Notes under the pieces: model-generated
The model's database searches: none
The model's input: only the letters and a program-made list of their open reading frames with translations
Told to the model about the DNA's origin: nothing
Assembly (NCBI GenBank): GCA_000435275.1
Contig: FR883868.1
Span: 10,665-74,664 of the forward strand
Source of the DNA: Clostridium sp. CAG:557
GTDB lineage: Bacteria; Bacillota; Clostridia; Oscillospirales; Acutalibacteraceae
Length of the DNA: 64,000 nt
Direction of reading: 5' to 3'
Shown here: positions 1 to 64,000 of the stretch, in pieces
Layout of the letters: the number at the start of each line of letters is the position of its first letter
How positions within the stretch are numbered: position 1 is the stretch's first letter
Position numbers and translations under genes: made by a program

Positions 1-213
1 ATTTTACAAAAAATACAGTCCATAAAACTACCTCCATAACAAAATTTTAATATTTCCTAAAATCTTTGGCTGGCACTGGCCAAAAATATTTAATAAATGG
101 AATATTTTTGTAAGTTTGCAATAAAATTGCAAACTTACCCATGCACCAAAAAATATATTTTTGGGTGCATGGGGCCAGTGCCTTATCGGGCCACATCAAA
201 ACTTTTCAAAATA

Positions 214-2844
214 CTAATTTGCAAAAGGAATAACCAGCTCATGAACTTTGCCTAACGCCAAATCAATTTTAGAAACATCTTTTATACCTGCCATCGCCAT
301 ATCTTTGCGGCCACCACCATTGCCACCAGTTAGCTTCGCAACTTCTTTGACTAAAGCTCCAGCATTTACGCCATTTTCTAGTGCTATTTTTCCCGCACTT
401 ATAATAATATTCGATTTTTCTGAGCCAATATTAGCCAACACAACAACGACATTTTGAAACCTAGATTTCAAATCGTCGCAAATAAGCTTCAACATGTCAT
501 TATCAAAATTTTCAACTTTAGATACAATTATTTTCAACGCACCAACATCTTTAGCAGAATTGATCAAAGTCTCAACTTTATGCGACGCCATTTCTAAATT
601 TAATTTATTAATTGTTTTTTCGCTGTCTTTAAGCCTATCAACTAAATGCTTGCACTCATTAACCAATTCTTCTCTTTGCTTAGTTTTCAGCACTTTTTGG
701 CAGTCATTAATTAGGTTTAATTCATCATAAAGAAGATTTAAAACTCCCATGGATGTTACTGCTTCGATTCTTCTTACGCCCGACGCCACAGAGCATTCTG
801 AAATAATTTTAAAAACACCTAACTGAGCAGTATTATGAACATGCGTTCCACCGCAAAGTTCTGTAGAAAAATCTCCTACCTTTACAACGCGAACAACTTT
901 CCCATACTTTTCACCAAATAAAGCCATTGCTCCAATTTTTTTTGCATCCGAAAGTGCCATTTCTGTAACATTAACCGGTTCAGATAATAAAATTTCATCA
1001 TTAATTAACTTCTCAATTTCTTTCAAGTCATCCGCAGAAAGTGCCGAAAAATGAGTAAAATCAAAGCGTAATCTGTTCTCATCAACAAGCTGGCCCGCCT
1101 GCTCAACGTGTTTGCCTAAAACTTTTCTTAACGCTGCTTGTAAAAGGTGGGCTGCAGTATGGTTCCTCATAATTTTATTTCTCTTCGCCTCATTAACGTT
1201 AGCAGTAACAGTGTCCCCAACTTTTAACATCCCAGTTTTGACCTCAGCTAAATGCAAATAAGCCCCAGACGCATTTTTTACTGTATCCAAAATCTCAATT
1301 TCAGCATCGTCTGATGTCAATAATCCCGAATCTCCAGCTTGGCCGCCCCCCAGTGCATAAAAAGGTGATTTTTCTAAAATTATTTCAACCTTATCTCCTA
1401 TCACTGTAAAATCGACAAATTTGTCATCTTTAATTATTTTTAAAACATTTGTTCGGATCTCTAGTTTATCATAACCCACAAAATTTGTTGCTTTAACACC
1501 AGAAAAATCCAAATTTTCGGTTGCCCAAGCCTGTGCTTTTGCATAAGTCCTAGCTGCACGGGCTCTATTTTTTTGCTCCAAAAGCAGCTCATTAAATTTG
1601 TTTTCATCAACAGTCATGCCACGCTCCGCCAAAATCTCTTTTGTCAGATCGATAGGAAATCCAAAAGTATCATTAAGTTTAAATGCAATTTCTCCAGGTA
1701 AAATTGAACCTTTTTTCTTATCAATCTCATTGTTTAAAAGTTCTAATCCCTGGTCAATTGTTTTTACAAAATTTTCTTCTTCAACATTTATTAATTTTTT
1801 AATAAAGCTTTCTTTTTGTCGCAATTCTGGATAAGCTTTTTCGTTTTCTTTGATGACTGTTTCGCAAACCTTTGACAAAAATGTACCTTCTATTCCCAAA
1901 AGTCTTCCATGTCTAGCTGCACGGCGCAATAAACGTCTTAAAACGTACCCTCTGCCCTCATTTGACGGCATAACTCCATCGCTAATCATAAAAGTAACGC
2001 TTCTAATATGATCTGTAATTACTCTCAAAGAAACATCTTTTTTAGCATCTTCTCCATATTTTACACCAGAAATTTTGCAAACATGACTCATTATATTTTT
2101 GACCGTATCCACAAGGAATAAATTGTCAACGCCCTGCATAATGCAAGCCAATCGTTCTAGACCCATTCCAGTATCTATATTTTTTCGGTCAAGATTGGAA
2201 TAATTATTTTTGCCGTCATTTTCAAACTGAGTAAATACTAAATTCCAAAACTCTATGTATCTGTCACAATCGCAACCAACTTTACAATTTGGCGAACCAC
2301 AACCATATTCTTCGCCCCTGTCAAAATAAATCTCTGAACAAGGGCCACAAGGGCCAGAACCATGTTCCCAAAAATTATCTTCTTTACCCAGACGAACAAT
2401 TTTAGACGGGTCTACACCAATTTTTTTCGTCCAAATTTCAAATGCTTCATCGTCATCTTCATAAATAGAAACCCATAGTCTATCAACCGGCAACTCTAAA
2501 ACTTTCGTGCAAAATTCCCATGCCCAAGCTGTTGCTTCATTTTTAAAATAATCTCCGAATGAAAAATTGCCAAGCATTTCAAAAAATGTACCATGTCGCG
2601 CAGTAATTCCAACACACTCAATATCAGGAGTTCTAATACATTTCTGGCACGTTGTAACTCTTTTTCGAGGCGGGGTAACTTCCCCTGTAAAATATTTTTT
2701 CATTGGCGCCATTCCAGAATTTATTAGCAATAAGCTATCGTCATTTTCTGGAATCAAAGAAAAACTCTCTAACTTTAAGTGCCCTTTAGATTCAAAAAAT
2801 GACATAAATTTTTCTCTCAATTCGTTTAAACCTGTCCACTTCAT
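214..2844 (-). CDS. alaS: alanyl-tRNA synthetase
   Basis: 877-aa ORF with class II aaRS AlaRS architecture and full-length similarity to AlaRS. ATG at 2844 is preceded by GGAAG. The ORF-track start at 2859 is a TTG further upstream. Confidence 0.95.
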   Translation of the reverse strand: MKWTGLNELREKFMSFFESKGHLKLESFSLIPENDDSLLLINSGMAPMKKYFTGEVTPPRKRVTTCQKCIRTPDIECVGITARHGTFFEMLGNFSFGDYFKNEATAWAWEFCTKVLELPVDRLWVSIYEDDDEAFEIWTKKIGVDPSKIVRLGKEDNFWEHGSGPCGPCSEIYFDRGEEYGCGSPNCKVGCDCDRYIEFWNLVFTQFENDGKNNYSNLDRKNIDTGMGLERLACIMQGVDNLFLVDTVKNIMSHVCKISGVKYGEDAKKDVSLRVITDHIRSVTFMISDGVMPSNEGRGYVLRRLLRRAARHGRLLGIEGTFLSKVCETVIKENEKAYPELRQKESFIKKLINVEEENFVKTIDQGLELLNNEIDKKKGSILPGEIAFKLNDTFGFPIDLTKEILAERGMTVDENKFNELLLEQKNRARAARTYAKAQAWATENLDFSGVKATNFVGYDKLEIRTNVLKIIKDDKFVDFTVIGDKVEIILEKSPFYALGGGQAGDSGLLTSDDAEIEILDTVKNASGAYLHLAEVKTGMLKVGDTVTANVNEAKRNKIMRNHTAAHLLQAALRKVLGKHVEQAGQLVDENRLRFDFTHFSALSADDLKEIEKLINDEILLSEPVNVTEMALSDAKKIGAMALFGEKYGKVVRVVKVGDFSTELCGGTHVHNTAQLGVFKIISECSVASGVRRIEAVTSMGVLNLLYDELNLINDCQKVLKTKQREELVNECKHLVDRLKDSEKTINKLNLEMASHKVETLINSAKDVGALKIIVSKVENFDNDMLKLICDDLKSRFQNVVVVLANIGSEKSNIIISAGKIALENGVNAGALVKEVAKLTGGNGGGRKDMAMAGIKDVSKIDLALGKVHELVIPFAN

Positions 2845-2924
2845 ATAAATCACTTCCAAAAATAAATAAACTCTAGAATATTTGCTACAAAAGCAAAATT
2901 AATTCATAAAATATTCTGATTTAG

Positions 2925-2953
2925 ATTATACCTTCGCTCAAATAAAAAGTCAA
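2925..2953 (-). promoter_or_regulatory. sigma-A type promoter for alaS (TTGACT-17-TATAAT on minus strand)
   Basis: rc of 2948-2953 = TTGACT and rc of 2925-2930 = TATAAT with a 17-nt spacer. The leader to the alaS ATG is only ~75 nt, too short for a T-box. Confidence 0.55.
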
Positions 2954-3014
2954 TTCAGCGCATAATTCAATGTATATTTACAGTTTTTACAAACATAAAA
3001 TTAAGTTGATATAC

Positions 3015-3044
3015 TTGACATTCTTAACAAAAAATTGGTATAAT
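3015..3044 (+). promoter_or_regulatory. strong sigma-A promoter (TTGACA-18-TGgTATAAT) driving the remA-gmk-rpoZ operon
   Basis: TTGACA at 3015-3020 and extended -10 TGGTATAAT at 3036-3044, read directly from the sequence. It is divergent from the alaS promoter. Confidence 0.65.
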
Positions 3045-3082
3045 TTAAGAAATTTATTTTTTCGCACAGACTTTTGCTCATC

Positions 3083-3190
3083 CGCAGTGCGCCCCCCGGA
3101 ATAAACACTAAAAAATATTGTTTATTCCGGTCTGCAACTGCTTTAAAGTTGCAGACGCAGTGCATTGAAAATGTACTGCGGGGGCGCTTC
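3083..3190 (+). promoter_or_regulatory. highly structured 5' leader RNA upstream of remA (three adjacent hairpins enclosed by a GC stem)
   Basis: Perfect 12-bp hairpin 3096-3107/3119-3130. A 9-bp hairpin 3131-3139/3147-3155. A third hairpin 3156-3164/3172-3180. The closing stem GCGCCCCC 3090-3097 pairs with GGGGGCGC 3180-3187. A direct repeat CGCAGTGC (3083-3090 and 3156-3163) allows alternative pairing. No U-tract follows. Confidence 0.4.
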
Positions 3191-3236
3191 TAAGGCAAGT
3201 TCACTCTTTATGTCAGCGAAAAAGGGAGAAATCTTC

Positions 3237-3512
3237 ATGAAATTTATTAATGTTGGCTTTGGAAATATGGTATCTTCAGCAAGAATTGTTACCATCGTAT
3301 GTCCAGATGCTGCTCCGATTAAGCGCGTAATAACCGATGCCAGAAATAAAAACGAGCTAATTGACGCAACTTGTGGAAGAAGAACCCGAGCCGTTATCGT
3401 TACTGACAGCAGACTTATCATACTTTCAGCTCTACAGCCAGAAACAATTTCCAATAGGCTCAAAGGTGACTTCTCAAATGATGAAGGAGATTTAGATTTA
3501 TATGAGCAATAA
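3237..3512 (+). CDS. remA: RemA/YlzA (DUF370) family regulator
   Basis: [12 protein letters not shown]...PIKR motif typical of RemA/YlzA. RBS AAAGGGAGA lies 7 nt upstream of ATG 3237. It sits immediately upstream of gmk as in Bacillus. The ORF-track start at 3165 was rejected. Confidence 0.85.
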
Positions 3513-4104
3513 AGGTTTACTTGTTGTTTTATCCGGTCCGTCTGGTTCTGGAAAAGATACAATTCTTGAACGGCTTGTTAATCTTGACAAAAACATTGTT
3601 AAGTCAATATCCGCTACAACTAGACCTTGCAGAATTGGCGAAGTTGATGGAAAAGATTACTTTTTTATTTCTGAACAGGATTTTTGTAACGCTATATCTG
3701 ATGAAAAATTGCTTGAATATACCAACTACTGTGGAAATTATTATGGAACCCTAAAAAATTTAGTAGAAGATTTACAAAATAATCAAAAAGATGTAATCTT
3801 AAAAATAGAAGTCGACGGAGCTAAACAAATTAAAGAAAAATGCCCTGACTCCTTAAGAATTTTTATATTGCCTCCATCTATGGACGACTTAAAAGATAGA
3901 CTATCTAAACGCGGAACTGAAACACCCGAAAATTTAGAAAAACGTTTGAATCGAGCCAAAGACGAAATAAAATTTTCGTCGGAATATGATTACATAGTCA
4001 TAAACGATGAAGTCGATAAATGTGCTCAAAATATATACTCAATTATAAATGCCGAAAAGTTTAAACTGCATAGAATGAAAAATATTATTAATGAGGTGCT
4101 TTAA
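3502..4104 (+). CDS. gmk: guanylate kinase
   Basis: P-loop GPSGSGKDT and guanylate kinase fold signature. Conserved remA-gmk-rpoZ order. Confidence 0.93.
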
Positions 4105-4105
4105 A

Positions 4106-4309
4106 ATGCAAAAAATATCAATTGATGAAATGTTATCCGGTAAAAAAAGTAGATATTCTCTTGTTATCGGCATAGCAAAACGTGCCAGGGAAATCGCCAG
4201 CAATGCCGAACAAAATGGCAATATTTTGACTGAAAAGCCTGTTAATTTAGCCATAAACGATTTTAAAGAGCATAAATATGAGCTTTTTGAACCTCAAGTC
4301 AACGACTAA
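4106..4309 (+). CDS. rpoZ: DNA-directed RNA polymerase subunit omega
   Basis: 67-aa product MQKISIDEMLSGKKSRYSLVIGIAKRAREI matches RpoZ. GAGGTG RBS at 4093-4098. Confidence 0.88.
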   Translation: MQKISIDEMLSGKKSRYSLVIGIAKRAREIASNAEQNGNILTEKPVNLAINDFKEHKYELFEPQVND

Positions 4310-4337
4310 TTGCCGATTTTACTTCTAAACTACTATT

Positions 4338-6800
4338 ATGAATGAAAAATTTATTGTAAAAGTTGCCGTTGAACATATCGTTTATCACCTTGACAAGTTT
4401 TATGACTATATTGTCCCAGAAGAATTTTGTCAAAACTTGGATGTTGGCTGTAGAGTTTTGGTCCCTTTTGGTGCTGGTAATAAAAAACGTCAAGGAATCG
4501 TTTTGCAGACGGATTTTTCTTCAGATACCTCTAAGTTAAAATCAGTTTTTGCAGTACTGGATGCCGTTCCAATTCTGAACGATGAAATGCTAGAACTTGC
4601 TAAATTCATAAAGAAAAAATATTTTTGTACAATTTATGACGCAGTCAAGCTTATGATTCCCGCCGGCATGAATTTTAAATTACATGAACAGTTTAAACTT
4701 TGTGATAATTTTAACGAATCTTTAGTCTTAAACTGCAACAAAATGGAAAAAAATTTGATTTCATATTTAAAAAATTTTAATGGTTGGGCTTCTAAGGAAG
4801 TTTTGTTGAATAATTTCGGGGCAACAACTCTAAACTGTTTAAAAAATTTAGAAAACAATTCAATAATTCAAAAAAGAGAACTCCAAAAAAGAAATTTATC
4901 TGACTCAAAAGTTAAAATGGTTAAATTAAAAGAACCTTTTGTTTCAATTTGTAATGTTAAAATTACGCCAAAACAAAAAATTATATATGACATTCTTACT
5001 CAAAATTTAAGTGGAATTTCTTTAAAAGAATTATTATACTTTTCTGGTTTTAGTGTTTCTGTTGTGGATAATTTAGTAAAAAAATGTATCGCAGAATATT
5101 TTGAAGATAAAGCTTACAGAGACCCATATAAAAATGTAAAATTTTCATGCTCTTCCAAAAAAATTATTTTGAATGACGAACAAAAGGCTGCTTATAATTC
5201 TATTTTAGAATTATACAAAACTAAAAAATATTGCGTTTCACTCCTTTATGGAATAACGGGTAGCGGAAAAACCTCTGTTTTTATGCGCTTAATCGAAGAT
5301 GTTATTACTGACGGTAGCAATGTTATTGTTATGGTGCCAGAAATTGCTTTAACACCTCAAATGGTTACAATCTTTAAAAGCAAATTTTTTGACAAAGTCG
5401 CAGTGTTTCACAGTGGGCTGTCTCAGGCTGAACGAATGGATGAATACAAACGTGTTAAAGACGGCTTAGTTAATGTTGCTGTTGGCACCCGCTCCGCTGT
5501 TTTTGCGCCATTTGAAAAAATTGGGCTTATTATTATGGATGAAGAGCAAGAATCCAGCTACAAATCCGATGCTACTCCTAGATTTAACGCACGTGAAGTT
5601 GCTAAATTTAGATGTGCATATCATAAAAGTTTACTTCTTTTGTCTTCTGCCACACCTTCCGTTGAAACTTTCTTTTGGGCTAAAAATAAAAAATATAGCA
5701 TAAATATTTTAAAAAATAGATATGCTGGTGCAAAGTTACCTGCAGTCTCCATCGTAGATATGAATAAAGAACAAGAAAGTGGAAATTTTAGTGCTTTTAG
5801 TTCCAAACTAACTGATAAACTGACTCAAAATCTGAATAATGGCAATCAATCTATTTTATTACTCAACAGAAGAGGTTATCACACTTTAGTTTCTTGCAAA
5901 AGTTGCGGACAGGTTTTAATGTGTCCAAATTGTAGCATTGCTTTAACGCTTCACTCTGCAAACAAAAAATTAATGTGCCATTATTGCGGATTTTCTACTG
6001 ATATTACTGATAAATGTCCAAATTGCCATAAGCATCAGTTAAAATATATTGGTGTGGGAACTCAAAAAGTTGAAGAAGATTTGAAAAAATTTTTCCCTGA
6101 AGCTCGTATCTTGCGCATGGACACCGATTCGATGATGTCTAAATTTTCTTATGAAAACAAGTTAAGAGATTTTGCATACGGTAAATATGATATTATGTTG
6201 GGAACTCAAATGGTTGCTAAAGGGTTGGATTTTCCCAACGTAACCCTTGTTGGTGTTTTGTCAGCGGATCAGTCCCTATACAGCGGTGATTTCAAAAGTT
6301 ATGAACGTACTTTTTCTTTGCTTACACAAGTTGTTGGCAGAGCTGGAAGAAATCAACATAACGGATTTGCAGTTATTCAAACTTTTACGCCAGAAAATCC
6401 TATTATCAATTTGGCTGCCAAGCAAGATTATGATTCTTTTTATGCTGATGAGATAATTTTAAGAAAAGCTCTGTTGTATCCGCCTTTTGCAAAACTTTGC
6501 GTCATCGGATTTGTTGGTGAAAAAGAATTTAATGTAATGAATGCAGCAAAATTTTTCTTTGAAATACTTAAAGATTTAATAAAAACCAATTATTTTACCT
6601 TAACTGTTCGAATTTTAGGTCCTTCTCCTGCGCAAATTTTTAAAGTTAATGGTAAATTTCGGTATAAGATAATTATAAAATTTAAAGATGAAAAAATTTT
6701 TAGAAACTTTATCTCTGATGCTTTAATTAAATTCGGTAATTGTAAAAAATTTACCGGCATTTCCACTTTCGTCGATTTGGAACCGGATTCAATTTTGTAA
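4338..6800 (+). CDS. priA: primosomal protein N' (replication restart helicase)
   Basis: Walker A GITGSGKT, DEEQ box, CxxC...CxxC zinc-binding cysteines (CKSCGQVLMCPNC...CHYCG...CPNC) and a C-terminal helicase domain. Confidence 0.93.
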   Translation: MNEKFIVKVAVEHIVYHLDKFYDYIVPEEFCQNLDVGCRVLVPFGAGNKKRQGIVLQTDFSSDTSKLKSVFAVLDAVPILNDEMLELAKFIKKKYFCTIYDAVKLMIPAGMNFKLHEQFKLCDNFNESLVLNCNKMEKNLISYLKNFNGWASKEVLLNNFGATTLNCLKNLENNSIIQKRELQKRNLSDSKVKMVKLKEPFVSICNVKITPKQKIIYDILTQNLSGISLKELLYFSGFSVSVVDNLVKKCIAEYFEDKAYRDPYKNVKFSCSSKKIILNDEQKAAYNSILELYKTKKYCVSLLYGITGSGKTSVFMRLIEDVITDGSNVIVMVPEIALTPQMVTIFKSKFFDKVAVFHSGLSQAERMDEYKRVKDGLVNVAVGTRSAVFAPFEKIGLIIMDEEQESSYKSDATPRFNAREVAKFRCAYHKSLLLLSSATPSVETFFWAKNKKYSINILKNRYAGAKLPAVSIVDMNKEQESGNFSAFSSKLTDKLTQNLNNGNQSILLLNRRGYHTLVSCKSCGQVLMCPNCSIALTLHSANKKLMCHYCGFSTDITDKCPNCHKHQLKYIGVGTQKVEEDLKKFFPEARILRMDTDSMMSKFSYENKLRDFAYGKYDIMLGTQMVAKGLDFPNVTLVGVLSADQSLYSGDFKSYERTFSLLTQVVGRAGRNQHNGFAVIQTFTPENPIINLAAKQDYDSFYADEIILRKALLYPPFAKLCVIGFVGEKEFNVMNAAKFFFEILKDLIKTNYFTLTVRILGPSPAQIFKVNGKFRYKIIIKFKDEKIFRNFISDALIKFGNCKKFTGISTFVDLEPDSIL

Positions 6801-6821
6801 AATCTATGGAGGATGTTTATC

Positions 6822-7295
6822 ATGGCTATAAGAAATGTTGTTTTAGAAGGAGACCCTATTTTATATAAAAAATGTCGGATTGTCAAAAACTTTGATGCTC
6901 GGCTTGCTCAGCTTATTGATGACATGATTGAAACTATGCAATTGAAAAACGGTGTTGGACTGGCTGCTTCTCAAGTTGGCATTCTAAAAAGAGTTGTAGT
7001 TATACAAACCAATCTTGAAGAAAAACCTCTCGAATTAGTAAATCCTCAAATTACCGAAGTTTCTGGAAATCAGGAGGAAGTTGAGGGATGCTTGTCTTGT
7101 CCCGGTGAGTACGGAATTACTAAACGTCCTATGAAAGTCAAAGTTAAGGCTTTTGACCGCTTCGGAGCTGAGCATTTTTATGATGGCGAAGCTCTACTTG
7201 CTCGTGCTTTTTGTCATGAAATTGACCACCTGGATGGCATTTTATTCAAAAATCATGTTATCCGTATGCTGGATGATTCTGAATTGGAAAGCTGA
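6822..7295 (+). CDS. def: peptide deformylase
   Basis: Conserved motifs GVGLAASQVG, EGCLSCPG and HEIDHLDG. ATG 6822 lies 8 nt after GGAGGA. Confidence 0.93.
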   Translation: MAIRNVVLEGDPILYKKCRIVKNFDARLAQLIDDMIETMQLKNGVGLAASQVGILKRVVVIQTNLEEKPLELVNPQITEVSGNQEEVEGCLSCPGEYGITKRPMKVKVKAFDRFGAEHFYDGEALLARAFCHEIDHLDGILFKNHVIRMLDDSELES

Positions 7296-7300
7296 TTTTT

Positions 7301-7423
7301 GGGCACCGCCAGAGCCAACGCTATGCGTTAGCTCTGGCAAATAAAAAAATATTCTTTTGCTTTTGTTTTATGGTAAAATTTTTTAATTTGCCCAATGCAT
7401 CAAAGGATGCATTAGGCGGTGCC
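7301..7423. repeat. GC-rich structured intergenic element with terminal inverted repeats GGGCACCGCC / GGCGGTGCC (copy 1)
   Basis: 9-10 bp perfect terminal complementarity (7301-7310 vs 7415-7423). It encloses hairpin CCAGAGC...GCTCTGG (7309-7337), which is followed by a U-rich tract and acts as a likely def terminator. It also encloses hairpin AATGCATC...GATGCATT (7394-7413). A related element is at 40781-40895. Confidence 0.45.
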
Positions 7424-7467
7424 TCAAAACTATTTAGCTTTTAAAATCTTACCTTTGAGGTGAAAAA

Positions 7468-8391
7468 ATGAAAATTATATTTATGGGAACTCCTGACTTC
7501 GCTGTCCCTTGCCTTGAAAAATTAATAAACTCCGAGCATGAAATAGTCGCAGTTTTTACTCAGTCAGACAAAAAAAAAGGACGTGGATATACATTAACAG
7601 CACCTCCAGTTAAAGAATTATCGCTACAACACGGTATTAAGGTATTTCAACCAGAAACTTTAAAAACTCAAGAAATATCAAATTTAATTACATCACTAAA
7701 ACCAGATTTGATTGTTGTTGTAGCTTATGGTAAAATATTACCAATGGACATCTTAAAAATTCCATTACTGGGTTGTATAAATGTACACGGTTCATTGTTG
7801 CCAAAATATAGGGGCGCCGCACCTATACAGTGGTCAGTAATAAATGGTGAAAAAATTACTGGTGTTACAACTATGTTCATGGATAAAGGTCTTGATACTG
7901 GCGATATGATCTTAAAATCTGAAACAAAAATTGGCAAAAACGAAACTTCAGGTGAACTTTTTGACAGACTAAGCATTATGGGTGCAGAACTTTTAATTAA
8001 GACCTTAAATGAAATTGAATTGGGCAATATTTGTAGAAAAAAGCAAAATGACGAAATGGCTACTTATGCACCTATGCTAAATAAAGATTGGGCAAAAATT
8101 AACTGGAATGACTCTGCAGAAAAAATACACAATTTAGTAAGAGGCTTGAATCCTTGGCCAGTGGCTGTAACTATTTTGGATAATAAAAATTTAAAAATTT
8201 ATAAAACAAAAATTGCCAAATTTATGGGTGGAAATCCCGGAGAAATAAAAAGCGTTAATCCTTTCATTGTGGCTTGTGGAAATAATTCCGCCATCGAAAT
8301 TTTGGAATTACAATTAGAATCCAAGAAACGCTTAAATTCTTCAGACTTTTCTAGAGGTTACAAATTAAAATTAGGTACAATTTTGGGCTAG
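7468..8391 (+). CDS. fmt: methionyl-tRNA formyltransferase
   Basis: N-terminal formyl transferase domain (MKIIFMGTPDFAVP; HGSLLPKYRGAAPIQ) and a C-terminal domain. Conserved def-fmt adjacency. Confidence 0.93.
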   Translation: MKIIFMGTPDFAVPCLEKLINSEHEIVAVFTQSDKKKGRGYTLTAPPVKELSLQHGIKVFQPETLKTQEISNLITSLKPDLIVVVAYGKILPMDILKIPLLGCINVHGSLLPKYRGAAPIQWSVINGEKITGVTTMFMDKGLDTGDMILKSETKIGKNETSGELFDRLSIMGAELLIKTLNEIELGNICRKKQNDEMATYAPMLNKDWAKINWNDSAEKIHNLVRGLNPWPVAVTILDNKNLKIYKTKIAKFMGGNPGEIKSVNPFIVACGNNSAIEILELQLESKKRLNSSDFSRGYKLKLGTILG

Positions 8392-8403
8392 GAGGAAATT
8401 TTT

Positions 8404-9111
8404 ATGTACGGACTTTATTACTTCGATTACTCTTATTTTTTATTTATGCTACCAGCGCTGATACTCTCTCTTTATGCACAAATTAAAGTAAGCAGCACTT
8501 TTGCTAAGTATTCTAAGATAAAAAATTCGAATGGGCTCACTGGATCAGAAGCTGCTTACAAAGTTTTAGCGCAAAATGGAGTCACAAACGTTGCGGTCGA
8601 ACATATTTCTGGAAGTCTAAACGACCATTTTGACCCTCAAACTAATATAATTCGGTTGTCTGACTCCGTCTATTCTTCAAATTCTGTTGCGGCTGTTGGT
8701 GTCGCCGCTCATGAAGCCGGCCATGCAGTTCAGTATGCAAATAATTACGCTCCTATGAAGTTTAGAAGAGTTTTAGTTCCTATCACTAATATCGGTTCAA
8801 CTTTGTCTATACCTTTGATTTTTATTGGCTTATTGCTTCCAATACAATATGATTTTATCGTTAATATTGGAATCGCTCTTTTTAGTTTTGCTGTACTTTT
8901 TCAACTGGTTACTTTGCCTGTCGAATTCGACGCTAGTAGGCGTGCAATTACAACTTTGGAACAGAGTGGTACCCTTTATGACGAAGAACTTATTGGTGCA
9001 AAAAAAGTGCTTAGTGCTGCGGCTATGACTTATTTAGCTGCTACCTTTTCGGCAGTAATGTCTCTTTTTAGGCTAATTTTAATTGCCGGAAATAGACGCG
9101 GTCGAGATTAA
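8404..9111 (+). CDS. membrane zinc metallopeptidase (Zn_peptidase_2 / HEXXH family)
   Basis: HEAGH motif and multiple predicted transmembrane helices. The family is commonly found near fmt. Confidence 0.7.
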   Translation: MYGLYYFDYSYFLFMLPALILSLYAQIKVSSTFAKYSKIKNSNGLTGSEAAYKVLAQNGVTNVAVEHISGSLNDHFDPQTNIIRLSDSVYSSNSVAAVGVAAHEAGHAVQYANNYAPMKFRRVLVPITNIGSTLSIPLIFIGLLLPIQYDFIVNIGIALFSFAVLFQLVTLPVEFDASRRAITTLEQSGTLYDEELIGAKKVLSAAAMTYLAATFSAVMSLFRLILIAGNRRGRD

Positions 9112-9145
9112 CTATGAGTTTTTAGAAATGATGTGTTAAAAAATT

Positions 9146-10189
9146 ATGAATCTTATCGACATAAAGTCTTTGTCTAAAGTAAATATTTCAGAGTTTCTGA
9201 AAGCTGAAGGGCAACCAAACTATAGGGGCAATCAAATTTATTTATGGCTGGTTAAAGGCGTTTGTAGTTTCGATGACATGCTGAATGTCCCTAAAGATTT
9301 GCGTAACAAATTGAAAGAAAAATGTTATATTGCAACCGCAAAAATTGAGCGCAAATTGGTTTCTAAATATGACGGCACTATAAAATATTTATTTAAACTT
9401 TACGACGGTGAATTTATCGAATCCGTTGTAATGAAATACAAGCATGGATATACTATTTGTATTTCTACTCAAGTTGGCTGCAAAATGAATTGTCAATTTT
9501 GTGCAACCGGAAATAGCGGATTTTCTCGAAATTTAACTGCTTCTGAAATGCTCGCACAGATTCAAACTGCTCAAATTGACAACCATATAAAAATTTCTAA
9601 TGTAGTTTTGATGGGTATGGGTGAACCTCTTGACAATTATGATAATGTCATTCAATTTTTAAAATTAGTCTCATCTGAAGATAATTTAAACATCGGAATG
9701 CGCCATATTTCGCTGTCTACTTGCGGTATAATTAATAAAATTTATGATTTGGCTAATGAAAATCTTCAACTCACTCTTTCAGTTTCTTTGCATGCACCAA
9801 ATGACTCAATTCGTAATACTTTGATGCCAATAAATAAGAATTTTAACGTCGACGAACTTTTAAAAGCTTGTAAATTTTACATAATTAAAACTAAACGTAG
9901 AATTTCTTTTGAGTATGCTATGATTTCTGATATTAATGACAGCGACGACTGCGCTATTGAACTGGCTCGTAAACTTTCAGGAATGCTATGTCATGTAAAT
10001 TTAATTCCTGTAAACAATATCGGGGTTGAAAAAATTTTTTATGAGAAAAGTAATCAAAAACGACTTGAAAAATTTATGAATATTCTTTCAAAATATGGCA
10101 TAAACGCTACCGTGAGAAGGACTTTAGGTGCAGATATCAATGCTTCTTGTGGGCAATTGCGAAGAAAAGCTACTGATTTGGAGGTGTAA
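9146..10189 (+). CDS. rlmN: 23S rRNA (adenine2503-C2)-methyltransferase, radical SAM
   Basis: CxxxCxxC radical SAM motif (CKMNCQFCATG) and RlmN-type length and context, upstream of stp-prkC. Confidence 0.9.
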   Translation: MNLIDIKSLSKVNISEFLKAEGQPNYRGNQIYLWLVKGVCSFDDMLNVPKDLRNKLKEKCYIATAKIERKLVSKYDGTIKYLFKLYDGEFIESVVMKYKHGYTICISTQVGCKMNCQFCATGNSGFSRNLTASEMLAQIQTAQIDNHIKISNVVLMGMGEPLDNYDNVIQFLKLVSSEDNLNIGMRHISLSTCGIINKIYDLANENLQLTLSVSLHAPNDSIRNTLMPINKNFNVDELLKACKFYIIKTKRRISFEYAMISDINDSDDCAIELARKLSGMLCHVNLIPVNNIGVEKIFYEKSNQKRLEKFMNILSKYGINATVRRTLGADINASCGQLRRKATDLEV

Positions 10190-10190
10190 T

Positions 10191-10922
10191 ATGCAGGTCT
10201 TTGGTAAAAGTGATATCGGGTTAAAACGAACTTCTAATCAGGATTGTTTTGACTATGAGAACATAAATGAAAATTTGCTTTGGGCTGTCGTTTGCGACGG
10301 CATGGGCGGCGTTAATGGTGGTGATATTGCAAGCAATTTAGCTGTAAATAGCATCCGAGAAATTTTGACTCAAAATTATACTGAAGGTTTACTGCCTGTT
10401 GACGTAGAAAATTTGTTGAAAAAAGCTATTCAAAAAGCAAATTTTGAAATTTTTTCAGCGGCTCAAAATGACAACAATTTGTCTGGTATGGGTACTACCA
10501 TCGTTTTAGTCGCTATCTTTTATGATAAAATCCACATCGCTCATATTGGCGACAGCCGAGCTTACTTGATACGTCAGGGTAATATTAAACAGTTAACTGT
10601 TGACCATTCTGTAGTTCAAGAAATGATAAATGAAGGTGAAATTACTCATGAAGAAGCTAAACGTCACCCTCAAAAAAATATAATTACACGTGCTCTTGGA
10701 ATTAGCAAAAATGTGGATATTGACTATTCTATTGAAACCAAAAAGCCAACAGATTCAATCATCATTTGTACCGATGGTTTAACTAATTATTTTGACCAAA
10801 ACGAAATTTTAGATTATGTCAAAAATAAAAAAAATAATCAACAGCTCGTTGACAACTTTATTTTTACTGCAAATGAACGTGGAGGCAATGACAATATTAC
10901 AGTTGTTATTTTAGGCGAGTGA
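10191..10922 (+). CDS. stp: PP2C-family Ser/Thr protein phosphatase
   Basis: PP2C motifs (DGMGG, DSRAY, TDGL, GGNDNITVV). ATG 10191 follows GGAGGTG and overlaps the rlmN stop. The ORF-track start at 10128 was rejected. Confidence 0.9.
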   Translation: MQVFGKSDIGLKRTSNQDCFDYENINENLLWAVVCDGMGGVNGGDIASNLAVNSIREILTQNYTEGLLPVDVENLLKKAIQKANFEIFSAAQNDNNLSGMGTTIVLVAIFYDKIHIAHIGDSRAYLIRQGNIKQLTVDHSVVQEMINEGEITHEEAKRHPQKNIITRALGISKNVDIDYSIETKKPTDSIIICTDGLTNYFDQNEILDYVKNKKNNQQLVDNFIFTANERGGNDNITVVILGE

Positions 10923-10942
10923 TTAAGTCAGAGGTGATTTTT

Positions 10943-12994
10943 ATGGATAAATACATTGGAAAAAGATTGGATGGACGGTACGAAATTAATGAACTGCTCG
11001 GTTGTGGCGGTATGGCTAAAGTTTACAGCGCTTATGATATTATAGATGACCGAACTGTTGCTATAAAAATTTTAAAAGATGAATTTTTGAACAACAAAGA
11101 CTTTATTAGAAGATTTAAAAATGAATCTAAAGCGATTGCTGTGCTATCTCACCCCAATATCGTTAAGATTTATGATGTTAGCTTTGGTGACAGAATTCAA
11201 TATATCGTTATGGAGAATATCGATGGAATAACTTTGAAAGAATATATCGACAGGCAGCATACAATCAAATGGCGTGACGCTGTTCATTTTACAATTCAAA
11301 TATTAAAAGCTTTGCAGCACGCTCACGAAAAAGGTGTTGTTCATAGAGATGTCAAACCTCAAAATATTATGCTTTTAAAAGATGGAACTATCAAAGTTAC
11401 AGATTTTGGTATTGCAAGGTTCGCTAAAAACGAAACTCGAACTATGACTGAAAAGGCTATAGGTTCAGTCCATTACATTTCTCCTGAACAGGCTCGAGGA
11501 GACATAACAGATGAAAAATCTGACATATACTCTGTTGGTGTTATGCTTTATGAGATGTTAACAGGAAAACTGCCTTTTGAAGCTGACAATGCTGTCTCTG
11601 TAGCAATTATGCAAATGCAATCTGAACCAAAAAAATTAAGAGAAATTAATCCGGAAATTCCTGAAGGTTTAGAAGATATTACTTTAAAAGCTATGAAAAA
11701 AAGCTCTGACCATAGATATAAATCTGCTGAAGAAATGTTGGAAGCTATCGAAATGTTTAGAAAAAATCCTAGCATCCGCTTTGAATATAAATACTTTTCT
11801 GATAACGCTCCTACAAAATATCTTGATGCTATAAACAATATCAAAGAAAGTAAGTCAAAATCTGGCTACTCCGATGGATATACTTATAATGATGAAGAAC
11901 AAGAGCCTTCTGAAAAACGTTCTAAAGCTATAAACATTTTAATTGGTGCAGGAATTGCTCTTATAATCTTCCTTGTAGTAATTGGTCTTGGCTTAGTTTC
12001 CGGTTGGTTCGGTTTCGGTAGCAAAGATATCGATGTACCAAATTTTATTGGTATGAAAATTTCTGATATTGTCGATAATGATAAATATAAATTTAGCTGG
12101 AATATCGAACAAGCTTATGATTCTAGCAAGCCAGAAGGCGTTATAATCGATCAAGATCCAAAATCTGGAACTAAGAAAATAAAAGAAAATTCTCGAATAA
12201 CCTTAACTGTAAACAGTTCTGGCACTTTGGTTTCTATTCCTTCTGTACGCGGATTAACCCTTGATGCGGCCAAAGCAAAAATTAAAGATGCTGGCTTAGT
12301 TTATGAAGTTCTTACCGTTGAAGACAGCGATACAGCTGAAGGAATTGTTAAAGGGACTGACCCAAAAGAAGGAACCGAAATTGTTGTAAATAGCATGGTT
12401 AGAATTCTCGTAAGCAAAGGTCCTGCTGAAAAAAAGGTTACCGTCCCGGATGTTATAAATAAATCACTTTCTGACGCAACCAAAGAGCTTATAGAAAAAG
12501 GCCTTAAAGTCTCAGATAACATTATTAAAGAAACCAGTAACAAGGCTAAAGATACGGTACTATCTACAAATCCGTTACCAGGAGTTGAAGTAAACGAAGG
12601 AAGTGCTATTACATTAACAATCAGCTCTGGAGAATCTCAAGAAAAAACTTTAAAAATTAATGTAGATTTACCTTCCAGTGTAAATCACGAAGTCAGTATG
12701 AAAGTTTATATAAATGGTGTTATGGATTCAAGTAACTCAAAAACTATAATTCCTGCATACAATTCTAATTACTCATTCTCTGTTAAAGGTTCCGGTGAAA
12801 CAAAAACTATAATTGTAAATTTAGACGGGCAAAAATATAGAGTCTATGAGGTAAATTTTAGCAGCGAAACGGTTCGTGCAACCGAAAAGTATAATTTTAA
12901 TGAATCTTCTGCATCAACTACAAGCAGTAAATCTTCAAATAAAAATCATAGTATAACCGAAACCAGAATGAAAATCCGAAGAAGGCAAAATTAA
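10943..12994 (+). CDS. prkC: Ser/Thr protein kinase with PASTA repeats
   Basis: Hanks kinase motifs (GCGGMAKVY, HRDVKPQN, DFGIA), a transmembrane segment and three PASTA repeats, with a C-terminal S/T-rich extension. Conserved stp-prkC pair. Confidence 0.92.
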   Translation: MDKYIGKRLDGRYEINELLGCGGMAKVYSAYDIIDDRTVAIKILKDEFLNNKDFIRRFKNESKAIAVLSHPNIVKIYDVSFGDRIQYIVMENIDGITLKEYIDRQHTIKWRDAVHFTIQILKALQHAHEKGVVHRDVKPQNIMLLKDGTIKVTDFGIARFAKNETRTMTEKAIGSVHYISPEQARGDITDEKSDIYSVGVMLYEMLTGKLPFEADNAVSVAIMQMQSEPKKLREINPEIPEGLEDITLKAMKKSSDHRYKSAEEMLEAIEMFRKNPSIRFEYKYFSDNAPTKYLDAINNIKESKSKSGYSDGYTYNDEEQEPSEKRSKAINILIGAGIALIIFLVVIGLGLVSGWFGFGSKDIDVPNFIGMKISDIVDNDKYKFSWNIEQAYDSSKPEGVIIDQDPKSGTKKIKENSRITLTVNSSGTLVSIPSVRGLTLDAAKAKIKDAGLVYEVLTVEDSDTAEGIVKGTDPKEGTEIVVNSMVRILVSKGPAEKKVTVPDVINKSLSDATKELIEKGLKVSDNIIKETSNKAKDTVLSTNPLPGVEVNEGSAITLTISSGESQEKTLKINVDLPSSVNHEVSMKVYINGVMDSSNSKTIIPAYNSNYSFSVKGSGETKTIIVNLDGQKYRVYEVNFSSETVRATEKYNFNESSASTTSSKSSNKNHSITETRMKIRRRQN

Positions 12995-13020
12995 AAACTT
13001 TTTTATAATTTAAAGTTAAT

Positions 13021-13056
13021 CCACAATAATATTAAGATATTATTGTGGAATTTTTT
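13021..13056 (+). terminator. rho-independent terminator after prkC
   Basis: 10-bp stem CCACAATAAT/ATTATTGTGG with an 8-nt loop, followed by AATTTTTT. Confidence 0.7.
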
Positions 13057-13092
13057 ATAATAAAAACTTTGTTTCCTTTAAAAATAAAACAA

Positions 13093-13124
13093 GCATGAGG
13101 CGCGCGATATAGTGCGCCTCATGC
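13093..13124 (-). terminator. rho-independent terminator after hpf (likely bidirectional)
   Basis: 11-bp GC-rich stem GCATGAGGCGC/GCGCCTCATGC with loop GCGATATAGT. A U-tract follows on the minus strand. Confidence 0.65.
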
Positions 13125-13136
13125 CAATATAGTAAC

Positions 13137-13685
13137 TTACTTATTTTGCCCTGCGTCAGGAGTTAATAAGCCATAATCGCCGTTTTTGCGACGATAAACA
13201 ACATTAACTTCTCCGTTAGTCTGATTTCTAAACATATAAAATTGATGACCAATCATATCCATTTGTAAAATTGCTTCTTCCACATCAAGCGGCTTTACTG
13301 GGAAATTTTTAATTCTGACGATTTTGTATTCTTCTTCAAGTTGCGAGTTGTCGGCCACTTCTTGTTCCGGTAAATAGTTTTCTAATGCATCTTTTCTAAG
13401 TCTTTTGGCAAGCTTAGTTTTGTGTTTTCTAAATTGCCTTGACAGCGCCTCCATAACTATATCAAGCGCCTCATTCATTTCTGAAGTAGTTGCCTCTGCG
13501 CGATAAACCATTCCTTCGTGATGAATTGTCACCTCGACGGTCTGACGATTTTTTTCTACAGTAACCGTAACATTGGCTTCCGCATTACCATCAAACAGCT
13601 TATCAAATTTAGATAATTTTTTTTCAGCTAATTCTTTAAAATTATCTTTCAAATTTACCTTTCTTCCTGTAATTACGGTTTTCAT
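13137..13685 (-). CDS. hpf: ribosome hibernation promoting factor (long form, S30AE family)
   Basis: N-terminal S30AE/YfiA domain plus C-terminal dimerisation domain. Length and sequence are typical of Firmicutes long HPF. Confidence 0.9.
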   Translation of the reverse strand: MKTVITGRKVNLKDNFKELAEKKLSKFDKLFDGNAEANVTVTVEKNRQTVEVTIHHEGMVYRAEATTSEMNEALDIVMEALSRQFRKHKTKLAKRLRKDALENYLPEQEVADNSQLEEEYKIVRIKNFPVKPLDVEEAILQMDMIGHQFYMFRNQTNGEVNVVYRRKNGDYGLLTPDAGQNK

Positions 13686-13800
13686 TTTACATCCTCCTCA
13701 AAAATAAATTATAAATTGAGCTGTATTAAAATATAAAATTAATCTACCTCGTAAATATAATATCATACTTTACAAAGAAATCCAATATTTAAAATTAAAA

Positions 13801-14967
13801 TTATATAGAATTATTTTTTATCTCGCCATTACAAATAATCATCAACGGTTTTTTCATAATATCAAACGGAGAATCCTCAAAAACAACTAAATCTGCATCT
13901 TTTCCTGCATTTATAGACCCCACTTTGTCAAAAATTCCGCAAATTTTAGCCGGATTTATTGTCACCGCCTTCAATGCTTCATATCGCTCCATTCCGTCAC
14001 GTATAGCCAAAGCTGCACACAACTGCAAATATTGCACAGGCGTTTCTGGATGGTCTGTTGTGATTGCTAATAAAATACCATTATTAGTCAAAACTCCTGG
14101 CGTTTTCGTAGACAAATTAACAAGCTCGGGCTTAGAGCGGTCGCTTAATATTGGTCCAGACAAAACGCTCACCTGCTCAGATTTCAATCTTGTGGCAATA
14201 AGATGCCCTTCTGTCGCATGAATTATTACATAATTTATGTCAAATTCTTTTGCAATTCTCATTGCAGTAAAAATATCATCTGCCCTGTGTGCGTGAATGT
14301 GTGCCGAAATTTTCTTTTTCAACAAAGGTATCAAAGCCTCACATTTTGCATCATACTCTGGTAAATCATATTCCGTTGGATTTTTCTCGGCTTTATCTTT
14401 TTCGCACATATACCGTTTTGCTTTGCTTAATTGTTCCCGAATTATCGCTGCCGTTGCCATTCTTGTCATTGGTGCTTGACTTTTGTCGTTATAAATCATT
14501 TTAGGGTTTTCTCCAAAAGCAAATTTTATCGCTACTGGTTTTTTTATTACCATGTCATCAACACAAATTCCTGATGTTTTCATTGCAAAAATTTGTCCTC
14601 CAATGGGATTTGCACTGCCAGGGCTTATTACTACCGTTGTAATTCCAGCTAAAAGTGCTTCTTCAAAACTTTTGTCCATCGGATTTACTGCATCAATAGC
14701 CTTCATATGCGGAGTGGATGGGTCTGTGTATTCATTGCCGTCTTCCCCCTCAAATCCTAGACCATTTTCAAATAGCCCTATATGTGTATGTGCATCTATA
14801 AAGCCCGGATATACGCTTTTTCCGCGCAAATCAATCGTGTTTTCATCTTGTAAATCAAGGGCTTGCATACTACCTACTTTATTTATTTTTTTATCCTTTA
14901 TAAAAATAAAACCATTCTCTATGATTTCTGCGTCCATCGTGTAAATTTTTGCATTAATTAATAGCAT
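13801..14967 (-). CDS. metal-dependent amidohydrolase family protein
   Basis: PGFIDAHTH metal-binding motif near the N-terminus plus HxH and D residues of the amidohydrolase superfamily. The substrate is unknown. Confidence 0.7.
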   Translation of the reverse strand: MLLINAKIYTMDAEIIENGFIFIKDKKINKVGSMQALDLQDENTIDLRGKSVYPGFIDAHTHIGLFENGLGFEGEDGNEYTDPSTPHMKAIDAVNPMDKSFEEALLAGITTVVISPGSANPIGGQIFAMKTSGICVDDMVIKKPVAIKFAFGENPKMIYNDKSQAPMTRMATAAIIREQLSKAKRYMCEKDKAEKNPTEYDLPEYDAKCEALIPLLKKKISAHIHAHRADDIFTAMRIAKEFDINYVIIHATEGHLIATRLKSEQVSVLSGPILSDRSKPELVNLSTKTPGVLTNNGILLAITTDHPETPVQYLQLCAALAIRDGMERYEALKAVTINPAKICGIFDKVGSINAGKDADLVVFEDSPFDIMKKPLMIICNGEIKNNSI

Positions 14968-15043
14968 AAAAAACCTCTTTTCAATTGTAATAAATCAAAA
15001 AGAGCCGACTTTATCGACCCTTTCTAAATTTTGTATTAATTAT

Positions 15044-15514
15044 TTAACGCTGAGAACCTCTTCTTGAAAAACTACCTCTTTTGGATTCAGTAGCTCGCTT
15101 TAAATCCGAAATTTTTTCTTCACTTTTATGTTTAAAAGATGAAAGCATTTCTTCAAAGCTGGAAACCGGATTTTTCTTAGGGCTCTGCCACTCAAAGTTT
15201 CCTGGTCTAGTGAATTTACTTGTTTTACCAGTATTTTGATTATTATCTTGACTTTGATTCAGCCGCTTTACCGGTTTTTGTGGCATTAATTTTTTTACTG
15301 AAAGAGCAATTTCATTTTTTTCCGAAATATTAATAATCTTTGCCTTTATTACTTGACCTATCTTCAAGTAGTCTTTAATGTCTTTTACAAAATCCGTTGA
15401 CACTTCAGAAATATGAACCATTCCAGTCTTGCCGTTTGGCAAATCTACAAAAGCTCCAAAATTTGTTATTCCTGATACTTTGCCCTCTACTATCGTTCCA
15501 ACCTCTAGTTGCAT
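15044..15514 (-). CDS. yabR: S1 RNA-binding domain protein (YabR-like)
   Basis: N-terminal S1 domain (EVGTIVEGKVSGITNFGAFV...GMVHISE). Position downstream of divIC as in Bacillus. Confidence 0.8.
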   Translation of the reverse strand: MQLEVGTIVEGKVSGITNFGAFVDLPNGKTGMVHISEVSTDFVKDIKDYLKIGQVIKAKIINISEKNEIALSVKKLMPQKPVKRLNQSQDNNQNTGKTSKFTRPGNFEWQSPKKNPVSSFEEMLSSFKHKSEEKISDLKRATESKRGSFSRRGSQR

Positions 15515-15537
15515 AAAAAAACAACTTCCTCCTTAAA

Positions 15538-15855
15538 TTAGTTCCCAGATATATTTACAAAAATTCTCTCATTATGTTTAGAAAGATTTAATTCTCGCGC
15601 TGTTTTTACAAAATACTCTTCATTCTCTTCATCAGTTGCTTGAGAAATTTTTCTTAATTTTTCATTCTTAGCCTTTTGAAGTTCTAATTCAGAATTAAGA
15701 CAGTTCAAATGCTCCCTTTTTTCATTAATCTTTGTATATTGACCTGCCAAAACAAAGACTGAATAGAAAACAAAAAATAACGCCACAGACTTTAACATCC
15801 ACTTAAATAAATTTTTTTTTAATTTTCTTTTGCCCTTTATAACTTTTATTTTCAT
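15538..15855 (-). CDS. divIC: septum formation initiator DivIC/FtsB family
   Basis: Single transmembrane segment followed by a coiled coil. Conserved yabP-yabQ-divIC-yabR synteny. Confidence 0.7.
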   Translation of the reverse strand: MKIKVIKGKRKLKKNLFKWMLKSVALFFVFYSVFVLAGQYTKINEKREHLNCLNSELELQKAKNEKLRKISQATDEENEEYFVKTARELNLSKHNERIFVNISGN

Positions 15856-15920
15856 TTTTGTTGAAAATATTTCCTTTCAAAAAACTTATAATTCATTATA
15901 TCATAAACATTATTTAAATT

Positions 15921-16430
15921 TCAACAAATATTTTTATCCAAATTAATTTTTGTTTTAGCCTTTATTTTTTTACGCATTTTCTGCAAAAATTTTTTCGGAG
16001 ATTTTGAATTTTTTATAAATTTGGATTTCATAGTCTTAAATTTATTTGTCAGTTTTCTCATTTTATCCTTTGGAATTTTTGATATAAAAAATCTTTTAAG
16101 TTTAGATAGCCATTTACTTAAAAATTTTACTACAGTTAAAATAAGTTTATAAACGAATTTTCCTACAGTGACTCGATATATCAGCCACCCAATCGCTTCT
16201 CCCAAAACAATATAAACCCGAATTTCTCCACTGTTCATTACTAAAATGTACGTGAATGTGATAATCGCACTTAAAACAAAGTATATTACATCTTCAAAAA
16301 AAATTCGCTTTAAATTCACTTTTAGCACAGCATTCATTATCCTAAAGCCATCAAAAAATAAGCTTAAAAAAGCCCCCAAAAGCATCGCAAACAAAAAAAT
16401 AGTTATCTGTGAAGTTACCATCGTGCCCAT
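15921..16430 (-). CDS. yabQ: spore cortex biosynthesis protein YabQ-like membrane protein
   Basis: Hydrophobic N-terminal region with a lysine-rich tail. Located between yabP and divIC. Confidence 0.6.
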   Translation of the reverse strand: MGTMVTSQITIFLFAMLLGAFLSLFFDGFRIMNAVLKVNLKRIFFEDVIYFVLSAIITFTYILVMNSGEIRVYIVLGEAIGWLIYRVTVGKFVYKLILTVVKFLSKWLSKLKRFFISKIPKDKMRKLTNKFKTMKSKFIKNSKSPKKFLQKMRKKIKAKTKINLDKNIC

Positions 16431-16441
16431 CTTTTTACCTC

Positions 16442-16723
16442 TTACCTAAACAGTTTAGAGAAAAAACCTCTCTCTGCTGGCCTATCTTCTGCGTACTCCA
16501 ATGAATATACTTCTCCATCAAGCTCTAAATCGCCGCTGTCTAAATTTATCTTATTTATGTGTAGATTACTTCCCTTTATTGTCAGTTCGCCCAAATCTGT
16601 ATATGCCACCACCGCGTTATCATCGAAACTATCTACATCTAAAACTCCTGATATATTTAATGATTTTCTCTCTTTTAATATCAAATTATGTGAAAGTTTT
16701 ATGTCTTTTTTTTCTTCTATCAT
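16442..16723 (-). CDS. yabP: sporulation protein YabP
   Basis: YabP/YqfC family sequence (HNLILKERKSLNISGV...) in the expected position. Confidence 0.8.
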   Translation of the reverse strand: MIEEKKDIKLSHNLILKERKSLNISGVLDVDSFDDNAVVAYTDLGELTIKGSNLHINKINLDSGDLELDGEVYSLEYAEDRPAERGFFSKLFR

Positions 16724-16786
16724 ATTTATTCCCCCAGTAATTATATTTATAAAAATAATTATGAGGTTGTTTTTTGTGATATTCCT

Positions 16787-17029
16787 TTAATTTACAACTT
16801 TATACATATTCGGTGCATCATCTTTTCTAACATATTCTGCCACTGCTAAAACTTCCACTGCAAGTTTTTTTGCTCCCAAATTTATCTCTATTTTATCTCC
16901 TATTTTTACATCGTACGAGGCTCTAGCTACTTTTCCATTTATCAAAATCTTACCTGCATCGCAAGCTTCGTTTGCAATAGTCCTTCTTTTTATGAGTCGC
17001 GTGATTTTTAAATATTTATCTAATCTCAT
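16787..17029 (-). CDS. yabO: S4-domain RNA-binding protein (YabO/Hsp15-like)
   Basis: MRLDKYLK...RTIANEACDAGKILINGK S4 motif. ATG at 17029 lies 6 nt after GGAGG. The ORF-track start at 17062 was rejected. Confidence 0.8.
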   Translation of the reverse strand: MRLDKYLKITRLIKRRTIANEACDAGKILINGKVARASYDVKIGDKIEINLGAKKLAVEVLAVAEYVRKDDAPNMYKVVN

Positions 17030-17043
17030 AATTTTCCTCCGAA

Positions 17044-17076
17044 AAAATCGACTTCCTATCAAAAGAAGTCGATTTT
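17044..17076 (-). terminator. rho-independent terminator after hup
   Basis: 10-bp stem AATCGACTTC/GAAGTCGATT, followed on the minus strand by a T-run. Confidence 0.65.
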
Positions 17077-17084
17077 ATTTAAAA

Positions 17085-17363
17085 TTATTTTCCAGATACA
17101 GCATCCTTAAAGCCTTTACCTGCTTTAAATGCTGGAACTTTACAAGCTGGAATTGTAATTGGTTTGTTTGTTCTTGGATCGCGGCCGGTTCTTTCACTAC
17201 GAGAGCGCAATTCAAATGTTCCAAAACCGATCAATTGAACTCTATCGTCTTCTTTAACGGCCTCCATAATTGAATCAATAACGGCTGCAACTGCTTTTTC
17301 AGAATCTTTTTTAGAAAGGCCGCTCCTTTCTGCTACCGATGCAATCAAGTCTGTTTTATTCAT
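17085..17363 (-). CDS. hup: DNA-binding protein HU
   Basis: MNKTDLIASVAE...GFGTFE...R.GRNP.T motif typical of HU. RBS GGAGG. Confidence 0.92.
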   Translation of the reverse strand: MNKTDLIASVAERSGLSKKDSEKAVAAVIDSIMEAVKEDDRVQLIGFGTFELRSRSERTGRDPRTNKPITIPACKVPAFKAGKGFKDAVSGK

Positions 17364-17628
17364 TTTGACTACCTCCATTTTTATTTTTATTCATCAAAGC
17401 TTTTTTACTTTGAGAATTAACTAATTTAAATCTAGCGCTTAGAAATATAGACTTTATTTGGCTTTGCAAAATAGCCTTAATTTGCCAAATTATAGAAGTC
17501 TTTTACATTATACCTTTTTTTCCCTTAAAAGTCTACACTTTTTTATTTTTCTCAGAAATTGTAAAAAATTAGTTTTTATTACCTGAGAAAAATGTCTATA
17601 TTTCCATAAATCGCTAAACAAGACTATT

Positions 17629-19410
17629 TTAACTGATAAATCGTAATTTTTCAAGTATCTTTATAATTTTTTCTCCTTTTGGCAACAATTTTATGTCATT
17701 GCGACTTAGTTCACCTAATGAAACTAATGCTAAAAGGTACACTACAACCGCAAAAATTATAGACAAAGCTATAGCTATTATTACCGGAACCCTATCTTTT
17801 AGCAGTATCATTAATATTTTTGCTGCTGCTCCACAAAATAATGACCCAACAAGTGGTTTTAATACTGTGTCGACGAAACTTGGGACTACTTTTGTATTTT
17901 TAAACAGCATATACATCGAAGTCACCAATATAAATGCATAACCAGCTAATGTCCCTATTCCTGCTCCCTGTATGTTTATTTGTGGAACTCCTACTAAAAC
18001 ATAATTTACCAATATTTTTATTGCCAAGCCTATTGAGATTATTTTTACCGGCAAATCCACCCGGCCTATTGCCTGAAGCATACTGCAAATCGGTGTGCTT
18101 GCAGCTGTAAATATCGTTGCTATTCCTAATATTGGAATTATTTCTGACGCTATGCTAACTGCAATTGGACGACTTCTGTAAATTACGCTCAAAAGTTCCG
18201 GTCCTATAACAGACAGTCCTATTCCAGCTGGAATTGTAACTAACATCGTCATTCTTATTACAGTTTCCATACTTTTTTTTAATTTTTCACTATCTTTGAG
18301 TGTCCAAGCTCTTGTTACCGACGGCAAAGCAACTATTCCAAATGCCTGTGTTATTGCAGGAACTAGCATCATCAGAGGCAAAGTAAAAGAATAACATCCC
18401 ATTAAAAATCCGTGAACACCGTCTTTACTTCTTACTACACTCTCACCTATTTTTGACCCATACTGTGCCAATAATTCATTTGGCGTCGTTGACATCACAT
18501 ACTGTATTCTGTGCAAAATCAGAGTTGTGTCGATTAATCCCGCTACATTCATAATTATTGCACCTAACCCAATAGGTAGTGCATTTTTTATCAATGTTTT
18601 TGCTATGGACTTTCCACTTTTTGCTTCTGGTGAATGCATTATTTCATTTTTTGTTATGCCATCACCACGAATTTTATCTTGTAAAATCAAATATAAAAAT
18701 CCCGCCGCTGCTCCCAGTGATATTCCTAAAATTGCTCCAGCTGACGCCAGCGGCATTATGGCAGCCTCTGCCAATTCTTTTGTCGCATATGCTTTGCCTA
18801 AAAATGTGCCATTTGTCAAGTACTCTCGCATGCCAAACCGTATTATGCCATATGACGTCACATAACCTATAAAAAATTTAAAGCTGGCTTCTATTACCTC
18901 AGAAGTTGCGGTCGGAGTCATATTTTTTAGCCCTTGATAATACCCTCTATAAATTGACATTAAACATGCAAAAAATATTGTTGGAGCCAACGTTATTACC
19001 GAATAAAAAGCTCCTGGAACGTTTACAAAAGGCAACCGAGGAATTATAAATGCACCTAAAATCATCAGCAATAAGCCCACTGTTCCTGTAAGCAAAAATA
19101 TTGGCAAGGAAATCTTTTTTATTTTTTTTACGTCCCTATACCTTCCATTTGCGACACTTTCCGAAACCATCCTAGAAATTGCTATTGGCAAACCTGCTGT
19201 TGCCAAAGCAAATAGCGGATTATATATCTCATACGCTACCGTAAAATACGTTGCGCCTGTTGGTCCTATCATTCCCGTTACAAAAATTCTAAATAATATG
19301 CCCATTATTTTTACTAAAAGCAAGCTTCCTGTCAAAATCACCGTGCCTTGCATAAAACTTTGATCTTTTCTTTTTATTCTTTTTTCACATTTTGTACTGT
19401 TTTTATTCAC
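17629..19410 (-). CDS. MOP-superfamily polysaccharide/lipid II flippase (SpoVB/YabM-like)
   Basis: ~14 predicted transmembrane helices and MOP/MurJ-like length. Located where yabM/spoVB-like genes occur near the yabP cluster. Confidence 0.7.
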   Translation of the reverse strand: MNKNSTKCEKRIKRKDQSFMQGTVILTGSLLLVKIMGILFRIFVTGMIGPTGATYFTVAYEIYNPLFALATAGLPIAISRMVSESVANGRYRDVKKIKKISLPIFLLTGTVGLLLMILGAFIIPRLPFVNVPGAFYSVITLAPTIFFACLMSIYRGYYQGLKNMTPTATSEVIEASFKFFIGYVTSYGIIRFGMREYLTNGTFLGKAYATKELAEAAIMPLASAGAILGISLGAAAGFLYLILQDKIRGDGITKNEIMHSPEAKSGKSIAKTLIKNALPIGLGAIIMNVAGLIDTTLILHRIQYVMSTTPNELLAQYGSKIGESVVRSKDGVHGFLMGCYSFTLPLMMLVPAITQAFGIVALPSVTRAWTLKDSEKLKKSMETVIRMTMLVTIPAGIGLSVIGPELLSVIYRSRPIAVSIASEIIPILGIATIFTAASTPICSMLQAIGRVDLPVKIISIGLAIKILVNYVLVGVPQINIQGAGIGTLAGYAFILVTSMYMLFKNTKVVPSFVDTVLKPLVGSLFCGAAAKILMILLKDRVPVIIAIALSIIFAVVVYLLALVSLGELSRNDIKLLPKGEKIIKILEKLRFIS

Positions 19411-19526
19411 TCAAGCACTTCCCCTATTCAAAAAACTATGCGATTACTTATTATAATACCTTTAAATGAATATGTACAGTCCTTGCTCATTTATTCTGAC
19501 AAAAATTTCTGTATAAAAATATAACG

Positions 19527-19550
19527 AAGGCCACAAATCTGTAGCCTTCA
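19527..19550 (-). terminator. terminator after the lipoprotein gene
   Basis: Hairpin GAAGGCCACA/TGTAGCCTTC, followed on the minus strand by T-rich sequence. Confidence 0.5.
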
Positions 19551-19570
19551 TTATATTATTAGGAGAAATT

Positions 19571-20110
19571 TTATTTTACATTAAAAATTCTTGTAATCAT
19601 ATTAGTATCATTTTGCTCTTGTTCGGCAGTCTGGCCTGCTTTGCAAACCCTCACCGTCACATCAGAATCATCTTGCAAAAGATATGCTTCATATACATTT
19701 TTAGTCTCGCCTGGTTTCAATTCCGTTAACATAGTCTCTATGTCATAATCTTGATTTTCCATTCCAGCCTGCAAACAAGCAGTGTTATTTTGGTATGCTT
19801 CTGCAGATAGCACATCTGCAAATCTTACTGTCTTATCTGAACCATTGTTAAAAGCATAAGTTACCAAAAGTGCTTTTTTACCTTTTTTAGAGGTAGTAAC
19901 TTCTGCATTTTCAATAGAAACCTTAAAATCGCCTATAGTTCCACTTTCTTCTTGAGTTGCCTTAGGTTCTGGCTCAACTGTGTTATCTTCTGATGAGCTC
20001 TGAGAATGTTCATTTACTGTAGTGGTTGAATTTGTTGAATTATTGGAGCCACAACCTGCAAAAGTTGATGCCATCAACACAGACAATAACAAAACCATGC
20101 CTTTTTTCAT
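19571..20110 (-). CDS. lipoprotein of unknown function
   Basis: Signal peptide with lipobox FAGC. S/T/N-rich linker followed by a beta-rich domain. Confidence 0.65.
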   Translation of the reverse strand: MKKGMVLLLSVLMASTFAGCGSNNSTNSTTTVNEHSQSSSEDNTVEPEPKATQEESGTIGDFKVSIENAEVTTSKKGKKALLVTYAFNNGSDKTVRFADVLSAEAYQNNTACLQAGMENQDYDIETMLTELKPGETKNVYEAYLLQDDSDVTVRVCKAGQTAEQEQNDTNMITRIFNVK

Positions 20111-20221
20111 AACCTAGCCTTCTTTCTCAAATTTTCATTAATTTAGATTTTATCATAATTTACAATCAAAAGCAATACCTTTATTCAACTTTGTTAAATC
20201 TATATAAATTAAGTTTTAAAA

Positions 20222-21190
20222 TTATATTGAAATCTTTAAAGCGGTATTATATAAATCTAAATCAAATTCTTTTTTTATGCAATCTTGATTTATATCACAA
20301 TCAATAATTTTTTCAGATTTCATTGCTATAATTCTCGGCAACGTTCCCTTGCAAATTATTTCTATAGCCTTGGCTCCCATTTTGCTTGCGACAACTCTAT
20401 CCCTCAGTGTTGGAGAACCACCTCTTTGCACATGACCTAAAACAGTTGTTCTTGTTTCTATTCCTGTTTCCATATAAATTTGTTCGGCTATATCATTTAT
20501 TTTGCCGATTCCTTCCGAAACTATAACTATAAAATATTTTTTTCCTTTTTTCTGAGTAACTTTTATCCTATTTATTATGTCTTTTTTGAAATCATAAAAA
20601 ACTTCAGGCACTATTATTGCCGTTGCACCCACTGATATTCCAGTTTGCAGTGCTATTTCTCCACAATTTCTCCCCATTACTTCAACTATACTGCATCTTT
20701 CATGCGACTTTGCTGTATCTCTAATTTTATCTATCATACGCATCGCAGTATTCATTGCTGTGTCGAACCCTATCGCATATTCGCTGCAATTTACGTCATT
20801 ATCAATCGTTCCCGGAATTCCAACACAAAAAACTCCCGCTTCACTAAGCTCCCTTGCACCTCTTAAGGATCCATCTCCTCCAATAATTATAAGTCCGTCA
20901 AGGCCCAATTTTTTACAATTATCTCTTGCTAAAGCAATGCCTTCTTTTGTTGCAAACTCCTTACTGCGTGCTGTATATAAAATCGTTCCTCCCAAATCTA
21001 TTATGTCTGAAACACTTCTCAAATTCATACAAATTATGTCTGAAGTCAATAATCCATTAAAACCTCGACGTACTCCAAAAATCTCCAAGCCACTTTCGAC
21101 TCCCACTCGAACTACTGCCCTTATTGCCGCATTCATTCCCGGAGCATCTCCACCACTTGTTAAAACACCTATTTTTCTCCTTCCACGCAT
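20222..21190 (-). CDS. pfkA: ATP-dependent 6-phosphofructokinase
   Basis: RKIGVLTSGGDAPGMNAAIRAVV and GGDGS motifs. ATG 21190 follows GGAGGAAC. Conserved dnaE-pfkA order. Confidence 0.93.
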   Translation of the reverse strand: MRGRRKIGVLTSGGDAPGMNAAIRAVVRVGVESGLEIFGVRRGFNGLLTSDIICMNLRSVSDIIDLGGTILYTARSKEFATKEGIALARDNCKKLGLDGLIIIGGDGSLRGARELSEAGVFCVGIPGTIDNDVNCSEYAIGFDTAMNTAMRMIDKIRDTAKSHERCSIVEVMGRNCGEIALQTGISVGATAIIVPEVFYDFKKDIINRIKVTQKKGKKYFIVIVSEGIGKINDIAEQIYMETGIETRTTVLGHVQRGGSPTLRDRVVASKMGAKAIEIICKGTLPRIIAMKSEKIIDCDINQDCIKKEFDLDLYNTALKISI

Positions 21191-21301
21191 AAAAGTTCCT
21201 CCATATATATAATGCAATTTAATTTATTATAACACATTATTTTTATCAATCAATACTAAATCATAAACTTTTTTTAACTTTTATTGCGCAAATTTTACAA
21301 T

Positions 21302-24300
21302 TTATTCTTTAATTACTACATTTCTGTCGCCTATTTTATTCTTTAACTCTCCAATAAGAACATCGTTTTTTGAAACCCACAATTTTCTCGGAGCTAAAAT
21401 TAGTCTTTTTTCATCTTCCAAAAAAATATATACTGGTGTATTACCCTCAAATATACTTAAAAGCAGCAAAGCTCTTTCATATTCAAAACAGTTTTCATTT
21501 TTTACCTTTATATAAAGGCCTGGATTTTTGACTGGTTTAGCCAATTTTTTATCTATTTTTGAATCACACATATTTGGTGGCGATATTATTTCTTCACATA
21601 TCAATTTAGGTTCTTCATCTTCTCGAACGCTTACTCTTGCATGAATCTCTACAATGTTGCCTCTCATCAACAAAAAAGAATTTTTTTCCAAAACTGAATT
21701 AAACACCATCATCTCCATCGCGCCATACATATCTTCTATGTTCACATATGCAAAAGTATTATTATTTTTAGAGGTTTTTAGTTTTACATCCGATATTATC
21801 GCTAAAATTTTTACTCTGTCACTATCTTTAAACTTAGGAAATTCTTCTTTTGAAACTGATACTATATCTCCAATTTTAGCATAATTGTTACTCGTTACCA
21901 ATTTTGAAAACTCTTTTAACGGGTGTCCTGACAAATATAAACCGGTTATTTCTTTTTCCATCTTCAGAAGTTCTTCTTGCGGAAACTCCTCTAAATTAGG
22001 AACTTCAATAGATATTTCCTTGTCACTTTGCATTGTATCAAAAAAGCCAATTTGGCCCTCCAAATTATTTTTTCTTTCTGTATGCAAACTTTCAAATATG
22101 TTATCAAGCACTTTCAGCATTTGGCGCCGATTTGCTCCCATATTGTCAAAAGCTCCGCCTTTAATTAAATTTTCAACTGCTATTTTTTTTATATCTTTAC
22201 TATACATTCTTTTACAAAAATCGTACAATGATTTAAACTTTCCATTTTCGCGCTCTTTTAAAATCTTTTCCAGTGGCGCCCTTCCTAAGCTTTTTATTGC
22301 CAAAAGTCCAAAGCGTATGTCATTTCCAGAAACCGTAAAAATATCTTCACTTTCGTTTATGCTCGGCGGCAAAACTTCTATTTTTAAATTTTTGCACTCT
22401 TCAATATACTCAACAACTTTATTAATATTGTCAAGCACACTAGTTATGAGCGAGGCCATATACTCTTTTGGATATTTACACTTTAAATATGCAGTTTGAT
22501 ACGATATTACTGCATACGCTGCAGCATGAGATTTATTGAATGCATATGAGGCAAAACTTTCCATTTCAGAATATATGCTCGATGCAACTTCCTCACTTAT
22601 ACCTCTGCGTATGCAACCGTCAACCTCAACTTTTCCAGATGCATCAACTAAACCGTGTATAAAAATTTGATGCTCTCGTTCCATAACATCTTTTTTCTTT
22701 TTAGACATAGCTCTACGAACGATATCGGCTCTTCCAAGCGAGAAACCTGCTAACTTTCTAAAAATTTGCATAACTTGTTCCTGATATACTATGCATCCGT
22801 AAGTCACATCGAGTATGTCCGACAAAAGTGGATGTTTATATTTTATTTTTTCAGGATGATGTCGATTTTCTATATACTGCGGAATTGAACTCATTGGACC
22901 TGGTCTATACAGCGAAATGACTGCTATCAGATCCTCTATACTATCTGGTTTGAGCTGCATTAATACGTTTTTCATTCCAACAGATTCATACTGAAAAACT
23001 CCCTGCGTTAAACCTTTTGACATCATAGTAAAGACTTCATTATCATACAAGTCAATGTTTTCTATCTTAAAGTCTGGTTCCACTTTATTTATCATTTTCT
23101 CAGTATCTTTTATAACTGTGAGCGTTCGCAATCCCAAAAAATCCATCTTTAAAAGACCCAATTCTTCAAGTGTGGTCATCGTAAACTGCGTAACAATTGC
23201 TTCATCATTTTTTGCAAGTGGCACGTACTCACTTACAGGCTTTTCCGTAATTACTACTCCAGCCGCATGTGTTGAGGCGTGACGTGGCATTCCTTCCAGC
23301 TTTTTCGCCATATCTATGAGTTCTTTTAATTTCGGATTTTCTTCATATTTTTTCTTTAAATCTACCGAATTTGACATTGCCTTTTCAATAGTCATGCCTA
23401 ATTCCATAGGAATTAATTTTGCAACCGAATCCACTTCCGCATAAGGAATCGCTAATGCTCGTCCAACATCACGAATTGCACCCCTTGCTGCCATTGTTCC
23501 AAAAGTTATAATCTGTGCAACGTGGTCTGCCCCATATTTTCTTATAACGTAATCTATAACTTCCTGCCGGCGAACATAACAAAAATCTATGTCAAAATCT
23601 GGCATACTAACCCGTTCTGGGTTTAAAAATCTTTCAAACAGCAAATTATATTTTATCGGATCAATTCCGGTTATACCTATGCAATACGCCGCCAAACTTC
23701 CTGCACCTGAACCTCTTCCTGGCCCAACAGCTATATCTACACTTTTTGCATACCTCACAAAATCATGCACTATGAGATAATAATCCACATACCCCATTTT
23801 TTTAATAGTTGAAAGTTCATATTCTAACCTGTCTACAAGAGTTTTAGCCGGATTTTTTCCATAATTTTTATATAATCCGTTATAGCACTGTTCTTTAAAG
23901 TACTCATAATGATCTTGATTGTTAGGAACATCAAAATGAGGCAATTTAGTTTTTCCAAATTCAAATTCAACATTACACATCTCTGCTATTTTTGCAGTAT
24001 TTTCTATTGCACCTTCGAAATTATCAAACAACGCACGCATTTCTTTTTCCGACTTTATATAAACCTGGTCTGTTCCAAAATCCATTTTGTCATCGTCTTC
24101 GATTGTATGGTTAGTTTGTATGCAAAGCAGCACCTCGTGCATACGGCTGTCTTCTTGCGTTATGTAGTGACAGTCGTTCGTTGCTACCATTGGGATGCCT
24201 GTTTCTTTTGATAACCTTGACAGCATCGGCAAAATTCTTATTTCTTCTGCAATTCCATGGTTTTGTAATTCAATATAAAAATTATTTTTGCCAAAAATAT

Positions 24301-24790
24301 CTTGATAATTTAATGCAATTTCTTTAGCAGCCTCATAGTCATTTCTATTGAGTGCTCGCGGAATTGCTCCCGCCAAGCATGCCGATAAAGCCATCAGCCC
24401 TTCACTATGCTGACGTAATAAGTCTTCATCTATGCGCGGTTTATTATAAAAACCCTCTATAAATGACTTTGAAACCATTTTTATTAAGTTTTGATATCCG
24501 ATGTTATTTTTACACAACAAAACCAAATGATAAATTTCAGAATCGTACTCCCTAACTTTGTCAAATCGACTTCTTTTGGCAACATAAACTTCGCACCCTA
24601 TAATTGGTTTTACACCCTCGCTCTTGGCTGTTTTATAAAATTCCATCACACCGTACATACTTCCATGGTCAGTGATTGCTATTGCCGATTGATTTAATTT
24701 TTTTGCCCTTTTTATCATATCTTTAATTCTGCACGCCCCATCAAGCAGGCTGTATTCACTATGGACGTGCAAATGTACAAAATTACTCAT
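21302..24790 (-). CDS. dnaE: DNA polymerase III alpha subunit (DnaE type)
   Basis: N-terminal PHP domain (HLHVHSEYSLLDG), polymerase core and OB fold. 1162 aa. Confidence 0.95.
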   Translation of the reverse strand: MSNFVHLHVHSEYSLLDGACRIKDMIKRAKKLNQSAIAITDHGSMYGVMEFYKTAKSEGVKPIIGCEVYVAKRSRFDKVREYDSEIYHLVLLCKNNIGYQNLIKMVSKSFIEGFYNKPRIDEDLLRQHSEGLMALSACLAGAIPRALNRNDYEAAKEIALNYQDIFGKNNFYIELQNHGIAEEIRILPMLSRLSKETGIPMVATNDCHYITQEDSRMHEVLLCIQTNHTIEDDDKMDFGTDQVYIKSEKEMRALFDNFEGAIENTAKIAEMCNVEFEFGKTKLPHFDVPNNQDHYEYFKEQCYNGLYKNYGKNPAKTLVDRLEYELSTIKKMGYVDYYLIVHDFVRYAKSVDIAVGPGRGSGAGSLAAYCIGITGIDPIKYNLLFERFLNPERVSMPDFDIDFCYVRRQEVIDYVIRKYGADHVAQIITFGTMAARGAIRDVGRALAIPYAEVDSVAKLIPMELGMTIEKAMSNSVDLKKKYEENPKLKELIDMAKKLEGMPRHASTHAAGVVITEKPVSEYVPLAKNDEAIVTQFTMTTLEELGLLKMDFLGLRTLTVIKDTEKMINKVEPDFKIENIDLYDNEVFTMMSKGLTQGVFQYESVGMKNVLMQLKPDSIEDLIAVISLYRPGPMSSIPQYIENRHHPEKIKYKHPLLSDILDVTYGCIVYQEQVMQIFRKLAGFSLGRADIVRRAMSKKKKDVMEREHQIFIHGLVDASGKVEVDGCIRRGISEEVASSIYSEMESFASYAFNKSHAAAYAVISYQTAYLKCKYPKEYMASLITSVLDNINKVVEYIEECKNLKIEVLPPSINESEDIFTVSGNDIRFGLLAIKSLGRAPLEKILKERENGKFKSLYDFCKRMYSKDIKKIAVENLIKGGAFDNMGANRRQMLKVLDNIFESLHTERKNNLEGQIGFFDTMQSDKEISIEVPNLEEFPQEELLKMEKEITGLYLSGHPLKEFSKLVTSNNYAKIGDIVSVSKEEFPKFKDSDRVKILAIISDVKLKTSKNNNTFAYVNIEDMYGAMEMMVFNSVLEKNSFLLMRGNIVEIHARVSVREDEEPKLICEEIISPPNMCDSKIDKKLAKPVKNPGLYIKVKNENCFEYERALLLLSIFEGNTPVYIFLEDEKRLILAPRKLWVSKNDVLIGELKNKIGDRNVVIKE

Positions 24791-24890
24791 ATAATTAATT
24801 TCCTCACAAAAATTTTCTTTTTATATTATACAACTTTTTTGTCGTAAAAAAAAGTAATTACAGATTTCAGGTATATTTGTTAAATTTAAA

Positions 24891-24919
24891 TTGACAGTGT
24901 ACATTTATTTTGATATCAT
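24891..24919 (+). promoter_or_regulatory. sigma-A promoter of the zur-znuACB operon (TTGACA-17-TATCAT)
   Basis: TTGACA 24891-24896, TG at -15 and TATCAT 24914-24919. An AT-rich imperfect palindrome lies downstream (24926-24948) and is a possible operator. Confidence 0.5.
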
Positions 24920-24965
24920 TATTTTTATTGAAAATCATTCTCATTAAGCAAAAGGATGTGAAATT

Positions 24966-25373
24966 TTGCAAGAATCTCGACATACTCGGCAACAAAAACT
25001 CATTTTAAATTGTTTAAAACAAAACTCTTCTAAGCACTTAACTATTCCAGAAATTGAAAGTCTGCTCAATCAAACTCCTAACTCTGTCGGAACCGCAACT
25101 ATATACCGACATCTTAGCAAATTGCTACAGATGAATATAGTTAGAAAATTTAAACTAGATGGGCAAAACAGTGCATGCTATCAATATGTGGAAAACCACG
25201 ATGTCTGTTGTGAACATTTTCACTTGATTTGCTCTAAATGTTCTAGGACCATTCACTTTCAAAGTGACAAATTAATTAAAATATTTGCTGAAATTAACAA
25301 AAACAACCCATTTAAAATTGACTTTCCTAAAACTATTTTTTACGGAATTTGTGATAAATGTCTAACTGAATAA
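24966..25373 (+). CDS. zur: Fur-family metalloregulator, likely zinc uptake regulator
   Basis: Fur-family winged helix plus CxxC...CxxC (CSKCSRT...CDKC). It immediately precedes a ZnuABC-type transporter. TTG start with an AAGGA RBS. Confidence 0.7.
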   Translation: MQESRHTRQQKLILNCLKQNSSKHLTIPEIESLLNQTPNSVGTATIYRHLSKLLQMNIVRKFKLDGQNSACYQYVENHDVCCEHFHLICSKCSRTIHFQSDKLIKIFAEINKNNPFKIDFPKTIFYGICDKCLTE

Positions 25374-25409
25374 TCTATATCAACATAATTTTGAAAGGCG
25401 CTGAATCTT

Positions 25410-26384
25410 TTGACTTGTTTATTTAAAAAATTTTTAAATTTTATGACTGTTGCACTGGTTGGTCCATTTTTTATTTTAAATCTTCCGGGTTGCACAAGCA
25501 GCAAATCTGAAACTTCTAAAAGCGAAAAAATTACTGTCATTGCGACTCTATTTCCACAATATGACTTTGCTAAACAAATTGCTGGTGACAAAGCCGAGGT
25601 TTCCCTACTTTTGCCACCAGGTACAGAAAGTCACACTTATGACCCAACTCCTGCTGATATTTTAAAAGTCTCCAATTCGGACATCTTCCTTTATACCGGC
25701 AAAGAAATGGAACCGTGGGCTGATAAAATAATTAATAGTGTAAAAAATAAAAATCTAATTGTTGGAAACGTTTCAACCGAAATCGATTTAATGAAACTTG
25801 AGCATCATCACCACGATGACGAACAGGACCATGAAAAAGCTAGCCATCATGAACATAATTTCGACCCACATATTTGGCTTGACCCTACTTTAGCGGCAAA
25901 AATGGTCGATAACATCACTCTAATTTTTTGCCAAAAAGATCCTCAAAACAGTGATTACTATAAAGGTAATGCAGAAATTTATAAAAATAAACTTCACGAA
26001 CTAGATGAAAACTTCAAAAATATGATAAATTCATCTAAACGAAAATCTATCGTATTCGCCGGTCGCTTTGCTCATTTATATTTTATAAATCATTATGGAC
26101 TTGAATATATTGCGGCTTTTGACGGTTGCTCTACCGAAGCTGAGCCAAGTGTTAAAAAAATTTCTAAAATTATCGACTTTATCTACAAAAATAACATCCC
26201 AGCCATATATTATGAAGAAATTTCTGAACCTAAAGTTGCTAATTCCATTGCAGAACAAACTGGTACAAAAACTTTAAAATTTAGCACACTACATAATGTT
26301 ACTAAAGAACAATTGGAGAGCAACATAACTTACATCGATTTAATGCAAGAAAATCTTGAAAATTTAAGGCAGGGATTAAACTAA
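25410..26384 (+). CDS. znuA: metal (zinc) ABC transporter substrate-binding lipoprotein with His-rich loop
   Basis: Signal peptide with lipobox LPGC. ZnuA/TroA fold. His/Asp/Glu-rich insert (HHHHDDEQDHEKASHHEH) characteristic of zinc-specific SBPs. Confidence 0.8.
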   Translation: MTCLFKKFLNFMTVALVGPFFILNLPGCTSSKSETSKSEKITVIATLFPQYDFAKQIAGDKAEVSLLLPPGTESHTYDPTPADILKVSNSDIFLYTGKEMEPWADKIINSVKNKNLIVGNVSTEIDLMKLEHHHHDDEQDHEKASHHEHNFDPHIWLDPTLAAKMVDNITLIFCQKDPQNSDYYKGNAEIYKNKLHELDENFKNMINSSKRKSIVFAGRFAHLYFINHYGLEYIAAFDGCSTEAEPSVKKISKIIDFIYKNNIPAIYYEEISEPKVANSIAEQTGTKTLKFSTLHNVTKEQLESNITYIDLMQENLENLRQGLN

Positions 26385-26387
26385 ATT

Positions 26388-27098
26388 ATGAGCATCATTG
26401 ACATTAATCACTTAAACGTTTCTTATCGAATTGGGTATAAAACTATTTTCGTTTTGAAAAATATTAATCTAAGTGTGAACTCTGGAGATTACCTTTGCAT
26501 TCTTGGCAATAATGGCTCTGGAAAAAGTACTTTGATTAAAACTATTCTTGGGTTAAATCCAATTTCTAGTGGCGAAATAAAAATTAATTGCCCAAAAAGT
26601 GACATCTCTTATTTGCCTCAAGCAAGTGGGCTTTCTTCTAATTTTCCTGCAACTGTTGAAGAAGTTGTTCTTTCTGGGACGCAAAGTACGCACAACAAAT
26701 TTAAGCTGCCATTTTATAGCAAAGAAAATAAAATTCAAGCCGAAATTGCTATGGAAAAGGCTAAAATAATCACTTTTTCTAAAAGACGGTTCGGTGAGCT
26801 TTCCGGTGGCCAAAAGCAACGTGTTCTTTTTGCACGATCTATTGTTAAAAATCCTAAAATTTTAATCTTGGACGAACCCTGCACCGGCCTTGACCACGAC
26901 ACTTCTGAAAACTTTTATGAACTGTTAAGTAAGGTAAATGCTCAAGATAAAACTACTATCATTATGGTTTCTCATGACTTATCCGCAGTAAAAAAGTTCG
27001 CTTCTAAAGTCGTTATTTTAAGCGGAGAGCTTAAATTTTGTGGTTCTGTCGCGGAGTGGGAAAAATATCATTTTTGTGCTTGTGGTGGTAATTTATGA
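26388..27098 (+). CDS. znuC: metal ABC transporter ATP-binding protein
   Basis: Walker A GNNGSGKST, signature LSGGQKQR and Walker B ILDEP. Confidence 0.85.
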   Translation: MSIIDINHLNVSYRIGYKTIFVLKNINLSVNSGDYLCILGNNGSGKSTLIKTILGLNPISSGEIKINCPKSDISYLPQASGLSSNFPATVEEVVLSGTQSTHNKFKLPFYSKENKIQAEIAMEKAKIITFSKRRFGELSGGQKQRVLFARSIVKNPKILILDEPCTGLDHDTSENFYELLSKVNAQDKTTIIMVSHDLSAVKKFASKVVILSGELKFCGSVAEWEKYHFCACGGNL

Positions 27099-27934
27099 AT
27101 TTAAATGAACTTATTAATGTACTTTCTTATCCATTTATGACTCGCGCTATCATTGTTGGCATTTTAGTTTCTCTTTGCGCGTCATTATTAGGTGTTATAC
27201 TCGTTTTAAAGCGCTATTCTCTCATCGGCCATGGCTTATCGGACGTTGGGTTTGCTTCGCTTTCTTTAGCTATGGCTATTGGAATTTCTCCAGTTTACAT
27301 CGCCACTCCAATTGTCATTATTGCGTCCTTTGTCATTATGTATGTCAGTCAAAATAAAAAAATAAATGGGGATATTGCTATTGGGATTTTTTCTACAAGT
27401 GCATTGTCTTTTGGTGTAATTATTACAGCTTTTTCAAAAGGCTTTAACATGGATGTTTACAGTTATATGTTCGGAAGCATTCTCGCTATGAGTAAAAATG
27501 ACGTCGCTATGAGTATTATTTTGTCAATTATTGTAATCTCAATATTCATTATTTTCTATAACAGACTATTTTTAATTACCTCTGATGAGGACTTTGCCAA
27601 AGCTATCGGCATTAACATTACTTTTTATCAGTTTTTAATCTCTTTTCTTACCGCGATTACAATAGTTATCGGCATGAGAATGATGGGTACGCTTTTAATT
27701 TCTAGTCTTATAATTTTTCCGGCTTTTATTGCAAAAAAATTTGTAAGAAGTTTTAAATATCTCGTAATTTTATCTGCATTTTTCTCGATCTTCTGTTTTA
27801 TTTTTGGAATTCTGATTTCGTTTCTATTTAATCTTCCAACCGGCGCCGGAATCGTTCTTGTTAATGTCGTCACTTTGATTTTCAGCTCTGTTATAAATGC
27901 TATCTTTGGTAGGTTGAATCTAGGTTCTAAGTGA
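27095..27934 (+). CDS. znuB: metal ABC transporter permease
   Basis: ABC-3 family permease with 8-9 transmembrane helices. Translationally coupled to znuC. Confidence 0.85.
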   Translation: MNLNELINVLSYPFMTRAIIVGILVSLCASLLGVILVLKRYSLIGHGLSDVGFASLSLAMAIGISPVYIATPIVIIASFVIMYVSQNKKINGDIAIGIFSTSALSFGVIITAFSKGFNMDVYSYMFGSILAMSKNDVAMSIILSIIVISIFIIFYNRLFLITSDEDFAKAIGINITFYQFLISFLTAITIVIGMRMMGTLLISSLIIFPAFIAKKFVRSFKYLVILSAFFSIFCFIFGILISFLFNLPTGAGIVLVNVVTLIFSSVINAIFGRLNLGSK

Positions 27935-27948
27935 TTTGTTTATTTTGA

Positions 27949-27977
27949 TTGAAAATATTTAATTTTTATGTTATAAT
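27949..27977 (+). promoter_or_regulatory. putative sigma-A promoter for fakA/yloV (TTGAAA-17-TATAAT)
   Basis: Hexamers read from the sequence at 27949-27954 and 27972-27977. Confidence 0.4.
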
Positions 27978-28057
27978 TAACTTTGTAATGTGTGTTGCGT
28001 TTGTAGCATTACTAATTTTACTTTTTTTAGGTACTCATACATAAAGGAGAGTTTGTT

Positions 28058-29719
28058 TTGATTAATGGAAATTGCCTTTTAAATGCTATAATTTCTGGCT
28101 CAAACAATATTGCTAAAAATAAAGATCTAGTTGATAAGCTTAATATTTTTCCTGTTCCGGATGGAGATACCGGTACTAATATGTCTATGACGATGGCTTC
28201 TGCTGTTGCTGAATTGCAAAAAGCTGAATCGGATTTACCTATTGGAAAAGTAGCTTCTATTGCTGCTTCAGCTCTCTTACGCGGCGCCAGAGGCAACTCA
28301 GGTACTATTCTTTCACTTTTGTTTCGTGGCCTTTCAAAAGGTCTTTGTGACCTTGAAAATGCTACCGGACGTGATTTAGTTAACGCACTTTCTCTCGGTG
28401 TCGATGCAGCTTACAAGGCTGTTATGAAACCTGCTGAGGGAACTATGCTGACCGTTGCCAGAGTCGCTTATGAAACCGGAAAAATTGCATCAAACATAAG
28501 TGATGATGCTGTTTACGTTTGGGAAGGAATCTGCAAAGGTGCCAGCGAAGCTCTTGCTACTACGCCGGAACTTTTGCCTGTTTTAAAAAAAGCTGGTGTT
28601 GTCGATGCTGGCGGCAAGGGGGTTTGCTTAATTTTTGAGGGAATGATGTCTGTGTTTAGAGATGGAACCATTATCGAAAACAATAATTCACCTGAAAGCA
28701 CTGCTTCTGAAATTTTTGACAACGAATTTAACTCGGTAATAAGCAAATTTGATGAGGAAATTAATTTTACTTATTGTACAGAATTTATTGTTGGTCGCGA
28801 TAAGAATATTCTAACCCCACCAGAAAATTTACGCGCTTATTTAGAAACTATCGGAGATTGCGTCGTTGTCGTTGACGATGAAGAAATTATCAAAGTTCAT
28901 GTCCACACTGATAACCCCGGGCTGGCGCTACAGGAAGCTCTTAATTTCGGCCAACTTTTAAAAGTTAAAGTGGAAAATATGCGCGAACAAAATAAAACTG
29001 CTAAAGGTGAACAAATTGCTTCTAAGAAAACCAAATTAGAACCTGTCGAGCCCATTGAAGAAATCGGATTTGTTGCTGTTGCAGCCGGCGAAGGCATTAA
29101 AACTCTATTTAACGATTTGGGTAGCTTAAATGTTGTTGGTGGCGGCCAAACAATGAATCCTAGTGTTGAAAATATTTTGGAGGCTGTTTTGGCCACTCCG
29201 GCTAAAAACGTTTTCGTACTGCCAAATAATAAAAATATTATTCTTGCTGCCGAACAAGCTATTCCTTTGGCAACGGATAGAAAAATTATCGTTTTGCCAA
29301 CACGAACCATACCTCAAGGACTGGCTGCTATGTTGGCTTTCAATCCTGATTTTGGTGTGATGGAAAATTTCAAATTAATGGATGAAGCTATCTCTCATGT
29401 AAAGTCTGGGCAGATTACTTTTGCTGCTAGAGACTCTGAATACGGTGGATTTAAAATAAAGAAAAATGATATTTTAGCTTTTTCAAGCGGAAAATTAATT
29501 CACAAAGCAAAAGACCCTGTTAAATCTGTCGTTAAGCTGATAAATTCACTGGTTGACAAAAACACCGCTTTTATAACCATTATTTACGGGCATGAAATCA
29601 CTGAAGAACAAGCTGATTTTGCATTCAAACAAATTCAATCAAAAGTCGGTTCTCACGTCGATATAACCTTAATAAATGGCCAACAACCGCTTGATTATTT
29701 TATCGTGTCTGTAGAATAA
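28058..29719 (+). CDS. fakA: DAK2-domain fatty acid kinase FakA (YloV family)
   Basis: N-terminal DAK2 motif FPVPDGDTGTNM and a C-terminal DegV-binding region. TTG start 7 nt after AAGGAGA. Precedes recG as in Bacillus (yloV-...-recG). Confidence 0.85.
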   Translation: MINGNCLLNAIISGSNNIAKNKDLVDKLNIFPVPDGDTGTNMSMTMASAVAELQKAESDLPIGKVASIAASALLRGARGNSGTILSLLFRGLSKGLCDLENATGRDLVNALSLGVDAAYKAVMKPAEGTMLTVARVAYETGKIASNISDDAVYVWEGICKGASEALATTPELLPVLKKAGVVDAGGKGVCLIFEGMMSVFRDGTIIENNNSPESTASEIFDNEFNSVISKFDEEINFTYCTEFIVGRDKNILTPPENLRAYLETIGDCVVVVDDEEIIKVHVHTDNPGLALQEALNFGQLLKVKVENMREQNKTAKGEQIASKKTKLEPVEPIEEIGFVAVAAGEGIKTLFNDLGSLNVVGGGQTMNPSVENILEAVLATPAKNVFVLPNNKNIILAAEQAIPLATDRKIIVLPTRTIPQGLAAMLAFNPDFGVMENFKLMDEAISHVKSGQITFAARDSEYGGFKIKKNDILAFSSGKLIHKAKDPVKSVVKLINSLVDKNTAFITIIYGHEITEEQADFAFKQIQSKVGSHVDITLINGQQPLDYFIVSVE

Positions 29720-29743
29720 ATTCCCCCTGGAGGTGCCGCAATT

Positions 29744-31786
29744 ATGGCATCGTTATTTGAAAAAGATATTCAATTTTTAAAAGGTGTCGGTAGTAAACGC
29801 AAAGTTTTATTCAAAAAACTTAAAGTGCCTACTATCGGCGCTTTATTGCGTTTTTATCCCAGAACTTACGAAGATTGGTCAAATTTTACTGATATAAAAT
29901 CTGCTCCCGTTGGGACTCCATGCTGCATTAAGGCTGTCGTAACTTCTCCCGTTTATGAAAACTTAATTCGTCGCGGAATGTCACTTTACAAAGTTCGTGT
30001 TTGTGATGGAGAATCATACCTGAATATTACCTTTTTTAACAATCGCTTCGTAAAAAATAAGCTAAAGCTTGGTGAAGAGTTTTTATTTTACGGCGTTGTT
30101 AAGCTAAATTTTAATCACTACGAAATGACTTCACCAAATTTCATGTCCGTTAATGACTGCGTGGCTTTGCGCCCAATTTATTCGCAAACGCAAGGCTTAA
30201 CATCAAAACAAATTGAAACTTCAGTTAAAAACGCTTTGGAACTACTTCCGGATACTGTAAAAGACCCACTTTCTACGGAAATTCGCCAAAAATTCAGCCT
30301 GTGTGACTTGCGGTTTGCCCTAGAAAATATTCATTTTCCTGCAAACAAAAAAAGCTTAGACGTCGCTCGAAAAAGGCTTACTTTTGAGGAATTATTGCTG
30401 CTACAACTTGGGCTTTTTCAAATAAAAGAACATAATCGCAAGCAAAATCGGTTTAAAATTAAACAGAATTTATCCGATGAATTTTGGGGATTATTGCCTT
30501 TCAAGCCTACATCTGCGCAAGTTCGTACCGTAAATGAATGTATTTCAGATATGATGTCAGAAACTTCTATGCACAGGCTCATTCAAGGTGATGTCGGCTC
30601 TGGAAAAACCGCAGTTGCAGCTGCACTTTGCTATTCTGCAATAAAATCTGGCATGCAGGCTGCGATCATGGTTCCTACAGAAATTTTGGCCGAGCAACAT
30701 TTTAACTTTTTTAGCCGCGTTTTAGGCGCTGCCGGCATACGTGTTGAAATTTTAACCGGCTCAACATCTAAGGCTAAAAAAAGGCGCATAAAAGACTATC
30801 TTGAAGTCAACGCAATAGACCTTATCATCGGGACTCACGCACTTTTGTCTGATGATGTGTATTTCTCTAATTTAGGACTTATAATCACCGACGAACAACA
30901 TCGTTTTGGAGTATCTCAGCGTGCAAAATTGGTCTCAAAAGGCCAAGAGCCACATATTGTCGTTATGTCTGCTACCCCAATCCCGCGCACTCTTGCAATG
31001 ATAATTTATGGCGATTTGGATATTTCTATTATTGATGAAATGCCTCCTGGCCGGCAAAAAATTGATACTTTTTTTGTTTCTGGAGAAAAGCGTTTACGAG
31101 CATATAATTTTATCAAAAATTTGATTGATGAAGGTCGACAGGCTTACATTGTTTGTCCGCTGATTGATGAAAATGATTCTAATTTATTATCAGCTCAAGT
31201 GTATGCGCAAAAACTTCAAAATGAATTTTTTAAAAATTATAAAATTGGCTTGCTGCATGGAAAAATGAGTGCTCGCGAAAAAAATTATATAATGAACTCT
31301 TTCGCTGCACATGAGATTGACATTTTGGTTTCCACAACGGTCATCGAGGTCGGCGTGGATGTCCCAAATTCCGTTGTCATGCTGATTGAAAATGCTGAGC
31401 GGTTCGGTTTATCACAGCTTCATCAACTTCGCGGGCGAGTTGGGCGTGGAAAACATAAATCTTACTGTATTTTAATTTCTGACAACAAAAACGAAGAAAC
31501 TTTACATAGATTACATACAATTTGCCGAACAAATGACGGTCTAAAAATTGCCGATGAAGACCTCAAAACTCGCGGACCTGGTGATTTTATCGGTTCCAGA
31601 CAGCATGGCTTGCCAGATTTGCATATTTCTGGTTTAATTAAAGACATAGGAATATTAAATGACTCCAAACACGCTGCCCTAGATATTTTAAATGAAGACC
31701 CTCATTTAAGGCTTGAAAAAAATCGTACCTTAAAAGCAGAAATAACTCAGTTATTTAGCAAAGTTGAATGTGGATTTTCTTTTTAA
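29744..31786 (+). CDS. recG: ATP-dependent DNA helicase RecG
   Basis: N-terminal wedge domain. Helicase motifs GDVGSGKT, DEQH, SAT and QLRGRVGRG. Confidence 0.93.
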   Translation: MASLFEKDIQFLKGVGSKRKVLFKKLKVPTIGALLRFYPRTYEDWSNFTDIKSAPVGTPCCIKAVVTSPVYENLIRRGMSLYKVRVCDGESYLNITFFNNRFVKNKLKLGEEFLFYGVVKLNFNHYEMTSPNFMSVNDCVALRPIYSQTQGLTSKQIETSVKNALELLPDTVKDPLSTEIRQKFSLCDLRFALENIHFPANKKSLDVARKRLTFEELLLLQLGLFQIKEHNRKQNRFKIKQNLSDEFWGLLPFKPTSAQVRTVNECISDMMSETSMHRLIQGDVGSGKTAVAAALCYSAIKSGMQAAIMVPTEILAEQHFNFFSRVLGAAGIRVEILTGSTSKAKKRRIKDYLEVNAIDLIIGTHALLSDDVYFSNLGLIITDEQHRFGVSQRAKLVSKGQEPHIVVMSATPIPRTLAMIIYGDLDISIIDEMPPGRQKIDTFFVSGEKRLRAYNFIKNLIDEGRQAYIVCPLIDENDSNLLSAQVYAQKLQNEFFKNYKIGLLHGKMSAREKNYIMNSFAAHEIDILVSTTVIEVGVDVPNSVVMLIENAERFGLSQLHQLRGRVGRGKHKSYCILISDNKNEETLHRLHTICRTNDGLKIADEDLKTRGPGDFIGSRQHGLPDLHISGLIKDIGILNDSKHAALDILNEDPHLRLEKNRTLKAEITQLFSKVECGFSF

Positions 31787-31881
31787 AACAAAAAACGAGC
31801 GCAGCGGAATGCCTATGCTACATGTTAGGGCAGATACGCTCGCCGCCACTGTAAAAATTTAAAAAATAGGAGTGAAAAAAG

Positions 31882-32733
31882 TTGACAAACATAATAAACG
31901 GTAAAGAAATTTCAGATAAATTTCTCAAAAAGCTAAAAAAAGAAGTCTGCAATTTAAAAACCGAACTAAATTTACAGCCTGCCTTAGCTGTGATAATTGT
32001 CGGTGATGATCCGGCTTCAAAAATTTATGTCAGAAACAAAAAGCGTGCATGTGAAGAAATCGGCATAAAATCTATTGAATTTGCTTTGCCAACTAATACT
32101 TCCGAAAACGAACTCTTAAATTTGATCGATGCGCTAAATAAGCGCCCTGATGTAAACGGAATTCTTGTACAGATGCCGCTACCACCTCATATAAATGAAA
32201 AGATCATCATTGCGCACATTAATCCTATAAAAGATGTTGACGCTTTTCACGAAACAAATGTTGGAAAAATTATGATTGGCAACTTTAAATTCTTGCCATG
32301 CACTCCTGCCGGTATTATTCATCTTCTTGACGAATCTAACATTGAAATTTCTAGCAAACATTGTGTTATAATCGGAAGAAGCAATATTGTAGGCAAACCT
32401 CTTGCTATGCTCATGTTACATCGAGACGCCACTGTTACAATCTGTCATAGCAAAACAAAAAATCTAACTGAAATTTGCAAAACTGCGGACATTCTGATTG
32501 CCGCTGTGGGAAAGGTAAACTTTGTTACCAGTAACATGGTAAAGCCTGGTGCTGTGGTTGTCGACGTAGGGATAAATCGTTGTGAAAACGGGAAAATATG
32601 CGGCGATGTCGATTTTGAACACGTAAAAAATATCGCATCATATATAACTCCTGTACCTGGTGGTGTTGGCCCTATGACGATTTCTATGCTCATGAAAAAT
32701 ACTATTACCGCTGCATTAATGCAAAAAAAATAA
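31882..32733 (+). CDS. folD: bifunctional methylenetetrahydrofolate dehydrogenase/cyclohydrolase
   Basis: FolD motifs (VGDDPAS..YVRNK, GRSNIVGKP, PVPGGVGPMT). TTG start after AGGAGTG. Confidence 0.93.
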   Translation: MTNIINGKEISDKFLKKLKKEVCNLKTELNLQPALAVIIVGDDPASKIYVRNKKRACEEIGIKSIEFALPTNTSENELLNLIDALNKRPDVNGILVQMPLPPHINEKIIIAHINPIKDVDAFHETNVGKIMIGNFKFLPCTPAGIIHLLDESNIEISSKHCVIIGRSNIVGKPLAMLMLHRDATVTICHSKTKNLTEICKTADILIAAVGKVNFVTSNMVKPGAVVVDVGINRCENGKICGDVDFEHVKNIASYITPVPGGVGPMTISMLMKNTITAALMQKK

Positions 32734-32767
32734 ACTTTTATCTTTTTTCTGCAAAGGAGGAATTTAT

Positions 32768-34741
32768 ATGGATATTTCTCAAAATGACCTCGGTCGATTA
32801 AAATTATTGTCCGAAAAATACCGCAACATACAGTCTGCGGCAACGGAACTTATAAATCTTCGGGCAATAACTAATTTACCTAAAGGCACTGAACATTTTA
32901 TTTCAGACCTACACGGTGAATTTGAAACTTTTTACCACATCAGCAATAACGCTTCCGGTGCTATTCGTGAAAAAATTGATTACTTATTTGCATCAGATCT
33001 CAACAACAAAGAACGCGCTAAACTTTCTACACTTATATACTATCCGGTAGAAAAATTAAATGAGTTAGCTATAATGGAACTTAATACCAAAGAATGGTAC
33101 ATTATTACTATCAACAGACTTATTAAAGTTTGTCGATTTGTCGCCTCAAAATACACCAAAAGTAAAGTTCGAAAAGCCCTCCCAGTTGATTTTGTCTATA
33201 TAATTGAAGAGCTTTTGTACAACAGCTACGAGGACCGCAACAAGGAATATTATTATGTAAATATTATCAATACAATTATCGAAATCGGTCGTGCTGATGC
33301 GGTTATCGCGGCTATTTGTAATACGATAAAAAAATTGGTTGTTGACCATTTGCACATAGTTGGAGATATTTTTGACCGCGGTCCTCGTGCAGATATAGTT
33401 CTAGATTCCATTTTAAAACATCACTCGGTCGATATTCAATGGGGAAATCACGATATTATTTGGATGGGGGCTGCTTGTGGAAATCCAACTTGTATCGCTG
33501 TCGCATTGTGTAATTCTATTAATTACAATAATCTGGAATTTCTCGAGGAAGGTTACGGTATTAATTTGCGTCCGTTAGCTGTTTTTGCCTCTAAAGTCTA
33601 TAAAAATTCTGATATTTCTTGCTTCAAAACTAAAAATATAAACTCTGCCGGAAATTTCAGCTTTAACGATTCTGCGTTAATTGCAAAAATGTTTAAGGCT
33701 ATCTCGATTATTCGTTTTAAGCTCGAGGGGCAAACTATTAAACGCAACCCTCAATTTAGCATGGACGACCGCTTGCTTTTAGATAAAATTAATTACGAAA
33801 ATAAAACTGTGCGTATTGGCGAAAATGATTATTTATTGAAAGACACCGATTTTCCTACTGTGAATAAAAATAATCCATATAGGCTGACTACTCAGGAAAA
33901 CGAGCTGGTAGTTCAATTAAGGTCGGCATTTTTGCACAGCGAAAAACTTCAGCGACATATAAAATTTTTATACACTCACGGAAATATTTACAAGTGCTTT
34001 AACTCGAATCTGCTTTTGCACGGCTGTATTCCTTTAAATGAGGACGGCTCTTTAATGACTTTCGACTTTGATGGAAGAGAATTATCCGGCAAAAATTTTC
34101 TCGACTACGCTGAACAAATCGTTAGAGATGCTTATTTTAATAGAAATTTAAGTGAAAATCAAAAAAATTCTGACTTTTTGTGGTTTTTGTGGTGTGGAAA
34201 ATTTTCTCCACTATTCGGTAAAGACAAAATGGCTACTTTTGAACGCCTTTTAGTAAAAGATAAAAGCACTCACTACGAAACTAAAAATGCTTACTACAAG
34301 TACACTTATGACGAAAATATTTGCTCGAAACTTCTGAATCTGTTTGAACTTAATGGAAATTATTCTCATATTATAAATGGACATATCCCTGTAAAATCAA
34401 AAGACGGTGAGCATCCTGTTCGTGCAAACGGAAAATTAATTATAATCGACGGCGGATTCTGTAAGGCTTATCAAAAAACTACCGGAACGGCCGGGTATAC
34501 TCTTATTTACAACTCGTACGGCTTGCGACTTTGCGCTCACGAACCTTTTGAGGGAATTTTTGAAGCTATAAATAATAATACCGATATTTTTTCAACTTAT
34601 GTGGTTTCCGAAAAGGTCAATCAAAGAATTACCGTTGGACAAACTGATAAAGGTGCCGAAATTTTTTCTACTATTCTCGATTTAAAAAAGTTAATATACG
34701 CCTATCAGACCGGCATCCTTAAAGAAATTTACAACGACTAA
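32768..34741 (+). CDS. fbp: fructose-1,6-bisphosphatase class 3
   Basis: Firmicutes FBPase III family (~650 aa; ISDLHGEFE; VGDIFDRGP; metallophosphatase motifs). Confidence 0.9.
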   Translation: MDISQNDLGRLKLLSEKYRNIQSAATELINLRAITNLPKGTEHFISDLHGEFETFYHISNNASGAIREKIDYLFASDLNNKERAKLSTLIYYPVEKLNELAIMELNTKEWYIITINRLIKVCRFVASKYTKSKVRKALPVDFVYIIEELLYNSYEDRNKEYYYVNIINTIIEIGRADAVIAAICNTIKKLVVDHLHIVGDIFDRGPRADIVLDSILKHHSVDIQWGNHDIIWMGAACGNPTCIAVALCNSINYNNLEFLEEGYGINLRPLAVFASKVYKNSDISCFKTKNINSAGNFSFNDSALIAKMFKAISIIRFKLEGQTIKRNPQFSMDDRLLLDKINYENKTVRIGENDYLLKDTDFPTVNKNNPYRLTTQENELVVQLRSAFLHSEKLQRHIKFLYTHGNIYKCFNSNLLLHGCIPLNEDGSLMTFDFDGRELSGKNFLDYAEQIVRDAYFNRNLSENQKNSDFLWFLWCGKFSPLFGKDKMATFERLLVKDKSTHYETKNAYYKYTYDENICSKLLNLFELNGNYSHIINGHIPVKSKDGEHPVRANGKLIIIDGGFCKAYQKTTGTAGYTLIYNSYGLRLCAHEPFEGIFEAINNNTDIFSTYVVSEKVNQRITVGQTDKGAEIFSTILDLKKLIYAYQTGILKEIYND

Positions 34742-34767
34742 TTTTTTATTTTTATTATTGCAAATTT

Positions 34768-34796
34768 CGCCATTTAATGTTATAATTTATAGTACG
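34768..34796 (+). promoter_or_regulatory. sigma-A promoter (TTGCAA-17-TATAAT) upstream of the cyuA-like gene
   Basis: Hexamers read from the sequence. Confidence 0.45.
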
Positions 34797-34873
34797 GTTA
34801 TATATTTTTAAAATTCTTAGACTTTCATTTCAATAATGGCTCAATCTAAATTAATTTTTGAAAGGGCGTTAGT

Positions 34874-36181
34874 ATGATTAAAAATGCTTTAAAGGAGAAT
34901 TTTACTAAAGAAAAGGCTGATATTTATTACTCTTATCTACGAATTTTAGAAGATGAACTTATTCCTGCTATGGGTTGCACTGAACCGATTTCTCTTGCTT
35001 ACGCTGCGGCAAAAGCTCGTTGTATTCTCGGCGATTTGCCAGATAAAATCGACGTTGTTGTCAGCGGAAATATCATTAAAAATGTTAAAAGCGTTGTTGT
35101 TCCTAATACTAATGGCTTAAAAGGTATTAAAGCTGCTGTCGCCGCTGGAGTTATTTCTGGGCGCGAAGACAAAGTTCTTGAGGTTCTTTCGGAACTCTCT
35201 GCTGAACAAAAAAATCAGATTATTAATTACCTTCAGAACACCATCATTACTGTTTCTCCTGCTAGCAGCGATTTAAATTTTGATATTGTTTTAACTCTTT
35301 TCAAAGGCAGTTCTTATTCTAAATTAAGAATTATTGATGATCATACAAATGTTGTTTTAATTGAAAAAAATGGAGAAATTTTATATACCCCTGAAAAAAC
35401 TAATTCTCATGTTGTACATAATAATGATAAATTATTGCTTAACATTGAAGATATTTTTAAATTTGCTAATCTTGTTGAAATCTCCGATGTTAAGGAGCTT
35501 ATTTCTAAACAAATTCAGTACAACATGGCTATCGCTGAAGAAGGCCTAAAAGGTAATTATGGTGCTAGCGTCGGTAAAACTTTACTGTCTATGTATGGAA
35601 ATGATATAAAAAACCGTGCAAAAGCTAAAGCTGCTGCTGGTTCTGATGCTCGAATGAATGGTTGTGAATTACCTGTTATTATTGTTTCTGGTAGTGGCAA
35701 TCAAGGTTTGACTGTAAGCGTTCCTGTTATCGAGTATGCAAAAGAATACAATATCGATAGCGATACTTTATACCGTGCTCTTGTTTTATCAAATTTAATA
35801 GCTATATATCTCAAAAATGGCATCGGTAGTCTTTCTGCTTTTTGTGGTGCTGTCTGCGCCGGTTGTGCAAGTGGTGCCGCTATTGCTTATTTACTCGGCG
35901 GAAACTTGGATGCTGTTTCTACTACCGTTTCTAATGCACTTGCAATTACTTCTGGCATTGTTTGTGACGGTGCAAAGTCTTCTTGTGCCGCAAAAATAGT
36001 AAATTCTGTCGAAGCTGGAATTTTGGGATACCATATGTACTTAAATGAACGTAAATTTTTGCCTGGAGATGGTATTTTAGGGAATGATATTGAAAGTACA
36101 GTAAAAAATATCTGGCGGTTAGGAAAACACGGTATGAAACAAACAGATGTTGAGATTTTAAATATTATGACCGATAATTAA
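34874..36181 (+). CDS. UPF0597/YhaM-family protein (L-cysteine desulfidase CyuA-like, serine dehydratase-like fold)
   Basis: 435 aa with MGCTEP motif and Gly/Ala-rich segments typical of the YhaM/CyuA family. Confidence 0.65.
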   Translation: MIKNALKENFTKEKADIYYSYLRILEDELIPAMGCTEPISLAYAAAKARCILGDLPDKIDVVVSGNIIKNVKSVVVPNTNGLKGIKAAVAAGVISGREDKVLEVLSELSAEQKNQIINYLQNTIITVSPASSDLNFDIVLTLFKGSSYSKLRIIDDHTNVVLIEKNGEILYTPEKTNSHVVHNNDKLLLNIEDIFKFANLVEISDVKELISKQIQYNMAIAEEGLKGNYGASVGKTLLSMYGNDIKNRAKAKAAAGSDARMNGCELPVIIVSGSGNQGLTVSVPVIEYAKEYNIDSDTLYRALVLSNLIAIYLKNGIGSLSAFCGAVCAGCASGAAIAYLLGGNLDAVSTTVSNALAITSGIVCDGAKSSCAAKIVNSVEAGILGYHMYLNERKFLPGDGILGNDIESTVKNIWRLGKHGMKQTDVEILNIMTDN

Positions 36182-36205
36182 AATTTATTTAAGGAGTCCC
36201 ATAAA

Positions 36206-36700
36206 TTGAAAAAATTTATATCTCTCTTAGTTTGTTCAACTTTATTCTCTTGCGTAGAGCCTAATCTTTATTGCAGTGCTGAAGATAAAGTCATCAATAA
36301 AAAAATATTGAAAGTCCACATCTCGCCCAAAAAAGCTGCAAGTATAAAGTTAAATATTAACGAAGATGAATTCTTAAAAAATAAACTTTTAGAATTGTCT
36401 AAAAACAAAAATTTTACAGATCAAGTAATAAAAAATTATACAAACGCTCATGAAGCTCCAATTTGGCTAAAAATTGTAAAAATTTTATGCTTGCCATTTA
36501 ATGCTTGCTGGTTTTTGGTCAAAAAAACTTGTGACTATGTTATAGGAAAAAAAGCAACAAAATTTATTGAAAATACATTGATTCCTACTGCATTCGCTGC
36601 TACAACCGGTTTAGCAATTTATAATAAAATACCTTCAGTGCACAAATTTATTGACTATATTATCTCTTTTATTAAAACTTCTTCAAATGAAACCGAATAA
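36206..36700 (+). CDS. hypothetical small secreted/lipoprotein
   Basis: Signal peptide MKKFISLLVCSTLFSC and no recognisable domain. Its 3' end overlaps the queH start by 14 nt. Confidence 0.45.
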   Translation: MKKFISLLVCSTLFSCVEPNLYCSAEDKVINKKILKVHISPKKAASIKLNINEDEFLKNKLLELSKNKNFTDQVIKNYTNAHEAPIWLKIVKILCLPFNACWFLVKKTCDYVIGKKATKFIENTLIPTAFAATTGLAIYNKIPSVHKFIDYIISFIKTSSNETE

Positions 36701-37304
36701 TTATCAAAAAATACTTGATGACGTATTAACTAAAGTAAAAACCAGCAAAAGTAAACCAACTTTGCTTTTGCACTGTTGCTGTGCTCCATGTAGCAGTTAC
36801 GTCTTTGAATATCTGGTTCCCTATTTTAATATTACAGCTTTATTTTATAATCCTAATATTTCCCCTAAAACAGAATACGATTTTCGATTAAATGAACTTA
36901 AGCGGCTTATTTTTGATATGAATTTTTCTCAAAAAATCAATTTAATTGAAGAACTTTATGAACCTCAAAAATTTAAGGAAATTTCTCTTGGATTGGAAAA
37001 CTGTCCAGAGGGCTCTTTAAGGTGCTTTAAATGCTATTATTTAAGGTTACAAAAAACGGCCTTTATTGCAAAAAAATTAAATTTCGACTACTTTACAACT
37101 ACTCTTACAATTAGTCCTTACAAAAATGCCAATAGGCTTAATGAAATAGGTGCAATGCTAGCTTCGGAGTATGGCACTAAATATTTATTTTCTGACTTTA
37201 AAAAGAAAGATGGTTACAAACACTCTATTGAATTATCAAAAAAATATAATCTTTATAGACAAAATTATTGTGGTTGCAAATTTTCTAAAAAAGCTTCTGT
37301 TTAA
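36687..37304 (+). CDS. queH: epoxyqueuosine reductase QueH (DUF208)
   Basis: HCCCAPC motif plus downstream cysteines (CFKCY, CGC). ATG 36687 (MKPNNYQ) is a better start than the ORF-track 36651. Confidence 0.85.
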   Translation: MKPNNYQKILDDVLTKVKTSKSKPTLLLHCCCAPCSSYVFEYLVPYFNITALFYNPNISPKTEYDFRLNELKRLIFDMNFSQKINLIEELYEPQKFKEISLGLENCPEGSLRCFKCYYLRLQKTAFIAKKLNFDYFTTTLTISPYKNANRLNEIGAMLASEYGTKYLFSDFKKKDGYKHSIELSKKYNLYRQNYCGCKFSKKASV

Positions 37305-37307
37305 ATT

Positions 37308-37344
37308 AAATAGACTTACCTTTTTTGCGTAAGTCTATTTTTTA
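37308..37344 (+). terminator. rho-independent terminator after queH
   Basis: 9-bp stem TAGACTTAC/GTAAGTCTA followed by TTTTTTA. Confidence 0.7.
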
Positions 37345-37400
37345 TTTAGAATAATCACTCCTTCATTGTGTAAAAATAAGCCTAGAAAGGATGTGTTTTT

Positions 37401-37847
37401 GTGAAACCAACAGAAAATGAATATTCTAAAATGTCTGACGATGCTTCCCCAGCTTCTCCAATGATAAAAAATATCTTTTGGGCTTTTATTTCCGGAGGAA
37501 TCATTTGTACAATCGGACAATTTTTAATAAGTTTTTATCAAAATTACTGCGGTTTAAATTTAAAAGATTCTCGTGCTGCTGTATCTGTAACTTTAGTCGG
37601 AGCCGGAGCTTTGCTCACTGCTCTGCGTGTGTACGATAACATTGCAAAACACGCTGGCGCCGGAACACTTGTTCCCATAACAGGTTTTGCAAATTCTATC
37701 GTCGCACCTGCTATTGAGTTTAAAAGTGAAGGTCAAATCATGGGAATCGGTGCTAAAATGTTCATCATTGCTGGACCGGTTTTGGTCTTTGGTGTAACCG
37801 CCTCAACTATCTATGGCCTAATTCTATGGATTTTTAAATTATTTTAA
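37401..37847 (+). CDS. spoVAC: stage V sporulation protein AC-like (SpoVAC/SpoVAEB family) membrane protein
   Basis: ~150 aa with four transmembrane segments and the conserved VPITGFANSIVAPAIEFKSEG region of SpoVAC. It is solitary here (no spoVAD/spoVAEb adjacent). Confidence 0.75.
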   Translation: MKPTENEYSKMSDDASPASPMIKNIFWAFISGGIICTIGQFLISFYQNYCGLNLKDSRAAVSVTLVGAGALLTALRVYDNIAKHAGAGTLVPITGFANSIVAPAIEFKSEGQIMGIGAKMFIIAGPVLVFGVTASTIYGLILWIFKLF

Positions 37848-37861
37848 TCTAGCATAAAAAG

Positions 37862-37893
37862 ACACCGCGCGATATAGTGCGGTGTTTATTTTT
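37862..37893. terminator. bidirectional rho-independent terminator (spoVAC on +, PEPCK on -)
   Basis: Stem ACACCGC/GCGGTGT with loop GCGATATAGT, followed by TTATTTTT. It overlaps the pck stop codon. Confidence 0.7.
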
Positions 37894-39664
37894 ACCATTC
37901 TTCAGATAAATTTTCTTCAAGTTTACATAATTCTTTAACTAACTTTTTAGGCAAGTCATTTCCAAACTTTTTATAAAACTCTTTTATCTCCGAAACTTCG
38001 TTTTTCCATAAATCAATGACAACCTCAAGCAACTTTTCAAGGCTTTCTTTATCAATGTTCAAGCCTTTTAAACTTATGTCATCAACGTTTGGAACGTATC
38101 CAATCGGAGTTTCTTTCGCAGAAATTTTTTCATCACATCGAGCCAGAATCCACTCGATTACGCGAAAATTTTCTCCAAAACCAGGCCACACAAAGTTTTT
38201 ATTTTCATCTGTTCTAAACCAATTAACACTAAAAATTTGAGGAGCTTTATCACCCAATTTTTCGCCAATGTCTAACCAATGTTCAAAGTATTCTCCTATA
38301 TTATATCCACAGAATGGAAGCATTGCCATTGGGTCGTGCCGTATAACACCAACAGCTCCAGTTGCCGCGGCAGTAGTTTCAGAAGACATTATGGAACCGA
38401 TAAAAACTCCATTATTCCAGTTTTTTGCTTGATAAACAAGTGGTATCGTTTGTGCACGTCTGCCACCAAAAATTATCGCTGAAATTGGTACACCATTTAG
38501 CTCATCAAAATGCGAACTTATACACGGACAATTTTTAGCAGGAGACGTAAATCTGCTATTAGGATGTGCACCTTTCTCAGATGAAACTCTTCCATTCCAA
38601 CGCTCCCCTTTCCAATTAATCGCGTTTTCTGGTGAATTTTCATCTAACCCCTCCCACCAAACCGTATTATCATCCAAATTATGCACTACATTTGTAAAAA
38701 TCGTAGCAGTCTTTGTGGTCTGCAATGCATTCGGGTTTGACTTTTCATTTGTACCTGGTGCTACTCCAAAAAATCCATTTTCAGGATTAATCGCCCACAA
38801 TCTTCCATCTTTTCCGATATGCAGCCAAGCGATATCATCACCTAAGCAGTATACTTTATAGCCTTTTTTTCGATAAAACTCTGGTGGTATCAACATCGCT
38901 AAATTTGTTTTTCCACAAGCTGATGGAAATGCTGCTGCAATGTATTTCATTTCACCCGCCGGATTTTTTACACCTAAAATCAACATATGTTCTGCAAGCC
39001 AACCTTCTTTTTGTCCCAAATATGATGCTATTCTTAATGCAAAACATTTTTTCCCTAAAAGCACATTTCCTCCATAAGCTGAATTAACCGAAATAATAGT
39101 GTTATCCTGCGGGAAATGGCAAATATATCGTTTTTCTTCACTCAAAGTACATTTAGCATGAAGGCCTCTTATCCAGTCTTCACTTTGCCCCAGCGCGTGC
39201 CAAACTTTTTCACCCACCCGCGTCATAATTGCCATATTTAAAACAACATATATTGAATCGGTTACCTCGATGCCAATTTTAGAAAATGGCGAGCCAATCG
39301 GTCCCATAGAATAAGGAATAACATACATGGTTTTTCCAGTATAACTGTTTCTTGCTATGTCATAAAGCAACTCATACATCTCTTCGGGATTTTTCCAGTT
39401 GTTTGTTGGTCCTGCTTCTTCTTTTGTTGGCGTGCAAATATACGTTTTGTCTTCTACTCTTGCTACATCATTTACAGCCGTTCTATGCAAATAGCAACCC
39501 GGTAATTTTTCTTCATTTAATTTTATCATTTCACCAGTTTCACAAGCTAACTTTCTCAAATTTTCCAATTGTGATTCCGTTCCATTAATAAACATTATTT
39601 CAGAAGGGTTTAAAAGATTTTTCATTTCGTCTAGCCACTTTAACACACTTTTATTCTCAGTCAT
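37892..39664 (-). CDS. pckG: phosphoenolpyruvate carboxykinase (GTP-dependent type)
   Basis: 590 aa. GTP-PEPCK family motifs (kinase-1a SACGKTN; FPSACGKTNLAML; CHFPQDN) rather than the ATP-type PckA. Confidence 0.88.
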   Translation of the reverse strand: MTENKSVLKWLDEMKNLLNPSEIMFINGTESQLENLRKLACETGEMIKLNEEKLPGCYLHRTAVNDVARVEDKTYICTPTKEEAGPTNNWKNPEEMYELLYDIARNSYTGKTMYVIPYSMGPIGSPFSKIGIEVTDSIYVVLNMAIMTRVGEKVWHALGQSEDWIRGLHAKCTLSEEKRYICHFPQDNTIISVNSAYGGNVLLGKKCFALRIASYLGQKEGWLAEHMLILGVKNPAGEMKYIAAAFPSACGKTNLAMLIPPEFYRKKGYKVYCLGDDIAWLHIGKDGRLWAINPENGFFGVAPGTNEKSNPNALQTTKTATIFTNVVHNLDDNTVWWEGLDENSPENAINWKGERWNGRVSSEKGAHPNSRFTSPAKNCPCISSHFDELNGVPISAIIFGGRRAQTIPLVYQAKNWNNGVFIGSIMSSETTAAATGAVGVIRHDPMAMLPFCGYNIGEYFEHWLDIGEKLGDKAPQIFSVNWFRTDENKNFVWPGFGENFRVIEWILARCDEKISAKETPIGYVPNVDDISLKGLNIDKESLEKLLEVVIDLWKNEVSEIKEFYKKFGNDLPKKLVKELCKLEENLSEEW

Positions 39665-39737
39665 AGATATGTAGTCATCTCCTCAGCAACATCTTTAAAA
39701 ATACCATTTATGCTAAATCGTATTAAAATATAAAATT

Positions 39738-40751
39738 TTACTTTAATTTATCAATACTTAGCGTCGCAATCGCATTTAAATCCATTGCAGCAACATTGCC
39801 GTTCTGATATTCATAATATGCTTGCGCACCAACCATTGCTGCATTATCTCCACAAAGTGATAGCTCTGGTGAATAAACTCGCCAGTTTCTTTTTTTGCAC
39901 TCTTCTGATAATCTTTTTCTCAACAAAGTATTGGCTGAAACGCCTCCCGCAATAACCAATTTTTTGTAACCAAAATTCTCCGCGGCTTTAATAAAATTGT
40001 TTATCAAGCAGTCTACAACTGCAGCTCTAAACGAGGCGGACATATCTTCAACGTTTATTAATTCTCCTTTTTGTGCTGCATTATGAATTTGATTTATTAC
40101 CGCAGTTTTAAGTCCAGAAAAGCTAAAATCATATTCAGCATTAGACACCGTCGGGCGCGGCAGTTTATAAACATTCTCATTACCTTTTTCCGCTGCTTTA
40201 TCAAGATGAACCCCTCCAGGATATGGCATTCTCATCGTTCGTGCAACTTTATCAAAAGCTTCCCCTGCTGCATCGTCTCTTGTTCGGCCTATCACTTTTA
40301 AGTCTGCATAACCTTTAACTTCAATTATATGGCTGTGCCCACCAGAAACCACTAAACATAAAAACGGTGGTGTCAAATCTTGGTGAGTTATGTAATTAGC
40401 AGCTATATGTGACCTTAAATGATGAACTGGTATCAAAGGCAAGTTTGAAGACAAAGCCAAACCTTTTGCAAAATTTACTCCCACAAGTAAAGAACCAATA
40501 AGTCCTGGGGCGTAAGTTACAGCTATGGCATTTATATTTTTCAAATTGCAATTTGCGGCCTTCAGCGCCTCACTTGTTACACCAGAAATCGCTTCTATGT
40601 GCATTCTAGAAGCTATCTCTGGCACTACTCCACCATATATTTTATGTTCCTCCACCTGCGATGCCACTATTGATGATAAAATTCTTCTTCCATTTTCAAC
40701 CACTGCTGCAGCCGTTTCATCACAAGAACTTTCTATTGACAAAATTTTCAT
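39738..40751 (-). CDS. tsaD: tRNA N6-adenosine threonylcarbamoyltransferase
   Basis: Kae1/TsaD motifs (MKILSIESSCDETAAAV; HHLRSH; SGGVSAN). Confidence 0.93.
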   Translation of the reverse strand: MKILSIESSCDETAAAVVENGRRILSSIVASQVEEHKIYGGVVPEIASRMHIEAISGVTSEALKAANCNLKNINAIAVTYAPGLIGSLLVGVNFAKGLALSSNLPLIPVHHLRSHIAANYITHQDLTPPFLCLVVSGGHSHIIEVKGYADLKVIGRTRDDAAGEAFDKVARTMRMPYPGGVHLDKAAEKGNENVYKLPRPTVSNAEYDFSFSGLKTAVINQIHNAAQKGELINVEDMSASFRAAVVDCLINNFIKAAENFGYKKLVIAGGVSANTLLRKRLSEECKKRNWRVYSPELSLCGDNAAMVGAQAYYEYQNGNVAAMDLNAIATLSIDKLK

Positions 40752-40780
40752 AAAATTTCCTTCCTCACCTGCTAATCTTT

Positions 40781-40895
40781 AGGGGCACCGCGAGAAGTGC
40801 TTTGCACTTCTGTGCACCGATATCATCGGCGCACTTGCCGAGTTCTCAAACCGAAATAATTTTTAATATGAAAAAGAACTCGTCGCGGTGCCCCT
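40781..40895. repeat. GC-rich structured intergenic element with 13-bp terminal inverted repeats AGGGGCACCGCGA / TCGCGGTGCCCCT (copy 2)
   Basis: Perfect 13-bp TIR (40781-40793 vs 40883-40895). Internal hairpins GAAGTGC-TTT-GCACTTC, CCGAT-ATC-ATCGG and CGAGTTC...GAACTCG. Inserted between rimI and tsaD. It shares GGGCACCGC...GCGGTGCCC with the element at 7301-7423. Confidence 0.5.
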
Positions 40896-40914
40896 ACATA
40901 AAAAATACTAAAAC

Positions 40915-41382
40915 TTAATTTAAATATCTCGTCATAATAATCGCATCTTCTTTTGGGTAAGAATAAAAATTTTTTCTTACTCCTGCCGATAAAAAATTTA
41001 ATTTTTGATATAGAGAAACCGCAGAAACATTAGATTTCCTAACCTCAAGAGAAATGAATTTTAATTTTTTATCCTGAGCAAACTTTACAAGTGCTTCTAA
41101 TAATTTCTTAGCAACTCCATTACCCCTATACTGTGGAAAGACTGCAATATTTGTGATGTACCCCTCGTCAAGAACGAAAGTAAAACCAGTATAGCCAAAA
41201 ACTTTTTCATTTTTATCAACAGCTACCAAAAAACTAGCATTCTCATTGTTTATTTCTTCTTTCAACGAAGTTTTCGACCACGGAACAGAAAAACATATTT
41301 TTTCCAACCGCGCAACTTCCTCCAAATGACGTTCTGACATTAATTTTATTTTAAATTCAATCATTTTAGTCTTCACCGACAT
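40915..41382 (-). CDS. rimI: ribosomal-protein-alanine N-acetyltransferase (GNAT)
   Basis: GNAT fold motifs (Q.RGNGVAKKLL). Conserved rimI-tsaD adjacency. Confidence 0.85.
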   Translation of the reverse strand: MSVKTKMIEFKIKLMSERHLEEVARLEKICFSVPWSKTSLKEEINNENASFLVAVDKNEKVFGYTGFTFVLDEGYITNIAVFPQYRGNGVAKKLLEALVKFAQDKKLKFISLEVRKSNVSAVSLYQKLNFLSAGVRKNFYSYPKEDAIIMTRYLN

Positions 41383-41809
41383 TCATAAAATTAGGATTTT
41401 TAACTAAATCGCATAAAGCATTATAAATCTGGTCTCTACAATGTTCATAAATGTCCAAGTTTCCACCAAAGGGATCCAAAATTTGCTCACCTAAAATAAA
41501 AATTCTTTCATTTTGCACCCCTAAATTAATTAAAAAACTGCGATGCACCGTTGTCATCACAACAAATTTATCAATATGACTAAAATTAACGTCAAAAACG
41601 CTTCTCGATACATGATTTTTCAAATCAACGCCTATCTCTTCGCAAACTTTAATTGCATTTTGTGTCGCCTTAGAAATATTATCGGCAGAAATTCCTGCAC
41701 TCAAAATGTTTATATCTTGCAAATTTTTTTCTTGCACAATTTTCTTAAAAATTCCCGCAGCCATAGGGCTCCTACATGTATTCCCAGTACATACAAAAAG
41801 TACATTCAT
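41366..41809 (-). CDS. low-molecular-weight protein-tyrosine phosphatase / ArsC-like (CX5R)
   Basis: MNVLFVCTGNTCRSPMA P-loop CX5R(S) signature and a DP motif. ATG 41809 follows GGAGG. It overlaps the rimI start by 17 nt. Confidence 0.8.
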   Translation of the reverse strand: MNVLFVCTGNTCRSPMAAGIFKKIVQEKNLQDINILSAGISADNISKATQNAIKVCEEIGVDLKNHVSRSVFDVNFSHIDKFVVMTTVHRSFLINLGVQNERIFILGEQILDPFGGNLDIYEHCRDQIYNALCDLVKNPNFMNVGED

Positions 41810-41834
41810 GTGTAAAGCGCCTCCTTCATTCAAT

Positions 41835-44441
41835 TTAAGATTTTGCATCATACCACGTATTCCCAATATTAGCATCCGCAACCAATGGCACTTTCAACTT
41901 CGCTGCATTCTCCATTTCAAATTTTAAAATCTTTGAAACCACTTTTGCTTCAGTTTCTGGAGCTTCAACTATAAGCTCATCATGTACCTGCAAAATCAGT
42001 TTTGCTTTCAAATTCTCTGTTTTCAGGCGTCTGTTAACATTAATCATTGCAATCTTAATAATATCCGCTGCAGACCCTTGTATCGGCATATTTCTAGCTA
42101 CACGTTCTCCAAATGAACGTAAATTAAAATTTGACGACGACAACTCTGGTAAATATCTTTTTCTTCCAAATATAGTTTCTGCAAATTTATTTTCTTTAGC
42201 TTTTTCTATTGTTTGATTCATGTACTTTTCTACTCCAGAATAATGAGCCAAATAATTATCGATGTAATTTTGAGCATTTTTTCGCGAAACACCAATATCT
42301 TTTGCCAAAGAAAAAGCGCTTATTCCATAAACAATTCCGAAATTAACAGCTTTTGCACGGCTTCTCATGAGTGGAGTTACCATATTTTCTGGCATTCCAA
42401 AAACTTGCGATGCTGTTATCTTATGAATGTCCAAATTATTTTTAAACGCGTCAATCATGTTTTTATCGTCCGACAGATGCGCCAAAATTCTTAATTCTAT
42501 TTGAGAATAATCCGCATCAACTAAAACCCATCCTTCTCGTGCACAAAAGTAACGTCTTAATTCTTTTCCGCGTTCTGTTCTGACAGGAATATTTTGCAAA
42601 TTTGGCTCCAATGAGCTTATTCTTCCTGTCCGCGTTTCAATTTGATTAAACCTCGAATGAACTCTTCCGTCCATATCAATAACTTTCAACATGCCGTCAC
42701 AGTAAGTGCTTTTTAATTTTGAAAGCGCCCTGTACTGTAAAATCAATTCCACAACCGGGTGAAAGTCACGAATATTCTCAAGAACCTCTGCATTTGTTGA
42801 ATAGCCACTCTTAGTCTTTTTGCCTTTTGGCAGTTTCATCTCCTCAAAAAGAATCAGTCCCAGCTGTTTTGGCGAATTTATATTGAAGTTTTTGCCCACA
42901 ATTTTAAATATTTTTTCCTGAATCTCTTGCAGCTCTTCTTGCAATTTCTCTCCATAAGCTTTTATTCCACTTGCATCAACTAAAAATCCCGTCATTTCCA
43001 TATCTGCTAAAACCATCGCTAAAGGAATTTCAATATTTTTAAGCAAATTTTTTTGAGTGTTATTTTCAATCTCCACAGTAATTTTTTCACACAATTCGTT
43101 AAACTCTGCAACACTTCGTGCAAAGTCCAAGTATTCATTTTGCTCACAATTCACACTGACTTTATTTACGCAGAACTCTTTAGTTAACGTTTCAAAATCG
43201 TAATTTTTGCTTGACGGATTAAGCAAATACGCCGCTAAAATTACGTCCATCTTAACGTTTCTCACACAAATGTTTTGCCGTTGCATCGCCTCATAAAACG
43301 GCTTTACATCGTAAGTTCTCTTCAAAATTTGTTCATTTTCCATAACCAACTTAACAAAATTTTTGTATTTATTTAAATCAGACAAAATATAGACCTTACT
43401 ATTCCAGTAAAACCCCAAGCTTATTGCTTGTCCAGGTTGATAATTCACTAAAAAATCGAAAGTCTTACTCGTACTTATTACTTTTTCTAAATTTTCTAAA
43501 GACTCGTCAAAAATAACATCTACACTTTTTGTTAAAGCTTTTTCAGTTTCTTTCTCTGCGACTTCTTTTAAGCCCAGCTTATTTAAAAGTGAAAACATTT
43601 CAAGCTCAGAAAGCATTTTAGAAACTTCGCCTTCATTTATTTTCTTAGGAATATAACCGCTCAAATTTAAATCTATCGGCACATTTTTAACAATCGTTCC
43701 AAGGTATTTGCTCAAAAAAGCATTATCCTTCGACGCAAGCAGCTTCTTTTTAACGCCGTCTTTAATATCAATCTTATCTATGTTATCGTAAATATACTCG
43801 ATTGAACCAAACTTCCGAATCAAATCACCCGCGCCTTTTTCACCTATTCCAGCAACGCCTGAAATGTTGTCTGATGCGTCCCCTTGTATAGCTTTTATGT
43901 CAATTAACTGTTTTGGAACTACTCCATAAACCTCTTGTATTTTTTCTTCATCATACAAAGTAACTTCCGGTTTTCCAAATTTTGTCACAGCAATTCTAAC
44001 AGAAACATTTGGAGACACCAGCTGCAAACTGTCTCTATCTCCTGTTGCAATAACGCATTTTTCGCCGGAGTTTTCACAAGCAAGTGCCAAAGTGCCCAAT
44101 ATATCATCTGCCTCATAGCCTTCTTTTTCCACCAGTTTATACCCCATATTAATAAGCAACTTTTTTAAAACGGGAAATTGTGCGGCAAGTTCTTCCGGCA
44201 TACCTTTCCGATTTGCTTTGTATTCACTGTAAGCTTTATGTCGAAATGTAGGTGCTTTCATGTCAAACGCAATAGCCACCGCATCTGGATTAATTTCCTC
44301 ATTTAACTTGCTTAACATTGTCAAAAATCCATATATCGCATTTGTATAAAAACCTTTTTTGGTCGTTAAAAGCTTAATGCCATAAAATGCCCGGTTAAAT
44401 ATGCTATTTCCATCTAAAACAAGTAATTTCATCGATAACAC
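41835..44441 (-). CDS. polA: DNA polymerase I
   Basis: 868 aa. 5'-3' exonuclease domain, an inactive-type 3'-5' domain and pol A family motifs (DYSQIELR, KAVNFGIVYG, QVHDELI). Confidence 0.95.
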   Translation of the reverse strand: MLSMKLLVLDGNSIFNRAFYGIKLLTTKKGFYTNAIYGFLTMLSKLNEEINPDAVAIAFDMKAPTFRHKAYSEYKANRKGMPEELAAQFPVLKKLLINMGYKLVEKEGYEADDILGTLALACENSGEKCVIATGDRDSLQLVSPNVSVRIAVTKFGKPEVTLYDEEKIQEVYGVVPKQLIDIKAIQGDASDNISGVAGIGEKGAGDLIRKFGSIEYIYDNIDKIDIKDGVKKKLLASKDNAFLSKYLGTIVKNVPIDLNLSGYIPKKINEGEVSKMLSELEMFSLLNKLGLKEVAEKETEKALTKSVDVIFDESLENLEKVISTSKTFDFLVNYQPGQAISLGFYWNSKVYILSDLNKYKNFVKLVMENEQILKRTYDVKPFYEAMQRQNICVRNVKMDVILAAYLLNPSSKNYDFETLTKEFCVNKVSVNCEQNEYLDFARSVAEFNELCEKITVEIENNTQKNLLKNIEIPLAMVLADMEMTGFLVDASGIKAYGEKLQEELQEIQEKIFKIVGKNFNINSPKQLGLILFEEMKLPKGKKTKSGYSTNAEVLENIRDFHPVVELILQYRALSKLKSTYCDGMLKVIDMDGRVHSRFNQIETRTGRISSLEPNLQNIPVRTERGKELRRYFCAREGWVLVDADYSQIELRILAHLSDDKNMIDAFKNNLDIHKITASQVFGMPENMVTPLMRSRAKAVNFGIVYGISAFSLAKDIGVSRKNAQNYIDNYLAHYSGVEKYMNQTIEKAKENKFAETIFGRKRYLPELSSSNFNLRSFGERVARNMPIQGSAADIIKIAMINVNRRLKTENLKAKLILQVHDELIVEAPETEAKVVSKILKFEMENAAKLKVPLVADANIGNTWYDAKS

Positions 44442-44573
44442 TCCAAAAAATTTATAAATTTATTATATCACACTTCGTCGAATAAATCAGCTCTGTATTC
44501 TGCCGTGGACTTTTCGACAAAAATATGATAAAATTAATATATAAATTTACTCAGCTTAATTGGAGGAATTATA

Positions 44574-45551
44574 TTGAAAATCGGAAACGTTGAAATAAAC
44601 GGTTCTGTCGCACTTGCACCTATGGCCGGCGTTGCCGATAAAACTTTTCGAGAACTTTGTGTAAAATTTGGTGCTAGCTACGTTATAAGCGAGATGGTTA
44701 GCTCTCGCGGAATTTCCTTTTCTAATGAAAAAACTATTAATTTGCTACAACTTTCTGAAAATGAGCATCCTTGCGCTATCCAAATTTTCGGCGATAATCC
44801 CGAAATAATGGCACGCGCTGCAACCTTTGCATTAAAATATAAACCTGACATTATTGACATAAATATGGGGTGTCCTGCACCTAAAGTGAACAAAAGTGGT
44901 GGCGGCTCTGTCTTGATGAAAACTCCGGAACTTTGTGGAAAAATTGTAAATGCCGTCAAAAAAGCTGTAAATGTTCCCGTTACTGTGAAAATTCGAAAAG
45001 GTTGGGATGAAAACAGTATTAATGCGCCACTCATTGCAAAAATTTGTGAAGATTCCGGTGCTGATGCTATTACTATTCACGGAAGAACCCGCGAACAAAT
45101 GTATAAACCGAATGTTGACATTAATATTATTGAAAAAGTGAAAAATTCCGTCAAAATTCCGGTTATCGGCAATGGTGATATTTCTTGCGGTCTAAACGCT
45201 TATAATATGCTCAATAAAACTGGTTGTGATATGGTTATGGTTGGGCGTGCAGCTTTGGGTAATCCTTGGATATTTTCTGAAATTAACCAATTTTTAAACT
45301 CAGCTATTAGTTACAAAGAGCCAAATATAGAGGAAAAATTAAAAATTATGCTCTCTCATGTTAATTCTATATGTAAAAATGACGGTGAAAAGCACGGTAT
45401 GATTAAAGCTAGAAGACATATTACTTTCTACATAAAAGGAATTCCTGATGCCGCCGCTTTTAGAAACAGGGCTTGTAAAGTTGAAACTTTTGCTCAACTT
45501 CAAAGCCTTTCTGACGAAATTTTAACTACATTTTATAAAAATAATAAATAA
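44574..45551 (+). CDS. dusB: tRNA-dihydrouridine synthase
   Basis: Dus family TIM-barrel motifs (LAPMAGV.D..FR; NMGCP; KIR.GWD; HGRTR). Confidence 0.9.
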   Translation: MKIGNVEINGSVALAPMAGVADKTFRELCVKFGASYVISEMVSSRGISFSNEKTINLLQLSENEHPCAIQIFGDNPEIMARAATFALKYKPDIIDINMGCPAPKVNKSGGGSVLMKTPELCGKIVNAVKKAVNVPVTVKIRKGWDENSINAPLIAKICEDSGADAITIHGRTREQMYKPNVDINIIEKVKNSVKIPVIGNGDISCGLNAYNMLNKTGCDMVMVGRAALGNPWIFSEINQFLNSAISYKEPNIEEKLKIMLSHVNSICKNDGEKHGMIKARRHITFYIKGIPDAAAFRNRACKVETFAQLQSLSDEILTTFYKNNK

Positions 45552-45582
45552 ACTTATAATGAATTTATTTTTGGAGGAAATT

Positions 45583-46425
45583 ATGAAAAAAATTGCTATA
45601 ATCACTGATTCTGCCGGAGATTTATCCGCTAGCTTTGCAAAAAAACATAATATAAAAGTAATTCCACTTAGAATTTGTTTTTCTGATAGGGAATTTCTCG
45701 ATGGAGTTAATATTCGCAGTAGTGAAATCTATCAATTTATGGACAAAGAAATTCCAAAATCATCACTACCTTATCGCAATGACATAATTTCTACTTTCGA
45801 ACAAGTTAAAAGTGAAGGCTACACGGATGTAATTTATATCGGAATTTCTTCTGGCTTGTCTGGAACATTCAATTCTGTGCGATTAATTGCTAATGAATTT
45901 GACGGTTTAAATATTCACTGTTTCGACTCAAAAGCCTTGTCGTGTGCGCAAAATATGCTAATTTCAACTGCCGTAACTGCTCTTAAAACTACTGACAATG
46001 TTCAGGAAATTCTTAATAAACTTCAAAAAACGCGTAAAAAAATGGTTGCTATGTTCTGTGTTCGTGACCTTACTTACTTAATTAAAGGCGGACGCATTGG
46101 AAAAGTGGCAGGAACTGTTGGCACACTGTTAAAATTATGCCCTGTTATCAAGGTTAACGATGATGGTGTTTATGAAACCGCTTCCAAAACTATCGGGTTT
46201 AACCGTGCCATCGACACTCTCATAAACGAATTTAAAACTCACTTTGCAAATGCTGAAATTGCTATTTCACTAACTTATTCTTCCAATAAAGAAATTGCAG
46301 AAAAAATAAAGTCCGAAATAAAAAAGCATTGTAAAGTTAAATTTTGTGAAATGAACCCTGTTACTGCCGTTTTAGGTGTACATACTGGTCCAGACATGGC
46401 AGGAATAGCTGCTTACCAAATTTAA
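45583..46425 (+). CDS. DegV-family fatty-acid-binding protein (FakB-like)
   Basis: MKKIAIITDSAGDL N-terminus and DegV fold. ATG 45583 follows GGAGG. The ORF-track start at 45559 was rejected. Confidence 0.85.
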   Translation: MKKIAIITDSAGDLSASFAKKHNIKVIPLRICFSDREFLDGVNIRSSEIYQFMDKEIPKSSLPYRNDIISTFEQVKSEGYTDVIYIGISSGLSGTFNSVRLIANEFDGLNIHCFDSKALSCAQNMLISTAVTALKTTDNVQEILNKLQKTRKKMVAMFCVRDLTYLIKGGRIGKVAGTVGTLLKLCPVIKVNDDGVYETASKTIGFNRAIDTLINEFKTHFANAEIAISLTYSSNKEIAEKIKSEIKKHCKVKFCEMNPVTAVLGVHTGPDMAGIAAYQI

Positions 46426-46440
46426 ATTTAATATAAAAAT

Positions 46441-46476
46441 AAGCCTTTTGAAACAAAGTTCAAAAGGCTTTTTTGT
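46441..46476 (+). terminator. rho-independent terminator after degV
   Basis: 12-bp stem AAGCCTTTTGAA/TTCAAAAGGCTT followed by TTTTT. Confidence 0.75.
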
Positions 46477-46597
46477 CACCTAAAATTTAAAATTAATATT
46501 ATGTATTGATAAGTTTATTTTTGATGTTTATTTTTATTAAAATCCGGTAAAAATATTTTTATCAAAACTATAATAAAATTTTCGGAGTGTGAAAAAG

Positions 46598-46969
46598 GTG
46601 ACTATAAAACGTGGGGACATCTTTTATGCTGATTTAAGTCCTGTTGTAGGCTCAGAACAAGGTGGAATTAGGCCGGTTTTAATCGTTCAAAATGACGTCG
46701 GAAACAAATTCAGTCCAACAGTAATCGCAGCCGCTATCACAAGTCAACATTCAAAGGCCGACCTTCCTACTCACATACAACTTCAAGCTCATGGATGTGG
46801 TCTTTCTAAAGATTCCGTAGTACTGTTGGAGCAAATTCGAACTCTCGATAAAAAACGTTTAAAAGAAAAAATGGGCTGTCTGGATACTTTTGCAATGAAT
46901 TTGGTAGACAAAGCGCTGTCTATAAGTTTCGGTCTTTTAAATAACTACGCTATAAAAGAAGCTACATAA
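46598..46969 (+). CDS. mazF: PemK/MazF-family endoribonuclease toxin (EndoA/NdoA-like)
   Basis: Near-colinear similarity to Bacillus EndoA ([39 protein letters not shown]...LPTH....LLEQIRT.DK.RL). GTG start at 46598 lies 10 nt after GGAG. No antitoxin ORF is adjacent. Confidence 0.85.
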
Positions 46970-47103
46970 AAACAAAACAAGACTTTCAAAAATTCAGTTT
47001 CTTTTTAGCCAAAAAAGCGACTGCTTTAGCTTATGTGCTAGCAATCGCTTTAAATATTCTTTAAATTTTAAACATTATTTAAATTTCATTAACCTTACGG
47101 TGC

Positions 47104-48621
47104 TTATGGTGCGTCTAAAGCTGCTCCCGGTTGTTCCGCCTCGGCAGCACCGTGCGCAACATCTCCAGTGATATTAACATCGCCTTCAATTTTTTGTTGA
47201 CCTACAGGCATATTAACAACATTAACATTTATTACAGGTTGAAGTGCAGAGGCTGCTTGCGTGGTTTGTGGTTGACCGCCTTGTGCTCCATCATTTGTAT
47301 CTGTCTGCTGTGCTGGTTGTGCTGGTTGCTGACCGCCTTGCATTCCATTGCTTTCTTGTTGTTGTGAGTCTATTTTCGCTTCATTATTTTTAGGTTTTGG
47401 TTCTACTTTATTCATAATATCTAAAGTCTTTCTAAAGCCATTACTTATACCAGACCAAGAAGCCTTAATAAAGTCAGACATAAATTGTGGTAAAACAGAG
47501 TCTATTGTTTTCAATGTTAAATTGCCTAAGTTTTTGAACCATTGGTACATACCTGGTTTTTCTTTAGTGGAATTTATTAAACTTTCCACTTCGCTTAATT
47601 TTTCTTCATCAATAGGTTTACCATCTTCAGGCATTTTAAATACTTTTTGAATGCTAAATTCTAAAGTAGATTTGTCATTATGTAAAAAGTCGTAACCATT
47701 TAATGCAAGCAAATTAAATAACTTATAAGCTTCTGGTTTATCTTCTATGTTGTTATTAACAACAACTGCCAAATGTTGAATAGGTTTTTCTGCAGAAAGC
47801 GTTGCAACTAATCCATATTTTTTCAGATCACTTTCAGATTTATCTACAAAAGAATCACAAATTTTATTTTTTTGTAAATCAGCTGCTTTATTTTTTTCAT
47901 CAGCCTCTTTCTTTGAATAAAAATGAGAAACATTAATTGGCTCTTTATAATCTACAAACTTAAATATGTTTCCATTTTCTACTGTATTATACGGATCATA
48001 TTGATCAACATTAGGGTCCTGCAAACCTGCTAAAGCTCTTTTAACCATTTCCTCTGATAATTTAACTCCATTACTTTTACCATTTTGATCTACAATTTTC
48101 TTATTAAAGTCATCAATAGTTTTCTTTTCTAACTTTTTTTCACCCTCTTTTACATCCTTCGTAAAAAACACTTTTGCGTCTTCTTTAGATATAGGTAAAA
48201 GACGATATTCTACTGGAACACGTTTATCAACCATCCAATTCCAAAATCTTTTAGGAATATTATACCAACAAGCTTTTTCTTTTACTCCATCTAACATAAA
48301 CTTATTAAATTCTTTTCTTTTTGGAGTTTTCCTAAGGAAAGTTGACAGATTAAAAGGATTAAAACTATAGTGCAGAGGCTCCTCTTTTGTCTCAACTTGT
48401 ACTCCCATATTGGGCATCAATGCATTTGTGTCTTTAATTTTCACCTCAACAATTCCCAAACAACCTGCCTGCATATCTTTGCTTACCCAAGGATATTTAG
48501 AAGGTTTAACTAAAGTTGCTGAACATAAATTTGATTTAACTTTAGCCGATAATGCAAAACTTATTGGCGAAAAATTAGTCAAAATAGCTATAGCTAAACT
48601 TGTTATAATAAATTTTTTCAT
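47104..48621 (-). CDS. secreted protein of unknown function with Q/G/P-rich C-terminal low-complexity tail
   Basis: N-terminal signal peptide MKKFIITSLAIAILTNFSPISFALSAK. ~400-aa K/E-rich globular region with no recognisable domain. C-terminal ~100 aa is QGGQQPAQPAQQ-type repeats encoded by GC-rich short tandem repeats (TTGACCGCCTTG). Confidence 0.6.
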   Translation of the reverse strand: MKKFIITSLAIAILTNFSPISFALSAKVKSNLCSATLVKPSKYPWVSKDMQAGCLGIVEVKIKDTNALMPNMGVQVETKEEPLHYSFNPFNLSTFLRKTPKRKEFNKFMLDGVKEKACWYNIPKRFWNWMVDKRVPVEYRLLPISKEDAKVFFTKDVKEGEKKLEKKTIDDFNKKIVDQNGKSNGVKLSEEMVKRALAGLQDPNVDQYDPYNTVENGNIFKFVDYKEPINVSHFYSKKEADEKNKAADLQKNKICDSFVDKSESDLKKYGLVATLSAEKPIQHLAVVVNNNIEDKPEAYKLFNLLALNGYDFLHNDKSTLEFSIQKVFKMPEDGKPIDEEKLSEVESLINSTKEKPGMYQWFKNLGNLTLKTIDSVLPQFMSDFIKASWSGISNGFRKTLDIMNKVEPKPKNNEAKIDSQQQESNGMQGGQQPAQPAQQTDTNDGAQGGQPQTTQAASALQPVINVNVVNMPVGQQKIEGDVNITGDVAHGAAEAEQPGAALDAP

Positions 48622-48800
48622 AAATATAATTCTCCCTTTCAACTTCATGTTTATATTATATCACAGCAGTTACTTAATTTCAAATTTTTATGAAATTTTC
48701 TCTTATTTATATAAACAACCCCCAAAATAATTTGAAAAATCTGTCGATTTAACGAAAAATCAAATATTATTCAATGAATAACATACGAAACATTTTTTAA

Positions 48801-50327
48801 TTATAGTTTTTCATTCATAGACGACAAATCTAAATAATTATATTTTTTCATAAATCCCTCTAAATTTTGCAAAATTAATTTTATTCCACCCACCTCATTA
48901 CTTTCAATATTTAAAGGCATCACAGGGTCATGAACACTCATCCTTAATAAAAGCCAACCATTTCCACTGGTTTTGTCAAAGGAAATTCGTATTCCTTCTT
49001 TATTGTCTGATGCAATTTTCCAGCCATTTCTATTCTGGGCATAAGTAAAAAGGTCATTTATTACTTTTTCACCGTAAATTTTAAAATTCTCACACAAAAT
49101 TTTAAGTCTAAATTCCACACTTTCGATCGGCTTTTTTAATTTATCCAAAATATCCGAAAAATTTTTGTCCTGTCGTCTCAAATTAACTAACTCAATCATA
49201 ATTTTTGTTACAAGATAAGCCCCATCATCTAAAAAATAATTTTCTCGCAACGCAGCATGACCTGATGTTTCTATCGCTAAAGGGCAGTTTATTCCTTGAG
49301 AGTTCAGTCGTTTTGCTTCATTTATAACATTTTTATAGCCACGTTTAAATCGGTCGTGCACCCCATGCAATTCACTTTCTATATAATCGTGAAGCCCATC
49401 AGAAGTAACTGAATCAGTAACAACAGTGCCACCAAAATTATTTTTAAGTGCTATCTTTGATGCAAGCGCAATCAAACTATTTTTGCAAATTTCATTTCCG
49501 TCACAATCCACCGCACCGGCCCTGTCTACATCTGTGTCAAAAATTAACCCTAAATCTGCATGATTTCTTAAAGTCGCTTCGATAATCGATTTTATCGCCG
49601 CTTTGTCTTCTGGATTTGGCATATGATTTGGAAAATTCCCATCAGGTTTCAAAAATTGGCTACCTGATATATCTGCACCTAGCGGTTTTAACACGTCTGT
49701 TGCATAAAACCCTCCAACGCCATTTCCAGCATCTACCACAATTTTAAGCCCCGAAAGCGGCTTACTTTCTTCTTTTTCTCCTATGCCGTCACAAATTATC
49801 TTTCTTAATCTTGCCGCATAAGTTTTCATGTAGTACACTTTTCTTACAAAAAGTCTATCTGCTTTTGAAAAATTAAACTTTTTTTCCGCTCCATTCAAAA
49901 TTTTTTCTATATCAGCTCCATCTAGCCCACCATTATTCGTAAAAAACTTCAATCCATTACGATTAAATGGATGATGGCTAGCAGTTATTTCAATTGCTGC
50001 ATCACAATTTAGGTCAATCGTTGTCATAAACATCGCAGGAGTCGATGATAAACCGCAATCAAAAATTTTTATTCCCAAAGTCGATAATGTTTTGACTAAA
50101 ACACTTTTTATTCTGCCTGCAGAAATTCTAGAGTCGTGGCCTATCGAAACAGATAGATTTTTAAAATTTTTATTTTTCTCTTGCGACAGCCAAACTGCAA
50201 ACGACGTCGCTATTTTTTCTAAAACGTCATCAGTTAAATTAATACTTTCGCCAGGGACGCCATCAATTGCAACTCCCCGTATGTCTGTCCCGCTTTTTAA
50301 TTTTAAAAAATCTTTATTCTCAGTCAT
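48801..50327 (-). CDS. phosphomannomutase/phosphoglucomutase family protein
   Basis: Alpha-D-phosphohexomutase motifs (TASHHPFNRNG phosphoserine loop; metal-binding DTDVDR; sugar-binding GHAALRE). Confidence 0.85.
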   Translation of the reverse strand: MTENKDFLKLKSGTDIRGVAIDGVPGESINLTDDVLEKIATSFAVWLSQEKNKNFKNLSVSIGHDSRISAGRIKSVLVKTLSTLGIKIFDCGLSSTPAMFMTTIDLNCDAAIEITASHHPFNRNGLKFFTNNGGLDGADIEKILNGAEKKFNFSKADRLFVRKVYYMKTYAARLRKIICDGIGEKEESKPLSGLKIVVDAGNGVGGFYATDVLKPLGADISGSQFLKPDGNFPNHMPNPEDKAAIKSIIEATLRNHADLGLIFDTDVDRAGAVDCDGNEICKNSLIALASKIALKNNFGGTVVTDSVTSDGLHDYIESELHGVHDRFKRGYKNVINEAKRLNSQGINCPLAIETSGHAALRENYFLDDGAYLVTKIMIELVNLRRQDKNFSDILDKLKKPIESVEFRLKILCENFKIYGEKVINDLFTYAQNRNGWKIASDNKEGIRISFDKTSGNGWLLLRMSVHDPVMPLNIESNEVGGIKLILQNLEGFMKKYNYLDLSSMNEKL

Positions 50328-50492
50328 TATCGGTACCTCAAAATTTTGCTAAAATTCTATTTTTTTATCATTTTTTTACTATTATAAAATAAAACTTATT
50401 AAAATTCCAGCCTTTTGTGCCGCTTCTTGAATTAATTGTGGCATTATCGTATAATAAATTTATAAAATTTATCAAAAAAAGGAAGAATAATT

Positions 50493-52064
50493 ATGAGCAA
50501 AAAAACTTTCTATATCACAACACCAATATATTATCCATCTGGTAATCCTCATCTTGGCCACAGCTATTGCACTGTTGCAACTGATGTCATGGCTAGATAC
50601 AAAAGATTGATGGGTTATGACGTTATGTTTTTAACCGGCACTGACGAGCATGGACAAAAAATAGAATTAAACGCGGCAAAAGAAAATATGCCACCTAAAG
50701 AATACGTCGATGAACTAGTTTCTAAATTTAGAAAACTCTGGGATATTATGGATATCTCTAACGACCGATATATACGCACTACAGATGATTATCACGTTAA
50801 AGCTGTGCAAAAAATATTTAAAAAACTTTATGATAAAGGTGAAATATATAAAGGAAATTATGAGGGTTGGTACTGCACTCCTTGTGAATCTTTTTGGACC
50901 GAAACTCAATTAGTAGATGAAAAATGTCCAGATTGTGGCAGAGAAGTCAAATTGACAAAAGAAGAAGCCTACTTTTTTAAATTATCAAAGTACTCTGATA
51001 AACTTTTAAAATTATATGAAGAACATCCAGAATTTTTGGAGCCAGAAAGCCGCCGCAACGAGATGATTAGCTTTATAAAAAGCGGTCTTACTGACCTTTG
51101 TGTAAGCCGAACCAGCTTTAGTTGGGGAATTCCGGTTGATTTTGACAACAAACACATCGTTTATGTATGGCTTGACGCTCTTACAAACTATATTACTGCT
51201 CTTGGATATGGTTCTGGTGATGACTCTGATTTCAAAAAATATTGGCCTGCTGATGTTCACTTTGTCGGCAAAGAAATTGTACGCTTTCATGCAATTATTT
51301 GGCCGGCAATACTTATGGCGCTCGATTTGCCTCTTCCTCACAAAATTTACGGGCATGGCTGGTTGCTTTTCGGTGATGGAACTAAGATGTCTAAATCTAA
51401 GGGCAATGTCGTTGATCCCAAAACTTTATGTGACAGATATGGTGTTGACGCTATAAAGTACTTTTTGATGCGTGAAATTCCATTCGGATCTGACAGTATT
51501 TTCACAAACGAAGCGTTGATTAACAGAATAAACTCAGATTTAGCAAATGACCTCGGGAACCTTGTTTCTAGGACTACTGCTATGGTTGAAAAATACTTTT
51601 CTGGAAATTTACCTGGAAAATTGGAAAGTGACGACATCGACAATGAATTAATTTTATTAACAACATCTTTACGAAAAAAATATGAAAATCATATGGAAAA
51701 ATTCCAGTTTTCATGCGCACTCGCAGAAGTATGGAAAGTTATCGCTCGTGCAAACAAATATATTGATGAAACCATGCCTTGGGCACTCAGTCATGACCCA
51801 GAAAAAACAAGTCGGTTGGCCTGCGTTTTATATAATTTATGTGAAGTTTTACGCATTGTTGCAATTTTGATTACGCCATTTATGCCAAATACTTCACCGC
51901 TAATTGCAGAACAAATTGGTGCCAGTGGCAATATGCTCACTTGGTGCAAGGCGGACAAATGGGGATTACTTTCACAAAATGCAAAAATAAAAAAAGGTGC
52001 TGTGCTTTTCCCTCGAATCGACGCTCAAAAAGAACTGGAAGAATTAAATAAATGTGTCAAATAG
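50493..52064 (+). CDS. metG: methionyl-tRNA synthetase (short form, no C-terminal tRNA-binding domain)
   Basis: HIGH-type motif (PSGNPHLGHSY), zinc knuckle CxxC...CxxC and KMSKS. Confidence 0.93.
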   Translation: MSKKTFYITTPIYYPSGNPHLGHSYCTVATDVMARYKRLMGYDVMFLTGTDEHGQKIELNAAKENMPPKEYVDELVSKFRKLWDIMDISNDRYIRTTDDYHVKAVQKIFKKLYDKGEIYKGNYEGWYCTPCESFWTETQLVDEKCPDCGREVKLTKEEAYFFKLSKYSDKLLKLYEEHPEFLEPESRRNEMISFIKSGLTDLCVSRTSFSWGIPVDFDNKHIVYVWLDALTNYITALGYGSGDDSDFKKYWPADVHFVGKEIVRFHAIIWPAILMALDLPLPHKIYGHGWLLFGDGTKMSKSKGNVVDPKTLCDRYGVDAIKYFLMREIPFGSDSIFTNEALINRINSDLANDLGNLVSRTTAMVEKYFSGNLPGKLESDDIDNELILLTTSLRKKYENHMEKFQFSCALAEVWKVIARANKYIDETMPWALSHDPEKTSRLACVLYNLCEVLRIVAILITPFMPNTSPLIAEQIGASGNMLTWCKADKWGLLSQNAKIKKGAVLFPRIDAQKELEELNKCVK

Positions 52065-52078
52065 GAGGTACTCATGCT

Positions 52079-52834
52079 ATGATTTTTGACTCGCACGCTC
52101 ATTATGATGACAAGGCTTTTGAAGCCGACCGCGATGAGTTGCTTTCTAAACTTTTTGCAACCGATGTCTGTGGAATAATTAATGTTGGCTGCAATATGGA
52201 AACTTCAAAATTATCTGTTGAGCTTGCTCAGAAATATCCACTAATCTGGTCTTCTGTGGGTATTCACCCTCACGAAACCGAAAATATCCCGGAGAATTAC
52301 CTAGACACTTTAGCGGCATATCTTAACCACAGAAAAACTGTTGCAATTGGAGAAATTGGCCTTGACTATCATTATGATTTCTCCTCACGCGAAGCTCAAA
52401 AAATGTTATTTGAAGAACAGCTAAGTCTTGCTAAAGAACTAGATGTCCCGGTAATAATTCATGACAGAGAAGCTCACGCTGACACACTTGAACTCTTAAA
52501 AAAATATCGCCCCAAGGGTGTTGTGCATTGCTTTTCTGGTAGTGTCGAAATGTCCGAAGAAATTATAAAATTGGGGATGTATATTGGTCTTGGTGGTGCT
52601 GTCACTTTTAAAAATGCAAAAAATCCAATGTTCGTTGCAAAAGCTGCGCCACTAGACCGGATTTTGCTCGAAACAGACTGCCCATACATGGCACCTGTCC
52701 CTCATCGCGGCACTCGTTGCGACTCCAGTATGATAAAGTTTACTGCAGAAAAAATAGCCATTGAACGTGGTATTTCCGCAGACGAACTTTTTAAAGCAAC
52801 AAATGAAAACGCACAGCAACTCTTTTTTAATTAA
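52079..52834 (+). CDS. tatD: TatD-family metal-dependent DNase/hydrolase
   Basis: MIFDSHAHYDD... TatD/YabD signature. ATG 52079 lies 9 nt after AGGAGG. Conserved metG-tatD order. Confidence 0.88.
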   Translation: MIFDSHAHYDDKAFEADRDELLSKLFATDVCGIINVGCNMETSKLSVELAQKYPLIWSSVGIHPHETENIPENYLDTLAAYLNHRKTVAIGEIGLDYHYDFSSREAQKMLFEEQLSLAKELDVPVIIHDREAHADTLELLKKYRPKGVVHCFSGSVEMSEEIIKLGMYIGLGGAVTFKNAKNPMFVAKAAPLDRILLETDCPYMAPVPHRGTRCDSSMIKFTAEKIAIERGISADELFKATNENAQQLFFN

Positions 52835-52941
52835 TTTCTAAATTACAAAAATATATAGAGCTTTTACTAAATCACTTTGATTCGAATTATTCACAGCTTT
52901 TCCACATAGAATTAATAAAAAATATATGTGGAGGCCAAAAA

Positions 52942-54303
52942 GTGAACCAATTTTTAAATTATGTTGAAAAAATAAATAATATAATAAACTCAATTGTGTG
53001 GGGCCCACCCATGTTGATTTTAATCACAATTGTCGGCTTACAATTTAGTTTAAGATTAAAATTCTTTCAAATCACTCATGCTAAATTATGGTTAAAACAA
53101 ACTTTTGGAACAATTTTTAATTTTAAAAAATTAAAAGGTAAAAAAAATGAAATAACTTCATTTCAAGCTGTTAGCACTGCTTTGGCAAGCGCCATCGGTA
53201 CTGGGAATGTCGTCGGTGTTGCAACTGCAATAACTTTAGGAGGGCCTGGTGCCGTTTTTTGGATGTGGATTGCAGCTTTTTTAGGAATGATGACAATTTT
53301 TGCCGAAAATATCCTTGGTATAAAATATCGAAAAATCGGGCAAAAAGGAGAAAATATCGGCGGTCCTATGTATTACATTGAAAAAGGGCTAGGTCAACGA
53401 TGGTTAGCATGTTTTTTTGCGTTTGCGTGCATTTTAGCATCATTTGGAATGGGCAACATGACTCAAGCAAATTCTATTGCCATATCACTTAAAAAAAGCT
53501 TTAAATTTTCGCCTGCTATAACTGGTATTGTAATTGCACTGCTTATAAGCTTTATCATTTTCGGTGGAATAACTAGAATTTCAAAAGTAAGCGAAAAAAT
53601 TGTTCCTTTTATGGCTTTATTTTACATTTTCGGCGGCTTAATAGTGATATTTTCTCACATAACTAATTTACCAAAAGCTATTTTTAATATAATTTCCGGC
53701 GCTTTTAATTTTAACGCTGTATCCGGCGGTACTGGTGGATTTGTGGTTGCAAATGCAATAAAATATGGTATCTCTCGCGGAGTTTTTTCAAATGAAGCCG
53801 GGCTTGGAAGTTCACCTATTGTCCACTCCGCTAGCAACGAAACTGAACCAGTTGTTCAAGGAATGTGGGGGATTTTTCAAGTTTTCGTCGACACAATTTT
53901 GGTTTGCAGTGTTACAGCTCTTTGCATATTAACCTCCGGAGTTTTGCCAGAGGACAAAGACGGTGCTTTACTTAGCGTGCAGGCTTTTAGTTCTACATTT
54001 GGGAATTTTGGTGAAATTTTTGTAACCATATCGATAACATTATTTGCTTTCGCTACAATTATAGGGTGGTCTTATTACGGAGAGCGTTGTGTGGAATATT
54101 TATTTGGTAAAAAAAATTTATTGGTTTATAAGGCCGTGTATATTCTTTTCACTTTGTTTGGCTCTGTAATGAAGTTGGACTTAGTTTGGAACATCTCTGA
54201 CACATTTAACGGATTAATGGCCGTTCCAAACTTAATCGCTTTAATATTTTTGTCAGGGCAAGTTGTAAAAGAAGCCAAACGATATTTGAACAAAATAACT
54301 TAA
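52942..54303 (+). CDS. alanine/glycine:cation symporter (AGCS family)
   Basis: ~11 transmembrane helices with the AGCS signature region (SFQAVSTALAS.IGTGNVVGVATAI..GGPGA.FWMW). GTG start after GGAGG. Confidence 0.85.
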   Translation: MNQFLNYVEKINNIINSIVWGPPMLILITIVGLQFSLRLKFFQITHAKLWLKQTFGTIFNFKKLKGKKNEITSFQAVSTALASAIGTGNVVGVATAITLGGPGAVFWMWIAAFLGMMTIFAENILGIKYRKIGQKGENIGGPMYYIEKGLGQRWLACFFAFACILASFGMGNMTQANSIAISLKKSFKFSPAITGIVIALLISFIIFGGITRISKVSEKIVPFMALFYIFGGLIVIFSHITNLPKAIFNIISGAFNFNAVSGGTGGFVVANAIKYGISRGVFSNEAGLGSSPIVHSASNETEPVVQGMWGIFQVFVDTILVCSVTALCILTSGVLPEDKDGALLSVQAFSSTFGNFGEIFVTISITLFAFATIIGWSYYGERCVEYLFGKKNLLVYKAVYILFTLFGSVMKLDLVWNISDTFNGLMAVPNLIALIFLSGQVVKEAKRYLNKIT

Positions 54304-54360
54304 CAGATTAGAGTAGATTTTTTAACATAAATCCGTTATAAATTCAACAATAAACGAAAA

Positions 54361-54399
54361 ATAAGCAACCAGAAATTATTTCTGATTGCTTATTTTTAT
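54361..54399. terminator. bidirectional terminator between the AGCS symporter gene and rplA
   Basis: Long hairpin ATAAGCAACCAGAAAT/ATTTCTGATTGCTTAT flanked by T-runs on both strands. Confidence 0.6.
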
Positions 54400-55091
54400 A
54401 AACCGACTTTATTCGGATTTAATCTAATTCCAGGTCCCATAGTCGTTGAAACCACACAAGATTTGATATATTGACCTTTTGCAGCGGCAGGTTTTGCTTT
54501 AACAATCGCACCGAGCAAGGCATCAAAATTTTCGAGTAATTTTTCTTTGCCAAAAGAAGCTTTTCCAATTGGGCAGTGAATAATGTTAGTTTTATCCAAG
54601 CGATACTCAATCTTACCAGCTTTTGCCTCTTTAACTGCTTTAGCGATATCTGTAGTAACTGTACCAGCTTTTGGGTTTGGCATAAGCCCTCTCGGGCCTA
54701 AAACTTTACCCAACCGACCAACCAAACCCATCATATCTGGAGTTGTGATGAGAACATCAAAATCCATCCAACCTTCATTTTGAATTTTCGTGGTCATTTC
54801 CTCAGCGCCAACAAAATCAGCGCCGGCTTGTTCTGCCAATTTTACGTTATCACCTTTGCAGATTGCAAGAACCTTAACTTTTTTGCCGGTACCATTTGGC
54901 AAAACAATTGCACCGCGCACTTGTTGATCTGCGTGACGAGAATCAACGCCTAATTTTACATGAACTTCTACGGTTTCGTCAAATTTAGCAGTAGCCGTTC
55001 TGACACAAATATCCATAGCTTCATCGTTTTCATATAACTTTGTTTTGTCGATAAGTTTAGCACTATCGACATATTTTTTACCGTGTTTCAT
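54396..55091 (-). CDS. rplA: 50S ribosomal protein L1
   Basis: Full-length L1 similarity. nusG-rplK-rplA order. Confidence 0.95.
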
Positions 55092-55148
55092 TGGTTTTCC
55101 TCCCTATTGAGTGGTAAAATCGGATTATTTCCTCCCACCCGGGTTAAA

Positions 55149-55574
55149 TCAATCGATTACTTCTATACCCATGCTGCGCGCCGTTCCAGCAATCATACTC
55201 ATTGCCGTATCGACATTAGCTGCATTTAAATCTGGCATCTTTTGTTCAGCAATCTTCTTGACCTGTTCGCGGGTAATTTTAGCAACCTTGTTTTTATTCG
55301 GAACGCCAGAACCGCTTTCTATGCCGCAAGCCTTTTTGATAAGAACTGCAGCCGGTGGCGTTTTGGTCACAAAAGTAAATGAACGGTCAGCGTAAACCGT
55401 AATAACAACAGGAATAATCAAACCTGCGTCATTTTTTGTGCGCTCATTAAATTCCTTAGTGAACGCCATGATGTTGACACCATGCTGACCTAATGCCGGG
55501 CCTACAGGCGGCGCCGGAGTTGCCTTGCCAGCAGGAATCTGAAGCTTAATAAAGCCGGTGACTTTTTGAGCCAT
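55149..55574 (-). CDS. rplK: 50S ribosomal protein L11
   Basis: [37 protein letters not shown]11 signature. ATG 55574 follows GGAGGTG. Confidence 0.95.
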
Positions 55575-55699
55575 TTTTTGCACCTCCAAAATTAGTGGTA
55601 AAACGCGGAACCAATTAAAAATTTAGTAGTTCCTCCCACATTGGGGCAATCAAGCCCCGCGCAATAAATAACACTTAAGTTACTCATTACAAAAAGAAA

Positions 55700-56221
55700 T
55701 TAATCCAAGAGTTCAACTTGAGATAATTCAAGTTCTACAGGCGTGTTGCGCCCAAACATATTAACTAGAACCCGCACATAATTGTTTTCGGTATCGAGTT
55801 CTTCAACAGTACCAACACTGTCTTCAAGCGGACCGTCTATGATGATAACCTTGTCGCCTACATTGTAAGAAACTTCCACAATATTTTTTTCAACACCAAG
55901 CCGTTTAACTTCCTCATCGGTTAAAGGAATCGGCTTAGAAGATGGGCCCACAAAACCAGTACAACCGCGAATATTCCGCACAATATACCAAGTTTCATCC
56001 GTAAGCACCATTTTTATGATAACATAACCAGGAAATATCTTACGCTCGACATCACGTTTTTTATTATCTTTAATCTCAGTGACGGTTTCTGTCGGCACAA
56101 AAACTTCTTGAATCAAATCGCGAAGTCCTCGATTTTCGACAGTTTTTTCAAGATTTGATGCAACCTTATTCTCATACCCTGAGTAAGTATGCACAATGTA
56201 CCATTTAGCTTCTTCTGGCAT
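55700..56221 (-). CDS. nusG: transcription termination/antitermination factor NusG
   Basis: NGN domain (KWYIVHTYSGYENKV) plus C-terminal KOW (GDKVIIIDGPL). Confidence 0.95.
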   Translation of the reverse strand: MPEEAKWYIVHTYSGYENKVASNLEKTVENRGLRDLIQEVFVPTETVTEIKDNKKRDVERKIFPGYVIIKMVLTDETWYIVRNIRGCTGFVGPSSKPIPLTDEEVKRLGVEKNIVEVSYNVGDKVIIIDGPLEDSVGTVEELDTENNYVRVLVNMFGRNTPVELELSQVELLD

Positions 56222-56239
56222 AGTTTCCCTCCGAGCGAA

Positions 56240-56470
56240 TTAATTGGCAATATGCATTATAGTACCAAGAAGTCCAGTTAAGCCAAAGTCCAAAGCACCA
56301 ATAAAAACCGCGCTAATTATTATTGAAGATAAAACCACGCCAGTATTTTTAAAAGTAACTTTAATAGTTGGCCAAACTATTTTTTTCATTTCGCTTTTAC
56401 AATCAGTGAAAAACTTACCGATTCTTTGAATGATATTGGGTTTTTTCTCAGCATTTTTCTTTTTTGCCAT
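56240..56470 (-). CDS. secE: preprotein translocase subunit SecE
   Basis: 76 aa with a single C-terminal transmembrane segment and the conserved KVVWP-like motif (KKIVWPT). Position upstream of nusG. Confidence 0.88.
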   Translation of the reverse strand: MAKKKNAEKKPNIIQRIGKFFTDCKSEMKKIVWPTIKVTFKNTGVVLSSIIISAVFIGALDFGLTGLLGTIMHIAN

Positions 56471-56495
56471 AAAATTTTACCCCTCTTTGTCAAAA

Positions 56496-56645
56496 TTACT
56501 TTGTTTCTTTATGCAAAGTATGTTTCTTACAGAACCTGCAGTACTTGTTCATTTCAAGCCTGTCAGGATCATTCTTTTTATTTTTCATTGTGTTGTAGTT
56601 GCGTTGTTTGCACTCAGTGCAGGCTAATGTAATTTTTACTCGCAT
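56496..56645 (-). CDS. rpmG: 50S ribosomal protein L33 (not in ORF track, 49 aa)
   Basis: Manual translation of the minus strand gives [49 protein letters not shown], with two CxxC pairs. GGAGG RBS. Conserved rpmG-secE-nusG order. Confidence 0.9.
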
Positions 56646-56725
56646 GACGGCACCTCCCGGAATATCGGAAATTTTTAGCCTCCCTCTAAAGAGTACAAAA
56701 ATAAAGTCCTCCTAGAGGTAACCAT

Positions 56726-56755
56726 ACTATACCACAAAACCCAGCAATTCGTCAA
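56726..56755 (-). promoter_or_regulatory. sigma-A promoter for the rpmG-secE-nusG-rplK-rplA operon (TTGACG-18-TGgTATAGT)
   Basis: rc of 56750-56755 = TTGACG. rc of 56726-56731 = TATAGT with upstream TG. Confidence 0.5.
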
Positions 56756-56765
56756 GCACAAATTG

Positions 56766-57599
56766 CTAATTTTTTTGCTGAGCTTGAGCAGCGCTTAAAG
56801 TGTCGGAAATAAACGTGCGTTTTTTCTTAATTTTTTCAGGTTTTATTTTTTTGCCTCTAAGCTTAAAAGCTTCTTTCATAGCAGCTTTTAAATCTTCGCT
56901 AACTGTATTTTCAATATTCTCGCGCGCAGTTGTGTCATCAATAGAATTTAAAAATACAATGGTTATTATGGCTTTAGTGTCGAGGTCACCGGATGCGTAT
57001 AAATTGCTAAAAACCGTACACAATTTTTTGAATTTATCTTTAGGCATTCCACTTGTTAAAGTTTCTTTTACGAATAGCATAGCTTTTTCTCGAGCAAAAA
57101 TTACTCCTCTAAAATTTTCATAATTCTCTTTTTCTTCCAAAACTGCATCCTTAAGCTCCGGAAAAATATTTGCGATTCGGTTCATTAAGAAAAGTGGGTT
57201 TACATTATTCTCATCATCAGATTTTTTCTTTTTCTGGGCCATTTTTTTATTTGCGCGCCTGCTTATCCCGCCAAGTGTTTCTGCAAAATCAGCGGCAATA
57301 TCTTTGGCCTCCTTTTCAGTGTCATTTTGCGGGTCAAAAAGCCATGTTGACAAAATTTTTTCCGCAGTTACTTCATTATTTTTTAACGAACAGTCAATTA
57401 ACTCAAACTTATTTTTAGTTTCGTCAAAACTAACCTTGTAACCATCTGATTCTTTGACAAATAAAATGGTATTTTCACTATTACTAATTTTGCTAAAGCC
57501 TTTTTTTATCAGAATTTCACTCAATTTTTCATCTATAATTTTAAATGCTTTACCTATCAAATCATTCACTCCTAACGTTTTATAAAAATATTTTAACAC
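56766..57599 (-). CDS. hypothetical two-domain protein with Lys-rich linker and basic C-terminal tail
   Basis: 277-aa ORF with no recognisable motifs. It occupies the position upstream of rpmG where sigH normally lies. It is followed by a hairpin overlapping its stop codon. Start codon uncertain. Confidence 0.5.
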   Translation of the reverse strand: MLKYFYKTLGVNDLIGKAFKIIDEKLSEILIKKGFSKISNSENTILFVKESDGYKVSFDETKNKFELIDCSLKNNEVTAEKILSTWLFDPQNDTEKEAKDIAADFAETLGGISRRANKKMAQKKKKSDDENNVNPLFLMNRIANIFPELKDAVLEEKENYENFRGVIFAREKAMLFVKETLTSGMPKDKFKKLCTVFSNLYASGDLDTKAIITIVFLNSIDDTTARENIENTVSEDLKAAMKEAFKLRGKKIKPEKIKKKRTFISDTLSAAQAQQKN

Positions 57600-57699
57600 A
57601 TTTTTCTAATGTTTGTCATCAATAATTAAAAAATTCTCAAATAAAATTTGCACCCATTGCAACAATATGGTAATATTACTTATTATAGGAGGTTTTTTT

Positions 57700-58770
57700 A
57701 TGAAAAAAAAAGTAATTGCTATTTTATTCGGCGGCGCTTCATCTGAACACGAGGTTTCTAGACGTTCTGCTACATCGATAATAGAAAATATCGCTAAAGA
57801 AAAATATGAAATTGTATTAATCGGAATCACAAAAAAAGGCGAATGGTTTCAATATGTTGGTGACATCTCTAAAATCTCTGATGGAGAATGGGAAAACGAT
57901 ACAAAAAACAAGAAAAAAGCGTTTATTTCTCCCGACACTTCAACTGGCGGCATTATTGTGATTGAAAATGATACGTTTTCTACCATAAAAATCGATGCTG
58001 TAATTCCAGTTTTGCACGGAAAAAATGGCGAAGACGGTACAATTCAAGGGTTACTTCAACTCGCAAAAATTCCATTTGTGGGCTGCAATTTATTATCATC
58101 AGCTACTTGCATGGACAAAATTGACACGAATATTATTTTAACTTATTCTGGAATCAAAAAAGCTAAATTTGCATTTATTACAGAAAATGATTTTAAAAAT
58201 GATAAAGAAAAGTGCGTTAATTATATCGAAAAAACTTTGACTAATTATCCGCTATTCGTTAAACCTTCAAATGCAGGTTCTTCTGTGGGCATAAGCAAGG
58301 TTTTCTCTCGCGACGAGCTGATCAAAGCAATTAATACTGCTCTTTGCGAGGATAGCCGCGTATTAATCGAAGAAAACATTTCCGCTCAGGAAGTTGAATG
58401 TGCGGTTTTGGGCAACGAAAATCCTATTGCCTCTATCGTTGGTGAAATCGCTCCTGCTAACGATTTTTATGACTACGAGGCAAAATACATCAACGACAAC
58501 TCTAAACTTTATATCCCAGCACGCATCAGCGATGAAATTTCTGAAAAAATTCGCGAAATAGCAAAAAAAGCATACAAAGTTATGGGGTGCAGTGGCCTTT
58601 GCAGAATAGATTTTTTTGTTGAGAAAGATACTAACGAAATTTACTTAAACGAACTTAACACTTTTCCTGGCTTTACCTCAATAAGCATGTATCCAAAATT
58701 ATTTGAAAACACCGGCATACCGTATTCTGAGCTGATTGACAGGCTAATTAGCCTCGCTTTTGAGAGGTAA
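57700..58770 (+). CDS. ddl: D-alanine--D-alanine ligase
   Basis: MKKKVIAILFGGASSEHEVS N-terminus and ATP-grasp motifs. ATG 57700 follows AGGAGG. The ORF-track start at 57613 was rejected. Confidence 0.93.
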   Translation: MKKKVIAILFGGASSEHEVSRRSATSIIENIAKEKYEIVLIGITKKGEWFQYVGDISKISDGEWENDTKNKKKAFISPDTSTGGIIVIENDTFSTIKIDAVIPVLHGKNGEDGTIQGLLQLAKIPFVGCNLLSSATCMDKIDTNIILTYSGIKKAKFAFITENDFKNDKEKCVNYIEKTLTNYPLFVKPSNAGSSVGISKVFSRDELIKAINTALCEDSRVLIEENISAQEVECAVLGNENPIASIVGEIAPANDFYDYEAKYINDNSKLYIPARISDEISEKIREIAKKAYKVMGCSGLCRIDFFVEKDTNEIYLNELNTFPGFTSISMYPKLFENTGIPYSELIDRLISLAFER

Positions 58771-58777
58771 ATTTTGA

Positions 58778-59614
58778 ATGAATAACAAACCTATTGGAGT
58801 TTTTGACTCCGGACTTGGAGGACTGACTGCTGTAAAAGAATTGCTTAAAGTTTTGCCATATGAAAATATTATTTACTTTGGAGACACCGGACGTGTTCCT
58901 TATGGCGATAAAAGCCGCAAAACTATATTAAAATATGCCCTTCAAGACATAGAATTTTTAAAATCTTTGGACGTAAAAATGATTTTGGCAGCCTGCGGTA
59001 CAGTAAGTTCTATACTTGAAGAAAGTAATGTAAATATTGAAATTCCTTTTACTGGCGTAATTACTCCTACTGCAACCGCCGCTGCTAGCGCTACGCGAAA
59101 CAACAAAATCGGTATAATCGGCACAACTGCAACGATAAAAAGCGGCTCTTACAAGCGCGAATTACTTAAAATTAATCCCAGCCTTCAGATATTCGAACAG
59201 GACTGCCCTTTATTTGTTCCGCTGGTTGAGAATGGCTTTATCGAAAAAGACAACAAAGCTACTTTGATTATTGCAGAAAAATACCTGGCAGGGTTGCGAA
59301 ATAAAAAAATTGATACGTTAATTCTTGGCTGCACACATTATCCAATTATCAGCGAGATTATTTCAAAAGTTATCGGCCCAGAAGTAAAACTAATTGATTC
59401 CGGCAGGGAAGCTGCCATATTTGCTGCAAATGCACTTAGTTTTTCTGAAAATTTAACTGAGCGAAAAAATTCCGGTTCTTGCGTATTTTTCGTCAGTGAT
59501 ACTGTTAATAGTTTTTCTAAAAATGCAGGATTATTTTTGCAGCAAAACGTTTCTCAAAAGGTCAAAATGGTCGATATTGAAAAGTATTCCGTGCCTGCCG
59601 AAAGGTTAATCTAA
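58778..59614 (+). CDS. murI: glutamate racemase
   Basis: IGVFDSGLGGLT and the two catalytic Cys regions (AACGT, GCTHYP). Confidence 0.93.
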   Translation: MNNKPIGVFDSGLGGLTAVKELLKVLPYENIIYFGDTGRVPYGDKSRKTILKYALQDIEFLKSLDVKMILAACGTVSSILEESNVNIEIPFTGVITPTATAAASATRNNKIGIIGTTATIKSGSYKRELLKINPSLQIFEQDCPLFVPLVENGFIEKDNKATLIIAEKYLAGLRNKKIDTLILGCTHYPIISEIISKVIGPEVKLIDSGREAAIFAANALSFSENLTERKNSGSCVFFVSDTVNSFSKNAGLFLQQNVSQKVKMVDIEKYSVPAERLI

Positions 59615-59616
59615 CG

Positions 59617-60042
59617 GTGAATAAAATGTATTCTATAACCATTTTTAGCTCGCAAACTGTCGACGGACAAACTTGTAAATCTAAAATTACTGTGCCGTGC
59701 AAGTTTAATTTTAAAAATAATCTTGCTCTGATTTCCTACGATGAAATTGTCGAAAACAAAAAATTCTCTTCAAATGTTCAAATCTATGGCACAGGTAAAA
59801 TAACTATTTCTCGGAAAGGAACTCAATCATATAAATTTCTTTTTGAGAAAAATAAACGGCATATTTGCACTTACTTTACAGAGTTTGGAAATATTAAAAT
59901 TGGTGTTTTTACTCACGAAGTCAGTTGCTGTTTCGAAAAAAATTCCTGTAAAATCGTATTAATTTATTCACTCGACACAAATAATACACATTTAAGCAAA
60001 AATAAGGTCATTATCAATGTTAAGGAGGATAACTATGTCTAA
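59617..60042 (+). CDS. DUF1934 (YwiB-like beta-barrel) protein
   Basis: ~140 aa. A gene of this family characteristically lies immediately upstream of argS in Firmicutes. Overlaps the argS start. Confidence 0.7.
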   Translation: MNKMYSITIFSSQTVDGQTCKSKITVPCKFNFKNNLALISYDEIVENKKFSSNVQIYGTGKITISRKGTQSYKFLFEKNKRHICTYFTEFGNIKIGVFTHEVSCCFEKNSCKIVLIYSLDTNNTHLSKNKVIINVKEDNYV

Positions 60043-61732
60043 AATCGTATTAAAAACCATTGACGACCTAAAGGAAATGCTTCATAGCGCCATTATGTAT
60101 GCTATTAAAAAAGAGGACTTGCCTCGTATTAATGAAAATATAAAGGTAAATATTGAAGTTCCTGCAGACCACAAAAACGGCGATTTTTCTTCTAATGTCG
60201 CTATGGTGTATGCTAAAAATTTTAAAATGGCTCCACTTCAAATCGCAAAAATTATATGCAATAATTTGAGTCTAGACCACACTATGTTCGAACGTTTTGA
60301 AATTGCAGGTCCTGGATTTATCAATTTTTTCTTATCGAAAGAGTTTTTTGCTTCGATTATAAATGATATTTTGTTACTTAAAGAAAATTATGGTCGTTCA
60401 GACTTTGGTCAAAATAAAAAAGTTATGGTAGAATTTGTGTCTGCAAATCCTACAGGCCCAATGCACATGGGAAATGCTCGCGGTGGAGCTTTGGGGGATT
60501 GTCTGGCAGCTGTCCTCGATGTTGCCGGTTACAATGTAAAAAGAGAATTTTACATCAACGACGCAGGCAATCAGATAGATAAATTTGGCGTTTCACTTGA
60601 AACCAGATATCTACAAATTTTTGACGGCGAAGAAAATCATACTTTGCCTGAAGATAGCTATCACGGCGAGGATATAAAAGATTTGGCACAAGAATTCGCA
60701 CTTATAAACGGCGATACTTACTTAAGTGTCGACTCAGAAATTAGAAAAAAAGCGTTAATTGACTTCTCTTTACCTAAAAATATAAATAAAATGAAGTCAG
60801 ATTTAGAAAAATATAGAATAACTTTTGACAGGTGGTTTCACGAAATAGATTTGCATAACGACGGCGAAATATATGAAACTATCGAAATTTTGAAAAACAA
60901 CGGCATGACTTATGAGTTAGACGGTGCATTATGGTATAAAGCAACCGATTTTGGTGCCGAAAAAGATGAAGTTTTAGTGCGTAAAAATGGTAATCCAACT
61001 TACTTTGCCGCCGATATTGCTTATCACAGGAATAAATTCGTAAAGCGCGGATTTGACATCTGTATCGATATCTGGGGCGCAGACCATCACGGTCACGTCG
61101 CCAGAATGAAAGGCGCTATGAATGCCATCGGGCTCGATGAAAACAAGCTTGACGTTATTTTAATGCAGCTAGTTAAACTCGTTAAAGACGGCCAAATTGT
61201 GCGCATGAGTAAGCGAACCGGCAAGGCTATTCAGCTTTCCGACTTGCTGGATGAAGTTTCCGTAGACGCCGCCAGATTTATTTTTAATATGCGTGAAGCC
61301 AACTCTCAGATGGACTTTGACCTTGACCTCGCTGTTAAAGAAGATGCGCAAAATCCGGTTTATTACGTTCAATATGCTCATGCCAGAATTTGCAGCATTT
61401 TAAAAGCGCTTGAAAAAGAAAATATTAATCCAAAAGCTTGTTCCGCTGAAGAATTATTTTTGCTGCGCGAGCCGGAGGAAAAAGAGTTGATTCGACATCT
61501 TTCTATGTACACCAGCGAAATAATCGAGGCTGCCAAAACTTATGACCCTGCTAGAATCACTCGCTATGTTATTACTTTGGCAACGTTATTTCACAAGTTT
61601 TACAATTCTTGTCGAGTTAAATGCAGTGACGAACACCTTATGTTCGCTCGAATTAATCTTTGTCTGTGTGTGAAAATTGTCATTAGCAATATTTTAAATA
61701 TGTTTAAAATTAATGTTCCAGAAAACATGTAA
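60035..61732 (+). CDS. argS: arginyl-tRNA synthetase
   Basis: Class I motifs: HIGH-like (ANPTGPMHMGNARG), KMSK variant (MSKRTG) and a DALR anticodon-binding domain. ATG 60035 follows AGGAGG. Confidence 0.93.
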   Translation: MSKIVLKTIDDLKEMLHSAIMYAIKKEDLPRINENIKVNIEVPADHKNGDFSSNVAMVYAKNFKMAPLQIAKIICNNLSLDHTMFERFEIAGPGFINFFLSKEFFASIINDILLLKENYGRSDFGQNKKVMVEFVSANPTGPMHMGNARGGALGDCLAAVLDVAGYNVKREFYINDAGNQIDKFGVSLETRYLQIFDGEENHTLPEDSYHGEDIKDLAQEFALINGDTYLSVDSEIRKKALIDFSLPKNINKMKSDLEKYRITFDRWFHEIDLHNDGEIYETIEILKNNGMTYELDGALWYKATDFGAEKDEVLVRKNGNPTYFAADIAYHRNKFVKRGFDICIDIWGADHHGHVARMKGAMNAIGLDENKLDVILMQLVKLVKDGQIVRMSKRTGKAIQLSDLLDEVSVDAARFIFNMREANSQMDFDLDLAVKEDAQNPVYYVQYAHARICSILKALEKENINPKACSAEELFLLREPEEKELIRHLSMYTSEIIEAAKTYDPARITRYVITLATLFHKFYNSCRVKCSDEHLMFARINLCLCVKIVISNILNMFKINVPENM

Positions 61733-61741
61733 AATTCTAAA

Positions 61742-61773
61742 AAGCCTCTTAAAAATTTAAGAGGCTTTTTTTA
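61742..61773 (+). terminator. rho-independent terminator after argS
   Basis: Stem AAGCCTCTT/AAGAGGCTT followed by TTTTTTT. Confidence 0.75.
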
Positions 61774-61831
61774 TGAAAATTATAATTATAATTTTAAGCA
61801 AAACACATTAAAAAATTTTTTTGCGTACTTT

Positions 61832-62299
61832 TTAAACTGTTTTTATGTCTATACCATATTTATTTAACCAAAAATCAAGTTGAATTATATATGCCATAAT
61901 CTGTGCTGCTCCCATCAGCTGCCCATACCATGGTGAAGATATCTCCTCTGGATGTTTCATAACTTCATGCACACCATCATGGTTTAAAATTTGACTCAAT
62001 AACGAGCTTTCATTTTTTAAAATTTCATTAACTTTTTTACTAACTAATTTCATATAAACCGGATTATGCGTCTTGGGATATGGACTCTTTTTTCTAAATA
62101 CAATTTGATTTGGTAAAATTCCTTTCATCGCTTCCCTCAAAATTCCTTTTTCTCTCCCTTGATAATTCTTTATTTCCCATGGCATATTGTAAGCATATTC
62201 AACTATTCTATAGTCGCAAAACGGCACTCTGACTTCCAAACCGTTATACATGCTCATTCTATCTTTTCTGTCAAGCAAAAACACAAAAGAAAAATATGC
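61832..62299 (-). pseudogene. asnB: 3'-terminal fragment of a glutamine-hydrolysing asparagine synthetase (AsnB/AsnO family), truncated by an integrated element
   Basis: 150-155 codons matching only the C-terminal Asn_synthase region (LLDRKDRMSMYNGLEVRVPFCD...LPNQIVFRKK). The N-terminal ~400 aa, including the glutamine amidotransferase domain, are absent. The reading frame is open up to the recombinase stop codon at 62300-62302. Confidence 0.75.
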
Positions 62300-63802
62300 T
62301 TATTTGTAGACGATATCTAACCTATCATCGTATATAAGAACCTTTTTGATAAAGGTATTTGCAATTAATTTTTTATCATCAAAAGATAAGTTATCCCAAT
62401 CGGTCAAGGTTGCTCGTATAACATCGTTAGATATATCTTCAGAATTTTTATTTTTAATTATATTAAGTTGACCTTGTATTGTATTTCGCTGTTGTTCTAA
62501 TTGTTCAACTTTTTCATTAATATATTTCATGACGTTCTCATTAGCCATAGAAATTTTATTAATTAAATTTTCTATTTCATCCTGAACTTTTTTTAACTGA
62601 ATTTTCAATTTGTTTTTTTCTTTTTCAAATTTCATGTTCCTTTCTATTTTTGTAAATTCAAAATTTTCGATATAGCGAATTAAATCATGTTTGACACTTG
62701 TCTCTATATCATCAAATGTGATTGTTTTTTTTCGTTCAAAACAAACCTTACTTTTCCTTCCTCCACAATTAATATAGCGTTTTCCATTTATTTGACCATT
62801 TACAACTGATACACCTAAACCACAATATCCACACTTTGTTAAACCAGTTAGCCATGTATGTGAACCTTTACCGCTGTTGCTGATTGGTTTATTTTTATCT
62901 AGCTCATATTGTACTTCAAGCCATAAATCAGCATCTATAAATCCTTCATGCAGGTTCATTTGGACAATTTCACCGTCATATGTTGAAAATTTGGCTTTGG
63001 TTTTTCCTTCTCGTTTTGAATACACAGTGCACCCATATAAACCCACAAAATCATCTATAGATTGGTTAATTTTAGCTCCTCTACTTTCAAGATATGTGTA
63101 AACATCAGCATTTGCACGAACATAAACAGGATTTCTTAAAATACGTCTTACAGATACGTTTTGAAAATTTTTGTCTCTGTTTGTTTTGTATCCCTTTTTA
63201 TTAAGCTGTTTAACAATGTCGCCTAAACTTTTAATCTTAGCATATTCTTCATACATAAACTTGACAATTTCACTTTGGCATAAGTCAGCTTCAAGAATAT
63301 GAGTATTGATATTGTCAATGATTCTAGGCACTTTTTTATAACCAAACGGTGCAACTCCTGCAAGAAATAAACCCTTTTTCCCACGTTCATAAAAATTATC
63401 TGTAACTCGTTTTTTTATCATGTTTCTTTCAAGCTCTGCAAAAACCATAATTATTTGTAAAGTAGCTTTTCCCATTGCTGTACTTGTATCAAACTGTTCG
63501 CTGCATGATTCAAATTCAACACTATGCTTTTCAAAGTCGCTATAAATGTCAATAAAGTCTTTCAATGATCTACTTATTCTATCTACTTTATAAACAATAA
63601 CTTTTGCAATATTTCCTTTTTCAATATCTTTTAGTAATCTAACAAAACCCGGTCTTTTAGTATTTGCTCCTGAATATCCTTTGTCTTTATAAACTTTAAA
63701 ATCAGTATTTTTAAAAAGTCGTTTTTTGCAGCACTCCTCTTGCTGTTCAATACTTATACTATCCTTTTTGTCTATTGATTGTCTGCAATAAATAGCTATC
63801 AT
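62300..63802 (-). CDS. large serine recombinase (resolvase/invertase-type catalytic domain + recombinase domain + zinc ribbon + coiled coil)
   Basis: N-terminal catalytic serine context (IYCRQSIDKKDSIS; RISR). Recombinase domain. CxxC...CxxC zinc ribbon (CGYCG...CGGRKSKVC). Coiled-coil C-terminus. 500 aa. Confidence 0.9.
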   Translation of the reverse strand: MIAIYCRQSIDKKDSISIEQQEECCKKRLFKNTDFKVYKDKGYSGANTKRPGFVRLLKDIEKGNIAKVIVYKVDRISRSLKDFIDIYSDFEKHSVEFESCSEQFDTSTAMGKATLQIIMVFAELERNMIKKRVTDNFYERGKKGLFLAGVAPFGYKKVPRIIDNINTHILEADLCQSEIVKFMYEEYAKIKSLGDIVKQLNKKGYKTNRDKNFQNVSVRRILRNPVYVRANADVYTYLESRGAKINQSIDDFVGLYGCTVYSKREGKTKAKFSTYDGEIVQMNLHEGFIDADLWLEVQYELDKNKPISNSGKGSHTWLTGLTKCGYCGLGVSVVNGQINGKRYINCGGRKSKVCFERKKTITFDDIETSVKHDLIRYIENFEFTKIERNMKFEKEKNKLKIQLKKVQDEIENLINKISMANENVMKYINEKVEQLEQQRNTIQGQLNIIKNKNSEDISNDVIRATLTDWDNLSFDDKKLIANTFIKKVLIYDDRLDIVYK

Positions 63803-63879
63803 TTTAAGTACACATCCTTTTTCTTTGATACATTATATTATATCACATCTGAATGCAAACACCAATATTACCTTGTCAT

Positions 63880-64000
63880 TTTTTTATATTTTCATAGATT
63901 TTTAAACAAGATTTTGTTATTGACTCTTGTATTGAGCGTTTTGTGTCTTCACTATTATAATACGGCACATAACTTCTAACTTTAAATCCTAATTTGCCTA
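63880..64000 (-). CDS. partial ORF (C-terminus only) of an element-encoded protein of unknown function
   Basis: Open frame from the window edge ending ...GKLGFKVRSYVPYYNSEDTKRSIQESITKSCLKIYENIKK*. The 5' part lies outside the window. Confidence 0.3.

Follow-up and report, generated by a model that had tools for sequence, protein, structure and literature searches.

Palindromic, folding repeats that reside between genes have been described in several systems. In Proteobacteria, REP elements and their composite BIME forms (PMC2817692, PMC3184786) are built from one imperfect hairpin, 20-40 nt long and conserved at its head, which is present in at least 100 copies that share sequence and is tied to RAYT transposases. 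The Correia elements of Neisseria, together with ERIC, RUP and BOX (PMC10969869, PMC2229807), measure approximately 100-200 bp, and copies of such bacterial MITEs have their whole sequence in common, usually possess target-site duplications (TA in the case of Correia) and vary between strains. When co-transcribed, Correia elements undergo RNase III cleavage at their inverted repeats (PMC10969869), and ERIC (PMC10969869) and REP elements (PMC2817692, PMC3184786) are likewise co-transcribed. The GC clusters of yeast mitochondria (PMC4478555) and the attC sites of integrons are further systems against which a structured intergenic element can be compared.

The window analysed here, by which we mean the whole stretch of 64 kb from Clostridium sp. 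CAG:557, contains four elements of approximately 100-135 nt each (E1-E4), one of which is a GC-rich insert between def and fmt. All have a common design, with folding producing a closing stem and three hairpins that together form a four-way junction (4WJ), and with 0-5 unpaired bases at the junction in every element and orthologue examined (Table 1). The original prediction, made on the sequence of the def-fmt spacer, had described this insert and its inverted termini, as well as a second element at 40781-40895. Both are present, the coordinates of the first and its hairpins H1 and H3 being confirmed, and the second having the boundaries given for E2 in Table 1. E3 and E4 are additional to these and have the same architecture, both with zero unpaired bases at the junction; they came to light when inverted repeats rich in GC were sought and the sequence enclosed by them was folded. 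The small family that had been proposed is hence borne out by four elements with one architecture, three of which share GGCACCG termini.

Table 1. Positions, composition and predicted folding energies of the junction elements and associated features (window coordinates unless a locus is named)
Feature	Position	Strand	Description	MFE (kcal/mol) and z-score
E1	7297-7429	+	133 nt; between def (6813-7295) and fmt (7468-8391)	-58.5, z -8.35 (+ strand); -61.7, z -9.1 (- strand)
E1 closing stem, 5' arm	7297-7309	+	UUUU + GGGCACCGC	
E1 closing stem, 3' arm	7416-7429	+	GCGGTGCC-T-CAAAA; pairs with 5' arm, T7424 bulged	
E1 hairpin H1	7310-7336	+	CAGAGCCAACGC-TAT-GCGTTAGCTCTG	
E1 hairpin H2	7337-7391	+	GCAAAT...ATTTGC base, variable AT-rich apex	
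E1 hairpin H3	7392-7415	+	CCAATGCATC-AAAG-GATGCATTAG	
E2	40780-40896	-	Between rimI (40915-41382, -) and tsaD (39738-40751, -); closing stem TAGGGGCACCGCGA/TCGCGGTGCCCCTA	-60.4, z -9.2 (+ strand); -65.7, z -9.47 (- strand, that of the flanking genes)
E2 terminal pair	40782-40894		GGGGCACCGCG...CGCGGTGCCCC	
E2 hairpins	40794-40810, 40812-40834, 40839-40882			
E3	67-193	-	Between alaS (214-2844, -) and HIT-family gene (hit) just beyond window start	-64.8 on one strand and -60.2 on the other; z about -8.5
E3 closing stem	72-81 / 173-182		GGCACTGGCC / GGCCAGTGCC	
E3 hairpins	82-109, 111-137, 138-172			
E4	3089-3187	+	5' UTR of remA (3237-3512); closing stem GCGCCCCC/GGGGGCGC	-64.3, z -8.9
E4 hairpins	3097-3129, 3130-3156, 3157-3179		No unpaired junction bases	
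Sigma-70-type promoter match	3015-3044	+	TTGACA-18-TATAAT preceded by TG; 12/12 consensus positions	
Locus with acetyltransferase gene	L212 6213-6986; L220 3197-3971		Acetyltransf_3 gene of 166 aa between two E2 copies	

Amongst sliding 130-nt folds of the 64 kb, E1-E4 rank as the top four in stability, their windows of this size lying at -56 to -64 kcal/mol where the mean is -19 to -21 (sd approximately 6.5), and the fifth-best (-46 kcal/mol) is probably a pair of convergent terminators. Since the window is only about 34 % GC, the elements are conspicuous as GC-rich islands. Each of the four occupies either a 5' UTR or a spacer that separates co-directional genes; E3 lies directly downstream of alaS and upstream of the HIT-family gene, its gene context being read from locus L123, the extra 10 kb of which contains no element. 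The fifth-best region comprises two strong back-to-back hairpins at 12990-13135, between convergent PASTA-kinase and S30AE/hibernation-factor genes, which are probably terminators for both directions. Both this region and that at 37575-37715 were considered as junction elements and rejected, being structured, yet not four-way junctions.

With regard to E1, the spacer between the end of def (7295) and the start of fmt (7468) is 172 nt long and contains GGGCACCGCC at 7301-7310 and GGCGGTGCC at 7415-7423. Position 7414 is an A in the window and a G in six of the eight aligned strain loci, as well as in the metagenomic locus L216; a G here restores the C7393-G7414 pair of H3, and this commoner allele has zero unpaired bases at the junction. 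The single A/G site is the only difference noted amongst the eight strains, every one of which carries E1, E3 and E4 in near-identical form. The presence of elements differs between species; among the eight strains of this species there is no presence/absence variation.

The scope of the element search comprised the window, 10-kb flanks and orthologous loci in relatives. E1 orthologues occur in L209, L210, L130 and L211, in which Fmt is 84, 82, 74 and 73 % identical, respectively, and are absent from L218 (Fmt 70 %, 58-nt spacer), L219 (66 %, 19-nt spacer) and L131 (60 %), placing the clade limit between presence at Fmt identities of at least 73 % and absence at 70 % or below. More broadly, def adjoins fmt in 76 of 80 species-level relatives, the gap being no more than approximately 85 nt in 66 of these 76, and a GGCAC...GTGCC stem of at least 8 bp is found in 0 of the 80 related-species loci. 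A junction scan of the same loci revealed no comparable element in the 36 that are of low GC content and lie outside the clade (628 kb altogether), and its matches in GC-rich genomes were dismissed as composition artefacts. Insertion inside operons, as had been suggested, accords with these short spacers and with the 57 nt that separate rimI from tsaD in L213. The comparison of orthologous def-fmt junctions that had been advocated shows short spacers that lack the element in distant relatives and E1 in the four nearer loci.

A consensus fold (RNAalifold) of E1 orthologues from five species is again a four-way junction, with 42 pairs, in which 91.6 % of cells are paired as opposed to approximately 42 % with slid partners. 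Compensatory double changes affect nine pairs, a result matched by 0 of 500 shuffles. The four stems have diverged in distinct manners. H1 has been almost wholly replaced in sequence between species, both sides having changed in 6 of 10 pairs, and the hairpin is always kept perfect. The stem base of H2 is conserved with compensated changes (GCAAATC.../...GATTTGC versus GACACATC.../...GATGTGTC in L211), and its AT-rich apex has no alignment between species. Within H3, seven core pairs are invariant in the five species (core ATGCATC-AAA-GATGCAT). In the closing stem 6 of 10 pairs are invariant, the GGCACCGC core is fixed, and the A/U extension is flipped in L211, from UUUU/AAAA to AAAAA/UUUUU. 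That pairing and some sequence have been kept long-term at orthologous sites while the remaining spacer diverges calls for selection at each locus.

Both L209 and L210 possess orthologues of E3, in which 10 of 54 pairs are compensatory, and of E4, in which 8 of 42 are. Approximately 45 nt upstream of E4 lies the sigma-70-type promoter match of Table 1, which agrees perfectly with the consensus, is conserved in both of these relatives and presumably places E4 in the remA transcript. A consensus scan revealed no terminator-like site at E4. The possibility that E4 is a T-box of alaS was rejected, as it is located downstream of this + strand promoter match and alaS has a promoter-like site of its own at 2953-2925. 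A different four-way junction occupies the same position upstream of remA in L211, and no junction element is found there in L130, L218 or L219. A synteny break coincides with the junction element upstream of remA (window 2845-3236, L211 5576-5760, L130 5588-5756), the neighbour of remA at the break being divergent alaS in the window, L209 and L210, yicC in L211, and other genes in L130, L218 and L219. In L219, positions 1-3930, upstream of the remA operon, harbour 12 small Nif11-type ORFs resembling peptide precursor genes.

The E2 locus displays a more complex history. Whilst the window has the order rimI-E2-tsaD, without an acetyltransferase gene or any detectable remnant of one, L212 and L220 possess two copies in the arrangement rimI-E2a-acetyltransferase-E2b-tsaD. 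In L214, a locus sharing its contig with L211, the order is rimI-acetyltransferase-junction element-tsaD, and L213 has neither element nor acetyltransferase gene. In both L212 and L220, similarity of E2a to E2b ends exactly at GGGGCACCGCG...CGCGGTGCC, with the flanks being unrelated. Out of 109 positions, only 2 distinguish the copies in L212, compared with approximately 8 positions in L220, and this disparity suggests gene conversion in L212. The acetyltransferases of L212 and L214 are 57.5 % identical, which is close to the value for rimI (58 %), and the gene is hence vertically inherited. On its left, E2 of the window is flanked by sequence resembling that on the rimI side of E2a, and on its right by sequence resembling that on the tsaD side of E2b. 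From these arrangements the simplest history would have two steps: a single copying of the element into the neighbouring spacer, followed in the lineage of the window by recombination between the direct copies, which would have deleted the gene between them. This is the one documented duplication event, and a local segmental event could mimic transposition.

The window contains four copies of the core GGCACCGC, where 0.38 would be expected, and 0 of 100 shuffles reached four. E1 and E2 share the terminal inverted repeats GGGCACCGC/GCGGTGCC, and the closing stem takes the form GGCACCG(C/G) in three of the four element types (E1, E2 and E3), the E3 stem being GGCAC(T/C)GGCC; that of the L209 and L210 orthologues of E3, GGCACCGGCC, is taken as ancestral. 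The termini of E4 differ from those of E1-E3. Beyond the stem, the interiors of E1, E2, E3 and E4 have no mutual alignment, and a shared interior is confined to the E2a/E2b pairs of L212 and L220. A 9-mer, AAAAATATT, is found repeatedly in the AT-rich arms of E3, E4 and E1 (82-90, 101-109, 3111-3119 and 7345-7353) and also in the E2 copies of L212 and L220; it has 29 copies in the window against 11 expected, with approximately 0.2 expected inside the elements.

Comparison with catalogued RNAs and mobile DNA provided no assignment. Rfam returned no match for the whole window at the gathering score, and noise only around E1-E4 at permissive E-values. ARAGORN called no tRNA or tmRNA, and a tRNA-like reading was set aside, as the elements fail its defining features. 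Neither a blastn search of E1 and E2 against phage and plasmid collections nor a literature search for such four-way-junction elements produced a match or description. The pattern GGGCACCGC-N80-110-GCGGTGCC has at least 120 matches in viral contigs, those listed all being chance occurrences in contigs of 49-65 % GC, and a metagenome scan for the termini plus AAAAATATT retrieved three matches, i.e. E1 of the same species (L216) and two that form no junction. E1-E4 lack the GC-rich hairpin with immediate U-tract of an intrinsic terminator, their sense-strand 3' flanks in the window not being U-rich; TTTTT follows E1 only in the L211 orthologue. The family matches no known RNA family.

Several observations accompany these searches. 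No T-box leader was detected by Rfam upstream of alaS (214-2844, -), metG (50493-52064, +) or argS (60017-61732, +), nor a ribosomal-protein leader at rplK-rplA (54396-55589, -), and a lack of both is unusual for a Firmicute. The sole recombinase among the scanned ORFs of the window is a large serine recombinase (62300-63802, -; Resolvase, Recombinase and Zn_ribbon_recom domains), which is unrelated to the elements; the other genes are housekeeping ones. Beside it, 61832-62284 (-) encodes an asparagine synthase fragment covering profile positions 221-353 only, and the arrangement is probably an integrated element that splits asnB, with the window ending inside it. A PemK/MazF-type toxin gene (46589-46969, +) adjoins degV, and the same neighbourhood is present in L213 and L214. 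In the 34 % GC genome of L209, a strongly GC-rich region (16400-16660), with no obvious coding potential by eye, partly overlaps a called LRR gene; it was considered as a member of the E1-E4 family and is unrelated.

With respect to the level at which the structure operates, 807 of 861 pairs (94 %) across 17 elements are Watson-Crick, and sense and antisense strands fold with similar energies. Loops are mostly 3 nt in length, and the order of AT-rich and GC-rich arms varies between elements. Pairing of this kind is less RNA-like than that of typical structured RNAs and fits DNA palindromes. The sense strand has 29 G.U pairs and the antisense strand 16, a modest sense-strand excess that does not settle which strand is functional.

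The explanation we place foremost, with a confidence somewhat short of an even chance, is that E1-E4 constitute a lineage-specific palindromic family of mobile origin, kept under structural selection and co-transcribed as a stable RNA junction. A mobile origin is what we infer from the shared termini, the exact-boundary duplicate and the fact that, in a single narrow clade, several operons have gained an element. The family would have arisen in, or entered, the ancestor of a narrow Acutalibacteraceae clade, where a copy-and-insert process recognising termini or fold, rather than interior, may have lodged elements in the transcribed spacers of housekeeping operons, to be followed by vertical inheritance under selection that preserves base pairing. 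As every copy either separates co-directional genes or follows a promoter, and no U-tract comes after any of them, the elements should be read through, and folding in the mRNA would produce a junction of -58 to -91 kcal/mol. Such a junction would separate two cistrons and might serve as an RNase barrier or processing point, such that the flanking mRNA segments would differ in stability; precedents are the co-transcribed Correia and ERIC elements (PMC10969869) and REP elements (PMC2817692, PMC3184786). The regulatory-RNA action and the uncoupling of the downstream gene that had been suggested are likewise putative. In the DNA, copies could recombine, leading to duplication, gene conversion and loss of a gene between copies. 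Against a mobile family stand the unrelated interiors, which are unexpected from simple copy-paste, and the differing termini of E4, along with the lack of target-site duplications, of any transposase among the scanned ORFs and of presence/absence variation in the eight strains. The predominance of Watson-Crick pairs, the near-equal folding of both strands and the varying arm order likewise weigh against this reading, offering no proof of action at the RNA level.

It is possible, and on balance rather unlikely, that the elements are instead a dedicated host-encoded cis-acting RNA, for example one that is bound at its GGCACCGC duplex by an RNase or RNA-binding protein specific to the clade; the likeness between copies would then reflect a common partner, and not mobility. 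All copies are in presumably transcribed positions and oriented with their flanking genes, are kept at orthologous sites with compensatory changes where the flanking spacer has diverged beyond alignment, and are fixed in all strains examined, and to these points can be added the sequence conservation of the E1 closing stem and H3, and the modest sense-strand excess of G.U pairs. However, conservation of unpaired nucleotides, loops or junction bases, by which riboswitches and protein-binding RNAs are defined, is lacking, the arm order is not conserved between elements, and the mostly minimal 3-nt loops and predominance of Watson-Crick pairs on both strands, like the want of an Rfam family match, are not what such an RNA would lead one to expect. 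In addition, four unrelated operons would need to have gained the structure in one narrow clade, with sister lineages lacking it (L213, and L130 in the case of E4), and the exact-boundary duplicate needs a DNA-level copying step. By analogy with attC/IntI or REP/RAYT, the elements could also be folded DNA sites of recombination or transposition, i.e. Holliday-junction-like single strands whose sequence-specific closing duplex is cut and joined by a putative HUH or tyrosine-type enzyme, mediating gene gain and loss inside operons. The conservation of termini and structure over interior sequence, the exactly three hairpins and near-perfect junction in every element examined, the equal folding of both strands, the acetyltransferase gene that is flanked by E2a and E2b in two relatives and missing from the window, and the junction element at the synteny break upstream of remA would all be accommodated. 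We nevertheless regard this as improbable, given that the elements possess neither the core sites of attC nor its extrahelical bases, that neither an integrase nor a Y1 transposase (nor a tyrosine recombinase) is near any copy examined, that copies have been long stable at orthologous sites, and that the acetyltransferase is vertically inherited and no mobile cassette, with homologous recombination between direct repeats explaining its loss.

A further possibility concerns the def-fmt spacer as originally interpreted. There, the insert had been read as a set of modules between inverted repeats, in which def would have a terminator, and fmt an internal promoter together with a 5'-UTR hairpin. 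The strong hairpin at 7310-7336 does exist, an AT-rich -10-like hexamer is seen at a similar position of the H2 apex in several orthologues (alignment by eye), and the invariant H3 would be at the 5' end of a transcript initiating there. However, the first hairpin is followed by an A-rich run, CAAATAAAAAAATATTC, and not by the U-tract that had been reported, and a consensus scan called no promoter-like or terminator-like site in 7296-7467. The internal promoter is not upheld, as neither its -35-like ATTCTT nor the apex sequence is conserved among orthologues. The supposed 5'-UTR hairpin is one arm of a single four-way junction and no separate module, all four stems co-vary as one junction, and elements of this architecture are found at three further loci, making the modular reading quite improbable. 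As for mutually unrelated GC-rich palindromes arising by chance, the unalignable interiors are what one would expect from them, but the excess of GGCACCGC, folding z-scores of -8 to -9.5, the ranking of E1-E4 as the four most stable windows of the 64 kb, the covariation in orthologues and the lack of any counterpart in 628 kb of low-GC relatives refute this idea, and leave it next to no credibility. A bolder view, which we consider doubtful, is of a new kind of structure-defined genetic unit, in which the near-perfect junction, akin to an immobile Holliday junction, and its GGCACCGC duplex would be recognised by a putative clade-specific enzyme or binding protein, copied by fold in the manner of attC, kept as operon punctuation, and able to drive gene gain and loss in housekeeping operons.

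Should the palindromic family of mobile origin be correct, it would add an undescribed class of element to a widespread uncultured gut lineage of the Acutalibacteraceae; the exact Fmt, AlaRS and TsaD proteins of the window occur in hundreds of assembly-index blocks (>500). Very stable four-way junctions would reside in the spacers of essential genes related to translation (def-fmt, rimI-tsaD, alaS-hit and the remA operon), providing a clean natural case of structure-only conservation with fast compensatory turnover. They would also be a test case in Firmicutes for the manner in which palindromic repeats come between tightly coupled genes of an operon and determine the stability of individual mRNA segments, and a documented case of an operon remodelled by such repeats, which were duplicated, underwent gene conversion and caused the gene between them to be deleted. 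For RNA-discovery pipelines applied to AT-rich genomes, such GC-rich intergenic signals ought not to be taken for riboswitches.

In relation to known systems, the resemblance to integron attC sites lies in the conservation of termini and fold rather than interior, in size (57-141 nt for attC), and in location 3' of an ORF between co-directional genes, with the copy-ORF-copy order in L212 and L220 resembling a cassette array. Unlike attC, E1-E4 have no RYYYAAC/GTTRRRY cores within their termini (GGCACCGC...GCGGTGCC or GCGCCCCC...GGGGGCGC), no extrahelical bases, no single bulged hairpin and no integron integrase or attI, and the genes concerned are vertically inherited housekeeping genes; the attC class was therefore rejected. 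With the bacterial MITEs, including Correia, ERIC, RUP and BOX, E1-E4 have in common their approximate length and terminal inverted repeats, an intergenic location that extends to the inside of operons, and stable folding with, presumably, co-transcription. The MITE-like character originally ascribed to the family is seen in its terminal repeats and the exact-boundary copy E2a/E2b, and not in its interiors or flanks. The interiors cannot be aligned, and direct reading of the flanks of E1-E4, E2a and E2b found no consistent direct repeat (the TA...TA at E2 is part of a palindrome and is absent at other copies). Furthermore, the elements are inherited vertically across species, are fixed in the strains examined and form a junction rather than a long hairpin, and no transposase is present among the scanned ORFs of the window or in the Pfam tables of neighbouring loci. 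Lacking a shared interior and target-site duplication, they were not placed in the MITE class.

REP and BIME elements are similarly GC-rich palindromes between co-transcribed genes and at gene 3' ends, can form stable stem-loops and are co-transcribed (as E1-E4 would be), give rise to composite forms from inverted units, make no target-site duplication and can persist at orthologous sites. Membership of this class was rejected because the units of E1-E4 are 100-135-nt four-way junctions, numbering four in 64 kb, rather than short hairpins in high copy; each has a unique interior, 7-9 nt of terminal sequence are shared, and no RAYT was seen in approximately 200 kb of in-clade sequence. The mitochondrial GC clusters of yeast (PMC4478555), for their part, are GC-rich palindromes in an AT-rich genome, mostly intergenic and of constrained structure. 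Their units fuse and reshuffle to give larger composite palindromes, and as hot spots of recombination they cause adjacent DNA to be inserted or deleted. Whilst E1-E4 differ from these clusters in being on a bacterial chromosome, in always having three hairpins plus a stem, and in their low copy number, it is the yeast clusters that provide the closest analogy for both the origin of the family and its effects on the genome.

Follow-up and report, generated by a model that had tools for sequence, protein, structure and literature searches.

In the 64-kb stretch of DNA that was analysed (64,000 nucleotides, hereafter the window), rimI and tsaD are neighbours on the minus strand, with polA and a low-molecular-weight phosphatase-family gene located upstream of rimI. 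The spacer between rimI and tsaD contains an island delimited by a perfect 13-bp inverted repeat, with AGGGGCACCGCGA at 40781-40793 and its exact reverse complement TCGCGGTGCCCCT at 40883-40895; the repeat reaches 14 bp once the flanking T/A is counted. A preliminary description of the locus had reported these terminal repeats and had placed the island on the transcribed strand within the rimI-tsaD operon, upstream of the tsaD ribosome-binding site. Both observations are confirmed, and the tsaD start codon (ATG) is found 29 nt past the end of the island. The GC contrast with the surroundings that had also been reported is real, but only moderate (~0.49 for the island versus 0.34 for the window). 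When up to 2 mismatches are allowed, the 13-mer AGGGGCACCGCGA has no other match within the window (chance expectation 0.19). Within the species, zero differences were found in the spacer among the copies compared. It had further been remarked that tsaE/tsaB are missing beside rimI and that a phosphatase gene is found there instead, which is true of the window. The polA-phosphatase-rimI-tsaD order is kept clade-wide as well as in outgroups without the element, and hence the absence of tsaE/tsaB is unrelated to it.

Table 1. The rimI-tsaD element with its flanking genes, and other elements of the same architecture. P1-P4 are the helices of the predicted fold; positions refer to the window unless a relative locus (L) is named.
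Feature	Position	Strand	Details
rimI	40915-41382	-	next gene upstream of the type B element; TIGR01575, above cut-off
Type B element	40781-40895	-	rimI-tsaD spacer; closing stem and three hairpins, four-way junction; covariance model 113 bits
P1, 5' strand on transcript	40883-40895	-	closing stem, AGGGGCACCGCGA, core GGCACCGCG
P2	40839-40882	-	hairpin, 9-bp stem CGAGUUCUU/GAGAACUCG, AT-rich loop of 26 nt
P3	40812-40834	-	hairpin, 10-bp stem GUGCGCCGAU/AUCGGUGCAC, loop of 3 nt
P4	40793-40811	-	hairpin, 8-bp stem AGAAGUGC/GCACUUCU, loop of 3 nt
P1, 3' strand on transcript	40781-40793	-	closing stem, UCGCGGUGCCCCU
tsaD ribosome-binding region	40759-40769	-	GGUGAGGAAGG; 11 nt downstream of the type B element
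tsaD	39738-40751	-	next gene downstream of the type B element; TIGR03723, above cut-off
Type A element	7296-7430	+	def-fmt spacer; stem core GGCACCGCC/GGCGGUGCC; three hairpins
Type C element	68-192	-	between alaS stop codon (214) and HIT-family gene start (about 23); stem GGCACUGGCC/GGCCAGUGCC; three hairpins
Element D	3084-3192	+	fold scan; stem GCGCCCCC/GGGGGCGC, unrelated to A, B and C
Element L152x	L152 2668-2786		between gltX and glnS; unrelated stem
Element L135x	L135 3932-4028		between a ferredoxin gene and a TrmN-like methyltransferase gene; unrelated stem

The island, referred to here as the type B element, is predicted to fold into a closing stem around three hairpins, bearing out the three internal hairpins of the preliminary description. 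For a 126-nt segment, the minus (transcribed) strand yields a folding energy of -65.7 kcal/mol (z = -10.3) and the plus strand -60.4 kcal/mol (z = -9.9). The same closing stem and three hairpins are predicted on both strands, and none of 200 shuffled sequences folds as stably as the rimI-tsaD segment. Folding with and without flanking sequence gives the same junction, one dominant structure remaining unchanged when 50-70 nt are added on each side, and the fold is also obtained with DNA energy parameters. The tsaD ribosome-binding site does not pair with the element in the fold with flanks and is thus not sequestered. The arms of the junction are 8-15 bp long with almost no junction nucleotides, most hairpins have a minimal 3-nt loop, and stacking of the closing stem on the adjacent hairpin gives a continuous helix of 21-22 bp. 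In a GC-corrected fold scan of the 64-kb window (130-nt sliding windows), type B is the strongest minus-strand outlier. The four top outliers of the window are the type B element and the elements A, C and D, each of which is a closing stem around three hairpins.

The element in the def-fmt spacer (type A) had been described as the first of two copies. The two are indeed related, as judged from their ends, architecture and a covariance match, but a count of two is too low, since at least two further elements share the architecture. The 8-mers GGCACCGC/GCGGTGCC form the ends of types A and B and occur at only these two loci in the window. Type A copies have the type B stem core, except that L203 has a single mismatch and the L204 core is 1 bp shorter. 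One of the type A hairpins, AUGCAUC...GAUGCAU, is also kept in sequence (UAUGCAUC, a 3-4-nt loop and GAUGCAUA). A third member (type C) has the stems GGCACTGGCC, GACACCGGC and GGCGCCGGC in the window, L161 and L207, respectively, and the stem core common to types A, B and C reads GGCRCYGSC. The elements of the family are 100-135 nt long, and each is located in a transcribed spacer separating two genes of one operon and ends 29-75 nt before the next start codon.

Orthologous loci were retrieved from relatives by way of TsaD, Fmt and AlaRS homologues, with ~4-8 kb covered per relative. Six lineages (the window, L141, L193, L195, L135 and L152) have type B upstream of tsaD, with constant orientation. 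Type A lies between def and fmt, likewise in six (the window, L161, L203, L204, L205 and L142); its orientation is the same in five of these and inverted in L142. For type C, the junction is that of alaS and hit, which is occupied in the window, L161 and L207. Related copies are thus present elsewhere, at the same gene junctions in other Acutalibacteraceae, and these data show that types A, B and C are inherited vertically at their junctions. The orthologous spacer is empty in L194, L196 and L197 (tsaD), L206 (fmt) and L208 (alaS). Copies are few, with 2-3 diverged copies per 64 kb, two of which have the GGCACCGC/GCGGTGCC ends, and a single copy in each 4-8 kb locus of the relatives. When one genome of every bacterial species was scanned with a sequence pattern, true relatives came solely from Clostridia metagenome-assembled genomes, most of them named Acutalibacteraceae; NCBI likewise assigns the TsaD of the window to Acutalibacteraceae. 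The matches of the genome and metagenome scans are confined to the def-fmt and tsaD junctions, with the pattern consisting of the exact stem core and an AT run, such that diverged copies and other sites escape a scan of this kind. The island is a member of a small, previously unannotated family in a subclade of gut Acutalibacteraceae.

To assess conservation of the fold, six of eight type B sequences served to build a covariance model, to which all eight were then aligned; the MAFFT alignment is poor for type A and for the L195 copy, and hence the model-based alignment and per-sequence folds were used. In this alignment, which leans towards the structure of the model and with which both the plain alignment and single-sequence folds agree, 94.7% of cells are paired as standard pairs. 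Compensatory change on both sides is seen at 21 of 43 pairs, versus 10.2 ± 2.0 after shuffling (21 was attained in 0 of 500) and 1-5 when slid controls are used. By hairpin, compensatory pairs number 5 of 11 in P2, 6 of 10 in P3 and 6 of 8 in P4. RNAalifold applied to the plain MAFFT alignment reports 17 compensatory pairs. The L195 hairpins cannot be aligned in sequence and differ in length, yet the copy still scores 57.6 bits with the covariance model. These observations show that the type B helices are under structural constraint. In contrast to the hairpins, the 9-bp stem core GGCACCGCG/CGCGGTGCC is invariant at all nine pairs across the eight type B sequences. Outside this core, the stem is lengthened by 0-11 bp through complementary flanks that are specific to the lineage (GCGC, UUUUG, UA or an AT-rich run). 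No conserved unpaired nucleotides able to sense a signal were found in the type B copies compared. The model built from type B only also detects the type A copies, with weak scores (38.6 bits for L142 and 18-24 for the others), indicating that types A and B are related.

The same architecture recurs with unrelated stems. Element D is located in the leader of the remA-gmk-rpoZ-priA-def-fmt operon, where a near-consensus promoter (TTGACA-17-TGGTATAAT) lies upstream of it at 3014-3048. Two more cases were found in the relative loci (Table 1); the methyltransferase next to that of L135 has TrmN as its best match, a weak one that is far below cut-off. Like the family members, D, L135x and L152x end 29-75 nt ahead of the following start codon. 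The closing stem with three hairpins was found in all 19 elements examined.

The history of the type B element can be followed in a neighbour-joining tree of one protein, TsaD. The empty-site lineages L196 and L197 fall outside, while the element-bearing genomes form one clade in which the empty L194 is sister to L195; this fits a history of one ancient gain and one loss rather than repeated insertion. The gene order is rimI-tsaD in the outgroups and in L194, and rimI, element, tsaD in the window and in L141. L195 has a second GNAT-family acetyltransferase gene (GNAT2) in the order rimI, GNAT2, element, tsaD; the part covered of the L135 and L152 loci reads GNAT2, element, tsaD, with GNAT2 in tandem in L152. 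In L193 the order is rimI, element, GNAT2, element, tsaD. The two L193 copies differ at two positions and their likeness ends exactly at GGGCACCGCG...CGCGGTGCC. Furthermore, the flanks of the window element match those of copy 1 on the left side and those of copy 2 on the right side. The arrangement in the window is accordingly what recombination between two copies of the L193 type would leave.

Traces of past mobility or recombination thus exist, in the form of a stem core present at three junctions, the twin copies of L193 and the inversion in L142. Duplication of a stem-bounded unit probably gave rise to the family, and such an origin implies that it was once mobile or recombinogenic. The data show traces of old duplication, one inversion, one duplication and few losses, with otherwise vertical inheritance. 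The preliminary description had also considered a mobile MITE, and an active element of this kind is not supported: copies are few and diverged, and they occupy the same junctions across genera. None of 11 copies is flanked by a target-site duplication, as direct repeats next to both ends never exceed 2 bp; in many cases, the inverted repeat runs on into the flanks. The outer stem, moreover, co-varies with the flanks and is not a fixed transposase end. Elements are kept at the same sites across lineages that are ~77% identical in TsaD, where the surrounding spacer is unalignable. The lengthening of the stem by its flanks, together with the persistence at three junctions while the spacer diverges, argues for retention by selection.

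Searches for a known identity gave no match. No Rfam family reaches its gathering score in the window or in five relative loci; nothing is found at E <= 1 in 1-8500, and only chance-level matches at E <= 10 in 40700-40960. ARAGORN detects no tRNA or tmRNA in the window. Among the annotated genes of the window there is no RAYT or other transposase-like gene, and no integrase. Terminator-like and promoter-like sites are no commoner than chance, and no terminator-like site is found at either the tsaD or the def-fmt locus. Comparison with plasmids and phages by blastn returned only chance AT-rich matches. In viral contigs, the bare 16-base end pattern gave only high-GC noise among the matches listed, and a more specific pattern gave five unrelated matches. 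The JGI metagenome scan yielded two copies from the same species as well as a high-copy hairpin repeat of soil Acidobacteria (AGAGGTGGGCACCGCCCACCGG...); the latter contains the GGGCACCGCC string, but as its fold is one long hairpin it was judged to be unrelated. A literature search for the core sequence retrieved only primers and unrelated matches, and the Breaker-lab papers on discovery in GC-rich intergenic regions that were checked make no mention of fmt, tsaD or rimI motifs.

Several partial resemblances were also dropped. The ends of the element are GGCACCGC/GCGGTGCC and not RYYYAAC...GTTRRRY, which does not fit an integron attC site; attC-like cores can be seen in a CCAAC...GTTGG hairpin, but this is an inner hairpin rather than the ends, and most copies do not fit. 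A TGGTAAAAT motif noticed by eye in the AT-rich loop of the def-fmt copy was considered as a promoter, but is absent from relatives and from the scan. The end of Tn4430, of the Tn3 family, reads GGGG-N-ACCGCCAG; only ~12 outer bases would match a Tn3-family end. The element is new as a family.

In appearance, the element most resembles the BOX, REP/BIME/REPIN and Correia/ERIC repeats. The BOX elements of Streptococcus pneumoniae are modular intergenic repeats with conserved module sequences and more than 100 copies per genome, whose ends pair, whose internal modules form hairpins and which are co-transcribed with their neighbours. The element shares the paired ends, the modules with hairpins of their own and the transcription with neighbouring genes, but has 2-4 copies per 64 kb, conservation of just 9 bp of stem and the same positions across genera. 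Correia and ERIC MITEs consist of one long hairpin, occur in many near-identical copies and have target-site duplications (TA in the case of Correia). The likeness here lies in the terminal inverted repeats (perfect over 13-14 bp in the present case), a size of 100-150 bp, co-transcription and presence or absence between relatives. In contrast, the element is without a duplication, its hairpins have diverged yet still pair and its position is fixed across genomes; many near-identical scattered copies were not found in the 64-kb window and the 4-8 kb relative loci. Invertons are invertible promoters of gut bacteria, on segments bounded by inverted repeats. The element likewise is a short segment of this type upstream of genes in gut bacteria, with one inverted copy, but contains no internal promoter, has no adjacent recombinase and keeps its orientation in nearly all lineages. 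The opposite orientation was seen only between species (L142 versus five others).

REP, BIME and REPIN sequences are GC-rich palindromes located outside genes and within operons, for which a role in mRNA stability has been proposed, with REPINs being pairs of inverted units that fold into hairpins (PMC3116915, PMC3333891). The element shares their GC-rich palindromic nature and their location. REP-type repeats, however, come in hundreds of copies, consist of one or two short imperfect palindromes of 20-40 nt with a conserved 5' tetranucleotide and are accompanied by a RAYT gene, and these features are not seen here. In function, it would be most like the processing stem-loops of operon spacers. 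In the cip-cel operon of Ruminiclostridium cellulolyticum, cleavage depends on GC-rich stem-loops in the spacers, with RNase Y as the probable enzyme, and the same stem-loops protect the two resulting products (PMC10311766). The rimI-tsaD element is likewise a GC-rich stable structure between co-directional genes of one operon, and both occur in spacers of co-transcribed genes of the class Clostridia. The cip-cel structures differ in being single stem-loops with no shared sequence and no closing stem, and they are not a cross-genus family (PMC10311766).

We compared the two strands of the elements, as a role in RNA and a role in DNA might leave different marks on them. Over 19 elements, G-U pairs number 23 for the transcribed strand versus 21 for its complement, corresponding to ~2.6% of pairs. 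The transcribed strand is the more stable in only 10 of the 19 elements, although in five of seven type B copies, the latter count being in favour of a role in RNA. Over all elements, the two strands thus show no asymmetry by which a role in RNA could be told apart from one in DNA. Near-perfect Watson-Crick palindromes with loops of 3 nt are equally compatible with palindromic DNA and with RNA hairpins, and a sequence that stays invariant inside a fully paired helix is uncommon where RNA is recognised and more characteristic of recognition at the DNA level.

The explanation we tentatively favour is an intercistronic RNA module that serves in mRNA processing or stabilisation and is descended from an old duplicating unit. 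The element would be transcribed within the polycistronic mRNA and fold into the four-way junction, which would punctuate the message between its cistrons. Cleavage at the junction or beside it would be the work of an endoribonuclease recognising helices rich in GC, candidates being an RNase Y-type enzyme or an RNase specific for double strands; for the latter, the substrate would be the stacked stem of 21-22 bp, which has about the length that such enzymes need. The hairpins left behind would shield the upstream message at its 3' end and the tsaD message at its 5' end against exonucleases, such that the amounts of the two flanking gene products could differ. By analogy with the cip-cel operon, we infer both cleavage and stabilisation at the element, while the invariant 9-bp stem core suggests that a factor that reads sequence is involved. 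RNase or terminator control had been raised in the preliminary description; of these, RNA processing is still the most plausible, whereas no U-tract, terminator-like site or alternative pairing was found. Against an RNA module stand the lack of strand asymmetry over all 19 elements and the inversion in L142, the latter being tolerable only if the loop sequences and the order of the hairpins are irrelevant. The element is furthermore dispensable, being absent from L194 and L208 inside the clade.

The main alternative, though an unlikely one, is that the family is a selfish or neutral palindromic DNA repeat of the MITE, REP or BOX kind, without host function and now immobile. An ancestral spread to a few permissive operon spacers would have been followed by within-strand template switching at the near-palindromes, and this process, not selection on RNA, would keep the hairpins perfect. 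The inverted-repeat ends common to three junctions, the L193 copies that flank the extra acetyltransferase gene and the losses in L194 and L208 all agree with such a repeat, as do the L142 inversion, the minimal loops and the lack of strand asymmetry with few G-U pairs. However, the very low copy number, the lack of target-site duplications and the lack of matches in plasmids, phages and viral contigs speak against it. The flanks moreover evolve towards a longer stem, and long persistence is hard to square with bacterial deletion bias unless the element is selected. It is very unlikely that the element is a DNA recombination site, either an inverton or an attC-like cassette site that moves the neighbouring acetyltransferase gene. 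Inverted repeats do bound a segment of ~90 bp, L142 has the opposite orientation, and the extra acetyltransferase gene of L193 lies between direct copies and is absent from the window, as recombination predicts. Neither mechanism, though, requires conserved internal hairpins. The ends are without the attC cores RYYYAAC/GTTRRRY, there is no promoter inside the element, and its orientation is constant in all six type B and five of six type A lineages. No recombinase is found nearby either, the serine recombinase at 62300-63802 being 21 kb away.

Among RNA-based alternatives to the processing module, a regulatory RNA shared by tRNA-acting enzymes appears improbable. Here, the invariant closing stem and the junction would be bound by one shared factor, which might be tRNA, a tRNA-processing enzyme or the encoded enzymes themselves via a cloverleaf-like decoy; its co-regulated targets would be fmt, tsaD and alaS/hit and, through the related elements, gltX/glnS and the TrmN-like methyltransferase. 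Five of six independent junctions border a gene acting on tRNA (fmt, tsaD, alaS, gltX/glnS and, weakly, the TrmN-like methyltransferase), and the 9-bp stem core is kept at two different loci. This link was, however, noticed post hoc in sampled regions that are rich in translation genes, and queH, dus, metG, argS and rlmN are present in the window without such an element. The helix lengths and near-zero junction nucleotides are unlike tRNA arms, in line with the ARAGORN result; the TrmN assignment is far below cut-off, and the stems of D, L135x and L152x are unrelated. We similarly consider it doubtful at best that the family represents a new class of cis-acting RNA, i.e. a perfectly paired four-way junction with an invariant 9-bp closing helix that a dedicated trans-acting factor would read, thereby coupling tRNA-acting enzymes. 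If true, a common signal such as tRNA-processing capacity would tie these enzymes together in one clade of gut Clostridia. Least credible is a transcription attenuator, in which a terminator/antiterminator switch would control tsaD. A very stable structure does lie just upstream of this gene, and hairpin clusters have been proposed as terminators even when they lack U-tracts (PMC8355165). Nevertheless, the element has neither a U-tract nor a terminator-like site, folding together with the flanks gave neither a second structure nor any pairing in competition with the junction, and there are no conserved unpaired nucleotides as a signal sensor. Elsewhere in the window, operon ends are of the ordinary type, an AT-rich hairpin followed by a U-tract.

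The bacterium that carries the element is abundant in the human gut, its exact TsaD protein being present in more than 1,100 assembly blocks. The operons concerned carry essential translation functions, namely initiator tRNA formylation, t6A tRNA modification and alanyl-tRNA synthetase. A family defined by inverted repeats can resemble a MITE in one window, yet be old, position-fixed and structurally constrained. The favoured intercistronic module may also be of use to synthetic biology in Clostridia, as a naturally occurring part for 'operon punctuation'. With its conserved junction and strong covariation, and with no match in Rfam, the element is a candidate for a new structured-RNA family.

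Elements built as four-way junctions, in which a closing stem encloses three hairpins, are found at further operon spacers and in one operon leader, both in the window and in homologous loci (L-numbers) of related genomes. The third element of the window, at the junction of alaS with a HIT-family gene, has the same architecture and a related stem; it is kept at the same junction in L161 and L207, and is absent from the orthologous junction in L208. The stem of the fourth is unrelated. A near-consensus promoter (window 3014-3048; TTGACA, 17 nt, TGGTATAAT) precedes this element by ~35 nt, and no orthologue in L161 was flagged by the scan. Unrelated stems also close the elements detected at other junctions in relatives. 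The methyltransferase gene adjacent to one of these has the tRNA m6A37 methyltransferase TrmN as its top match, at a score far below threshold.

Positions of further elements and of repeat-associated features
Feature	Location	Strand	Stem	Setting
Third element	window 68-192	minus	GGCACTGGCC/GGCCAGTGCC (related)	spacer, alaS stop codon to HIT-family gene start
Fourth element	window 3084-3192	plus	GCGCCCCC/GGGGGCGC (unrelated)	leader of remA-gmk-rpoZ-priA-def-fmt
Four-way-junction element	L152 2668-2786		unrelated	spacer, gltX to glnS
Four-way-junction element	L135 3932-4028		unrelated	spacer, ferredoxin gene to methyltransferase gene
Additional GNAT acetyltransferase gene (Acetyltransf_3, RimJ/RimL-like)	L193 705-2000			near-identical type B copy on either side
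Soil hairpin repeat	L124, L128, L129, L131, L136, L143, L146, L151, many of L164-L192

Soil DNA carries a high-copy hairpin repeat ~105 nt long (AGAGGTGGGCACCGCCCACCGG...CCGGTGGGCGGTGCCCACCTC), at 8 loci of a Pyrinomonadaceae genome and in numerous metagenome contigs. It has the string GGGCACCGCC in common with the gut elements (the def-fmt and tsaD copies and their relatives). Despite this, the soil repeat folds as one long hairpin, and hence looks like a separate, REPIN/MITE-like family. A GC-rich tandem repeat lies upstream of alaS in L207 (739-1071; Acutalibacteraceae genome JAZQHA01), where a 102-nt unit containing inverted repeats is present in 3.3 tandem copies with 93% matches, similar but diverged units reaching upstream to ~530.

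Elsewhere in the window, a PemK/MazF-type toxin gene (46589-46969) directly follows a terminator. At the right end (61832-63802), a large serine recombinase gene (500 aa, with resolvase, recombinase and zinc-ribbon domains) adjoins a 150-aa fragment whose match to asparagine synthase is confined to the C-terminal portion of that enzyme. This arrangement suggests that a truncated asnB has a mobile element or prophage inserted in it or next to it.

The absence of tsaE and tsaB near rimI, remarked on in the preliminary description, holds: neither gene was seen across the whole 64-kb window, and the order polA, low-molecular-weight phosphatase/ArsC-family gene, rimI, tsaD, free of both, is kept clade-wide and in outgroups that do not carry the element (window 41366-41881, L193-L197). 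The additional GNAT gene, flanked in L193 by copies of the element found upstream of tsaD (type B), is present as a tandem duplicate in L152 and is missing from the window, L141 and L194. The type B copies look like the recombination substrate for loss of this acetyltransferase gene.

Follow-up and report, generated by a model that had tools for sequence, protein, structure and literature searches.

A solitary mazF gene of Acutalibacteraceae with a putative forespore-type promoter and a candidate MazF self-cleavage site on its own stop codon

How a bacterium keeps a ribonuclease toxin without an antitoxin is a question that a recent survey raised for Enterococci and for about a quarter of MazF-bearing Bacillota. 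According to that survey, no antitoxin gene lies upstream of mazF in ~25% of the Bacillota that have MazF, and the EndoA-type MazF of Enterococci is among these, its control mechanism being left open (bioRxiv 10.64898/2026.08.06.743204). The window analyzed here, a stretch of DNA of 64 kb, raises the same question, because its mazF gene (46598-46969, + strand), coding for an mRNA interferase of the EndoA/NdoA type, is monocistronic and has neither a protein nor an RNA antitoxin beside it, just as an earlier note on this DNA had claimed. The note also regarded MazF without control as lethal. This was overstated, as the MazF of Bacillus subtilis has been described as a non-lethal regulator with a narrow regulon and specificity for the 6-nt site UACAUA (bioRxiv 10.64898/2026.08.06.743204).

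The gene has a GTG start and codes for 123 amino acids plus a stop codon. In a Pfam profile search, the product matched PF02452 (PemK_toxin) over profile positions 1-109 of 109 (E=2.4e-34), and it aligned with the structures of B. subtilis EndoA and B. anthracis MoxT without any gap (E~1e-44, ~60% identity), which bears out the earlier statement that it is colinear with Bacillus EndoA/MazF. The assignment to MazF in the earlier note is correct, but the length of 124 aa given there counts the stop codon. A Shine-Dalgarno sequence, GGAG, is located at 46584-46587, 5' of mazF, in the conserved ribosome-binding region GGAGTGTGAAAA (46584-46595, + strand), 10 nt ahead of the GTG start, and cGGAGtGTGAAA is kept across species 5' of the aligned mazF start codons. 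An in-frame GTG at 46589 is an alternative start. The start at 46598 is favored, because it has the GGAG sequence and because the starts of 80 species align as ATG, GTG or TTG. Residues G6, P15, G18, E20, R25, P26, N36, T48, and R87 were invariant in the alignment. The catalytic residues R25 and T48 (roles: PMC10893535) and the RNA-contact residues G18, E20, P26, and N36 (roles of G18 and P26: PMC8634880) are kept in comparison with MazF of B. subtilis, S. aureus, Listeria, and E. faecalis, and the proteins of the 80 species share 75-100% identity. The loss of active-site residues for which this alignment was to be inspected was not seen, and these results speak against the earlier suggestion that the toxin might be inactive. 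The gene apparently encodes a bona fide, catalytically intact MazF of the EndoA type. Based on the ~60% identity and the identical RNA-contact residues, we infer a U^ACAU(A) specificity, and the predicted activity of the enzyme is the cleavage of single-stranded RNA at U^ACAUA. The protein extends past the SFGL end of the fold by a C-terminal tail of 10 aa.

The upstream neighbor degV (45559-46425, + strand; PF02645, E=3e-77) lies outside the mazF unit. It is followed by an intrinsic terminator at 46441-46470 (+ strand), found in a terminator scan, with a 12-bp stem and a T-run, so mazF is insulated from degV read-through. As described earlier, the 172-nt gap between the two genes (46426-46597) holds this terminator and a promoter region (46526-46555), and the gene downstream is in convergent orientation. 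The latter (47104-48648, - strand) codes for 514 aa without a Pfam match and is likewise outside the mazF unit. The neighborhood consists of the housekeeping genes polA, dus, degV, pgm, and metG, and no mobile-element or defence-island context was found around mazF. Several sporulation genes (yabP, yabQ, spoVB-like, and spoVAC) are also located in the window.

No + strand ORF of at least 20 aa was found in the 172-nt gap, including the interval 46476-46597, in which a short antitoxin ORF might have been missed. In phmmer searches with B. subtilis EndoAI (a query checked against PDB 4me7_E) and S. aureus MazE, six-frame translations of the 64-kb window and of 92 related loci, spanning ~10 kb around each mazF homolog, contained no MazE/EndoAI homolog and no match below E=0.3, and the region less than 5 kb from mazF was likewise free of them in 80 species. 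An adjacent, co-transcribed MazE/EndoAI of the RHH or AbrB fold, which defines a type II mazEF module, is therefore missing from the window and from these 80 species. An RNA antitoxin is not indicated either, since no Rfam family reached the gathering score or a convincing E-value in 46300-47200, and the tandem repeats of this region are trivial AT-rich ones and not RNA repeats of the type III (ToxIN-like) kind, in agreement with what had been noted before. The mazF gene is solitary in 80 species of Acutalibacteraceae/Oscillospirales, where its neighbors are variable, the upstream ones differ, and no conserved ORF abuts it. Small ORFs next to mazF in a few species (loci L015, L073, L046, L069, and L014) were rejected as antitoxins, being non-conserved and of low complexity, and so was a downstream antitoxin in reverse order, as the downstream genes are convergent or unrelated. 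At the level of sequence, the comparison confirmed that mazF is solitary throughout the lineage. The proteins encoded downstream of mazF in Monoglobus and Pusillibacter look secreted.

A putative forespore-type (sigma-F/sigma-G-like) promoter is located at 46526-46555 (+ strand), with the -35 element GTTTA at 46526-46530, a 15-nt spacer, and the -10 element GGTAAAAATA at 46546-46555. The promoter ends 42 nt ahead of the mazF start, and transcription would begin at ~46561-46562. The motif G(T/A)(T/A)TA-N15-GG(T/C)AAAAATA, called at a score of at least 12 of 15, was present in 76 of 82 mazF loci, in which the spacer length is invariant at 15 nt, the spacer sequence is unconserved, and a conserved TTnTTG follows 3' of the -10 element. 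The strict pattern gave 57 matches in 789 kb, all of them upstream of mazF. AT-rich sigma-A-like matches were also seen upstream of mazF, at chance frequency. The pattern GWWTA-N16-GTAAAAATA occurs twice in the window, ahead of mazF and of spoVAC, compared with 0.03 expected. The comparator gene spoVAC/SpoVAEB (37401-37847, + strand; PF03862, E=5e-42) lies outside the mazF unit, and its promoter GAATA-N15-TGTAAAAATA (37349-37378, + strand) has the core pattern in common with that of mazF; the same promoter class was observed upstream of spoVAC in four relatives. Moreover, the mazF promoter fits the mapped sigma-F/G promoters of C. difficile, such as that of spoVT (GTATA..GGTAAAAATA), and it follows the sigma-F/sigma-G pattern G(Y/W)(A/W)TA-N15-GGnnAnAHTR with an appropriate spacing to the start codon. 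Relaxed motif scans of the 789 kb returned only mazF and the spoVAC of the window, a sample too small to define a regulon. These similarities suggest that a promoter of the sigma-F/sigma-G forespore class drives mazF.

The mazF mRNA contains only one TACAT, and this is at the stop codon. The hexamer TACATA (46963-46968, + strand), corresponding to the MazF recognition site U^ACAUA, overlaps the last Thr codon and the stop (GCT ACA TAA), and UACAUA is the measured cut site of MazF from B. subtilis, Listeria, and S. aureus (bioRxiv 10.64898/2026.08.06.743204). It is found exactly at -4 from the mazF stop in 47 of 81 loci and at +5 to +10 in 6 more. In all 47 of the former, the terminal Thr codon is ACA, the codon ahead of it ends in T (with 8 different codons in use), and the stop is TAA or TAG. 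All four codons are used for the internal invariant Thr of mazF, and synonymous positions are invariant at the TACATA site versus a third-position identity of ~0.33 elsewhere in the gene. Only 1 of 620 control ORFs ends like mazF at TACATA. In the window as a whole, the hexamer occurs at chance level (36 seen versus 34.5 expected; 13 versus 14.5 on the sense strand, by codon shuffling) and is carried on the sense strand by just 12 of 59 genes; these frequencies speak neither for nor against a genome-wide avoidance of the cut site.

A TACATA near the stop is absent from 28 of the 81 solitary Oscillospirales mazF genes, which are short forms ending near SFGL and of which 5 have TACTTA at -4, and from seven other antitoxin-less loci (Monoglobus, Pusillibacter, Subdoligranulum, Acetoanaerobium, Alkaliphilus, L. 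oris, and Virgibacillus). The site is thus not required for the solitary state. It was nevertheless associated with antitoxin-less lineages: it lies at most 13 nt from the stop, in different frames, in all 6 antitoxin-less mazF genes of Enterococcaceae, but near the stop of only 1 of 40 MazE-paired genes (0 of 34 metagenome-scan loci and 1 of 6 annotated loci, the latter being from Lysinibacillus with the site at +5), a contrast that is confounded with phylogeny since the paired controls are nearly all from Bacilli.

The region around the site is predicted to fold. A stem at 46949-47009 (+ strand) pairs 46949-46963 with 46996-47009, and its 32-nt A-rich loop starts at the predicted cleavage point, so that TACATA would be unpaired; the fold of 46935-47060 has an energy of -27.5 kcal/mol (z=-4.1). 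In other species a tighter hairpin, made of the last codons and the first bases of the 3'-UTR, is predicted to hold TACATA in its loop. A stem of 5 bp or more flanks TACATA in 26 of 53 loci; shuffled sequences gave 3.0 and other stop codons 41 of 720, and this display in a hairpin is 4- to 8-fold above controls. A single hairpin of fixed register was rejected, as the stems are found in more than one register and a covariation test of any one of them fails; the enrichment becomes clear only if the register is left free. A tight loop of 5 nt might hinder rather than help the access of MazF. A second predicted hairpin between the convergent genes (47014-47051), missed by the simple terminator scan, is likely a shared or bidirectional terminator.

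We propose, with moderate confidence, that the product is an mRNA interferase, probably made in the forespore, which limits itself by cleaving the mazF mRNA at the stop codon, two cis controls having replaced the antitoxin. According to this proposal, the co-transcribed MazE would have been lost in the lineage (Acutalibacteraceae and related Oscillospirales), and mazF would now be a stand-alone transcription unit, read from a forespore-class promoter that would confine most MazF synthesis to the developing spore. Once active, MazF would cleave the mazF message at ...NNU^ACA UAA, one codon before the stop, leaving a non-stop mRNA without the 3' hairpin. Ribosomes at the cut end would be rescued by trans-translation through tmRNA, by which the nascent MazF would be tagged for proteolysis, and the cut transcript would be exposed to 3' exonucleases. 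Rising MazF activity would then result in less new MazF, that is, in negative feedback. Among the alternatives listed in the earlier note, regulation by other means is the one that the conserved promoter and the self-target site support. The idea of self-limitation is addressable by synonymous mutations, and E. faecalis, which is genetically tractable, carries the same site. If confirmed, a cis-RNA feedback mode would join the toxin-antitoxin repertoire, MazF would be linked to spore development in abundant gut Clostridia, and a compact self-limiting RNase design would become available for synthetic circuits.

Other explanations have to be weighed against the self-limiting enzyme. A conventional protein antitoxin might be encoded elsewhere in the genome, which would make the cis features secondary and would be compatible with our proposal. 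The solitary MazF-mx of Myxococcus xanthus, neutralised by the regulator MrpC, is a precedent, the 2026 survey keeps this option for Enterococci (bioRxiv 10.64898/2026.08.06.743204), and our search spanned only the window and ~10 kb per homolog. However, nothing similar to MazE/EndoAI was present within that range, the variable neighbors include no conserved partner gene, and the nucleotide-level constraint on the stop-codon site would be left unexplained; a distant antitoxin is thus conceivable but unlikely. It is also imaginable that no dedicated control exists, the 6-nt specificity making MazF mild, and that TACATA is not cut by MazF but kept for another reason, such as termination context, the binding of another factor, or hairpin/terminator geometry. 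The reported non-lethality and narrow regulon of the B. subtilis enzyme, the chance frequency of TACATA in the window, and its absence from a third of the solitary loci would agree with this. But the hexamer that is conserved is precisely the one measured for MazF, and it is missing from 39 of 40 paired genes. Two distant lineages also have it in varied frames and positions (-13, -11, -4, and +5 to +10), which disfavors a protein-level or termination-context cause. We consider this explanation quite improbable.

The upstream motif, for its part, could be recognized in general stress, as a promoter of the sigma-B kind, or be bound by a regulator, in which case mazF would be stress-induced in vegetative cells and not in the spore. 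The sigma-B promoter consensus is GTTTAA-N12-15-GGGTAT, and a -35 consensus GTTTAA with a 14-nt gap fits it; in addition, mazEF adjoins the rsb-sigB operon in Bacilli, the conserved TTnTTG after the -10 element is an extra feature, and the sampled DNA gave no regulon member besides mazF except spoVAC. On the other side, the third base of the -10 element is G, the hallmark of sigma-B, in 0 of 76 promoters. The extended -10 GGnAAAAATA agrees with sigma-F/G, and spoVAC has the identical -10 core ahead of it, both in the window and in the relatives. A scan of the window for sigma-B-type patterns gave one intragenic chance match. Sigma-B-like control appears rather unlikely on this evidence. A role in anti-phage defence or abortive infection, which the earlier note had mentioned as a possible repurposing, would have a parallel in the defence islands that house some MazF/PemK toxins, but mazF is a conserved core gene, vertically inherited across the family among housekeeping neighbors and outside any mobile-element or defence-island context, making such a role very improbable. 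That mazF codes for a pseudo-toxin without activity, or is an orphan left over from a decayed TA module and on its way to being lost, is scarcely credible. Antitoxin gene loss often leads to toxin inactivation, but here all catalytic and RNA-binding residues are invariant, the high identity among the 80 species and with the Bacillus enzyme has persisted despite saturated synonymous sites, and the start, ribosome-binding site, and promoter of mazF are all conserved.

The window MazF belongs to the same subfamily, with an equal core fold length, as the toxins of the MazEF systems of B. subtilis (EndoA/NdoA or MazF-bs, with EndoAI), S. aureus, Listeria, and C. difficile, and its U^ACAU(A) specificity is probably that of the B. 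subtilis type. In contrast to these systems, the window gene has no mazE, is monocistronic, is located away from alr and rsb/sigB, and has its own predicted forespore-type promoter. The ancestral alr-linked position (alr-mazF) is kept in Monoglobus, Pusillibacter, and Enterococcus. The paired mazF genes end in ...LI(D/E)F without TACATA, whereas the tail of the window protein ends in a Thr whose codon forms a MazF site together with the stop. The mazEF genes of C. difficile belong to the sigma-E regulon of the mother cell (Saujet 2013) and are, like the window mazF according to its predicted control, a clostridial case in which a sigma factor of sporulation governs MazF. However, the pair is intact in C. 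difficile and is read in the mother cell, while the window gene has no antitoxin beside it and has a predicted promoter of the forespore sigma-F/G type. MazF-mx of M. xanthus is similarly without a co-transcribed antitoxin and is tied to the developmental (sporulation) programme, but it belongs to another MazF clade and phylum, and the distant MrpC serves it as both activator and antitoxin, whereas the conserved features of the window mazF are cis-acting, namely the promoter and the site on its own mRNA.

Enterococcaceae resemble Oscillospirales in having TACATA near the mazF stop, which the 2026 survey does not report, but the forespore-type promoter is absent from them; their mazF directly follows alr or acpS and is presumably expressed vegetatively. 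More tentatively than for the locus itself, we suggest that these cases represent a widespread antitoxin-free architecture in which the mRNA of the toxin acts as its antitoxin, independently arisen or retained in Oscillospirales (with the forespore promoter) and in Enterococcaceae. If true, it would explain part of the ~25% of MazF-bearing Bacillota without an adjacent antitoxin. Cleavage by MazF of its own message has been reported previously, for E. coli mazEF as post-transcriptional autoregulation (Nikolic 2018) and for the mazF mRNA of S. aureus, which is cut at U^ACUUA (Sierra 2020). In both species the toxin exerts negative feedback through its own transcript, as proposed for the window mazF. 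Their sites, however, are internal to coding sequence, in operons that also encode the antitoxin, where cleavage shifts the toxin:antitoxin ratio, whereas in the antitoxin-less genes described here a canonical site has become fixed at the stop codon, in many cases within a predicted hairpin loop, and the predicted product of cleavage is a non-stop mRNA.

The mazF open reading frame (46598-46969, plus strand) comprises 123 codons and a stop. The Pfam family PemK_toxin covers its product across the whole profile (E=2.4e-34), and the solved structures of B. anthracis MoxT and B. subtilis EndoA give gapless alignments with it (E~1e-44). Its start is the GTG at 46598, with GGAG 10 nt upstream; the alternative GTG at 46589 was rejected because its spacing to the Shine-Dalgarno sequence is too short, and the aligned start in other species is ATG, GTG or TTG. 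Upstream, degV extends to 46425, with a 12-bp-stem terminator hairpin behind it (46441-46470), and the 172-nt gap before mazF contains no plus-strand ORF of at least 20 aa. The downstream gene (47104-48648, minus strand) is convergent, and neither meaningful tandem repeats nor Rfam families were found around mazF. The earlier note, which had reported these coordinates, a toxin gene with no adjacent antitoxin, a convergent neighbor and no tandem repeats, was thus correct in its description. The 514-aa product of the convergent gene has no Pfam match; its N-terminus contains a signal-like hydrophobic stretch, and its C-terminus is rich in Gln, Pro and Ala. A gene of equal length (514 aa) occupies the same position in a near-identical locus, and the convergent ORFs of other relatives, compared by position and length, differ in length.

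The source of the window is the MAG of an uncultured human-gut member of the Eubacteriales/Acutalibacteraceae. When one genome per species was scanned, 80 loci with 75-100% identical MazF were recovered. In all 80, mazF was alone: its neighbors differed, the gap upstream of it measured about 100-800 nt, and no abutting ORF was conserved. The gene was likewise solitary in two additional representatives that occur in many assemblies. The solitary state is a trait of the lineage rather than a local accident, and out-of-family relatives show the evolutionary route: alr is followed directly by mazF, without mazE, in Monoglobus, Pusillibacter, Acetoanaerobium, Limosilactobacillus oris, and Enterococcus, and the order is alr-mazE-mazF in S. 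aureus, B. thuringiensis, Listeria, Lysinibacillus, Anoxybacillus, and Paenibacillus. Several PLSDB "plasmid" records of 0.25-5.5 Mb (NZ_CP154629.1, NZ_CP054613.1, NZ_CP030101.1, NZ_CP093325.1, NZ_CP077935.1 and others) contain the chromosomal alr-mazEF-rsb/sigB region and are evidently misfiled chromosomes or chromosome fragments. In a survey of about 3,300 Bacillota genomes, MazF was present in 80% of species, and about 25% of MazF-bearing species, such as Enterococci, had no upstream antitoxin (bioRxiv 10.64898/2026.08.06.743204). The existence of solitary MazF had thus been documented before, with its control mechanism left open by the survey.

An antitoxin encoded at a distant locus could control the toxin, which we consider rather unlikely: six-frame translations of the window and of 92 loci contained no MazE homologs when searched with S. 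aureus MazE and B. subtilis EndoAI (the latter query was confirmed to match PDB 4me7 chain E exactly). The small intergenic ORFs of the window are rpoZ, secE, rpmG, HU, yabO, yabP, and a divIC-like gene, none of them an antitoxin. The earlier note had also considered an inactive pseudo-toxin. That option was ruled out by residues G6, P15, G18, E20, R25, P26, N36, T48, and R87, which are invariant in an alignment with MazF of B. subtilis, S. aureus, Listeria, and E. faecalis; they include the catalytic pair R25 and T48 (PMC10893535) and G18 and P26, which contact UACAU bases (PMC8634880). The window toxin looks active. The cut site measured for MazF of B. subtilis, Listeria, and S. aureus is U^ACAUA (bioRxiv 10.64898/2026.08.06.743204), and UUdUACAUAA is the RNA co-crystallized with MazF-bs (PMC8634880). 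Owing to this six-base recognition, only a subset of messages is expected to be hit, and sense-strand TACATA is present in 12 of the 59 window genes. Such limited targeting agrees with the recent description of MazF-bs as a non-lethal regulator, and it weakens the premise that an uncontrolled MazF would be lethal.

The mazF ORF ends in GCT ACA TAA, with TACATA at 46963-46968, and no other TACAT occurs anywhere in the mazF transcript. Among 81 antitoxin-less Oscillospirales, TACATA lies near the mazF stop in 53, exactly at -4 in 47 species and 5-10 nt past the stop in 6 more; the other 28 have no TACATA near the stop, and 5 of these have TACTTA, the alternative S. aureus site, at -4. In the 47 loci with TACATA at -4, the terminal Thr codon was ACA (47/47), the codon before it ended in T (47/47; eight codons are used, each for a different amino acid), and the stop was TAA or TAG (47/47). 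All four Thr codons are used at four invariant internal Thr residues, and third-position identity between species outside the site is about 0.33, that is, saturated. The site-bearing C-terminal tails vary in length (1-17 aa) and in their ends (...KEAT, ...AQAT, ...GGGT, ...DGPLT, ...GLT). A T-ACA-TAR ending was found in 1 of 620 other ORFs of the same loci, and terminal Thr in 101 of the 120 closest protein clusters. Judged by these codon patterns, selection at the mazF stop acts on RNA, not protein.

All six antitoxin-less Enterococcaceae carried TACATA near the stop: Vagococcus, E. faecalis and one more Enterococcus have it at -4, and three further Enterococcus lineages at -13, -11, and +8. 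The reading frames of these sites differ. In MazE-paired loci, TACATA was found within -13 to +12 in 0/34 from a MazE-anchored metagenome scan, all ending ...LI(D/E)F, and near the stop in 1/6 annotated loci (Lysinibacillus, +5). Other antitoxin-less loci had none (0/7: Monoglobus, Pusillibacter, Subdoligranulum, Acetoanaerobium, Alkaliphilus, L. oris, and Virgibacillus). The association between site and antitoxin absence is strong, not universal, and it is phylogenetically confounded because the paired set is almost wholly Bacilli. Short-tailed members, a third of the family, lack both antitoxin and site; for them, control by the promoter alone, or by something unseen, must be enough. In one such short-tailed locus (L036), tandem heptamers (CTTACAT)n with four UACAU cores lie in the 3' UTR at about 5370-5410, and the locus L050 has a degenerate CTTACTT version; these repeats could serve as a decoy or as an alternative self-target with several sites. 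In Monoglobus pectinilyticus, where alr-mazF lacks both mazE and a site at the mazF stop, a TACATA at about 2377-2382 of the locus lies 4 nt past the alr stop, between the two cistrons, and may be a different processing point. The Lysinibacillus fusiformis locus, the sole paired one with a nearby site, has a palindrome, TATACATATGTGTATA, beginning 3 nt past the mazF TGA stop.

The stop-codon TACATA is usually displayed in a predicted hairpin loop. The final mazF codons and the beginning of the 3' UTR pair in many species, leaving ACAUA(A) as the loop, as in GGCU-ACAUA-AGCC, or ACGGGCUUUAC-UACAUAA-GUAAAGCCCGU followed by a U-run. Several such structures are intrinsic terminators. At least 4 contiguous flanking pairs were found in 33/53 mazF sites, compared with a mean of 8.4 +/- 2.6 of 53 in flank shuffles and 94/720 other stop codons; for at least 5 pairs the values were 26/53, a mean of 3.0 of 53, and 41/720. 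A stricter MFE-based test gave 19/47 for mazF versus 76/720. No single covariation model fitted across the loci because the hairpin register varies. The predicted window stem is longer-range, pairing 46949-46963 with 46996-47009 around a 32-nt loop; the predicted cleavage point is the stem-loop junction, and the 126-nt region around the stop folds with z=-4.1. A tight loop might restrict MazF cleavage instead of promoting it.

When the 70 nt upstream of 80 mazF genes were aligned, three conserved blocks emerged from otherwise unrelated sequence: G(T/A)(T/A)TAAA; GG(T/C)AAAAATA, separated by exactly 15 nt from the preceding core pentamer G(T/A)(T/A)TA; and the ribosome-binding region cGGAGtGTGAAA. 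The two-block motif scored at least 12/15 in 76 of 82 loci, at a median -10-to-start distance of 42 nt, and its strict form had 57 matches in 789 kb of sampled DNA, every one ahead of mazF. The sigma-F consensus of B. subtilis is GYATA-N15-GGnnAnAHTR. C. difficile promoters with mapped transcription starts include the -35 elements GTATA, GATTA, and GTTTA and the spoVT -10 GGTAAAAATA; in C. difficile motifs a 5' G marks sigma-F and a 3' A marks sigma-G. The putative mazF promoter fits the sigma-F/sigma-G class. The main alternative, a sigma-B-like promoter (GTTTAA-N14-GGGTAT), is disfavored because the third -10 base is G in 0/76 loci and the conserved -10 spans ten bases. Directly 3' of the -10, a conserved TTnT(T/C)(G/A) (46556-46561, same place in 76 loci) may mark the start-site region or act as operator for a forespore regulator of SpoVT or RsfA type.

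Sporulation genes inside the window include yabP, yabQ, a SpoVB-like flippase gene, and spoVAC. The stand-alone spoVAC/SpoVAEB gene with its promoter (37349-37847, plus strand) has no adjacent spoVAD or spoVAE and is preceded by GAATA-N15-TGTAAAAATA. The pattern GWWTA-N16-GTAAAAATA has exactly two matches in 64 kb, at spoVAC and mazF, versus 0.03 expected, and the same promoter class occurs about 20 nt before the spoVAC start in four relatives. The neighbors of spoVAC differ among relatives, one of which (L194) has spoVAC followed by spoVAD. A cluster in the B. subtilis order yabO-yabP-yabQ-divIC-yabR (15044-17378, minus strand), preceded by an HU gene and the SpoVB/MurJ-like flippase gene (17629-19410), indicates that the organism retains a sporulation program. 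Elsewhere in the window, a PrpC/PrkC-like pair (10128-12994, plus strand) codes for a PP2C phosphatase and a Ser/Thr kinase with three PASTA repeats, the two ORFs overlapping by 4 nt. Two ORFs had no Pfam match, 3143-3562 (minus strand, 139 aa) and 36206-36700 (plus strand, 164 aa); the latter overlaps the queH start by 50 nt, so its start or reality is uncertain.

Taken together, monocistronic mazF would probably be transcribed by a forespore sigma factor, an assignment made from sequence, and accumulated MazF would then cut U^ACAUA sites, including that on its own stop codon. The cut would fall at an exact codon boundary, and the message would lose its final Thr codon together with the stop codon and 3' hairpin. 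Ribosomes would stall on the non-stop mRNA, nascent MazF would be tagged for degradation by trans-translation, and the message, with its 3' end unprotected, would be degraded; rising MazF activity would thus lower MazF synthesis. The finding is real and of more interest than a stray orphan toxin, and the proposed self-limiting mechanism is directly testable. Solitary MazF had already been noted; no description of the conserved forespore-type promoter or of the stop-codon site was found in the literature searched. The only explained solitary case is Myxococcus, in which MrpC serves as the antitoxin. A link between MazF and sporulation has a precedent in Clostridia, since the C. difficile mazEF is sigma-E-dependent (Saujet 2013). 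However, that pair is intact and expressed in the mother cell, whereas the window mazF has a promoter that is forespore-type by sequence, implying a different compartment. Similarly, self-cleavage of MazF transcripts has been reported in E. coli (Nikolic 2018) and S. aureus (Sierra 2020), but inside antitoxin-paired operons, whereas the window mazF has no adjacent antitoxin.

Follow-up and report, generated by a model that had tools for sequence, protein, structure and literature searches.

Temperate phages with a large serine recombinase (LSR) that integrate inside host genes include TP901-1, phiC31, Bxb1, which targets groEL1, and the Listeria phages A118 and phi10403S, which target comK. 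The Listeria comK prophage is an example of active lysogeny. Elements that split genes in spore-formers include skin in sigK, SPbeta in spsM and gin in gerE, and vfbin is a further member of this group. Excision of SPbeta in the mother cell, and control of its recombination directionality factor (RDF), SprB, by sporulation sigma factors, were demonstrated by experiment (PMC5499854). The gin element has a 9-bp core and a 42-aa RDF, GirX (PMC5595907).

We analysed a window of 64,000 nucleotides from a human-gut Clostridium; the species is called Clostridium sp. CAG:557 by one source and Acutalibacteraceae by another. The original prediction for this window was that an asparagine synthetase gene, asnB, is split by an LSR-bearing element, and Pfam profile searches confirmed both the Asn_synthase domain and three LSR domains. 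The 3' fragment of asnB (asparagine synthase, glutamine-hydrolysing) occupies positions 61832-62279 on the minus strand and consists of the last 148 codons, from the third base of codon 466 to codon 614 and the stop codon. It adjoins the LSR gene at 62300-63802. The mechanical ORF call for the fragment (61832-62284, minus strand) gives 150 aa starting at a GTG in phage-derived sequence, and the frame is open up to 62299. In a check set beforehand, the 150-aa ORF aligned with the C-terminal part of the Pfam Asn_synthase profile (positions 222-353 of 354, E 2e-32), and a tblastn search matched the fragment, at 100% identity, to residues 467-614 of full-length AsnB from this species. The remainder of asnB had been predicted to be absent from the window, and no second asnB-like sequence was found elsewhere in the 64 kb. 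Identity to the uninterrupted allele of an empty-site contig (L020) starts at 62279, which is the true junction. The right-hand end of the prophage occupies 62280-64000, with a G+C content of 29% compared to 34% for the whole window. As expected from the prediction, the element runs beyond position 64000, where longer contigs of the same species carry further phage genes. The chromosomal side of the junction is marked by the convergent host gene argS (60017-61732, plus strand), which lies 3' of asnB and has Pfam arginyl-tRNA synthetase domains in all related contigs, with the element present or absent. The asnB neighbourhood here includes ddl and murI, and longer contigs have VanY and M23 peptidase genes upstream of asnB.

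The in-frame junction of the LSR stop codon and asnB, which the original prediction had emphasised, stood as an observation and fell as a meaningful feature. The TAA stop of the LSR precedes the asnB fragment by five codons and shares its frame. Among ten related junctions, this relation holds in six (three independent groups) and fails in four; it is a matter of chance, and we rejected it as a conserved property of the element.

The best-supported reading of the locus is plain prophage disruption, which the prediction had named as its alternative. Both junctions, the empty site, the core and phage genes were all seen. We consider it highly probable that the window end is attR of a temperate phage integrated in the asnB coding sequence of this spore-forming Clostridium. 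The missing 5' half of asnB and the opposite att site were both found in other assemblies of the same species. A three-way comparison of attL (L022), attB (L020) and attR (the window) revealed a common 9-bp core, TTTGCTTGA, at 62271-62279 on the minus strand, within ~20 bp of the range of 62285-62305 predicted for the att junction. We rebuilt attP from the phage sides of attR in the window and attL in L022. The reconstructed attP is 44 bp long and has two perfect 17-bp inverted arms, TTTTCTTTTGTGTTTTT and AAAAACACAAAAGAAAA, either side of GCTTGATGAT. The former is the phage-side arm at 62277-62293 (minus strand), and the LSR stop codon is 6 nt from the att arm. Within asnB, attB falls in the conserved stretch WFMQTLL-D-RKDRM. 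Two reconstructed attP sites have GA at the centre of their dyad, and six attL/attR pairs from other species have TGA, at the corresponding position, as their smallest common core. We infer that crossover probably takes place at the dinucleotide GA of 62272-62271, which makes up the first two positions of the Asp469 codon. As in the serine-integrase systems of TP901-1, phiC31, Bxb1 and A118, the sites are short and dyad-symmetric with a central dinucleotide, hybrid attL and attR sites flank the element, and integration is within coding sequence. An exact search with the reconstructed attP gave no match in IMG/VR or in JGI metagenome contigs.

In the mechanism that we propose, the 500-aa LSR would recombine the 44-bp near-palindromic attP with attB in the WFMQTLL-D-RKDRM stretch of asnB, with the exchange taking place at the GA dinucleotide of the Asp469 codon, inside the 9 bp common to both sites. 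Integration splits asnB into a gene for a 535-aa product, made up of 469 AsnB residues and a 66-residue phage-encoded tail, and a promoterless 145-codon 3' remnant. We take the C-terminal part of AsnB to carry synthetase-site residues, as in the E. coli AsnB structure, and lysogens would therefore lack this AsnB activity. Such a loss could alter the asparagine requirement or peptidoglycan amidation. Excision would require the LSR together with a directionality factor, a role that the conserved small ORF preceding the LSR gene may fill, and would be precise and restore asnB.

The joined halves of the split gene equal P0241, the 614-aa protein of uninterrupted contigs, and precise excision would restore that ORF. 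The reconstituted protein scored 502 bits against NCBIfam TIGR01536 (cutoff 267), and GATase_6/7 and Asn_synthase domains are listed for the intact gene. In the empty-site contigs (L020, L021 and L115-117), glnS, a 188-aa gene, asnB and argS are present without the element. At least five asnB allele backgrounds were found both as the intact 614-aa and as the split 535-aa protein, namely P0241 (29 contigs) and P0142 (84), P0242 (190) and P0255 (44), P0246 (17) and P0243 (75), P0244 (98) and P0256 (43), and P0258 (4) and P0257 (36), the intact form being given first in each pair. Because these host alleles occur in both states, the insertion is a reversible polymorphism and not an old pseudogene. 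The split forms are frequent among the counted contigs of the species, and cells carrying them are presumably without this amidotransferase. Two empty-site contigs have a frameshifted asnB, suggesting that the gene is dispensable. A search for a T-box or riboswitch upstream of asnB with Rfam returned only a weak, sub-threshold sRNA match over a terminator-like hairpin. The AT-rich DNA upstream of asnB also contains an ambiguous, uninformative site that fits sigma-A-like and sigma-K-like patterns alike.

The LSR (62300-63802, minus strand) is a 500-aa phage integrase with Resolvase (PF00239, residues 2-144, E 2.6e-35), Recombinase (PF07508, E 4.8e-20) and Zn_ribbon_recom (PF13408, E 6.5e-07) domains. 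The same Resolvase, Recombinase and zinc ribbon set is found in the LSRs of TP901-1, phiC31, Bxb1 and A118, where the integrase gene likewise abuts attP. In contrast, the best matches to TP901-1 and other GenBank phage integrases were only ~28-30% identical, and no close LSR relatives were found in IMG/VR or among GenBank phages. Aligning 16 relatives showed no variation at R7 and S9 of the Y-x-R-x-S stretch near the N terminus, and S9 is presumably the catalytic serine. The exact LSR protein is present in 610 blocks of the assembly collection and adjoins the asnB fragment in every contig read. Just upstream of the LSR, the window contains the 3' part (40 codons and stop; 63876-64000, minus strand) of a 57-aa ORF that starts beyond the window end, and the translation equals a 57-aa gene at positions 7357-7530 of contig L001. 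In ~15 related elements the LSR is immediately preceded by a small ORF, which in many cases overlaps the ATG of the LSR gene, and these small ORFs have a common motif, GFKV..Y.P.LSEEEK...IT..ML.I, that we recognised by eye. The original prediction had called for a search for excisionase or RDF genes. This yielded the conserved small ORF, which is a candidate RDF or LSR partner, but the 57-aa ORF had no match in Pfam, PHROGs or NCBIfam. These elements are a source of new integrase/att pairs, together with a small protein as candidate partner.

The left end of the element is seen in other assemblies of this species, where the N-terminal half of asnB is followed by phage early genes. This half is encoded by P0142, a 535-aa protein that is 100% identical to AsnB over residues 1-469 and is named asparagine synthetase [Clostridium sp. 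CAG:557]. After P0142 come small ORFs and genes for a Sak annealing protein, RusA, a DnaD-like loader and a DnaB-like helicase. At the right end, longer contigs encode an endolysin, Avd, a reverse transcriptase, a 996-aa YDG/MBG protein, a sigma-like 130-aa protein, the 57-aa ORF and the LSR. The element resembles the LSR phages in having replication and lysis modules. A search of the available 7.6 kb for the template/variable repeats expected of the retroelement genes gave no direct or inverted repeats of 40 bp or longer. The element in CAG:557 is known from both ends only, as contigs break off 0.2-8 kb into it on either side, and neither its size nor its structural genes were seen in this species. 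Structural genes (BppU tail protein and XkdX, with a GH25 endolysin) were seen only in a relative with an 86% identical LSR. This behaviour of metagenome-assembled genomes of a common species, in which assemblies break inside the element and the asnB pieces are annotated as separate genes, matters for prophage and island calling. We infer, rather than observe, a free phage form of the window's element, since attP and close LSR relatives were not found in the phage and metagenome collections searched.

To place the element among its relatives, we draw on a genome scan in which 14 of ~18 loci with an LSR at least 44% identical were flanked by asnB fragments, compared to none of the loci with more distant LSRs. 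The junctions of these related elements are at the same asnB codon. Codon 469, within WFMQTLL-D-RKDRM, is a strongly conserved target of the whole LSR clade in abundant gut and rumen Clostridia, and its exact att sites can be defined. The insertion is of an ordinary type; its target site, asnB codon 469, was not found described in the searchable literature, and neither was asnB as an integrase target or host of an intervening element. The literature closest by topic concerns asparagine synthetase genes as cargo on mobile elements. Unlike the LSR phages described, the clade of the window's LSR is carried by whole phages in some cases and by 5-10 kb non-phage cargo islands in others. Four such islands (L030, L039, L042 and L043) combine an LSR and a neighbouring small ORF with cargo, and are inserted in coding sequence with a short common core, an arrangement similar to that of gin in Bacillus cereus gerE with its GirC and GirX. 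Their cargo, which includes surface LRR proteins, a flavoprotein and an L,D-transpeptidase-like gene, looks ordinary in kind. The 5-6 kb islands have kept an intact LSR and the small upstream ORF, and no other mobility gene was recognised in them. In contrast to gin and skin, the window's own element appears to be a full phage and not a remnant, and its small ORF is a candidate RDF.

The 86% identical LSR is located in asnB of another species, in which sigA and dnaG lie next to asnB and the C-terminal part of AsnB is only 70% identical. The integration module thus moves between species. In one genome, a second prophage interrupts the same asnB gene further upstream. Comparison of two related genome pairs, both with the element, gave dN/dS values of 0.015-0.085 for the split asnB halves at dS 0.3-0.5, and the dS of the LSR matched that of host genes. 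Such strong purifying selection on the split halves fits rapid element turnover or regulated excision equally. A long-lived, permanently dead gene would not be expected to give such a signal, which in this respect counts against the prophage reading unless the element is often gained and lost.

An old, decayed asnB pseudogene without a second att site, next to an unrelated recombinase, was the outcome that the original prediction had named as refuting it. The window taken by itself agrees with this in holding only the C-terminal quarter of asnB and, as judged by eye, no Shine-Dalgarno-like sequence directly upstream of the fragment's GTG. However, the opposite end of the element has the N-terminal half with a matching core, the fragment shows 100% identity to an intact allele and adjoins the LSR in every contig read, and the exact joined protein is found in non-lysogens. 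The second att site and the identical intact allele rule out this explanation, to which we assign practically no probability. A developmental role was the reading that the original prediction favoured, in which the LSR and a directionality factor would excise the phage or islands in the mother cell, rebuilding asnB there while the forespore keeps the element. The host is a spore-former as claimed, with YabP, YabQ, SpoVAC and a SpoVB/MurJ-like protein encoded in the window. The premise that asnO is sporulation-specific also proved sound, in that the Bacillus subtilis paralogue is a sigma-E-activated mother-cell gene needed for sporulation, its loss giving an asporogenous culture (PMC12575378). 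By analogy with B. subtilis asnO, the asnB of CAG:557 might have a mother-cell role. The locus is similar to SPbeta of B. subtilis (SprA/SprB) in that a spore-former gene is interrupted by a prophage that looks complete and active, with the LSR at one prophage end and precise excision restoring the reading frame. In favour of this reading, the recombinase belongs to the LSRs, asnB is split precisely and reversibly, the 5-6 kb islands retain the LSR and small ORF in a manner resembling the non-phage gin with its 42-aa GirX (PMC5595907), and the low dN/dS is as expected for a gene still in use. In contrast to spsM, the host gene here is a metabolic or cell-wall amidotransferase, with a sporulation link known only for the B. 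subtilis paralogue. The frameshifted asnB of two empty-site contigs and the second prophage in the same gene also argue against developmental excision, as does membership of a complete-looking temperate phage family whose integration module also crosses species. Purifying selection is equally explained by frequent turnover, which was directly seen in this species. Inspection by eye, a weak test, of the DNA preceding the operon of small ORF and LSR in 16 elements showed no conserved sigma-E- or sigma-K-type promoter, and we found no evidence that sporulation drives excision. We therefore regard excision in the mother cell as unlikely. If excision were developmental, a metabolic or cell-wall gene and uncultured gut Clostridia would join the short list of sporulation gene rearrangements.

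Regulated excision could also take place outside sporulation. In active lysogeny, reversible, non-lytic excision would turn AsnB on and be followed by re-integration, and the output of the switch could be amidation of mDAP in the cell wall or the supply of asparagine. This would agree with the reversible and precise split, the identical host alleles in both states and the purifying selection on the split halves. B. subtilis AsnB is an mDAP amidotransferase (PMC5485061), AsnB-type enzymes modify peptidoglycan in both Bacillus and Listeria (PMC5485061, PMC8554201), and asnB here is near ddl and murI, with the VanY and M23 peptidase genes upstream in longer contigs. However, ordinary lysogenisation and curing explain all of these observations equally, and we consider a switch of this kind very unlikely. 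A broader proposal is that, throughout Oscillospirales-type Clostridia of gut and rumen, the LSR elements in asnB, phages and ~5-kb islands alike, act as intervening elements whose excision is conditional. On this view asnB, as the counterpart of asnO, would retain its function because the element is excised in the mother cell or under some other defined condition, with the conserved small ORF serving as directionality factor. Conditional excision would explain the strong purifying selection on the split halves, the equal dS of element and host, and the retention of the LSR and small ORF by the islands. We hold this proposal to be conceivable, if rather improbable, and retain a temperate phage integrated in asnB as the explanation of the locus.

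A sibling of this phage, L198, is an IMG/VR viral contig that has the same early module and a different LSR, with the integrase, attP and early genes contiguous on the contig. L198 was rejected as a user of the second, more upstream site in asnB, as its LSR is only 24% identical to the LSR of the second-site prophage and its attP region is similar to a tRNA 3' end.

The original prediction placed a C-terminal AsnB fragment against a 500-aa large serine recombinase (LSR), and Pfam domains for both bore this out. The asnB 3' fragment lies on the minus strand at 61832-62284, in a frame that stays open to 62299, and matches positions 222-353/354 of the Asn_synthase profile, its C-terminal third (E 2e-32). 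The adjoining 500-aa protein (62300-63802, minus strand) has Resolvase, Recombinase and zinc-ribbon domains, identifying it as an LSR. The remainder of asnB is, as predicted, missing from the 64-kb window, in which no further asnB-like sequence was found. YabP, YabQ, SpoVAC and a SpoVB/MurJ-like protein are all encoded there, confirming that the host has sporulation genes. The LSR TAA stop is located five codons upstream of the asnB fragment and shares its frame. This in-frame relation is true at this junction, but the significance given to it did not hold: the stop is in the asnB frame at 6 of 10 junctions and out of frame at the other 4, indicating that the relation is due to chance.

The exact LSR protein was listed in 610 blocks of an assembly collection and the exact 150-aa asnB fragment in 453, chiefly in metagenome assemblies, at least some labelled human gut. 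The gene order argS, asnB fragment, LSR and element DNA was the same in every contig read. Searching with the fragment gave two 210-aa proteins whose sequence extends upstream into genuine AsnB (...WFMQTLLDRKDRM...). In their contigs, L020 and L021, asnB lies without interruption between glnS, a 188-aa gene and argS, and this locus is the empty site. The missing 5' part of asnB was sought in other assemblies and, using full-length AsnB, was recovered as P0142, a 535-aa protein consisting of AsnB residues 1-469 and a 66-residue foreign tail and listed in one source as asparagine synthetase [Clostridium sp. CAG:557]. The contigs encoding P0142 (L022-L029) then run into small ORFs and genes for a Sak-like annealing protein, RusA, a DnaD-like loader and a DnaB-like helicase. 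On the LSR side, the longer contigs L001 and L002 carry genes for an endolysin, Avd and a reverse transcriptase, together with a YDG/MBG protein of 996 aa, a sigma-like protein of 130 aa, a 57-aa ORF and the LSR. The gene content at both ends indicates that the element is most likely a temperate phage. All element genes are oriented like asnB, with the integrase gene at the right end, against the window junction (attR). Assemblies stop 0.2-8 kb inside either element end, and no contig holds the whole element. The cargo beside the LSR module varies by sample (L001, L010, L011), pointing to mosaic relatives with one common integration module.

Three-way comparison of the opposite junction attL (L022), the empty site attB (L020) and attR revealed a common core of 9 bp, TTTGCTTGA, at window 62271-62279. 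The reconstructed attP spans 44 bp, with perfect 17-bp inverted arms (TTTTCTTTTGTGTTTTT and AAAAACACAAAAGAAAA) around GCTTGATGAT. For six other elements with both junctions available, the sequence common to attL and attR at this position was TGA only, and GA forms the dyad centre in two reconstructed attP sites. Together, these results make GA in the Asp/Glu469 codon (window 62272-62271) the most likely crossover dinucleotide. This anatomy of short core, inverted arms and central dinucleotide is classical for serine integrases.

The product of the joined halves exists as P0241 (614 aa), encoded on 29 contigs, some of which exceed 150 kb and pass through the site without interruption. Both an intact (614 aa) and a split (535 aa) form, identical in their AsnB residues, were seen for at least five asnB allele backgrounds, namely P0241/P0142 (29 intact and 84 split contigs), P0242/P0255 (190 and 44), P0246/P0243 (17 and 75), P0244/P0256 (98 and 43) and P0258/P0257 (4 and 36). 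This shows that the element entered or left the site repeatedly and recently. Since identical alleles occur split and intact and the second junction was found, an old decayed pseudogene is excluded. The empty-site asnB of L020 and L021 is frameshifted by an A7 run in place of A8. At L020 ~8571-8577, and at the same place in L021, an independent contig, this run splits the gene into overlapping 415-aa and 210-aa ORFs; lysogens and intact alleles must have A8 there. The run forms an A_AAA_AAA heptamer, at which a -1 slip would restore normal AsnB. It could reflect a mutation that truly inactivates the gene, a phase-variable tract or an error of assembly, and the frameshifted gene suggests that loss of asnB can be tolerated.

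The best 120 matches to the AsnB C-terminal fragment were all short (137-254 aa) and came from many taxa. Among the 14 of these that were retrieved, several start exactly at the junction with a similar phage-arm-encoded peptide (..FSF.FLLDRKDRM). LSR relatives were aligned and the alignment was used to scan one genome per species. asnB fragments flanked 14 of ~18 LSR loci at >=44% identity and none of the more distant ones, showing that this LSR clade is specific for asnB. One whole prophage (L220-222), in a species where asnB adjoins sigA and dnaG, encodes a BppU tail protein, XkdX and a GH25 endolysin. Its LSR is 86% identical to that of the window, compared to only 70% for the AsnB C-terminal part, which shows that the integration module crossed species boundaries. 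Another whole prophage (L034) has the opposite phage orientation. Compact islands of 5-10 kb consist of the LSR and cargo, which is BspA-type LRR surface proteins, a flavoprotein with a rubredoxin-like end, an L,D-transpeptidase-like protein or a small resolvase. A sibling phage on an IMG/VR viral contig, L198 (IMGVR_UViG_3300029718_000231, 1-7019), shares its sigma-like gene and early module with the asnB phage at 86-91% nucleotide identity but has a different LSR (531 aa), followed by a region resembling a tRNA gene 3' end (a tRNA-like attP). Its integrase, attP and early genes are contiguous, in agreement with the circular map deduced for the asnB phage. The pair exemplifies integration-module swapping between otherwise similar phages. 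In the L220 prophage, a gene for a 190-aa SpoIIM-domain protein (PF01944; 3645-4217, minus strand) lies between the lysis genes and the regulatory genes. L066 (CAVIFG010000077.1), from a bin labelled Escherichia coli, carries an LSR with 41% identity to that of the asnB phage; this is probably a mis-binned contig.

A second LSR target lies ~90 codons upstream of the codon-469 site, at the motif ..SGE(G/C)ADE|IFGGYPW... In L223 (146-2828), a 236-aa asnB C-terminal fragment starting at this site adjoins another LSR, of 531 aa, which is accompanied by a 60-aa ORF of its own. In L042 (5700-6500), the second site is bordered by the end of a prophage with an endolysin and an HTH regulator, and with an element at the first site asnB is thus interrupted twice in that genome; its N-terminal 375 codons are no longer adjacent. 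Several further matches of 236-254 aa among the best 120 listed have a length fitting second-site fragments, and of the two retrieved, P0026 starts at the second site and P0114 ~nine residues upstream.

Directly upstream of the LSR gene, the asnB-targeting elements examined carry a small ORF of 40-108 aa with the motif GFKV..Y.P.LSEEEK...IT..ML.I, which frequently overlaps the LSR ATG by 4 nt. Examples are found at window 63876-64000 (minus strand), L001 7357-7530, L042 9861-10004, L043 8398-8541, L044 9879-10004 and L050 9855-10004, among others. Searches of Pfam, PHROGs and NCBIfam gave no match for this conserved ORF, a candidate partner of the LSR. In L040, L042 and L043, an upstream stretch (ATACGATAGT or ATACGATTA) is complementary to the small-ORF start region (ACTATCGTAT or TAATCGTAT), and changes in one are matched in the other, as would be expected of a hairpin that may hide the ribosome-binding site. 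The closest comparators of the asnB phage are TP901-1-type and A118-type integrases, SPbeta/SprA and gin/GirC, and nothing in the literature searched described asnB as the target of an integrase or the host of an intervening element. New here are the asnB target site, the asnB-specific LSR clade common to phages and small islands, the conserved upstream ORF as a candidate partner and the second target within asnB.

Selection was measured in two pairs of related genomes in which both members have the element. Between L042 and L043, dN/dS was 0.015 for the asnB C-terminal fragment (dS 0.41) and 0.045 for the remaining N-terminal piece, with 0.14 for the LSR (dS 0.29) and 0.04-0.16 for flanking host genes (dS 0.21-0.38). 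Between L050 and L052, the 486-codon N-terminal fragment had a dN/dS of 0.085 at dS 0.53, with dS of 0.53 for the LSR and 0.44-0.49 for host genes. The low dN/dS and the lack of internal stops in any asnB fragment examined indicate that the halves are not decaying. Two readings account equally well for this purifying selection. The element may be gained and lost frequently, so that each lineage mostly has an intact asnB, and such turnover is directly seen in CAG:557; or the element may excise under certain conditions, so that the split asnB is still in use.

Developmental or conditional excision, proposed originally for sporulation, would fit the sporulation genes of the host, the use of an LSR, the precise and reversible split and the selection on both halves, yet we consider it improbable. 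By analogy, it could draw on B. subtilis asnO, which is sigma-E-activated and whose inactivation gives an asporogenous culture (PMC12575378), and on gin, an element with an LSR and a 42-aa recombination directionality factor (PMC5595907) that the minimal asnB islands (LSR and small ORF) resemble. However, the link to AsnO is itself one of analogy, and the host gene could instead match another AsnB type, which amidates mDAP (PMC5485061, PMC8554201). Inspection by eye revealed no conserved sporulation-type promoter upstream of the operon of small ORF and LSR, frameshifted empty-site alleles exist, and the genome with a second prophage in the same asnB no longer has the N-terminal codons adjacent. 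Serine-integrase phages also commonly target conserved coding sequences without a developmental role. The mechanism is that of a standard serine-integrase prophage inside a gene.

Element DNA past the window end (L001 1413-6051) contains diversity-generating retroelement genes in the prophage, encoding Avd (PF22296, phrog_3206) and a reverse transcriptase (phrog_1423, E 4e-127), and the YDG/MBG-domain gene lies in between, on the other strand. The 7.6 kb of element DNA available contained no template/variable repeat pair of >=40 bp. Upstream of asnB, a non-coding leader of ~550 nt (L115 2376-3000, equivalent to L020 ~6700-7335) gave only a sub-threshold Rfam match, to the Streptococcus sRNA SpF39 (43 bits; threshold 60). 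It ends in a strong terminator-like hairpin (GGACGTCACAATAATACTTGTGACGTC followed by T8) ~20 nt before the start codon, and looks like an attenuator. Between the convergent argS and asnB genes, a hairpin at window 61745-61775 (aaaaagcctcttaaaaatttaagaggcttttttt) is bordered on either side by A/T runs and probably acts as a bidirectional terminator.
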